A DNA stretch of 24,000 bases, from contig CAKXIK010000019.1 of NCBI GenBank assembly GCA_934875675.1, positions 21,894 to 45,893 on the forward strand, in the 5' to 3' direction. The stretch comes from an uncultured bacterium (GTDB lineage: Bacteria > Bacillota > Clostridia > Oscillospirales > Acutalibacteraceae). The notes beneath the pieces are model-generated. The model did not search any database. It saw only the letters and a program-made list of their open reading frames with translations, and was not told the origin of the DNA. This document shows positions 1 through 24,000 of this stretch, piece after piece; the first letter of the stretch is position 1, and each line of letters starts with the position of its first letter. Both the position numbers and the translations under genes were made by a program.

Positions 1-239
1 GGTGCTTTTGGAGAACCAAGCTTAATGTCCTCCGCAACAGGAACACTTTCCACCACTTCAAACTCGAGGTGATTTGCAGCGGCTGCCGATTTGATTTTTG
101 CAATGCTTTCGTTGCTCCAGACACCTCCGGGTGCAACATCATAAACGGCGGATACGATGCCGCTCATGGTTGGGATCTGCTCGATTTTTTCCAGTGTGAC
201 GGGATCGCTCTCGCCGTACCATCGGAATGTCATTTTCAT
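1..239 (-). CDS. uxuA: Mannonate dehydratase, N-terminal 79 codons; the gene continues past the window start
   Basis: Absent from the ORF track because it runs off the edge. Reverse complement from the ATG at 239-237 reads MKMTFRWYGESDPVTLEKIEQIPTMSGIVSAVYDVAPGGVWSNESIAKIKSAAAANHLEFEVVESVPVAEDIKLG. This fits the conserved UxuA N-terminus (RWYG..DPV.L..I.Q...GIV.A......GEVW....VVESVP..EDIK). An AAAGGAA SD lies about 9 nt upstream. Confidence 0.8.
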   Translation of the reverse strand, partial: MKMTFRWYGESDPVTLEKIEQIPTMSGIVSAVYDVAPGGVWSNESIAKIKSAAAANHLEFEVVESVPVAEDIKLGSPKA

Positions 240-325
240 AGCAGTTGATTCCTTTCTTTTTGGAAATGATTTTTCAAAAGCCGAAAACGCGGGTTTTGTT
301 GGGACAAACCAGCAAAAAACAATCG

Positions 326-354
326 TTGTTTTGTTTCCGGCGATTTGTTATACT
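326..354 (+). promoter_or_regulatory. Candidate sigma-A promoter for the AraC-family gene: TTGTTT-N17-TATACT with an extended-10 TG
   Basis: TTGTTT at 326-331, TG at 346-347, TATACT at 349-354, about 85 nt upstream of the ATG at 442. Sequence motif only. Confidence 0.4.
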
Positions 355-441
355 AATACTAATTTCTCTTGAAACGGAAGATCAAAATCTTCGAAAAAGC
401 CGCTCTGACGCAGGAACGTGCTCAGTAAAAGGGTGAATAAA

Positions 442-1287
442 ATGTTATATTCTTACCAGGACAGTGGGCTCTATTTTCATCATTCCATGGATCAGTCCCC
501 AAGCGAAGCGCAATTTGTGATGCATGCACATGAAAACTGCGAGCTTTACTGCTTTTTGCGCGGCGAAGGGACTTATTTTGTAGAGGGCAATGAATACCGG
601 CTTTCTCCCGGGTGCATTCTGATTATGCGTCCCGGCGAAACACACAAGGCACAGCTTTCACCGTTGCATCCATATGAACGGGTGGCAATTCATTTTCCGC
701 CCAAACTTCTTGCGCAAATCGATGCACAGGAGGAGCTTTTGGTGCCGTTTTATGAGCGCCCTGTCGGCAAAATGAATCTTTATCGTCCCGAACAGTACGA
801 TGCATCATTTGTGAGTGCGTGCTTTGATGCAATGACGCATCCCGCAGGAGAAAGCGATGCGGCCCGCAGACTGGCAGTGGTGTGCAATTTGCCGCCCGTA
901 CTGATGGAGCTGCGCCGCACATTTGCAACCATTTACCACGGAGATAACGCCCTGCCCGAGGATGCAGCACAGCCGCAAACCCGAATTGGCAGCGTGGTGG
1001 AATATATCAACAGCAATCTGACTGCAGACTTGAATCTCAGTGACCTTGCTTCGCGTTTTTATGTCAGCAAGTCGTATCTGAATCAGCAGTTCCGGCAGGT
1101 GACGGGAACAACCGTCTGGAATTACATCCTGCTCAAACGGCTGATGATTGCGCGTGCAGCCATCCGCGAGGGAGCAGCCGTAACCGATGCTTTTGCCCGC
1201 AGCGGGTTTACCGATTATTCCGCGTTTTACCGCAGATACCGCGATCGGTTCGGCGTTTCCCCAAAGGATGATCTGCCCAAAAAATAA
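442..1287 (+). CDS. AraC family transcriptional regulator (N-terminal cupin-like sensor plus C-terminal AraC HTH)
   Basis: ORF 418..1287. I prefer the first ATG at 442 (MLYSYQ...) over the GTG at 418. The N-terminus is cupin-like (HAHENCELYCFLRGEGTYFVEGNEY). The C-terminus has a typical AraC HTH pair (LSDLASRFYVSKSYLNQQFRQVTGTTVWNYILLKRLMIARAAI...GFTDYSAFYRRYRDRFGVSP). Confidence 0.85.
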   Translation: MLYSYQDSGLYFHHSMDQSPSEAQFVMHAHENCELYCFLRGEGTYFVEGNEYRLSPGCILIMRPGETHKAQLSPLHPYERVAIHFPPKLLAQIDAQEELLVPFYERPVGKMNLYRPEQYDASFVSACFDAMTHPAGESDAARRLAVVCNLPPVLMELRRTFATIYHGDNALPEDAAQPQTRIGSVVEYINSNLTADLNLSDLASRFYVSKSYLNQQFRQVTGTTVWNYILLKRLMIARAAIREGAAVTDAFARSGFTDYSAFYRRYRDRFGVSPKDDLPKK

Positions 1288-1290
1288 GTA

Positions 1291-2457
1291 TTATTTTGCG
1301 CCGTAGGACCCCGCAGTGGAGGCGGTTACTTCAGCCACCTCATCTTTGTGGCGGGAAGTCCGGATGCGCTGCTGCAATTGCTCATAATAATGGTCCTCAT
1401 CAAGCGGAAGTTCAACCCAACGATCACCCTCCCAGGAGCTGAGGAAAGCGGCGTTGCTGATGGTAAGCCCGTTGATGCCCTCTTCGCCCGGGGCAAGCAG
1501 CGCAGAACCGTCCAGCAGAGCATCAACATAGTTGTTGAGGATGCCGACGTGCATAGGAATTTTCCCTTCCAGGGGAAATTCCTCGGCAGTTGCTTCCGGT
1601 GTACCGAAGATTTTGTCTGTTTCAAAGCAGAATTTTCGCTCGGGTACGCTCAGCTTCCAGAACGTGAGTTTGTTGTCCTCAATCACAACCTTACCGCGGT
1701 CACCGCTGATTTCCAGGCGGTTTGTGCCAGGGCATTCCGCAGTGGTGGTAATAAAGCTGCCGGTTGCGCCGTTGGGATATTCTGCATAGATTGTGACGTC
1801 GTCTTCCACTTCAATATCGTGGTATTTCCCAACGTAGCAGGAAGCACGAATTCGGCTGGGCATTCCGAAAATCCATTGCCACAAATCCAGGTTGTGTGGA
1901 CACTGATTCAGCAGTACGCCGCCGCCCTCGCCTGCCCAGGTTGCGCGCCAGCCGCCGGAGTTGTAATATGCCTGCGAACGGTACCAATCGGTAATAATCC
2001 AGATGCAGCGTTTCAGTTCGCCCAGTTCGCCGCTTTGCACCAGCTGCCGTGCTTTTTGATAAAGCGGGTTGGTGCGTTGATTGTACATGATTCCGAACAG
2101 CTTTCCGCTTTGCTTTGCCGCTTCGTTCATTTCGCGGACAGCCTTGGTGTAAACACCGGCGGGTTTTTCTGTCAGAACGTTCAGTCCCGCGGCAAATGCC
2201 TCTTTGGCGATTACCGGGTGAAGATAATGCGGTGTTGCAATTAATACAACATCCACCAGACCGCTGCCCAGCAGCTCGTGATAGTCGGTAAACGCGGCGG
2301 CAGTCGGACAGACTTTTTGCGCTGCCTCCAGACGATCCTGCTTCAAATCACAAATTGCAGTCAGCTCTGCGCGGGCAACTTCATCGCCGGAAATCCATTG
2401 AACGTGACTGGAACCCATATTGCCAAGACCAATTACGCCAAAACGGACTCGATCCAT
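1291..2457 (-). CDS. Gfo/Idh/MocA family NAD(P)-dependent oxidoreductase
   Basis: ORF 1291..2487. It has an N-terminal Rossmann motif (RFGVIGLGNMGSSH), the family motif VLTEKP and a C-terminal alpha/beta domain. The likely start is the ATG at 2457 (MDRVRFGVIG), with an AGAAAGGAA SD about 11 nt upstream. The GTG at 2487 is the ORF-track start. Confidence 0.85.
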   Translation of the reverse strand: MDRVRFGVIGLGNMGSSHVQWISGDEVARAELTAICDLKQDRLEAAQKVCPTAAAFTDYHELLGSGLVDVVLIATPHYLHPVIAKEAFAAGLNVLTEKPAGVYTKAVREMNEAAKQSGKLFGIMYNQRTNPLYQKARQLVQSGELGELKRCIWIITDWYRSQAYYNSGGWRATWAGEGGGVLLNQCPHNLDLWQWIFGMPSRIRASCYVGKYHDIEVEDDVTIYAEYPNGATGSFITTTAECPGTNRLEISGDRGKVVIEDNKLTFWKLSVPERKFCFETDKIFGTPEATAEEFPLEGKIPMHVGILNNYVDALLDGSALLAPGEEGINGLTISNAAFLSSWEGDRWVELPLDEDHYYEQLQQRIRTSRHKDEVAEVTASTAGSYGAK

Positions 2458-2494
2458 AGTTGTGACCATTCCTTTCTGCTTAACCACAAATTTG

Positions 2495-2522
2495 AAGTTT
2501 GAAAGATTTATTTTTCAAACTT
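2495..2522. promoter_or_regulatory. Perfect 10-bp inverted repeat AAGTTTGAAA-N8-TTTCAAACTT upstream of the oxidoreductase start; candidate operator or 5' UTR hairpin
   Basis: Arms at 2495-2504 and 2513-2522, read directly from the sequence, about 40-65 nt upstream of the minus-strand start at 2457. Confidence 0.3.
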
Positions 2523-2673
2523 TCTCCCCCTATTGTCATTTTCTGAATGCGCATTGGTTCCCCTATGTTATCTTTAGTGTATCTCAATTGCTTTGGCAAT
2601 TCAATTGTTAAAAAGAGCAAGAAACATTGCTAAAATAAATTTATTTGCTTTTATTTTGTAACCACTTTGTAAT

Positions 2674-2702
2674 TTGACATAATTTAGGTGATATGACATA
2701 AT
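2674..2702 (+). promoter_or_regulatory. Candidate sigma-A promoter for the vanW-dltA-dltC operon: TTGACA-N17-CATAAT with an extended-10 TG
   Basis: TTGACA at 2674-2679, TG at 2694-2695, CATAAT at 2697-2702, about 70 nt upstream of the ATG at 2772. Confidence 0.5.
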
Positions 2703-2771
2703 AAACTTAATATAAACGCGGTAAACGAAGCCGTTCAACAGGTCTGCTGCGTTCAAAAGGGATGATGGGGC

Positions 2772-3632
2772 ATGGTGAAGCAAAAACGTAAATTGTTTTG
2801 TGAGTTTGGTCCCGTTTGTTATCAGATTGCAGCCGCAAAGGAATGCTTGCGGCGTACGGTTTCCGACTGTGTTCGCAGGGTCCCGCTGGCAAAAAACAAG
2901 GACAGCCGGCTTTTGCCCGAGGTGTGGAAAAGCCATTCTTCCGTTTTGATTCGTCAATTGGTGGGAGTAGACCCCGACTTGCAGAAAAGCAAGGTTAAAA
3001 ACCTGTGGATTGCGGGGCAAAAACTGAATGGTCTGGTGGTTTGGCCGGGTGAAGTGTTTTCATTTTGGAAAACAGTGGGGCGGTGCACAAAACGGCGCGG
3101 ATACCAGCAGGGAATGACGATTCTGGTGGATCATGTGGGGAGCGGGATCGGCGGAGGACTTTGTCAGATGGCGAATCTGATTCATTATATGGTGCTGCAC
3201 ACACCGCTTGCTGTGACAGAACTGCACCATCACAGCGATGCACTTTTTCCCGATTCCGGACGGCACGTTCCGTTTGGCACAGGCACCTCGGTGTTTTATA
3301 AAAATGTGGATTATCGTTTTTGCAATACAACGCAGTATCCGGTTCAACTGCACATTTGGCAGGATGATGAATTTCTTTACGGAGAGCTGCGCAGTATTTG
3401 CCCGTTGGGAGAAAAATACCGCCTGGAGGAGCAACAGAGCGGGTTTGTTGCCGAAGGTGAGGATTGGTATCGCGTGAGTGAAGTTTACCGCACGGTTACC
3501 AACCGACAGACAGGTGAACAGATTCGGCGAGAGCTTATTTTAAAAAATCACTCCCGCGTGCTTTATGATTCCGGGTTAATTCCATCGGATCAGATTTTGA
3601 AACGGCTGGATTGCAAGAATCTGCAGGCCTAA
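2772..3632 (+). CDS. VanW family protein
   Basis: 286-aa ORF. The core FSFWKTVGRCTKRRGYQQGMTILVDHVGSGIGGGLCQMANLIHYMVLHTPLAVTELHHHS matches the VanW-domain signature (GGG.CQ ... H.HS). Confidence 0.75.
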   Translation: MVKQKRKLFCEFGPVCYQIAAAKECLRRTVSDCVRRVPLAKNKDSRLLPEVWKSHSSVLIRQLVGVDPDLQKSKVKNLWIAGQKLNGLVVWPGEVFSFWKTVGRCTKRRGYQQGMTILVDHVGSGIGGGLCQMANLIHYMVLHTPLAVTELHHHSDALFPDSGRHVPFGTGTSVFYKNVDYRFCNTTQYPVQLHIWQDDEFLYGELRSICPLGEKYRLEEQQSGFVAEGEDWYRVSEVYRTVTNRQTGEQIRRELILKNHSRVLYDSGLIPSDQILKRLDCKNLQA

Positions 3633-3662
3633 GCAATTGGGTCACGAAAAGAGGGATCAGCC

Positions 3663-5159
3663 ATGATTTTTCAACAGATTCGGCAGGCTTTTTTGCATGG
3701 TGCAGAGAAGCCTGCATTTCGTTGTGCACAGGGGACAATTTCTTATGAACAGTTGGGAAAGGCGACCGAGGCATTCAGATTGCAGGCACAACCTTTATAC
3801 GGCAAAGGGCCAATTGTGATCTGGGGCAAAAAACAATGTTTTTTCCCTGCAGCAATTCTGGGGTGTGCTTTTGCGGGGGTGTGCTATCTTCCGGTAGAAA
3901 GCAGCACTCCCCTGCTTCGGCTGCAATCCCTGCTGAGTGAAGCAAAACCCTGTGCCGTGTGGGCGTTTGATTTCTTTCCCTGCGCCGCGCCGTGTCCGGT
4001 TTTAAATGCTGCAGAAGTGCAGGCCGGAAACGAATTTCCGCCGGAAGTAAATTTTCCGGGCAACTCCGTGCTTTATCAGCTCTATACCTCGGGAAGCACC
4101 GGTGTTCCAAAAGGCGTTGCCATTACAAGAGATAATCTTAATTGTTTTGCACGGTGGATGCAGTCATGGTGCAAGCCAACCCCAACGGTAATTATCAATC
4201 AGGCATCCTTTTCATTTGATCTTTCGGTTGCCGATTTTTATCAGGCGTTTTCAACCGGAGCCTGTCTGGTTGCGCTGGAGTCGGAGGTGCAGCAAAATTT
4301 TTTAAACCTGTTTTCGGTTCTTGGGCAAAGCGGTGCGCAGTTAATGGTGTGTACGCCGTCATTTGCCTCAATGCTGTTGTCGGATAAATCCTTTGAACGA
4401 GCATGGATGGAGGAGCTTTCTGCCATATTTTTTTGCGGTGAAACGCTGCATACAGAAACCGTGCGTGCTTTGTGGAAGCGTTTTCCGGGAATACGCATTA
4501 TCAATGCATATGGTCCCACAGAATGCACCGTAGCTGTAACGGCGGCAGAAATTTTGCCAGAGCATTTAGAAAAAGACTCCCTACCCGTTGGAACCGTTCG
4601 ACCCGGAACCTCCGTTCTGATTTGCTCACAAAGCAGCATTGGCGGACACAAGAAAATTCTCCCTCTGCCTGATGGAACAGAAGGAGAGATTGTCATTCAG
4701 GGGGAGGGTGTTTCCCCCGGTTATACCAATGTGAAGTCAGCAGCGTTTGACGTGCTGGATGGTGCACCTGCTTATTTTACAGGAGACCGCGGATTTTTGA
4801 AGAATAATCTGCTTTACTTTTGTGGCAGGGCAGACCGCCAGGTTAAGCTGCACGGCTTTCGCGTAGAGCTTGATGATGTGGAAATGAATCTTTTGGCGCT
4901 GCCCCAAATTGCACAAGGGGCCGTTGTTGCCGAAAAGGATGATTACGGTGCCGTAAAACGGCTCCGGGCATTTGCAGTATTGCATCCGGATGCAGATTGT
5001 TCAGCAGCAGCAGTGCGCAAAAAACTATCCGAACGGCTTGCCGCATATATGGTACCGGTGGTGATGCTGATTGACAAAATGCCGCTCAATCAAAATGGAA
5101 AGATTGACCGAGACGCTTTGCTGGATATCAGCAGACGTGGAAAGGAAGCTTTGCGATGA
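3663..5159 (+). CDS. dltA: D-alanine--D-alanyl carrier protein ligase-like adenylating enzyme (DltA type)
   Basis: 498 aa. It carries the AMP-binding motifs YTSGSTGVPKGV, YGPTECTVAVT, YFTGDRG and GRADRQVKLHGFRVELDDVE. The DltA-typical NQASFSFDLSVADFY, CTPSF and FCGE blocks and the terminal NGKIDR are also present. An AAAGAGGGA SD precedes the ATG. Confidence 0.85.
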   Translation: MIFQQIRQAFLHGAEKPAFRCAQGTISYEQLGKATEAFRLQAQPLYGKGPIVIWGKKQCFFPAAILGCAFAGVCYLPVESSTPLLRLQSLLSEAKPCAVWAFDFFPCAAPCPVLNAAEVQAGNEFPPEVNFPGNSVLYQLYTSGSTGVPKGVAITRDNLNCFARWMQSWCKPTPTVIINQASFSFDLSVADFYQAFSTGACLVALESEVQQNFLNLFSVLGQSGAQLMVCTPSFASMLLSDKSFERAWMEELSAIFFCGETLHTETVRALWKRFPGIRIINAYGPTECTVAVTAAEILPEHLEKDSLPVGTVRPGTSVLICSQSSIGGHKKILPLPDGTEGEIVIQGEGVSPGYTNVKSAAFDVLDGAPAYFTGDRGFLKNNLLYFCGRADRQVKLHGFRVELDDVEMNLLALPQIAQGAVVAEKDDYGAVKRLRAFAVLHPDADCSAAAVRKKLSERLAAYMVPVVMLIDKMPLNQNGKIDRDALLDISRRGKEALR

Positions 5160-5488
5160 AACAGAATACAGCGCTTGAACAGGAGTTGCTGCAATTGCTT
5201 GCCCGCGTGTGTGGCGATGATTGTTTTTTGCAGGATTGTGATGTTGACCTGCTGGAATCGGGAATTCTGGATTCTTTGGCGCGGGTGGAATGGCTCAATG
5301 CAGTAGAAGATCAATTTGGAACGGCACCGCAGCCAACGCAGATTCCCCCGGAAGTGTGGCACAACGCCCAGAAACTCGTAAGATTGTGCGAATCGTTTCT
5401 TGCAGAGAAAACTGCAGCTGAGATCACGGCACAGCGGGAGAATCCTCTTCTTCCGGCGACGGAGAAAGCTGGGGTAAAAACCGAATAA
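5156..5488 (+). CDS. dltC: DltC-like D-alanyl/acyl carrier protein with a C-terminal extension of about 30 aa
   Basis: The start ATG overlaps the dltA stop (ATGA at 5156-5159), indicating translational coupling. A phosphopantetheine-site motif is present (DLLESGILDSLARVEWLNAVEDQFG). At 110 aa it is longer than the roughly 80 aa typical of DltC. Confidence 0.65.
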   Translation: MKQNTALEQELLQLLARVCGDDCFLQDCDVDLLESGILDSLARVEWLNAVEDQFGTAPQPTQIPPEVWHNAQKLVRLCESFLAEKTAAEITAQRENPLLPATEKAGVKTE

Positions 5489-6785
5489 TCAGGATGGCGC
5501 AGATCAGATTCAGCACACCCTGTACAATTACAAGCAACTGAACCGCCGTCAATTCAGAGCCGAATAGCCATACGGTTTGCCCGTTCATTCCTTTAATAAA
5601 GAGTGTTCCGATAAACTGACCAAAGAATGCAACGAGATTTGCCATCAGGAAGTAAAACGACATGTAATAGGTCTGATCCTCGCGCGGGGTGTTGATGTAC
5701 GGAAAATTAGCCCATGTCAGGTTTAGCCCCACACCAAGCGCGTGCTGGCAAATGCGAACGAGCGGGTAAAGCCAAATGCAGTTTCCTTCGCTGATGAATG
5801 CGGATGCAAATACCGTGGGAACATTCATAAATGCAGCAATCGCAAAGGTTTTGAACCAGGACTGATGCTTGAGTACGCGCTGCCAGTATGGCGTTAAAAT
5901 CAGCAGGAAAAAGCCGTAAATAAACGACAGTACATTAATCATTGTCACACCCGTGTGTGCGGTGTTGAGCAAATAATAAGTCCACGAGGATGCAGGCAGG
6001 TTGGCAAGGAACGTCCAGAATGCGATCAGGCCCATCGTCAACACAAATTTGCGGTTGCGAAACGGCAGCCGAAATACATTGAGCAGCCGGATGCGGCTTT
6101 CTCGGTGGGGATACGCATATTCCCGCGGTAGTGCAAGAAAGGTGACATCTGCCGCAGCAAGGCAAAAGCCCGCCAGACGCAGAATTGTCAGCACCGTTGC
6201 CTCATTGGGAGAACCGCGCAGCGAATCGGCAAGCAAACCCGAGCCAATCAGCGCAACTCCGGAGAGCAGTGCGGTAATCATCTGCTGATAGGAAAGATAT
6301 CGTGCGCGAACCGAGTTTGGAATAAAGTTCAGATGCCAGACCGAATATCCGCTCGTGAACAGATTATTCACCAGACTTGCAATGAACACCACTGCACCAA
6401 AACAGAACAGCTTTGCGCCCTGATCCTTGATGACATACGGTAAAAAAGTAAGGCCCAGAATATTAATGATATAATAGGCAAGCCTGCCGCCAGCCAGAAC
6501 CCAGCGCCGCTTTTGGAATCGCTCCAGAATCATGGGAGAAAAGATGCTGAAGCAGGAGGCAATCAACGGCAAAAAGGTGATCACACCGGCATCGACAATA
6601 GAAAAATTGTTAACCGTTAAAAATGCGGTATAAAGGGTTCCTGCGGTTAAATCAGAGACCAGCGTGGAAAGAACTGCCGAGGCGAGCATGCAGCAGCGTC
6701 CCTTAGCTTTTTCGTCATGCCAGTTGAAAACGGTAAACAAATCCAGATAGCGCAGGTTTCTCAGCTTTGGGAGCTTCATTGCCAT
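5424..6785 (-). CDS. MFS-type transporter (about 12 TM)
   Basis: ORF 5424..6806, where the track start is a TTG. I prefer the ATG at 6785 (MAMKLPK...), with an AAGAGGGA SD 7 nt upstream. The protein is polytopic and hydrophobic, with a basic loop after TM2 (ILERFQKRRWVLAGG) and an MFS-like second half (RARYLSYQQMITALLSGVALIGSGLLAD). Its 3' end overlaps dltC by 65 nt. Confidence 0.65.
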   Translation of the reverse strand: MAMKLPKLRNLRYLDLFTVFNWHDEKAKGRCCMLASAVLSTLVSDLTAGTLYTAFLTVNNFSIVDAGVITFLPLIASCFSIFSPMILERFQKRRWVLAGGRLAYYIINILGLTFLPYVIKDQGAKLFCFGAVVFIASLVNNLFTSGYSVWHLNFIPNSVRARYLSYQQMITALLSGVALIGSGLLADSLRGSPNEATVLTILRLAGFCLAAADVTFLALPREYAYPHRESRIRLLNVFRLPFRNRKFVLTMGLIAFWTFLANLPASSWTYYLLNTAHTGVTMINVLSFIYGFFLLILTPYWQRVLKHQSWFKTFAIAAFMNVPTVFASAFISEGNCIWLYPLVRICQHALGVGLNLTWANFPYINTPREDQTYYMSFYFLMANLVAFFGQFIGTLFIKGMNGQTVWLFGSELTAVQLLVIVQGVLNLICAILIIRFLPQLSPSPEEEDSPAVP

Positions 6786-7098
6786 ATGGAAATCCCTCTT
6801 TTCCAAATAAAAACGGCCGCATTTTTGTAAAGCATTAAAAATTAATGATACAAAAATACGACCGGCAAATTTGCATTAACAAAAATCAATATCTGATTTC
6901 AAGGTCATTATAGCGAATCGATTCGGTAAAGTCAAGCGCGTTAGAGAAGAAACCGGCAAAGTTTCAAGAGTTTGTCGGAAAGCCAGTGGATGCTACAAAT
7001 TTTAAAAATTAAATTGTAAAATACGACTGAAAATTACGCTTGGCAACAACCGTTTTCTGTTTTTACTTGCGGGTGCTGCATAGCTGTGGTAAAATAAA

Positions 7099-7380
7099 AT
7101 GCATATGGAAAAGAAAGGGGTGTTCGGCTTGCTCACAAGAAAATTCGGCTTTACGCTGGAGGTAGATATTCACGGAATGCGCGTTATGCAGGCGCAGGAT
7201 GAGCTGGAACGGCTGATTGCCCGCTGCGGAAGTGATGTGCATGAAATCGTTGTAATTCACGGCTATCACGGTGGAAATGCGCTCCAGAACATGGTGCGTA
7301 ATGATCTGCACAGCACAAAGATTCTGCGAAGAGAGCTTTCGCTCAATAACGGTCAGACCGTGCTGATTTTGCGGCACTAA
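7099..7380 (+). CDS. Small stand-alone Smr domain protein
   Basis: LEVDIHGMRVMQAQDELERLIARCGSDVHEIVVIHGYHGGNALQNMV fits the Smr pattern (LDLHG....A...L.......IIHG.G.G.L). The start is uncertain: ATG 7099, ATG 7105, or TTG 7129 behind a GAAAGGGG SD. Confidence 0.6.
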   Translation: MHMEKKGVFGLLTRKFGFTLEVDIHGMRVMQAQDELERLIARCGSDVHEIVVIHGYHGGNALQNMVRNDLHSTKILRRELSLNNGQTVLILRH

Positions 7381-7970
7381 TTTTCTTGCGAAGGGGAGCT
7401 TTGCTCGTCGAGTGTCAGAGAATAGGACGGAAGGAAGTTTTCGCAGAAAAAGCTTACGCTTTGCAGGGTGCTTTTTTGCAGTGCATTGCGGAGAGAAACC
7501 TCCGCGCTGGCAAAATCCTGATTCCCCATCCGCTGCTCTTCAATGCACTTAATTAGGGCAGAAAGCTTGTCGGCTGCTTTCACAATCTCCTTTTCTCGCC
7601 CTTCCTCGCGCAGCAGCGGGTCATAAATTGCCCGAAGCTCCTGCGGAAGCATTGCAAGCAGCCGATTAGCGGCGGCGTTTTCCACATTCCGATAAGCTTC
7701 GCGCAATTCGGTGCTATAATATTTTACAGGGGTCGGCAAATCACCGGTAATGATTTCGGTGGTATCATGAAAAAGTGCCAGAGCGGCTGCGCGGTCAGGG
7801 TCATAATCCCCGCCAAAATACTGGTTTTCAATCACCGCAAGCGCATGTGCCAGCACGGCGGTTTCGTGGCTGTGCTCACTCAGGCTTTCGTGGTGTGTGT
7901 TGCGCATCAATCCCCAGCGGTTGATGTGCTTCATGCGTGAGGTCATGGCAAAAAAATGATGATTTTTCAT
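7377..7970 (-). CDS. yfbR: HD-domain 5'-deoxynucleotidase, YfbR-like
   Basis: MKNHHFFAMTSRMKHINRWGLMRNTHHESLSEHSHETAVLAHALA...LFHDTTEIITGDLPTPVKYY aligns closely by eye with E. coli YfbR as I recall it ([28 protein letters not shown]...YHDASEVLTGDLPTPVKYF). Confidence 0.85.
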   Translation of the reverse strand: MKNHHFFAMTSRMKHINRWGLMRNTHHESLSEHSHETAVLAHALAVIENQYFGGDYDPDRAAALALFHDTTEIITGDLPTPVKYYSTELREAYRNVENAAANRLLAMLPQELRAIYDPLLREEGREKEIVKAADKLSALIKCIEEQRMGNQDFASAEVSLRNALQKSTLQSVSFFCENFLPSYSLTLDEQSSPSQEN

Positions 7971-8074
7971 TTTGCGGTCTGTCCTTTCGGAAGATGATGG
8001 TCTGCCGTTTCAAGATCAATTGGCATTACGCGGCAAGGCAAGCCGTCAAGCAATTGCTTGTAATTTTTGAGGGG

Positions 8075-9007
8075 ATGCAGAAGATGGGAATGGTAAAACC
8101 AAAATTTAACCGTCGCATGCAAAAAAATGCAGCAACGTTTTTTGATCCGGCATCCGATGACGATTTCAAAAAAGCTCACCCGATCGGGTATGGTTTTCTG
8201 GTAACGATCGGAATCATTGCGCTGATGCTTCCTCTTGCTGTTTATTTATGGTTAACAAAGGTTTACAATGCGCCAAACAGCGGATGGATGATGCTCGGCT
8301 TGGTCGGATGCTTTACCATGGGAGTTGGATTGTTCAATGTGGTTGCTGCATGGATTCACCAATATTTAGGGCATTGGGTGACAATCGGTTGCCTTTTGGT
8401 CGGCGGGTTTATGACGGCAGCAAGCATTTGTCTGATGTTTGACGTTCGGTTGTACCGACTGTTTGATGAGGATATGGTGAGTTTTTATTTTCTCCTCCTG
8501 CTTTTTCTTTGTTTGTTACCGATTTATTACGTCGGGTTTCGATTTGCAATCGATACATGGTTTCAAGCAAAGAAGATACGAAGAGCGAAAATCAATCAAC
8601 TTAAAAAGGGAATGCGCAATTTTTGGTGGTATGAAAAACTTCGCAGGGAAGCAGGGATGAGTCCCGTGATATACTATTGTAATAAGTTTTTTACAATGGT
8701 GTATCCTGCAGCGGTCATACTACATCTTCTATTTGGTTGGATCAAGGCAGTTTCGGTTCCGGTGTCTGCGTTGTTTGTTTTGTCCTGCCTTGCAGCTGCC
8801 GTTATGAAGGTGTTTGAAATAATAGAGTATAATCGGGATTATTATGGGTGTTCGATCGTCTTAATAGGGCGCAGCGCAAATCGAGGGATTGATTGCATCG
8901 TTCTTGATATTATCTCCGTCTTACTTCCGCTGATTGTGGCGTATTGTGAACTAATTATAATGACGGAACTTTGGAAGCTGCCCATTGATTTAAGATGGTG
9001 GCTGTAA
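8075..9007 (+). CDS. Hypothetical polytopic membrane protein (about 8 TM)
   Basis: ORF 7937..9007. Its 5' part overlaps the yfbR start and looks non-coding. Likely starts are the ATGs at 8075/8084/8090 behind GAGGGG. There are multiple long hydrophobic segments and no motif I recognise. Confidence 0.55.
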   Translation: MQKMGMVKPKFNRRMQKNAATFFDPASDDDFKKAHPIGYGFLVTIGIIALMLPLAVYLWLTKVYNAPNSGWMMLGLVGCFTMGVGLFNVVAAWIHQYLGHWVTIGCLLVGGFMTAASICLMFDVRLYRLFDEDMVSFYFLLLLFLCLLPIYYVGFRFAIDTWFQAKKIRRAKINQLKKGMRNFWWYEKLRREAGMSPVIYYCNKFFTMVYPAAVILHLLFGWIKAVSVPVSALFVLSCLAAAVMKVFEIIEYNRDYYGCSIVLIGRSANRGIDCIVLDIISVLLPLIVAYCELIIMTELWKLPIDLRWWL

Positions 9008-9044
9008 AGCACTTAAAAACTGTTTTGGAAAAGGAGTAGATTTC

Positions 9045-9917
9045 ATGAAAAAGCGTAGTTTGGCGTACTTGCTAATGCTTTTCCTGTTTTTGAGTCTTAC
9101 TCCCGCGGCTGTAAGGGCAGACAGTGCACCCAGCCCCCGTATTCAGGTTCATTTTGAAGGAATGGAAAGTGAAACATATTTTGTAACATTGCTGGTTTTG
9201 CCGGATGATTGGGACGAGCGGGACGGCATGAATAATTTTGATGGGAATGACGAACGGCGAATCTGGGAAAAGTTTAATGCCTTTTCAGACCCGGATAGGT
9301 ATCGTTTTACAGGATCATTTGAGAACTGCTCACAAACTCACTCCTATACGTGGGGTAGTATTCCACCCCAGCAATATAAAATTTTGATTTATTTTCCGGA
9401 ACACGACAAGCTGGCAATCAGTGCACCCTGCCGTCCGTATGCATTCAGCAGCTATTACACGATTACGGTGGACAAGGACGATTTCTCCGTATCAAATCAA
9501 ACGGTATTGGGGTTGTCTGTGCGCCGATCGTATGATTACACCAGCGAGATTATTTCTATGCTTTTGCGGATTTTTCTTACCATTGCTGTGGAGTTTGGAA
9601 TTGCATGGATTTGCGGATTCCGCAGTCGCAGTCAGGTAATCGTTATTTTGGTGACAAATATTTTGACGCAAACAATCCTGAATGTGTTGCTTAATTTAAT
9701 TGGATATCGGTATGGTCTGTTGAATCTCATTCTCAATTATGTTTGGGTTGAAATAGTAGTATTTCTGATTGAGGGAGTTGTTTACGCCAGACTCTTACCT
9801 CGTTTTTCGGAAAATCCAGTCAGAGAAAAGTCTCCTTGGGTTTATGCTGCGATTGCAAATACGGCCTCATTTTTTGCGGGGGAGTTAATTGCATGTATTT
9901 TTCCGGCTTTTCATTGA
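9045..9917 (+). CDS. Hypothetical protein: signal peptide, extracytoplasmic domain of about 150 aa, C-terminal 4-TM module
   Basis: An AAAGGAG SD lies 7 nt upstream. The N-terminus MKKRSLAYLLMLFLFLSLTPAAVRADS is signal-peptide-like. The C-terminal hydrophobic helices contain membrane-embedded glutamates (TIAVEFGIAW, VWVEIVVFLIEGVVY, FFAGELIACIF). Confidence 0.6.
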   Translation: MKKRSLAYLLMLFLFLSLTPAAVRADSAPSPRIQVHFEGMESETYFVTLLVLPDDWDERDGMNNFDGNDERRIWEKFNAFSDPDRYRFTGSFENCSQTHSYTWGSIPPQQYKILIYFPEHDKLAISAPCRPYAFSSYYTITVDKDDFSVSNQTVLGLSVRRSYDYTSEIISMLLRIFLTIAVEFGIAWICGFRSRSQVIVILVTNILTQTILNVLLNLIGYRYGLLNLILNYVWVEIVVFLIEGVVYARLLPRFSENPVREKSPWVYAAIANTASFFAGELIACIFPAFH

Positions 9918-10133
9918 GCTTTCAGCATTTTGAGTGAGTGAAAAACCGGTTCTCGGATACTAATATATAATTATTATAAATTCTGTTCTGGATTCTGTCA
10001 AAACTGAAATTATACGAATCTTCAAACAAAACAAATCCCACGAAAGAAAACCGGGGCGGTCAGGGTTTTGGGCAAAAAATGTTTCGGCAAGGAAGAAAAG
10101 CTTCGTATAAAAAGGAAAGGACGTCTTTGACCG

Positions 10134-11435
10134 ATGGCACATGTTCAAATCAAAAAACAACAAGTGTGGTGGGTGCTGGCAGCGGTTTTGCTGTTCGCCG
10201 CAATCACAAGGCTGCTGCTTGCAATGACTTACCTCAATTCATTTGATACGGAGTGGTATCTCAAATGGGCGGTGGATATTCAGAATGGGCTGTTCAATGC
10301 GTATGACGGTCATGTTCGGGATTTGGACTACCCCCCCATTTATCTGATTTTGTTGTGGCCGGTCGGCAGACTGCTCAACATTGATCTTTTGGCGACCTAT
10401 CAGCCTTACCGCATGCTGCTGATTAAGTTTTGGCCGATTCTGTTTGATTTGCTCACGGTGGCAGCGATTTACCTCATCTTCCGCAAGCGTTCGGTGTTTT
10501 TGGCGCTCTGCGCAGCGGCTGCATGGGCGGTCAATCCTTCGGCAATCTTCAATTGCTCCTGTTGGGGGCAAACGGATACAATAATGACCTTTCAGCTGCT
10601 GCTCGTGTTTGCCGCATTTGATGAAGACAAGCCGCTTTGGGGCACGTTCTGGTTTGCACTGGCAGCCTTGACAAAAATGCAGTGCCTTTACTTTGCGCCG
10701 GTAATTTTGTTCTGGTTTATTCGCAGACAGGATTGGAGCCGGCTGTGGCGTGCGCTTGCAATCGGCTTCGGAACGGTTCTGGCAGGATTCTTGCCGTTTA
10801 TGATTGCAAGTAAAAATATGCTGGCGATTTTTCAAATCTACTTCGGCGGGTTTGGAAAGTATCCCTATATCAATCTCAATGCGTTTAATTTGTTCGGCTT
10901 GGGTGATTTCAACTGGGTAACGGATGAGCTTTCCATTATTGGCGGAAGCCCGAATGCGGATGGACTCATGGTGGGCGGATTCACATTTTCCATGCTGGGC
11001 ACGATCCTGATGCTTGCCTCCATTGTGTTCGTGTGTTGGATGATGCTGGCGGCGAAAAAGACGAATATCTGGCTGCATGCTGCACTTTTGATGCAGTGCC
11101 TGTTTATTCTCACCACCCGGCAGCACGAGCGATATCAATTTATTGTCATGATTCTGTTGCTGGGAGCGTTCCTGACCGAGCAGGATTTCAAAATTTTCGG
11201 ATTGTTTGCAGGTGTTTCGTTTGTCACATTCTTCAATCAGTCACTGCTTCTTGATAAAATTATTCATAAGGATGCGCCCTATATTGCATCCTTCAATGCG
11301 CTGCAGGCTGTCGGTTCGGCAATGAATGTGGTGCTGTTCTTCTGTACCGTTGCACTCTGTGTGATGCATACACAGGGCTTGCGACCGGTGTTTGGCAAAA
11401 AACAACCCGAACGAAAGGTGGAATCCGTTTCATGA
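10134..11435 (+). CDS. GT-C fold integral-membrane glycosyltransferase (Gpi18/PMT_2/DUF2029-like)
   Basis: 433 aa and polytopic. The first-loop acidic motif and following block (YLNSFDTEWYLKWAVDIQNG...LDYPPIYLILLWP) are typical of polyprenyl-phosphate-sugar-dependent GT-C enzymes. The stop overlaps the yfhO start (ATGA at 11432-11435). The family call is from memory of motif patterns. Confidence 0.6.
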   Translation: MAHVQIKKQQVWWVLAAVLLFAAITRLLLAMTYLNSFDTEWYLKWAVDIQNGLFNAYDGHVRDLDYPPIYLILLWPVGRLLNIDLLATYQPYRMLLIKFWPILFDLLTVAAIYLIFRKRSVFLALCAAAAWAVNPSAIFNCSCWGQTDTIMTFQLLLVFAAFDEDKPLWGTFWFALAALTKMQCLYFAPVILFWFIRRQDWSRLWRALAIGFGTVLAGFLPFMIASKNMLAIFQIYFGGFGKYPYINLNAFNLFGLGDFNWVTDELSIIGGSPNADGLMVGGFTFSMLGTILMLASIVFVCWMMLAAKKTNIWLHAALLMQCLFILTTRQHERYQFIVMILLLGAFLTEQDFKIFGLFAGVSFVTFFNQSLLLDKIIHKDAPYIASFNALQAVGSAMNVVLFFCTVALCVMHTQGLRPVFGKKQPERKVESVS

Positions 11436-14005
11436 ATTACTCCGCGAAGCTCGGCTCACCAAAAAAGTGGTGGGAAAGCCGTGCGTTCCGTGCATTTGCA
11501 TTGGGGCTTGGCTGTTCGTTTTTGTTTTTTATCCCGTTTATTATTTTTGACCAGGGATATTTTCTGTTTTACGGTGATTTCAATGTGCAGCAGGTGCCGT
11601 TTTACCAGATGATTCACGACGCAATCCGCAGCGGGGACATCGGTTGGAGCTGGACGACGGATCTCGGGGTCAATCTGATCGGATCCTATACGTTTTACAA
11701 TCTCGGGAGCCCGTTTTTCTGGATTACACTGCTGTTCCCGAGTGCAGCCGTGCCGTATCTGATGGGGCCGCTGCTGATGCTGAAATTTGCATTTTCTGCG
11801 CTTTCGGGTTATATTTACCTGCGCCGCTATGTAAAAAATCCTGATAATGCCGTGCTGGGCGGATTGCTTTACGCATTTTCCGGTTTTGCCGTTTACAACG
11901 TCTTTTTTAATCATTTTCATGAGGCGATTATTATTTTCCCGCTGCTGCTTGCCGCGTTGGATGAGTATATGGAGACTGGGCGGCGCGGATTGTTTGTGCT
12001 CGCGGTGTTTGCTTCGTGCCTGATGAATTATTATTTCTTTGCGGGTCAGGTGGTTTTCTGCTTTATTTACTGGATTATCCGTGTTGCGACCGGAAGCTGG
12101 AAAAATGTCACGCTGCGCCGGTTCGGGTGGTTGGCATTTGAGTCCGTGCTGGGTGTTGCAATGACAGCGGTGCTCTTGCTGCCAACGGTGCTTGCGGTAA
12201 TGCAGAACAGCCGTGTCAACAGTCCGACCTATGGCTGGGGCGCACTGCTCTATGGCAATGAGCAGCGGTATCTGCATATTCTTTCATGCATGTTCTTCCC
12301 GCCCGATATTCCTGCGCGTGCTAATTTTACGCCGGATTCCAATGCAAACTGGGCATCATTGGGCGCCTGGCTGCCGCTTTTCTCCATGACCGGTGTCTTT
12401 GCATGGATGCAGATCAAAAAAAAGCATTGGAGCAAAAAGCTTGTCGGAACGCTGGTACTCATGGCATTTATTCCGATTTTAAACAATGCATTTCAACTGT
12501 TTAATTCGGCTTTTTATGCCCGCTGGTATTATATGATGATGTTGATGTTTGCTCTGGCAACCGTGCAGGCAATTGAAACGGAGGAAGCAGATTGGCGGCG
12601 TGCATTCCGGTGGACGTTCGGCATCACCGCAGCAATCGCGGTGGGAATCGGCTTAATGCCGAGTAATATTGACAAAACAACCGGGCAGATTTCCTTTGGA
12701 CTTGAAAAATATCCGGAACGCTTTTGGACGTATGTTGCCATCGCATTTTTAAGCTTGCTGCTCTTTTATATTTTGATGCCGCTGATTCGCCGAAATCCCA
12801 AAAAATTTACGCGGAATGCAACGGCGGGTGTGCTGATTATTACCGTAGTCTACGCCGCATATTTCATCGGTCTGGGCAAAACCCAGTCGTATGATACGCG
12901 GAATTTCATTATTCCCTATGCACTCAATAACGGTAAGGATGTTGACCTGCCGGACGAAGAGGGACAGACGCAGAACTATCGCGTAGATTTTTATCAATCA
13001 ATGGACAATATGGCGATGTATTGGCAGATGCCCAGTATTCAGGCATTTCATTCTATTGTACCGGGCTCGGTTATGACGTTCTACCCGTCCATCGGTGTGG
13101 AACGTGGGGTTGGTTCGCGCCCGGATACCACGCATTACGGAATCCGAGGGCTGCTTTCGGTGAAATATCTGTTTGATTACACCGGAGACGGCAACAATTT
13201 TAAAGACGGCGACGCAACGCAGATGCCGGGCTTCACTTATTACGCAACACAGAACGGTTTTGATGTTTATCAAAATAACAATTACGTTCCGTATGGCTTC
13301 ACCTATGACAAAGTGATTACCCGCGCACAGTTTGAGGAAACGGCGCAGGCCAACCGGGAACTGCTCCTGCTCAAGGCAATGATGGTGGAGGATGCAGACT
13401 ACGACGAGGTGTCGCAGGTGCTTTCCCCCATGAGTGAAAATGAGCTGGATGGCCAGACGTATTCCCAGGATGCTTATGCACAGGATTGTGCTGATAGAAA
13501 TCAGCAAACCTGCTATGAATTTTCCTGCGATGGCGGCGGATTTGTTTCAAAAATTAATCTTTCCAAGGAAAACTATGTGTTTTTCAGTGTGCCATATGAA
13601 TCGGGCTGGTCAGCGCAGGTGGACGGAGCTGCAGCGGAGATTGTACCAGCCAATAACGGGTTTATGTCGGTTCTGGTGCCGCAGGGTGACCATACCATTA
13701 CTTTCACCTATAAAACACCCGGTCTTTCTGCCGGATTTTTGATTACGCTGATCTGTGTGCTGATTTTGTTGTTGTACCTGTGGTGGATGCCCAAACGTGA
13801 CGAAAAGATTTCGCTGCGCTTTGCACAAGAAGCTGCCGCCAATGAAAAGATTGCAGCGCAAAACCGTGCGGAACGTGAAGAAAACGGTGAGAAAAATGAA
13901 ACCGATGCATCTGTTGTGATGACAGATATTTCTCTCCGTACGGAAGATGAGCAAAAGATATCCACAGAAGAGTATGTCTCACCGGATGATGAAATAGAAC
14001 CGTAA
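11432..14005 (+). CDS. yfhO: YfhO family membrane glycosyltransferase
   Basis: 857 aa. The N-terminal signature FFIPFIIFDQGYFLFYGDFNVQQVPFYQMIHDAIRSGDIGWSWTTDLGVNLIGSYTFYNLGSPFFW is characteristic of YfhO. It has many TM segments, a large extracytoplasmic C-terminal domain, a final TM and an acidic tail. Confidence 0.85.
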   Translation: MNYSAKLGSPKKWWESRAFRAFALGLGCSFLFFIPFIIFDQGYFLFYGDFNVQQVPFYQMIHDAIRSGDIGWSWTTDLGVNLIGSYTFYNLGSPFFWITLLFPSAAVPYLMGPLLMLKFAFSALSGYIYLRRYVKNPDNAVLGGLLYAFSGFAVYNVFFNHFHEAIIIFPLLLAALDEYMETGRRGLFVLAVFASCLMNYYFFAGQVVFCFIYWIIRVATGSWKNVTLRRFGWLAFESVLGVAMTAVLLLPTVLAVMQNSRVNSPTYGWGALLYGNEQRYLHILSCMFFPPDIPARANFTPDSNANWASLGAWLPLFSMTGVFAWMQIKKKHWSKKLVGTLVLMAFIPILNNAFQLFNSAFYARWYYMMMLMFALATVQAIETEEADWRRAFRWTFGITAAIAVGIGLMPSNIDKTTGQISFGLEKYPERFWTYVAIAFLSLLLFYILMPLIRRNPKKFTRNATAGVLIITVVYAAYFIGLGKTQSYDTRNFIIPYALNNGKDVDLPDEEGQTQNYRVDFYQSMDNMAMYWQMPSIQAFHSIVPGSVMTFYPSIGVERGVGSRPDTTHYGIRGLLSVKYLFDYTGDGNNFKDGDATQMPGFTYYATQNGFDVYQNNNYVPYGFTYDKVITRAQFEETAQANRELLLLKAMMVEDADYDEVSQVLSPMSENELDGQTYSQDAYAQDCADRNQQTCYEFSCDGGGFVSKINLSKENYVFFSVPYESGWSAQVDGAAAEIVPANNGFMSVLVPQGDHTITFTYKTPGLSAGFLITLICVLILLLYLWWMPKRDEKISLRFAQEAAANEKIAAQNRAEREENGEKNETDASVVMTDISLRTEDEQKISTEEYVSPDDEIEP

Positions 14006-14057
14006 CAATGCGGAGGGGATTTGATATCCGCCCGTGCAATAAAGAAGGGTCGAGATT

Positions 14058-15011
14058 GTGATGGAGAAAAACACCGTTTATCTGGTAGTGCCGTGTTATA
14101 ATGAGGAGGCGGTTCTGCCGGAAACAGCAAAACGGCTGCAGGAAAAGCTTCGCGGAATGATGAAAGCAGGCAGGGCGGCAGCCGATAGCAGGATTCTTTT
14201 TGTCAATGACGGCAGCAAGGACAAAACATGGGAGCTGATTGAACAGCTCCATCAGCAAAGTGAGCTGATCTGCGGCATCAAGCTTTCCCGCAACCGCGGA
14301 CATCAAAACGCACTTTTGGCAGGGCTGATGGCAGCAAAAGAAAATGCAGCGTGTGCCATCTCGCTTGATGCGGATTTGCAGGATGACATTGAGGTTCTGG
14401 ACGAATTTATGGACAAATACCTGGATGGTTGCGACGTGGTTTACGGCGTACGCAAAAAGCGCGAAACTGATACCTTCTTTAAGCGTACCACGGCGCAGGG
14501 TTTTTACAAGGTGATGAAGGCGATGGGGGTGGATGTGGTTTATAATCATGCCGATTACCGCTTGATGAGCCGCCGTGCATTGGAGGGTTTGGCAGAGTAT
14601 AAAGAAGTCAACCTGTTCCTGCGCGGTATTGTTCCGCTGATCGGTTATCGTTCGGATTATGTTTACTACGACCGCCACGAACGCTTTGCGGGCGAGTCCA
14701 AATATCCTCTTAAAAAAATGCTTGCCTTTGCAATGGATGGCATTACATCCTTCAGCGTGAAACCCCTCAAGCTGATTTCGAATTTGGGGATTCTGGTTTC
14801 TGTGCTCAGTGTAATCGGGCTGCTTTATGCGCTGATTGCAAAGTTGTGCGGTGTGGCAGTGCAGGGATGGACTGCAATTGTTGCTTCCATCTGGTTGCTC
14901 GGCGGGCTGCAAATGCTCTGTTTGGGCGTGGTGGGAACGTATATCGGCAAAATTTACAGTGAAGTGAAGGCTCGTCCGCGGTATGTGGTCGAGGAATTTT
15001 TGAAGAAATAA
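14058..15011 (+). CDS. GT2 polyprenyl-phosphate glycosyltransferase (GtrB/CsbB-like), with 2 C-terminal TM segments
   Basis: VVPCYNEE, NDGSKDKT, LSRNRGHQNALLAGL, DADLQDD and ERFAGESKY, plus two C-terminal TM helices, give the classic GtrB/CsbB architecture. The start is GTG 14058 or ATG 14061 behind AAGAAGGG. Confidence 0.85.
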   Translation: MMEKNTVYLVVPCYNEEAVLPETAKRLQEKLRGMMKAGRAAADSRILFVNDGSKDKTWELIEQLHQQSELICGIKLSRNRGHQNALLAGLMAAKENAACAISLDADLQDDIEVLDEFMDKYLDGCDVVYGVRKKRETDTFFKRTTAQGFYKVMKAMGVDVVYNHADYRLMSRRALEGLAEYKEVNLFLRGIVPLIGYRSDYVYYDRHERFAGESKYPLKKMLAFAMDGITSFSVKPLKLISNLGILVSVLSVIGLLYALIAKLCGVAVQGWTAIVASIWLLGGLQMLCLGVVGTYIGKIYSEVKARPRYVVEEFLKK

Positions 15012-15018
15012 TAAAGTT

Positions 15019-15107
15019 GGCGAAGTCTTGCTTTATACTAATTCCGCAGATTTTTATTTATTGTTTTAAGAGGAGTTAGTGTTGCACAAGATTTCGCCGC
15101 TTTTTTT
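15019..15107 (+). terminator. Candidate operon terminator: long-range stem (GGCGAAGTCTTGC / GCACAAGATTTCGCC) with a loop of about 52 nt, followed by a T7 run
   Basis: Arms at 15019-15031 and 15084-15098 give 13 pairs, with one G-U and one bulge. An inner ACTAA/TTAGT extension is possible. TTTTTTT lies at 15101-15107. The structure starts 8 nt after the GT2 stop. The loop is unusually large for an intrinsic terminator. Confidence 0.35.
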
Positions 15108-15320
15108 GTTTAAAATACTTCTATTTCTTGAATAAATTATGCGCGCCGCGAGGCAAAAGCGGTACAAAGAATCCGTATCGTAAAATCTAAATATAAAAAA
15201 ATGTAATTTATGGAAAAGAAATCGTGAGCGTTGTATAAAAGTAATAAAGAAAAGTAGCTGTAAGAACGGAAAAGCAGCAGCAAAGAAGCAAAGAAAAATG
15301 GCAAAAATTTGTTTTTGCGC

Positions 15321-15348
15321 TTGACAAATTATCAAATGGTACTACAAT
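15321..15348 (+). promoter_or_regulatory. Near-consensus sigma-A promoter TTGACA-N16-TACAAT driving the riboswitch leader
   Basis: TTGACA at 15321-15326 and TACAAT at 15343-15348, about 55 nt upstream of the aptamer. Confidence 0.55.
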
Positions 15349-15402
15349 AGATTATAGGATAATAATAAAAGAATAGAACGGGTTGGTTGTGTTCTTTTGG
15401 AT

Positions 15403-15494
15403 GATCGAAAATAGGGCAAATCTGTCGAAAGGCAGTGGCGCAAAGCTATAGGGTCTGAATGTGCATTTGTACATATGACTGCCAGCTGCATCGA
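15403..15494 (+). promoter_or_regulatory. c-di-GMP-I (GEMM-I) riboswitch aptamer
   Basis: The sequence is ATAGGGCAAATCTGTCGAAAGGCAGTGGCGCAAAGCTATAGGGTC...GACTGCCAGCTGCATCGAT. It has a GGCAAA start, a 5-bp hairpin capped by a GAAA tetraloop (CTGTC-GAAA-GGCAG), the conserved CGCAAAGC core and a second stem GGGTC/GAC.GCC, then AGCTG. Compare the V. cholerae Vc2 aptamer, GGGCAAACCAUUCGAAAGAGUGGGACGCAAAGCCUCCGGCC. Closing helix ATCGA (15403-15407) / TCGAT (15490-15494). No covariance-model score was obtained. Confidence 0.75.
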
Positions 15495-15526
15495 TTTTTG
15501 TGGATCGTTTGCAGATGTTTAGACTT

Positions 15527-15552
15527 GAGCGCCGTGACCGGGCGCTTTTTTG
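15527..15552 (+). terminator. Intrinsic terminator, the riboswitch expression platform
   Basis: AGCGCC (15527-15532) pairs with GGCGCT (15541-15546) across an 8-nt loop, followed by TTTTTGTTT. It sits between the aptamer and the first ORF start at 15576. Confidence 0.65.
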
Positions 15553-15575
15553 TTTGGCGGAAAGTGAGCTTTACC

Positions 15576-16190
15576 ATGCTGATATTCTTTTTTCTGGCGT
15601 TGTTGGTTGGTCGGCTGCAGGGCAGGCAGGTGAGCACCGTTTTTTACCAAAAGTGTTTGATCCCGTACTTCATTCTTGAATTTTGCTACATCGGTGTGCA
15701 GTTTTCCACCTTTTGCGGATATTACGGATTTATTCCGTATGCCGAATGGATTAAGCGGCTTTATTTTCTGGTGCTGTTGGTTCCGATTTTGGTACATCAG
15801 CTTTATGTACCCGCAATTGCAGGTGCAGGTTCGGTCGCGGTGGGAACCCTGCTCAACCGGGCGGTGATGAATGCTAACGGCGGAAAGATGCCGGTGTTCG
15901 CAACGCTTGCCCGTTGGACAGGCTACTATACATCAGACTTTTCCGCAGTGGGAGATACAATTCACATGGCGGGAGATTCCACGGTAAAGCTGGCGTTTTT
16001 GGCAGATTATATTGATCTTGGATACTGTATTTTAAGCGTTGGAGATTTGCTGGTGCATGCATTTACGTTTATTATCGTGTATGCGCTGGTTCGTAAGGTT
16101 TGTCCCATGCGGGACAAGCAAATGCAGCGGTCAAAAATGGATGCCGAGGATGGAACAATCGGTCATAAATGCGGAAGGAAGAACAAATGA
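15576..16190 (+). CDS. DUF5317-like integral membrane protein
   Basis: ORF 15459..16190. Its 5' 117 nt cover the riboswitch and terminator, so I start at ATG 15576 (MLIFFFLALLVGRL). LNRAVMNANGGKMPVF and ILSVGDLLVHAFTFIIV resemble the DUF5317 conserved blocks (N..VI.ANGG.MPV ... S.GD.L) as I recall them. Confidence 0.55.
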   Translation: MLIFFFLALLVGRLQGRQVSTVFYQKCLIPYFILEFCYIGVQFSTFCGYYGFIPYAEWIKRLYFLVLLVPILVHQLYVPAIAGAGSVAVGTLLNRAVMNANGGKMPVFATLARWTGYYTSDFSAVGDTIHMAGDSTVKLAFLADYIDLGYCILSVGDLLVHAFTFIIVYALVRKVCPMRDKQMQRSKMDAEDGTIGHKCGRKNK

Positions 16191-16711
16191 TGCAAATTGT
16201 TGCAAAAGTCCTTTTTGAGTACATTTTATGCTACCTTGCACAGTCCTTTATTATTACGATGGGGCTTTTTGCGTTTTGTCGTAAAAAGATTGTCCAGCCC
16301 GAATTTTTAATCGCCTCCGGCATTATTTTTGCAGGCTCTGTCATTGTTCGCAATTTGCCGATCAGTTATGGTGTGCCAACGCTGTTTATTATGATGATCA
16401 CTGCGTTGGTGAGCATTTGGTACTTAAAGTTTCCGATCAATCTTTCCATTCGCAGCGCATTGTTTATGACATTGATTCTGTTTGCGGGCGAAATCGGCAA
16501 TATTTTATTTTTAAAATTGATTTTAGGAAATGAGCGGTTTGCACAAGTGATTAATGACGCAGAAACCAAGTTTATTTATGCAATTCCGTCCACAGTGATT
16601 GCATTGGTTATTACGCTGGTTTATTATATTGTTCAGGAAAAAAAGCATGCACTGCAAATTTCTCCGGAAAAGCAGGATCAAACGGAGGATACTACATGGA
16701 ACAATTTTTAG
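16187..16711 (+). CDS. Hypothetical polytopic membrane protein (about 5 TM), translationally coupled between the DUF5317 gene and agrB
   Basis: ORF 16169..16711. I prefer the ATG at 16187 (GGAAGGAAG SD 6 nt upstream), which forms an ATGA overlap with the upstream stop. About five hydrophobic helices are followed by a hydrophilic tail. No family recognised. Confidence 0.55.
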   Translation: MMQIVAKVLFEYILCYLAQSFIITMGLFAFCRKKIVQPEFLIASGIIFAGSVIVRNLPISYGVPTLFIMMITALVSIWYLKFPINLSIRSALFMTLILFAGEIGNILFLKLILGNERFAQVINDAETKFIYAIPSTVIALVITLVYYIVQEKKHALQISPEKQDQTEDTTWNNF

Positions 16712-17331
16712 ACCGATTGTCAGATACAATTGCAGAAAGACTGCATTATGATAAAAATCAGCAGGCGGTTGTGCGCTATGGGTTAGTAGCACTTTCACAA
16801 ACGGTTATTATTTTTTTTCTGCTTGTTATTTTAGGACTTTGCTTTGGTTTCTTTGCCCAAGCGCTTGCAGTGTTTTTTTCGGTTGTTCTTTTGCGCAAGC
16901 AGGAGGGCGGTGCCCATGCCTCTTCTTTGACAGGGTGTTTGATTCTTACCAGCCTTGTTCTGACGGCGTTGGCGGTACTTTCCCGCTATGTTTTTCCGTT
17001 GGCGGGTTCGGTCGCTGCAATGATTTTGATTGTGGTGCTGGGAGTCGTTTGTGTTCTGATTTCCTACCGGCTTGTCCCGGTAGAATCTCCGAATAAACCG
17101 CTTCGCGATCCGAAAAAAATTGCCCGGTTGCGGAGAAATACGTTTTTGCTGCTTGCCGTTTACCTTTCCGCCGCATTTTTACTCGCATTACCAAAGGATG
17201 TTCTGCCGTTTTCTTCTGTGAGCATCGCATTTGCGATTCTTTCCGGAACGGTGTGGCAGACATTCACACTGACAAAACCGGGTCGGTGGCTCGTGGATAA
17301 AATGGAGCTCCCGTTCCGGCGTTTTAATTGA
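16696..17331 (+). CDS. agrB: Accessory gene regulator protein B (AgrD-processing membrane endopeptidase)
   Basis: 211 aa. It has the AgrB-like N-terminus and the catalytic block RKQEGGAHASSLTGCLILTS, with His and Cys 7 residues apart as in S. aureus AgrB H77/C84. There are four or more TM segments and a basic C-terminal region. A GGAGGA SD is present. The start overlaps the upstream gene by 16 nt. Confidence 0.85.
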   Translation: MEQFLDRLSDTIAERLHYDKNQQAVVRYGLVALSQTVIIFFLLVILGLCFGFFAQALAVFFSVVLLRKQEGGAHASSLTGCLILTSLVLTALAVLSRYVFPLAGSVAAMILIVVLGVVCVLISYRLVPVESPNKPLRDPKKIARLRRNTFLLLAVYLSAAFLLALPKDVLPFSSVSIAFAILSGTVWQTFTLTKPGRWLVDKMELPFRRFN

Positions 17332-17382
17332 TCCTAACGGAGTTTTCCGTTAGAATAAAAAATTCTTGAAGGAGGAATTGTC

Positions 17383-17508
17383 ATGCTGAAAAACAAAATT
17401 TTGGGAGTTGTTGCTGTAGCCGCAACATTCCTGGCGTCCATTGCTGCTACCTCCGCCTGCCTCTGGTTTATTTACCAGCCGGAAGAGCCAGAATGCCTTT
17501 CTAAATAA
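17383..17508 (+). CDS. agrD: AgrD autoinducing-peptide precursor (41 aa), missing from the ORF track
   Basis: A GGAGGA SD at 17371-17376 lies 6 nt before the ATG. The translation is MLKNKILGVVAVAATFLASIAATSACLWFIYQPEEPECLSK. It has an amphipathic N-terminal leader, a Cys-containing core and an acidic, proline-containing tail. It lies 51 nt downstream of agrB. It closely resembles C. perfringens AgrD (...TSACLWFTHQPEEP...) as I recall it. Confidence 0.8.
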   Translation: MLKNKILGVVAVAATFLASIAATSACLWFIYQPEEPECLSK

Positions 17509-17552
17509 GGCAATTTGCTTTTCCGTAGGAGGAGAATTTTACACAGCAGGAC

Positions 17553-17672
17553 TCGCACAAAAGGAACCGCAGCTTTTGGAAAAAGGCTGCGGTGCCTTTT
17601 GTATTACGGGGAAATTTGGAACATTGTCACATATTTGAGAAAAAGTAATGAGTCGCAAGAAAAGGAACCGCA
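17553..17672 (+). repeat. Direct repeat TCGCA-N1/2-AAAAGGAACCGCA, two copies about 100 nt apart
   Basis: Copy 1 is at 17553-17571 and overlaps the left arm of the agrD terminator. Copy 2 is at 17653-17672. The 13-mer AAAAGGAACCGCA is identical in both (17559-17571 and 17660-17672). Confidence 0.6.
17563..17603 (+). terminator. Intrinsic terminator after agrD
   Basis: GGAACCGCAGC (17563-17573) pairs with GCTGCGGTGCC (17586-17596), with one mismatch and a 12-nt loop. TTTTGTATT follows. Confidence 0.7.
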
Positions 17673-17849
17673 ATCATTAAGTAGTTGGCTTGTAAGCAGA
17701 TTCTTTCTTTTGTCTGCCATTATCAAAAGATTAGTGTTGCTCGAATCAAGAGATTTCAGATTTTTTTAACAGAAATTAATATGAATTTCGATTGAAACGA
17801 TAGATAAAAATCTTTGGAAAAATCGCGTAGTTCCAAGCTTATTCCTTGA

Positions 17850-17884
17850 TTCTGATACTATTTTATTGAAAATCAGTATCAGAA
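17850..17884. promoter_or_regulatory. Perfect 10-bp inverted repeat TTCTGATACT-N15-AGTATCAGAA just upstream of the GGDEF/HD-GYP gene
   Basis: Arms at 17850-17859 and 17875-17884. The repeat ends 16 nt before the GAAAGGAAA SD of the gene starting at 17918. Confidence 0.35.
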
Positions 17885-17917
17885 GGTATTCTTTGACACA
17901 GAAAGGAAATCTGCGCT

Positions 17918-19585
17918 ATGACTGATTTTGAACGCAGGAGAAGCCAAAAACTAAAAATTATTTTATTTACCTTGAAAATTTTAACAATTCTTTTTTCGGC
18001 GGTTCCGGTGTTTCAAAAAATTTTTCCTCAGGGAGCAACCACTTTTCCAACGAGTGATTACACCAGCACGTTGTTTGCAGAACTGTTTACCGGAGCGGTT
18101 ATCGGTTTAATCATGTTGCTCTGGAGAATGCTCAACAAAGGAAATGTGCGCAGCCGGTTTTATACGGTGTTGGAACTGAGCATATTCTTTCTGCTGATGA
18201 TGCTGGCGGTTTTTTGCAGCGGAGGTCCTACCAGTTCCTATAAATTTTTGTTTTTGTATTTAATTATTTCTCATGCAATTGAATATGGAATTAAGATGGG
18301 ATTTATCGTTTCGGGAATTTCATCGATTCTTGTGCTGGGAACCGATGCATGGGGATTAATCAATCAGGTTCCCGGAAGTTACTTGGAAAACGACATTGCA
18401 ATGATGGCAATGTTTATTTCCATTGCATGGACGTTGGGCTACTATTCCTCAATGGGGGGTCGTTTTATTGAACTTCTCAAGGAACACGCCAATCGGGACG
18501 GACTAACATCCAGCTACAATCATCGTTACTTTTTTGAGGTGTTCGAGCAGGATTTTGAGGAAAGCCGCAGGGATGAAAAAAAGCTCTGCATCGCCATGCT
18601 GGATATTGACCATTTTAAGGAATTTAATGATACCTATGGCCATCAAAAGGGCGATGCCGTGCTGGTACGCGTTGTGAATGAGATGCAGCACTACTTTTCC
18701 ATGACAGATGGAATTTTTCGATATGGTGGAGATGAGTTTGCGGTGATCCTGCGTGACATGTCATCGAAGCAGGCTTGCGAACTGACAGATGCCTTTCGTA
18801 CACACATTGCATCCACGCTCTGTGTGGATGAAGCGGAAAATCCATATCATGTCAAGCTGACGATCTCCGTGGGTATAGCAGAAATTTCACCTTCTATGAA
18901 TAATTATATGGACATGATCGGCAGAGCGGATACGGCACTTTATAATGCAAAATTCCTCAACCGCAACCGTGTAGAGGTTTTTTCTTCCTTGTTTGAGGAA
19001 ATTGATAATTCCGCTGACCTGAAACTGCACAATACGCTCACCTCTATGCGTGCATTGATTTCTGTTATTAATTCGCGCGATGATTACACCTATAATCATA
19101 CCAACCGCGTGGCGAAGTATTGCTGGATGATGGCGCGCCAGTTGGGTTTGAACCGTGACGATGCCAGAACACTGATGGTGGGCGCTTATTTGCACGATTT
19201 GGGCAAGATTAATTATCAAAAAGGTTTGCTGATTGCAGAATCGCCGCTGACCGATGAAGAGTGGGCAGAGCTTAGGAAACATCCCGTTTATGGTGCCGAA
19301 ATCGTGCGGCAGATTGGCGGATTCGAAGATGTTGTTACGTTGATCTTGCAGCATCACGAGCGTTATGACGGCAAAGGCTATCCATATGGTCTTTCAGGGG
19401 AAAAACTCAGCCGACTTTCCCGTGTGCTGACCATTGCAGACTCTTACGATGCAATGGTCAATGACCGTCCGTATAAAAAGAAAAAAACACAGGAGCAAGC
19501 GATTGCCGAATTGGAACGCTGCTCCGGCACACAATTTGATCCCGATCTTGTACAGGAATTTATCCGTATGATTAAAAATATTTGA
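17918..19585 (+). CDS. Membrane-anchored bifunctional c-di-GMP enzyme: N-terminal multi-TM domain + GGDEF diguanylate cyclase + HD-GYP phosphodiesterase
   Basis: 555 aa. The first 190 aa or so contain about 5-6 hydrophobic helices. GGDEF domain: RDGLTSSYNHRYF...MLDIDHFKEFNDTYGHQKGDAVL...FRYGGDEFAVIL. HD-GYP domain: HTNRVAKY...GAYLHDLGKI...HHERYDGKGYPYGL...IADSYDAM. Both catalytic signatures are intact. Confidence 0.9.
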   Translation: MTDFERRRSQKLKIILFTLKILTILFSAVPVFQKIFPQGATTFPTSDYTSTLFAELFTGAVIGLIMLLWRMLNKGNVRSRFYTVLELSIFFLLMMLAVFCSGGPTSSYKFLFLYLIISHAIEYGIKMGFIVSGISSILVLGTDAWGLINQVPGSYLENDIAMMAMFISIAWTLGYYSSMGGRFIELLKEHANRDGLTSSYNHRYFFEVFEQDFEESRRDEKKLCIAMLDIDHFKEFNDTYGHQKGDAVLVRVVNEMQHYFSMTDGIFRYGGDEFAVILRDMSSKQACELTDAFRTHIASTLCVDEAENPYHVKLTISVGIAEISPSMNNYMDMIGRADTALYNAKFLNRNRVEVFSSLFEEIDNSADLKLHNTLTSMRALISVINSRDDYTYNHTNRVAKYCWMMARQLGLNRDDARTLMVGAYLHDLGKINYQKGLLIAESPLTDEEWAELRKHPVYGAEIVRQIGGFEDVVTLILQHHERYDGKGYPYGLSGEKLSRLSRVLTIADSYDAMVNDRPYKKKKTQEQAIAELERCSGTQFDPDLVQEFIRMIKNI

Positions 19586-19600
19586 CCCGGTTATCCGGTT

Positions 19601-19640
19601 CCGTCCGTTTGGAAAATTGCCAAGCGGGCGGCTTTTTTGT
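19601..19640 (+). terminator. Intrinsic terminator after the GGDEF/HD-GYP gene
   Basis: CCGTCCGTTTGG (19601-19612) pairs with CCAAGCGGGCGG (19620-19631): 12 bp including two G-U pairs, with a 7-nt loop. CTTTTTTGT follows. Confidence 0.75.
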
Positions 19641-19864
19641 TGTACAGAGTTTTGTGTGGTGAAGATTGTCTGGTATTTTGTTCGGAATTATTCGGTTTTC
19701 ATTTGGGGTAAAATGTTTTATACTAATACTCATCGGAAGATTATCGCAGTTTCGGAAAAATGTTTCCTTAATTTTTGTGCAAGAAGATTATTCTTTTGCA
19801 GAATCAGGGAATCACACTTTTGCCGTTACAACATGATTCAATGATTTTGAAGGAGGCAGACGAA

Positions 19865-21178
19865 ATGTCCAGTTACCAGACCAGAAAAACTCCTGGCGAT
19901 ACAGAATGGTTTCGCCATGACCGTTTTGGAATGTTCATTCACTGGGGGCTTTATGCGCTTCCGGCGCGCCATGAATGGGTAAAAACATATGAAAAAACAC
20001 CGGAGGAAGTGTATGAGCGCTACTTCCGCCATTTTGATCCCGATCTTTACGATGCGCGCGAATGGGCTCGCCAGGCAAAAGCAGCAGGAATGAAGTATGC
20101 AGTGCTTACCACCAAGCATCACGAAGGCTTTTGCATGTTTGATTCGCAGTATACCGATTACAAATGCACCAATACGCCCGCGGGACGAGACCTGGTGCGG
20201 GAGTATGTGGACGCGTTTCGTGCGGAAGGACTGAAAATCGGGTTCTACTATTCCTTAATTGACTGGCATCACCCCGATTTCCCGATTGATCCGCTGCATC
20301 CGCGCTGCAATGACGAAAATGTGGAGGAACTCAACCGCGGTCGGGATATGCACCGCTATGCCGAGTATATGCGCAATCAAGTGACCGAGCTGCTTACCAA
20401 TTACGGAAAAATTGATATCCTTTGGTTTGATTTTTCCTATTCGAATAATAATCCGCCGGAAAAACCGTGGCTGCGCGGCAAGGGCAAGAAAGATTGGGAA
20501 GCAGAAGAACTGATTGCTACCGCACGCAAGCTGCAGCCGGGCATTATTATTGATAACCGTACCGAAATTGAGCAGGATCTTTGGACGCCCGAGCAGTATC
20601 AACCGCAAAGCTGGGTGCGCCACAAGGAAACCGGAGAGCTTGTTACGTGGGAAGCATGCCAGACATTCTCGGGTTCCTGGGGGTATTTCCGTGATGAAAC
20701 CAGCTGGAAGTCGCCGGAAATGTTGATTCAGATGCTTGTGCAGACGGTTTCCCTCGGCGGAAATCTGCTGATGAACGTGGGACCCACGGCTCGCGGATGT
20801 TTTGATTACCGTGCGCAGGCCGCATTGCAGGTGTTTGCCGACTGGATGAAATTCAATAGTCGTTCCATTTACGGATGCACAATGGCCGAGCCGGAATTTG
20901 TTGCGCCCAACGGCTGTCGTCTGACACAAAGCGAGGACGGCAAACGGCTTTATGTGCACCTGTTCCAATATCCTTATGCATTTTTGGAACTGCCGGGATT
21001 TGGAGGAAAGGTAGAGTATGCACAGTTCCTGCATGATGCCAGTGAAATTCGCTTTACAGAAAACGGCGTGCAGCATTTCGGTGAGGGGCTCAGTCAGGAT
21101 GAGGGACTTCTGGTGCTCAGTCTGCCGGCAGTCAAACCGCCGGTAACCGTTCCGGTCATTGAGCTGTTCCTGAAATAA
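19865..21178 (+). CDS. Alpha-L-fucosidase, glycoside hydrolase family 29
   Basis: ORF 19775..21178. I prefer the ATG at 19865 (MSSYQTRK), with a GGAGG SD about 8 nt upstream. GH29 blocks are present: WFRHDRFGMFIHWGLYALPA, KYAVLTTKHHEGFCMFDS, GLKIGFYYSLIDW, DILWFD, GGNLLMNVGP. Confidence 0.9.
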   Translation: MSSYQTRKTPGDTEWFRHDRFGMFIHWGLYALPARHEWVKTYEKTPEEVYERYFRHFDPDLYDAREWARQAKAAGMKYAVLTTKHHEGFCMFDSQYTDYKCTNTPAGRDLVREYVDAFRAEGLKIGFYYSLIDWHHPDFPIDPLHPRCNDENVEELNRGRDMHRYAEYMRNQVTELLTNYGKIDILWFDFSYSNNNPPEKPWLRGKGKKDWEAEELIATARKLQPGIIIDNRTEIEQDLWTPEQYQPQSWVRHKETGELVTWEACQTFSGSWGYFRDETSWKSPEMLIQMLVQTVSLGGNLLMNVGPTARGCFDYRAQAALQVFADWMKFNSRSIYGCTMAEPEFVAPNGCRLTQSEDGKRLYVHLFQYPYAFLELPGFGGKVEYAQFLHDASEIRFTENGVQHFGEGLSQDEGLLVLSLPAVKPPVTVPVIELFLK

Positions 21179-21230
21179 CATAGGGACGAATGTCATCCGC
21201 ACGTTGCCTATCAAAAAAGAGTTTTGTTCA

Positions 21231-21269
21231 AAAAAGCCGTAGGACTTAAAAATCCTGCGGCTTTTTTTG
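21231..21269. terminator. Bidirectional intrinsic terminator between the convergent fucosidase and decarboxylase genes
   Basis: AGCCGTAGGA (21235-21244) pairs with TCCTGCGGCT (21253-21262), with one G-U. It is flanked by an A-run on the 5' side and a T7 run on the 3' side. Confidence 0.75.
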
Positions 21270-21369
21270 TGACGCGATGAAGGGAGCAATTTATCCTCCC
21301 GCAGACCCCAAGCAGGAGTCTATCTTTTTTATCAGGGAAAGTATGAAAGTGTGTTGAGCATAGCAATGC

Positions 21370-22740
21370 CTATAGTGCCGAGACCACCGTGACAGAAGAA
21401 ATGCCATAATATTCAAACAAGCGGATGGCATCCACGGTTAAAACTTCACCGCTGACAGCAATTGGAATGGCAGGCGGGCAGGCAACCAACGGAGCAGCAC
21501 AAATTCGGCCAAGCGCCTGCGTAAGCGGAATGGTTTCCTGCGCAGAAAAAACCGCATCCCGAATGCACATTGCTTTGGGCAGCGGGGCAATGCCGGGAAA
21601 AGGCTGTATGCCCTGCACGTTTTTCGGCATGGGTGCAGAAAATGCCGCAGCAATGCGGTCGTAATCGCGCGCAGAGTTTTGCGGTGTGAACATCAACACC
21701 ACAAAATCACGGTCGCAAAATTCGCATTCGACCTCAAATTCGCGAAGGCGCTGTGCAATGGCAATTCCGCCGCCGGCTACAGTCCGTGCATCCAGCACCA
21801 GCTTGAGCGGTTCGGTCTGCAGCACAGAGCAGCCGAGCAACATCAGCTTTTTTCGTAGGCCGGATACACGAGCAGCGCAGTCTTTCAGCTTGGCGGGATA
21901 GTCCCCGTCCAACAAAGCGTTGCAACCATCAAGCGATTGCAGAATCAGGTAAGATGGACTGGTGGAACCAAACAACGCCATTGAACCCCGCGCGGCATTA
22001 TAAATTTTGTCGGGCAAACCGGCAGCAAGGTGCAGATATGCGCCGCCGGTCAGCACGGGGAGCGTTTTATGGGCCGAGTCACAGCAAATTGAAGCCCCGC
22101 AATTCATCGGATGAGCCGAAACGCCGTTTGCGTCGGGAAGAAATTTGAGGTATGCCCCGTGTGCATTGTCGACCAAAAGCGGAATGCCGTACTTTTGGCA
22201 GACAACGGCAAGTGCGGCGAGCGGCTGCTGACCGCCAAGGTAGTCCGGTGTGGTGAGAAACACCGCGCAGGGAAGCTCGCCGTGAGATTGCTCAAACGCA
22301 AGAAGTGAGCGGGAAAGCTGGTCAGCCGAAACAGGACAGCTGCAAAGCGAGTTACCCCCATGGGGCGGAAAAATCCATTCCGCATCCATTCCCAGCAGGG
22401 CGCACGCAAAAATAAAAGCCCGATGCACGTTGCGTGCAGCTAAAATCGCCGGATGCCTGCGCGCAGAAAGCTGCATGGCAAGCCGGAGCATGGCACGAAT
22501 GCAAAGAGAAGAACCCTCCGCGGAATAAAAGGTTTGCCCTGCGCCAAAGAGATTTGCTGCATTGCGTTCGCTTTGCGCAATGATGCCGTCCGCCTCATAA
22601 AGAGAATCGGCTCCGGCTATTTCGGTCAGGTCAAGCGGCTCGGGGCCAAGCAGGGGAACTCCCTTGTGCCCCGGCATATGCAGCCGGGAAATGCCGTTTT
22701 GTGCATATTGTTTTGCAAAATTCAAAATTGGCGTTTCCAT
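21370..22740 (-). CDS. PLP-dependent Orn/Lys/Arg decarboxylase family protein (SpeA/YaaO-like)
   Basis: ORF 21370..22767. Family motifs are RLHMPGHKG near the N-terminus and the PLP-lysine block DSAHKTLPVLTGGAYLH. The start is probably the ATG at 22740 (METPILNF), about 13 nt after GGAAAGGA. Upstream ATGs sit too close to the SD. Confidence 0.85.
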   Translation of the reverse strand: METPILNFAKQYAQNGISRLHMPGHKGVPLLGPEPLDLTEIAGADSLYEADGIIAQSERNAANLFGAGQTFYSAEGSSLCIRAMLRLAMQLSARRHPAILAARNVHRAFIFACALLGMDAEWIFPPHGGNSLCSCPVSADQLSRSLLAFEQSHGELPCAVFLTTPDYLGGQQPLAALAVVCQKYGIPLLVDNAHGAYLKFLPDANGVSAHPMNCGASICCDSAHKTLPVLTGGAYLHLAAGLPDKIYNAARGSMALFGSTSPSYLILQSLDGCNALLDGDYPAKLKDCAARVSGLRKKLMLLGCSVLQTEPLKLVLDARTVAGGGIAIAQRLREFEVECEFCDRDFVVLMFTPQNSARDYDRIAAAFSAPMPKNVQGIQPFPGIAPLPKAMCIRDAVFSAQETIPLTQALGRICAAPLVACPPAIPIAVSGEVLTVDAIRLFEYYGISSVTVVSAL

Positions 22741-22843
22741 TGCCGCAATCATTCCTTTCCGGAACAAACTGAAATTGTTATTATAAAATCAGTATAGCAT
22801 ATTTCCCGGGCAAAGCAAAGATAAACAAAGAGACACGGACTTC

Positions 22844-22872
22844 TTGCGCCTGACATTGCTTTGTGATAAAAT
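22844..22872 (+). promoter_or_regulatory. Candidate sigma-A promoter for ychF: TTGCGC-N17-TAAAAT with an extended-10 TG
   Basis: TTGCGC at 22844-22849, TG at 22864-22865, TAAAAT at 22867-22872. Confidence 0.4.
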
Positions 22873-22993
22873 AAGCAAAGACCGCACACGGACAAAAGAA
22901 CTGCAAAACAGAGCAGAATGTGCGCAAAAAGTGAACCGTAATTTTTCGGAAGTTTTGTTCCCTATGATTGTTCAGAATAAAGGAGTTTTTTAA

Positions 22994-24000
22994 ATGAAGC
23001 TTGGAATCGTTGGTTTGCCGAACGTCGGCAAGAGTACCCTGTTCAATGCAATTACCAATGCGGGCGCACAGTCTGCAAACTACCCGTTCTGCACCATTGA
23101 GCCGAACGTCGGTGTGGTTGCCGTACCGGACGAACGTCTTGACCGGCTTGCCGAGATGTACCATCCGGAAAAATATACCCCGGCGTCCATCGAGTTTGTG
23201 GACATTGCCGGTTTGGTTCGCGGTGCAAGCAAGGGAGAGGGTTTGGGTAATAAGTTCCTCGCAAATATCCGCGAGGTGGATGCCATTGTGCATGTGGTGC
23301 GCTGCTTTGTCAACGACGATATCGTGCATGTGAATGGCAGCATTGACCCCGCACGCGATATTGAGACGATTAATCTGGAGCTGGGGCTTTCCGATTTAGA
23401 AATGATCGAGCGCCGCATCGATAAAACCCAGAAGCTGCTCAAGGGCGACAAAAGCTATCAGGTGGAGCTGGAGCTGCTTGGCCGCGTGCGGGATGCGCTC
23501 AATGAAGGCAGATCGGTTCGTACAGTGGAATGTACCGATGAAGAGGCGGAAATCCTTTCCACTATCGCGCTGTTGACCAACAAGCCGGTTATTTATGCGG
23601 CAAATATGAGCGAGGCGGATTTCTCGGCTGGAATTGAGAAGAACCCCTATCTTGGAATTGTGGAAAAGATTGCAGCAGAGGAAAACGCTGCCGTGCTGCC
23701 CATCTGCGCCGAGATTGAGGCTGAAATTTCGGGCATGGAACCGGAAGAAAAGGAAGTTTTCCTTGCAGATATGGGGCTGAAAGAATCCGGGCTTGATCGC
23801 CTCATTAAAGAATGCTACAGCCTGCTTGGGTTGATCTCCTATCTCACCGCAGGTCCGCAGGAGGTTCGTGCATGGACAATTACCCGCGGAACTAAGGCAC
23901 CGCAGGCAGCGGGTAAAATTCACACGGATTTTGAGCGCGGATTTATTCGGGCCGAAGTGGTTGCATATAATGACCTCATGGCATGCGGAACCATGGCAGC
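22994..24000 (+). CDS. ychF: Redox-regulated ATPase YchF (Obg-like GTPase family); 3' end lies beyond the window
   Basis: Absent from the ORF track because there is no stop in the window. An AAAGGAG SD is followed by the ATG at 22994. The translation MKLGIVGLPNVGKSTLFNAITNAGAQSANYPFCTIEPNVGVVAVPDERLDRL...IEFVDIAGLVRGASKGEGLGNKFLANIREVDAIVHVVRCF...TAGPQEVRAWTI..GTKAPQAAGKIHTDFERGFIRAEV is near-canonical YchF. Confidence 0.95.
   Translation, partial: MKLGIVGLPNVGKSTLFNAITNAGAQSANYPFCTIEPNVGVVAVPDERLDRLAEMYHPEKYTPASIEFVDIAGLVRGASKGEGLGNKFLANIREVDAIVHVVRCFVNDDIVHVNGSIDPARDIETINLELGLSDLEMIERRIDKTQKLLKGDKSYQVELELLGRVRDALNEGRSVRTVECTDEEAEILSTIALLTNKPVIYAANMSEADFSAGIEKNPYLGIVEKIAAEENAAVLPICAEIEAEISGMEPEEKEVFLADMGLKESGLDRLIKECYSLLGLISYLTAGPQEVRAWTITRGTKAPQAAGKIHTDFERGFIRAEVVAYNDLMACGTMA

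Follow-up and report, generated by a model that had tools for sequence, protein, structure and literature searches.

The window analysed here, a stretch of 24,000 nucleotides of DNA from an uncultured bacterium, carries a leader in which a c-di-GMP-I (GEMM-I) aptamer and an intrinsic terminator precede predicted genes for the synthesis of an autoinducing peptide of the agr type. The leader is probably a functional c-di-GMP-I riboswitch that acts on transcription via the terminator at 15527-15555, most likely as an OFF switch. Known targets of c-di-GMP riboswitches are motility, pili, adhesins and proteases. As an RNA, the aptamer is unremarkable; what appears to be new for c-di-GMP riboswitches is the target, peptide quorum-sensing genes.

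Besides the window, 11 further loci with promoter, aptamer and terminator were found in Acutalibacteraceae-like MAGs, and five leader types can be distinguished in all. The nearest named relatives of the window are Acutalibacteraceae MAGs. Related loci are given by number (L001 and so on).

The aptamer and its leader

A sequence-only reading of this stretch had proposed a GEMM-I aptamer and had named a covariance-model score as a way to check it. When the whole 24-kb window was scanned with cmscan against Rfam 15, RF01051 (c-di-GMP-I/GEMM-I) was matched at 15405-15493 (+) with 64.5 bits (E = 9e-11) against a gathering score of 35 bits, and the alignment covered model positions 1-87 of 87 and thus the full length, which bears the proposal out. 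RF01051 was the best match within clan CL00126, and no other Rfam family was matched in the 24-kb window, even at a permissive E <= 1.

The hallmarks named in that reading, GGGCAAA, a GAAA-capped hairpin, CGCAAAGC and a second stem, are all present in the sequence. GGGCAAA lies at 15414-15420 and is followed by P1 (15422-15435), a hairpin that reads CUGUC-GAAA-GGCAG and is capped by a GNRA loop, GAAA, at 15427-15430, by CGCAAAGC at 15439-15446 and by P2 at 15444-15487, which contains a receptor-like internal loop (CUGAA/UAUGA). The P1/P2 junction at 15437-46 reads GGCGCAAAGC and differs from the consensus ACGCAAAGC by a single A-to-G change. Counted on the Rfam structure, 95% of the canonical aptamer pairs are kept over the five leader types, and two pairs are altered on both sides. 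RNAalifold run on five aptamers gave a non-canonical consensus, because five sequences are too few and too similar, and its result was set aside. A P1 helix built from the immediate flanks of the aptamer was not conserved among the relatives and was likewise dropped.

At position 20 of these aptamers, G marks c-di-GMP and A marks cGAMP (GEMM-Ib); the cGAMP-selective GEMM-Ib RNAs that Kellenberger and Nelson are said to have described in 2015 reportedly have A at this position. By the cmscan alignment, what we take to be the equivalents of the Vc2 ligand contacts are 15415 for G20, 15442 for A47 and 15489 for C92. The G20 equivalent is G in every leader type and in all relatives, and the G at 15415 would fit selectivity for c-di-GMP over cGAMP. 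The GGGCAAA context had already been read as c-di-GMP-type, and the alignment agrees with this, as far as this selectivity rule holds. All features of RF01051 membership that a sequence can reveal were found, and the element is, by its sequence, a new member of a known family; the aptamer would presumably bind its ligand.

Upstream of the aptamer lies a sigma-70-type promoter (15321-15348, +) with TTGACA (15321-26), a 16-nt spacer and TACAAT (15343-48), which amounts to 11/12 consensus matches, and both hexamers are invariant in the leaders of the relatives. The transcription start is predicted near 15355, and from the position of the promoter the aptamer would therefore begin about 50 nt into the transcript. 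A promoter scan found no second promoter-like site between the aptamer and the first ATG. A 5'-proximal hairpin upstream of the aptamer (15367-15398, +) was recognised as an inverted repeat and in the minimum-energy fold, and relatives show a different hairpin there.

Downstream of P2 follows hairpin H (15486-15514, +), in which CUGCA (15486-90) pairs with UGCAG (15510-14) and CGAUUU (15492-97) with GGAUCG (15502-07). H was present in all ligand-free minimum-energy folds and competes with the 3' strand of the aptamer: the C92 equivalent and the final nucleotides of P2 are tied up in it, so that the ligand-bound aptamer and H are mutually exclusive. The lower stem of H in relatives is GCUGCAAA/UUUGCAGC, from which L084 and L082 differ by G-U-compatible single changes, and the upper stem is wholly swapped (GGC/GCC) with the pairing kept. 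L081 has a different hairpin in the place of H, which likewise captures the 3' strand of P2.

A terminator scan identified the intrinsic terminator at 15527-15555 (+), composed of GAGCGCC / GUGACCG / GGCGCUU and then UUUUUUGUUU. Its hairpin at 15527-15547 has a 7-bp stem (5 G-C) and a 7-nt loop and starts 33 nt past the aptamer; a hairpin and U-run at this distance had been described before from the sequence, and they are conserved in all relatives. The terminator is found in all five leader types, where its arms vary (GAGCGCC/GGCGCUU in the window, GGCGCCG/CGGCGUC in relatives, GACGCCG/CGGCGUC in L082) and pairing and U-run are kept. Over the five leader types, the order promoter, aptamer, H, terminator is the same and all four elements are conserved; changes in the stems preserve pairing. 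In several leaders, the U-run can also pair with the purine-rich ribosome-binding site.

The operon, the neighbouring sensor gene and their distribution

The first gene of the operon encodes a DUF5317 membrane protein of 204 aa (15576-16190, +; PF17248, 69 bits). Its start was placed at M1 (15576) by alignment of homologues, and the public gene calls at 15459 are wrong. The AF2 model of this protein has a pLDDT of 88 and gave no fold match when compared with the PDB. The second gene, X180 (16169-16711, +), encodes a five-helix membrane protein of 173-180 aa without a family match in Pfam or NCBIfam; its homologues begin at MQI, and the likely start at 16190 (173 aa) overlaps the DUF5317 stop codon by 1 nt. 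AgrB, the AgrD-processing peptidase (16696-17331, +; PF04647, 124 bits), overlaps with its start the end of X180 by 16 nt (16696-16711). The last gene encodes the autoinducing-peptide precursor AgrD of 41 aa (17383-17508, +; TIGR04223, 53.8 bits against a cut-off of 19) with the core SACLWFIYQPEEP; the Cys-containing core together with the C-terminal acidic recognition tail reads SACLWFIYQPEEPECLSK, and the motif SAC-x4-YQPEEP is conserved in 66 loci. With an AgrB peptidase adjoining a short AgrD precursor, these are agr-type peptide synthesis genes, and the target of the riboswitch had been correctly named as DUF5317 and agr genes in the sequence-only reading.

The operon ends with a terminator with a 12-bp stem (17566-17593, +), which is kept in L001, L002 and L096. 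The overlaps between neighbouring genes, at 16190 and at 16696-16711, point to coupled expression, and DUF5317, X180, agrB and agrD are probably co-transcribed. No histidine kinase or LytTR regulator, and hence no AgrC/AgrA, was found among the window ORFs scanned (all but three, of 110-182 aa), and the locus, being without agrCA, corresponds to the orphan agrBD kind seen in C. perfringens.

Past the operon lies a gene for a 6TM-GGDEF-HD-GYP membrane sensor of 555 aa with a PilS-like 6TM input domain (17918-19585, +; Pfam GGDEF 134.7 bits, HD_5 128.3 bits), which has the motifs GGDEF at residue 270, HDLGK at 426 and HHERYDGKGYP at 479. As the conserved terminator past agrD shows, the sensor gene is transcribed at least in part independently of the operon. 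The N-terminal part of its product, 191 residues with six helices, is a rare domain: at E <= 1e-3, it was matched by 92 of 1.84 billion cluster representatives. The full-length proteins with this domain fall into two kinds, GGDEF-HD-GYP proteins of about 555 aa and histidine kinases (HisKA/HATPase_c) with or without PAS, and the domain is therefore a modular input domain. One homologue passes the threshold of the PilS-type 6TM domain (PF25323, 6TM_PilS), whereas the window protein remains below it (11.6 bits, E = 0.22); the output of the window sensor is c-di-GMP turnover.

For four of these kinases with an informative context, the surrounding genes were examined. In L109 and L110-112, a gene homologous to X180 (153-157 aa) lies directly beside the kinase with the shared sensor domain; X180 matched the L110 ORF with E = 1.9e-13, and the kinase-neighbour ORFs matched each other with 1e-23 to 1e-26. 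The kinase of L108 (Alkaliphilus metalliredigens) lies 1.1 kb from three genes, one X180-like, agrB and one AgrD-like, and the kinase neighbourhood of L107 contained no X180-like neighbour. X180 thus travels with the sensor domain, with or without agrBD. A resemblance of X180 itself to the N-terminal domain of the sensor was considered, and BLASTP gave no similarity. The association of X180 with the sensor domain supports, without proving it, a receptor model: the receptor side of the cassette would consist of X180 and the 6TM protein, and its output would be c-di-GMP.

A DUF5317 profile search with one genome per species yielded 80 loci. Partners of the cassette were sought by tblastn with the window proteins, and the 59 loci with 3.8 kb or more of downstream sequence were counted: AgrB and AgrD were found in 55/59, the GGDEF-HD-GYP gene in 57/59 and all four partners in 44/59. 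Loci with the cassette span Proteiniclasticum, Clostridium, Lachnospiraceae, Oscillospiraceae and others. Among full-length GGDEF-HD-GYP neighbours, GG(D/E)EF is intact in 56 of 61, and all 61 keep the HD and HHExxDGxGYP motifs intact.

Rfam was run at the gathering threshold on all profile-search loci except L034 and L044. Among these loci, only the closest relatives, L001 (68.6 bits) and L002 (67.3 bits), had RF01051 immediately before DUF5317. Other close relatives scored 68.6 (L083 and L087), 67.3 (L084), 59.8 (L082), 45.2 (L085, cut by the contig end) and 39.2 bits (L081). In L044, which has an L001-type leader, and in L096 and L103, the aptamer was recognised by sequence identity or alignment, and in L086, on a cut contig, only the last bases of the aptamer are left, with H and the terminator. 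L096 and L103 are two additional full-cassette loci from a metagenome pattern scan, the other 15 matches of which were unrelated GEMM-I leaders. The riboswitch was present upstream of every DUF5317 orthologue found at an identity of at least 67% (67-99%). About 73 more distant loci with at least 500 nt upstream had no Rfam riboswitch of any family at that position, and in L049 a GEMM-I RNA lies 5 kb away, before other genes. As the riboswitch is always found in the close clade and is absent from the roughly 73 distant loci, it is a clade-specific addition to a widespread old cassette. The four-gene agr operon of the C. perfringens type, the adjacent conserved GGDEF-HD-GYP gene and the restriction to one clade had not been part of the sequence-only reading.

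With this conserved 6TM-GGDEF-HD-GYP neighbour, the riboswitch would tie peptide production to the messenger that the neighbour makes or degrades, and a functional link between the riboswitch operon and the GGDEF-HD-GYP protein is plausible. It is conceivable, if on balance doubtful, that the five genes of the cassette make up an entire circuit of peptide quorum sensing, with c-di-GMP as its output. The 6TM-GGDEF-HD-GYP protein, probably together with X180, would then be the receptor of the AgrD peptide (or of a processing product), and the riboswitch would close the loop in the clade of the window.

Direction of control

For the OFF switch, the following course of events is proposed. Without ligand, H (15486-15514) would capture the 3' strand of the aptamer, and the core of the aptamer (15436-41, 15451-59) would thereby be left free for pairing with 15518-34. 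This pairing would occupy the left arm of the terminator, and RNA polymerase would read into the operon. With c-di-GMP bound, the aptamer would retain 15436-41 and 15451-59, H and the antiterminator would be blocked, the terminator would fold and less autoinducing peptide would be made. H forms one branch inside the antiterminator fold and thereby has a role, that is, to free the 5' strand of P2.

The 5' strands of the candidate antiterminator lie inside the aptamer (15436-15459, +) and were identified by RNAduplex and in the nascent-RNA fold as UGGCGC (15436-41) and GGGUCUGAA (15451-59). The candidate 3' strands (15518-15534, +), from duplex and constrained folds, are UUUAGACUU (15518-26) and GCGCCG (15529-34), the latter overlapping the left arm of the terminator. 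In the window, the candidate pairs are UGGCGC with GCGCCG plus either AAG/CUA with CUU/UAG or GGGUCUGAA with UUUAGACUU, and a further candidate for a non-terminator pairing is that of the 5' flank with the U-run. The sequence-only reading had noted a complementarity of 5 bp between GGCGC in the aptamer core and GCGCC in the terminator as a hint at an antiterminator and an OFF switch. Its GCGCC was rightly placed at 15529-15533, but GGCGC lies at 15437-15441 and not at 15436-15440, and the 5 bp turned out to be the core of a larger pairing set.

Calculated with RNAduplex for the window, the duplex of the aptamer core with the pre-terminator region has an energy of -16.8 kcal/mol, which is reached by 1.6% of shuffles. 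In the nascent RNA of the window and of L001, before the 3' arm of the terminator is made, the aptamer core and the left arm of the terminator are paired in the minimum-energy fold. For the full-length leader of the window, folds gave -44.3 kcal/mol with the antiterminator enforced versus -46.1 kcal/mol with the terminator. The non-terminator minus the terminator fold amounted to +1.8 kcal/mol in the window, -1.5 in L001, +0.6 in L002 and +3.8 in L081. Ligand-free minimum-energy folds contained H and the terminator in the window, L002, L081 and L082, whereas that of L001 was the non-terminator fold, by 1.5 kcal/mol. With the aptamer enforced, the terminator formed in every leader folded. A comparison of folds with and without an aptamer constraint had been proposed as a check: constrained to the aptamer, the leaders always formed the terminator, as an OFF switch would have it, and without the constraint it formed in 4/5 leader types.

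As a control, the base pairs of the terminator were permuted under soft constraints with its stability kept. The energy gap of the natural leader fell at the 2.3% percentile in L001, at 9.7% in L002, at 30% in the window and at 33% in L081, so it is unusual only in L001. From these percentiles it follows that GC-rich terminators often meet such partners by chance. As the control was significant for one relative alone, the OFF direction is unproven, and because the terminator is found in the ligand-free minimum-energy folds of the window, L002, L081 and L082, read-through in an OFF switch would rely on kinetic trapping. The antiterminator partners vary by leader type, so that there is no clean covariation. 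A covariation of G/A at 15438 in the aptamer with the right arm of the terminator was considered and rejected, since L081 has G with a GCGUC arm and the pattern is explained by the terminator's own complementarity. The pairing probability of the left arm was also discarded as a read-out of the aptamer state, as it did not discriminate free from aptamer-enforced nascent RNA (0.71 versus 0.81 in the window).

The same riboswitch and terminator could also work in the ON direction, with H and the terminator as the default and c-di-GMP preventing termination and raising peptide production. Termination looks like the thermodynamic default, given the terminator in the ligand-free minimum-energy fold of 4/5 leader types, the statistical support for an evolved antiterminator is weak, and the neighbouring cyclase could give positive feedback. 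However, the terminator persists in every leader when the aptamer is enforced, and shuffled sequences pair with the terminator at least as well as does the linker that ligand binding would release (-6.8 kcal/mol in the window, null -9.8), so that an ON switch has no visible antiterminator; it would also give hairpin H no role. Judged from architecture and folding, the OFF switch is the better supported direction and the one that probably applies, and an ON switch seems rather unlikely.

Less probable still is a constitutive attenuator, in which the choice between aptamer and H would control mRNA stability, processing or translation (the latter by the pairing of U-run and ribosome-binding site), or in which the aptamer is an inactive relic. 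Folding showed no clear coupling of the terminator to the state of the aptamer, the U-run is able to reach the purine-rich ribosome-binding site in several leaders, and the aptamer of L081 is weak, with 39.2 bits and mismatches in P2. On the other hand, aptamer, H and terminator occur together in all five leader types with pairing-preserving changes, the aptamer scores are well above the threshold, and a terminator directly after the aptamer is the standard platform of riboswitches in Bacillota. That the aptamer senses another dinucleotide, such as 3'3'-cGAMP as in GEMM-Ib, is very improbable: the best solved structure for the HD-GYP domain of the neighbour is a cGAMP-specific phosphodiesterase (5z7c, 124 bits), by a small margin over the c-di-GMP HD-GYP enzyme 4mcw (121 bits), but every leader type has G at the G20 equivalent, and the neighbouring enzyme has a standard GGDEF motif.

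Relation to known systems and significance

The architecture of the aptamer is fully shared with Vc2 of Vibrio cholerae and Cd1 of C. difficile, the latter located upstream of flgB, and comprises a GAAA-capped P1, a receptor-bearing P2 and the equivalents of G20, A47 and C92. With Cd1, the leader also has in common the location in the 5' UTR and the platform with an intrinsic terminator, and Cd1 has been reported as an OFF switch. In contrast to both, the target here is a peptide quorum-sensing synthesis operon, the additional conserved hairpin H lies between aptamer and terminator, and the arrangement is found in one Acutalibacteraceae-like clade only.

By gene order, the operon can be likened to the agr-like operon of C. 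perfringens, which also has four genes, agrB and agrD being preceded by two ORFs for uncharacterised membrane proteins, and no agrC/agrA in the locus. There, CPE1563-CPE1562-agrB-agrD are co-transcribed, the two hypothetical ORFs coming first (PMC2706048). The AgrD core is nearly identical, CLWFI here and CLWFT in C. perfringens, the signal peptide of which is CLWFT(H), and VirS has been proposed as its sensor (PMC7300355). No riboswitch was found upstream of the cassette in the Clostridium loci scanned, and none is reported for C. perfringens. In agrBDCA of S. aureus, peptide production is likewise placed under an intracellular signalling state, with a sensor gene beside the synthesis genes; a kinase and a LytTR regulator (AgrC/AgrA acting on the P2 promoter) serve there, whereas here an RNA that senses a second messenger and a protein with GGDEF and HD-GYP outputs would take these places.

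Links between agr and c-di-GMP have been described in C. difficile, where agrA affects genes for c-di-GMP enzymes (PMC3754575) and over-expression of DccA lowers agrB1D1 2- to 4-fold by a route that is unknown (bioRxiv 10.64898/2026.06.10.731418). These nearest published links are opposite in direction or indirect. A search of open-access full texts turned up neither a c-di-GMP riboswitch placed before agr genes, nor papers on DUF5317, nor a description of a cassette of agrBD with GGDEF-HD-GYP; an earlier mention of such a riboswitch elsewhere is possible. Nothing in these texts contradicts the sequence-only suggestion of a new class of target, and the locus points to a direct link between agr and c-di-GMP signalling that has so far been unreported.

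In many Clostridia, agrBD is accompanied by two membrane proteins that are uncharacterised and by a membrane-bound GGDEF-HD-GYP sensor, and this cassette gives testable candidates for peptide sensing in clostridial agr loci without agrCA. If the reading of the cassette as a circuit is true, a receptor candidate would be named for the 'orphan' clostridial agrBD loci, and in the clade of the window an RNA sensor would replace the transcriptional AgrA-P2 feedback of staphylococci. Control of quorum-sensing peptide genes at the RNA level would be a new contact between the second-messenger state of the single cell and population signalling in gut Clostridia, and the riboswitch clade is a natural system where operon expression, c-di-GMP and peptide should depend on one another.

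A five-gene cassette in Clostridia

The cassette comprising DUF5317, the five-helix membrane protein X180, AgrB, AgrD and, after a terminator, the 6TM-GGDEF-HD-GYP protein (window 15576-19585) is kept in many Clostridia (loci L001-L080), and no description of it was found in the searchable literature. Across the loci compared, agrBD were present in 55 of 59 and the GGDEF-HD-GYP gene in 57 of 59. An intact GG(D/E)EF motif was retained by 56 of 61 GGDEF-HD-GYP neighbours, and an intact HD-GYP motif by all 61.

The AgrD peptides (window 17383-17508 and AgrD ORFs, 66 loci) share an almost invariant frame, (S/T)SAC-x4-YQPEEP, with variation confined to the four residues following the cysteine. The core reads CLWFI in the window and CFWFI in the close relatives L001 and L002. 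This pattern would fit five-residue thiolactone rings of lineage-specific specificity.

Small membrane proteins homologous to X180 also adjoin histidine kinases (L108, 7516-8787; L109, 7430-7903; L110, 5509-5970) that carry the same 6TM input domain as the window GGDEF-HD-GYP protein, and this pairing is seen even at loci without agrBD. In Alkaliphilus metalliredigens (L108), a distance of 1.1 kb separates the gene of such a 6TM-domain kinase from agrB, agrD and an X180-like gene.

Surroundings of the cassette and further GEMM-I aptamers

Upstream of the riboswitch and on the same strand lies a run of envelope-glycosylation genes (window 10134-15011; GT87-like protein, YfhO and GT2 glycosyltransferase), which is not syntenic in L001, L002 and L034. 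An alpha-L-fucosidase gene downstream (19775-21178) is syntenic in these three loci. Between the agrD terminator and the start of the GGDEF-HD-GYP gene (17600-17900), the window is about 240 nt longer than L001, L002 and L096. This extra DNA contains an inverted repeat, CTGATACT (17851-17858) and AGTATCAG (17875-17882), about 35 nt 5' of the GGDEF-HD-GYP start codon. The repeat may serve as an operator or fold into a hairpin in the RNA.

GEMM-I aptamers were also encountered elsewhere in the compared DNA. In an Oscillibacter MAG (L049), one lies at 816-900, 5 kb upstream of a cassette without riboswitch. In a metagenome locus (L094, about 9270-9980), another lies immediately 5' of an ORF that resembles the window GGDEF-HD-GYP protein, with weak similarity at 26-30% identity.

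The leader and the start of DUF5317

Around the leader terminator, the purine-rich ribosome-binding region GGAAAGUGAG can pair with the terminator U-run (window 15546-15568, and leaders of relatives). The post-terminator sequence (GUUUGC/GGCGGAA) is similar to the strand on the 3' side of hairpin H (CGUUUGCAG...), and in the relative L081 the post-terminator copy of this strand is exactly GUUUGCAG.

In public gene calls, DUF5317 is a protein of 243 aa starting at 15459 (15459-16190), an ORF that covers the 3' half of the aptamer, hairpin H and the terminator. Because of the homologue alignment and the purine-rich stretch AAAGUGAG (15561-15568), which could be the ribosome-binding site of DUF5317, we put the true start at 15576, which gives 204 aa. 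The riboswitch leader is masked by gene calls that start DUF5317 too early.

Follow-up and report, generated by a model that had tools for sequence, protein, structure and literature searches.

An orphan agrBD locus from an uncultured gut clostridial lineage encodes a predicted CLWFI thiolactone precursor and adjoins a candidate GGDEF/HD-GYP peptide sensor

The locus and its genes

The window analysed here is a stretch of 24,000 nucleotides from an uncultured bacterium of the Acutalibacteraceae (assembly GCA_934875675.1, contig CAKXIK010000019.1, positions 21,894 to 45,893). The features that concern us all lie on its forward strand and are listed below by window position.

15321 to 15348, + strand: promoter-like site (TTGACA, 16 nt, TACAAT) with 11/12 consensus matches
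15405 to 15493, + strand: c-di-GMP-I riboswitch aptamer (Rfam RF01051, 64.5 bits, gathering cut-off 35, E 9e-11, model positions 1-87 of 87)
15527 to 15557, + strand: terminator-like hairpin and U-run after the aptamer, the putative expression platform (GAGCGCC-GTGACCG-GGCGCTT, then TTTTGTTTGG)
15576 to 16190, + strand: DUF5317 membrane protein gene (Pfam PF17248, E 1.1e-18), positional homologue of C. perfringens CPE1563
16169 to 16711, + strand: gene of "TM180", a small multi-pass membrane protein of 173-180 aa depending on the choice of start, positional homologue of CPE1562
16696 to 17331, + strand: agrB, the membrane peptidase/cyclase that processes AgrD (Pfam PF04647, E 5.9e-36)
17371 to 17376, + strand: Shine-Dalgarno sequence GGAGGA, read from the sequence, with a 6-nt spacer (ATTGTC) to the agrD ATG
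17383 to 17508, + strand: agrD, encoding a 41-aa precursor (ATG at 17383, stop codon ending at 17508; product MLKNKILGVVAVAATFLASIAATSACLWFIYQPEEPECLSK) made up of a leader (residues 1-25), a predicted ring (C26-I30, CLWFI) and a tail (residues 31-41, YQPEEPECLSK)
17566 to 17603, + strand: intrinsic-terminator-like hairpin closing the agr operon (hairpin 17566-17593; 12-pair stem ACCGCAGC...GCTGCGGT, then GCCTTTTGTA)
17918 to 19585, + strand: gene of a 555-aa membrane protein, the candidate AIP sensor (6-TM domain, residues ~1-185, bases 17918-18472; GGDEF; HD-GYP), positional homologue of CPE1560
19601 to 19641, + strand: terminator-like hairpin 3' of the GGDEF/HD-GYP gene (12 pairs, 8 of them G-C, then CTTTTTTGTT)

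The DUF5317 start at 15576 agrees with public gene calls; an alternative start at 15459 would lengthen the ORF and make it overlap the riboswitch. TM180 matched no family in Pfam or NCBIfam. The AgrB of the window has R67, G72, H74 and C81 at a spacing identical to that of R70, G75, H77 and C84 in S. aureus, the correspondence being set by this spacing, and the four S. aureus residues are required for peptidase activity (PMC10196373). No solved structure related to AgrB was found.

In the 18 larger ORFs of the window that were scanned, which exclude three at 22781-23923 (123-182 aa), Pfam detected neither an AgrC-type kinase (HisKA/HATPase) nor LytTR. This is an orphan agrBD locus and not a complete agrBDCA, as is also the case in C. 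perfringens, and with no AgrC/AgrA pair in the window the signal must therefore be sensed by something else.

The ORF at 17383 is an agrD gene

The original prediction, made from the letters of the sequence, described a 41-aa ORF at 17383-17508 as agrD, preceded at 6 nt by a GGAGGA Shine-Dalgarno sequence and at 51 nt by agrB. The coordinates and the quoted sequence are both exact, and the other two elements are where it put them. Such an ORF means little by itself, because short ORFs are abundant here (81 of at least 30 aa overlap positions 14000-21000). The case for agrD was made instead by a curated family model, by the adjoining AgrB with its catalytic residues and by purifying selection, which together bore out the proposed identity.

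A search against AgrD family models had been suggested as a check. The ORF scored 53.8 bits (cut-off 19, E 1.4e-14) over positions 1-38 of 38 of the NCBIfam model TIGR04223 (quorum_AgrD), slightly above the validated C. perfringens AgrD that served as control (52.3 bits). The model is that of the "AgrD family cyclic lactone autoinducer peptide", and the ORF belongs to this family, with a full-length match and no differences. The staphylococcal AgrD model of Pfam, PF05931, gave 12.9 bits, under its threshold of 22.7; this says little, because the model also missed the validated C. perfringens AgrD altogether and is evidently too narrow. Similarly, a word-indexed protein search with the 41-aa peptide returned three near-identical peptides and missed C. 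perfringens AgrD, so that method is too insensitive for peptides this short.

Homologues were sought with a back-translated pattern, C-x-W-F-x-x-Q-P-E-E-P, in one genome for each of 185,579 species. The scan gave 47 matches, 45 of them AgrD-like precursors and the other two inside long unrelated ORFs, about what chance would give. Two more relatives, with rings CSFAF and CFWGH, came from a different route. In all 46 AgrD sequences a basic start is followed by a hydrophobic stretch rich in Ala, Val and Thr and then by the frame A-[ST]-[ST]-A, C-x-W-F-x, [YH]-Q-P-E-E-P-x-[CS]-L-x-x(-x), in which the constancy of W, F and QPEEP is no evidence, because the search pattern required them. At all 45 homologous loci, wherever upstream sequence exists, agrD lies beside an agrB on the same strand.

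The peptide is also under purifying selection, differences between orthologues being almost all synonymous. At L051 and L053, where the flanking DNA is 77% identical, the encoded peptides are identical and all six codon changes are synonymous. The agrD of L002 differs from that of the window by seven synonymous changes and one non-synonymous change, at ring position 2, and across L002, L013 and L045 there are 5-7 synonymous and 1-3 non-synonymous changes relative to the window, with ring position 2 always among the latter. The exact 41-aa peptide occurs in NCBI, JGI, ENA and Logan assemblies, on contigs of up to 3,050,848 bp, and public records call it as a gene under the name "hypothetical protein". 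The ORF at 17383-17508 is a bona fide agrD and adds one more, unremarkable member to an established family.

Leader, ring and tail of the precursor

The leader starts with a basic N-terminus, continues as what looks like a hydrophobic helix rich in Ala, Val and Thr and ends in the conserved A-[ST]-[ST]-A right before the Cys. It had been described as amphipathic, which is not clearly so (helical hydrophobic moment 0.16, mean hydrophobicity 0.46). The claimed acidic, Pro-containing tail is present as Y-Q-P-E-E-P-E-C-L-S-K after C26-L-W-F-I30. Its second Cys (EPECL) had been thought unusual, a view that did not survive comparison, for across the 46 sequences this position is Ser in 22, Cys in 21, Ala in 2 and Glu in 1, and the tail of a close relative reads EPKSLSK, with Ser. 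We therefore no longer regard the second Cys as a functional novelty, since many family members have it and it belongs to the tail that is removed by AgrB.

The ring itself is the variable part of the precursor, with 32 different rings among the 46 AgrD sequences; CLWFI was found in none of the 45 species representatives. When a five-residue ring is assumed, E4, P6 and L9 of the tail align with E36, P38 and L41 of S. aureus AgrD-I, and since the two registers coincide a ring of five residues is supported. Published S. aureus AgrD numbering gives C28, M32, D33 and E34 (PMC10196373), in agreement with the sequence used here. The signal of C. perfringens is the tailless five-residue thiolactone CLWFT (PMC7300355, PMC7492741, PMC12312760, PMC12828898, PMC6534674), and some isolates have a CIWFT ring (reported among the same papers). 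The C. perfringens core given in the original prediction, TSACLWFTHQPEEP, is correct, the C. perfringens locus L004 encoding MKKLNKNLLTVFAALTTVIATTVATSACLWFTHQPEEPKSLRDE. Because the signal there is a tailless five-membered thiolactone, the proposed cyclo(CLWFI) is a reasonable prediction by analogy; its computed monoisotopic mass is 662.3250 ([M+H]+ 663.3323).

From the homologous systems of S. aureus and C. perfringens, maturation can be pictured as follows. The hydrophobic leader would take the 41-aa precursor to the membrane, where AgrB, through its catalytic Cys81 together with His74, would cut between Ile30 and Tyr31 and free the tail YQPEEPECLSK with the second Cys. The thiol of Cys26 would then resolve the acyl-enzyme on AgrB to give a five-residue thiolactone, and a second protease would trim the leader after the conserved A-T-S-A, so that tailless cyclo(CLWFI) would be secreted. 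The sequence establishes the ORF, its place in the family, its conservation and the layout of the operon; ring size, tailless form, secretion and signalling are all things that we infer by homology. Our main reading, to which we give a probability of roughly 0.88, is that agrD, the last gene of the operon, encodes the precursor of a cyclic AIP that is most likely tailless cyclo(CLWFI).

The most serious competitor accepts the gene as a real agrD and holds that the mature signal is another one, either keeping an N-terminal tail (e.g., TSA-CLWFI) or being converted after release. Staphylococcal AIPs do have exocyclic tails of 2-4 residues (PMC12312760), and an 8-mer, 5R plus three residues, is active on some C. 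perfringens strains (PMC7492741). The closest characterised relative, however, uses a tailless ring, and the residues directly before the Cys are ATSA or ASSA in 38 of the 46 sequences, a near-invariance that suits a processing site better than a variable signal. This near-invariant A-[ST]-[ST]-A is suggestive of such a site, which would fit a tailless product, and we consider a tailed or converted signal rather unlikely.

Far less probable still is that the peptide is a small lipoprotein or the signal sequence of a secreted peptide, with its Cys after an A-x-A or lipobox-like motif and with no processing by AgrB. The basic N-terminus, hydrophobic core and A-T-S-A-C do look like a signal peptide, and the low helical hydrophobic moment is in keeping with one, but position -3 is Thr or Ser where a lipobox has Leu, Val or Ile, only 15 residues lie beyond the Cys, the acidic tail with its prolines fits the AgrD model end to end and the gene is always paired with agrB. 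The lipobox reading of A-T-S-A-C was dropped on the strength of position -3 and of the AgrD HMM match. That the ORF is a chance, untranslated one in the intergenic region between agrB and the GGDEF gene is of negligible probability, for although 81 such ORFs crowd these 7 kb and public annotation says just "hypothetical protein", the HMM E-value of 1.4e-14, the solely synonymous differences from a lineage with flanks 77% identical, the recurrence at the same place of 45 homologues and the consensus Shine-Dalgarno sequence in front all speak against it.

A conserved cassette and a candidate receptor

The preferred reading, of agrD as a true AIP precursor gene, is accompanied by a conserved gene order. 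By tblastn across the 45 loci, the cassette consists of DUF5317, TM180 (150-180 aa), AgrB, AgrD and a multi-TM-GGDEF-HD-GYP protein of ~555-580 aa, with proteins ~25-45% identical to those of the window. Its holders are Clostridium (including C. perfringens), Sarcina, Oscillospiraceae and Acutalibacteraceae genomes, together with Christensenellales-like, Lachnospiraceae-like and Saccharofermentanales genomes, and the nearest named relative is an Acutalibacteraceae MAG (L045). DUF5317 is kept upstream of agrB in most homologous loci, and TM180 is conserved between the two. By position the cassette is CPE1563, CPE1562, agrB (CPE1561), agrD and CPE1560 of C. perfringens strain 13, and CPE1563-CPE1562-agrB-agrD are experimentally co-transcribed in that species (PMC2706048). 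The operon is orthologous to the C. perfringens agr operon.

The last member of the cassette has Pfam matches to GGDEF (E 3.3e-39) and HD_5 (E 3.2e-37), and its motifs GGDEF, LHDLGK and HHERYDGKGYP are intact. Likewise GG[DE]EF, HD and HHExxDGxGYP are intact in almost all full-length copies across the loci. On these motifs the 555-aa protein is predicted to be a bifunctional GGDEF/HD-GYP c-di-GMP enzyme. PDB homologues such as 4mcw and 5z7c match its GGDEF and HD-GYP parts alone, with no PDB match to the N-terminal sensor domain, for which Pfam gave 6TM_PilS, DUF4118 and MASE1, all below threshold. Hydropathy and the positive-inside rule predict six TM helices with both termini inside.

Could this N-terminal domain be what senses the peptide? 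A gene that carries it lies directly 3' of agrD at 43 of the 44 testable loci (it is absent at L017, and L041 is cut off). L018 and L042 retain the domain in the gene that follows agrD (31% identity, E 9e-18), which has PAS, HisKA and HATPase_c as its output, and at L057 an agrB-agrD pair is followed by a sensor-domain kinase, with two more kinase paralogues upstream. Since a word-indexed search with the sensor domain gave one match, an exhaustive HMMER search was used instead; residues 1-190 against 1.84 billion representatives found only 92 clusters at E <= 1e-3, and the 34 clusters longer than 440 aa include 16 with GGDEF and HD and 17 with HisKA and HATPase_c.

The divergence of the domain was compared with that of the ring in ten non-overlapping sister pairs, as the ratio of identity over residues 30-100 to identity over the catalytic part. 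Where both members have the same ring (four pairs) this ratio was 0.93-1.02, and where the rings differ (six pairs) it was 0.38-0.92 (Mann-Whitney one-sided p = 0.0048). L005 (CSWFT) and L020 (CTWFS) are the most extreme pair, with residues 31-90 only 23-43% identical and most of the catalytic part (~180-540) 93-100% identical. Residues 30-100 are not simply fast-evolving, because identity there stays at 84-90% in pairs that share a ring and have diverged to a similar extent. The variable segment covers the end of TM1, extracellular loop 1 (37-49), TM2, the first cytoplasmic loop and TM3 of the predicted topology.

Because the domain is hypervariable exactly where the AIP rings differ, the N-terminal 6-TM domain may be an AIP sensor and is our candidate receptor. 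Several observations weigh against this reading. TM180-like genes occur directly 5' of sensor-domain histidine kinases at L054 (TM180 28% identity, E 3e-14) and L058 with no agrBD nearby, on account of which we dropped the idea that the sensor-domain gene always accompanies agrBD; recombination around agrD could give linked hypervariability; the independent comparisons are few; and VirS is experimentally supported as the receptor in C. perfringens (PMC7492741). The authors of the VirS work nevertheless leave room for additional receptors beside it, and their signal-peptide pulldown contained an unexplained band of ~75 kDa (PMC7492741). The C. perfringens homologue of the 555-aa protein has a computed mass of 65.4 kDa, only loosely compatible with that band, and we give this agreement no weight. 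We found no paper in the open-access literature tying agrBD to the 6TM-GGDEF-HD-GYP gene, nor by synteny to c-di-GMP enzymes.

A predicted c-di-GMP-I riboswitch in the operon leader

The aptamer sits between the promoter-like site and the terminator hairpin, 5' of the first gene. Promoter-like sites are as numerous in the region as in shuffled sequence, so the one at 15321-15348 is a consensus match only; its -35 and -10 blocks are conserved in the orthologous leaders, and promoter, aptamer, G+C-rich hairpin and U-run are kept in all four of them. RF01051 was matched at the equivalent place in L013 (67.3 bits), L045 (68.6 bits) and L051/L053 (39.2 bits). No c-di-GMP riboswitch of either class was detected beside the operon in ~40 more distant loci, C. 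perfringens included, and the riboswitch is for that reason regarded as a clade-specific addition.

How might it act? The aptamer core (GGCGC or GACGC...) complements one strand of the terminator in each of the four orthologues. Ligand binding would then free the terminator and make the riboswitch an OFF switch, an assignment that we hold with low confidence. The expression-platform hairpin by itself has a predicted energy of -11.8 kcal/mol; in equilibrium folds of the window leader the terminator is present whether or not the aptamer is enforced (P > 0.85 in each case), and the alternative pairing of aptamer with terminator was seen only in prefix folds and in the full MFE folds of L013 and L045. 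The open-access literature yielded no paper on a c-di-GMP riboswitch controlling an agr operon. A 2026 preprint reports that raised c-di-GMP causes only a modest drop in C. difficile agrB1D1 expression, with no riboswitch involved.

Separately, a weak promoter-like match lies at 17328-17356, directly 5' of agrD, and could give transcription of agrD that is independent of the riboswitch.

Significance

The AgrD assignment is in itself an ordinary gain in annotation, and cyclo(CLWFI) is one more predicted AIP, from an uncultured gut clostridial lineage. What makes the sensing of orphan AgrD peptides testable are the observations on the cassette. We propose, as something rather short of an even bet, that the AgrD peptide is sensed by the 6TM-GGDEF-HD-GYP protein, that sensing changes c-di-GMP and that in this clade c-di-GMP feeds back on agrBD through the riboswitch. 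The downstream protein would sense the peptide instead of, or beside, a classical kinase of the AgrC/VirS type, and, because its 6-TM sensor is joined to GGDEF and HD-GYP domains, it would turn the peptide signal directly into a change in c-di-GMP. That c-di-GMP would then act back on agrBD via the leader riboswitch, an autoinduction in which a second messenger and an RNA stand in place of AgrA. The histidine kinases that carry this sensor domain beside agrBD in other clostridia would be a two-component version of the receptor.

The nomination of the receptor rests on its conservation right after agrD across several orders of Clostridia, on the sensor-histidine kinase fusions in the same position and on a divergence that tracks the AIP ring. 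If the nomination holds, there would be a direct link between peptide quorum sensing and c-di-GMP, with the riboswitch closing the loop in this clade, and in C. perfringens CPE1560 would become a candidate "additional receptor". Furthermore, since CLWFI is one residue away from the virulence signal CLWFT, gut commensals may activate or block the regulation of C. perfringens toxins.

Comparison with known systems

The closest parallel is the agr system of C. perfringens. Its AgrD has the core TSACLWF and the tail QPEEP of the window peptide (53% identity over 38 aa), its five genes stand in the same order with protein identities of 26-38%, and in neither locus are AgrC and AgrA adjacent. The two differ in that ring position 5 is Thr in C. 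perfringens and Ile in the window, the C. perfringens tail is one residue longer and has Ser where the window has Cys, and its leader starts MKKLNKN rather than MLKNK. The C. perfringens operon also lacks the c-di-GMP-I riboswitch that precedes that of the window, and only ~50-65 nt separate agrD from the next gene, compared with 409 nt and a terminator in the window, which comes from an uncultured gut bacterium of Oscillospirales type.

The S. aureus agrBDCA system shares with the window a three-part precursor of leader, Cys-initiated five-residue ring and acidic, Pro-containing tail, the identical spacing of R, G, H and C in AgrB and, at the level of the family, a signal region that is hypervariable between lineages; the linked variability of sensor domain and agrD resembles the AgrB-AgrD-AgrC hypervariable block of staphylococci. 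In contrast to S. aureus, the window locus has no agrC or agrA, agrB and agrD come last in the operon instead of first, the leader is hydrophobic and not clearly amphipathic, and the ORF falls below the threshold of the Pfam staphylococcal AgrD model.

For the candidate receptor alone, there is an analogy in RpfC/RpfG of Xanthomonas, in which the DSF quorum signal is coupled to c-di-GMP turnover via HD-GYP. There too a quorum signal would lead to an HD-GYP domain, but in Xanthomonas a separate kinase phosphorylates the HD-GYP protein, a response regulator, whereas the protein of the window has its membrane sensor fused directly to the GGDEF and HD-GYP domains and would respond to a peptide thiolactone.

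Predicted AgrD signals in related lineages

The 41-aa AgrD precursor encoded in the window (17383-17508) is also encoded, with six synonymous differences, by L051 (3001-3126) and L053 (2764-2889). These two loci represent a second lineage, in which the DNA of the agr region shares only 77% identity with that of the window. Three other related species (L002, L013 and L045) encode the ring CFWFI, and metagenomic variants encode CIWFI. Together, the identical AgrD and these variants suggest that related lineages have shared signals as well as pherotype-like variation at ring position 2. Separately, locus L047, on a contig of 1.8 kb that was assigned to a Rikenellaceae (Bacteroidota) bin, has the agrB-agrD-sensor organization typical of clostridia, and it encodes exactly the AgrD of locus L037. 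The Rikenellaceae label probably results from misbinning.

The operon leader and its surroundings

The DUF5317-TM180-agrB-agrD operon, TM180 being a small multi-pass membrane protein, has a leader with three successive elements:

15321-15348, + strand: promoter-like site, upstream of the aptamer
15405-15493, + strand: complete aptamer of a c-di-GMP-I riboswitch (64.5 bits against Rfam RF01051)
15527-15557, + strand: terminator hairpin, downstream of the aptamer

The riboswitch is kept in L013, L045 and L051/L053; in C. perfringens and the other distant loci it is not found beside the operon. Is agrD also transcribed independently of the riboswitch? The agrB-agrD gap contains, at 17328-17356, a sequence with weak resemblance to a promoter (TTGATC, 17 nt, TAGAAT; 9/12), from which this might occur. 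We also observed that a stretch of 26 nt (15302-15327), which overlaps the -35 region of the operon, has 85% complementarity to the start of agrD (17378-17403, which takes in the Shine-Dalgarno spacer and first codons), probably by chance because both stretches are A/T-rich.

Elsewhere in the window, two + strand ORFs of 356 and 290 aa (7937-9007 and 9045-9917, respectively), neither of which had a Pfam match, lie upstream of a glycosylation cluster (GT87-like, YfhO, GT2; 10134-15011).

The candidate sensor and its possible small membrane partner

17918-19585, + strand: 6TM-GGDEF-HD-GYP gene (sensor part, 17918-18472)

Such a gene directly follows agrD in 43 of the 44 testable loci. The gap between the two is 409 nt in the window versus 140-180 nt in its closest relatives, and the sequences are unrelated. 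Within the window's gap lies a near-perfect inverted repeat, TTCTGATACT(N15)AGTATCAGAA (17850-17884; 35-70 nt 5' of the start codon of the GGDEF/HD-GYP gene). The repeat might act as an operator or fold into a hairpin.

The N-terminal sensor domain belongs to a small family (92 clusters among 1.84 billion representatives), the outputs of which are split about evenly between GGDEF/HD-GYP and histidine kinase, and its residues 30-100 are hypervariable where the adjoining AIP ring differs. Homologs of TM180, which resembles C. perfringens CPE1562, immediately precede histidine kinases that carry the sensor domain, also at loci lacking agrBD:

L054, 3509-5860: TM180-like gene and sensor kinase
L058, 3018-5345: TM180-like gene and sensor kinase
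L057, 387-8869: a tandem array of three sensor-domain histidine kinases and multiple small membrane proteins around one agrBD

The kinase loci without agrBD and the tandem arrangement of L057 therefore lead us to propose that the conserved pair may be the CPE1562-like small membrane protein and the sensor.
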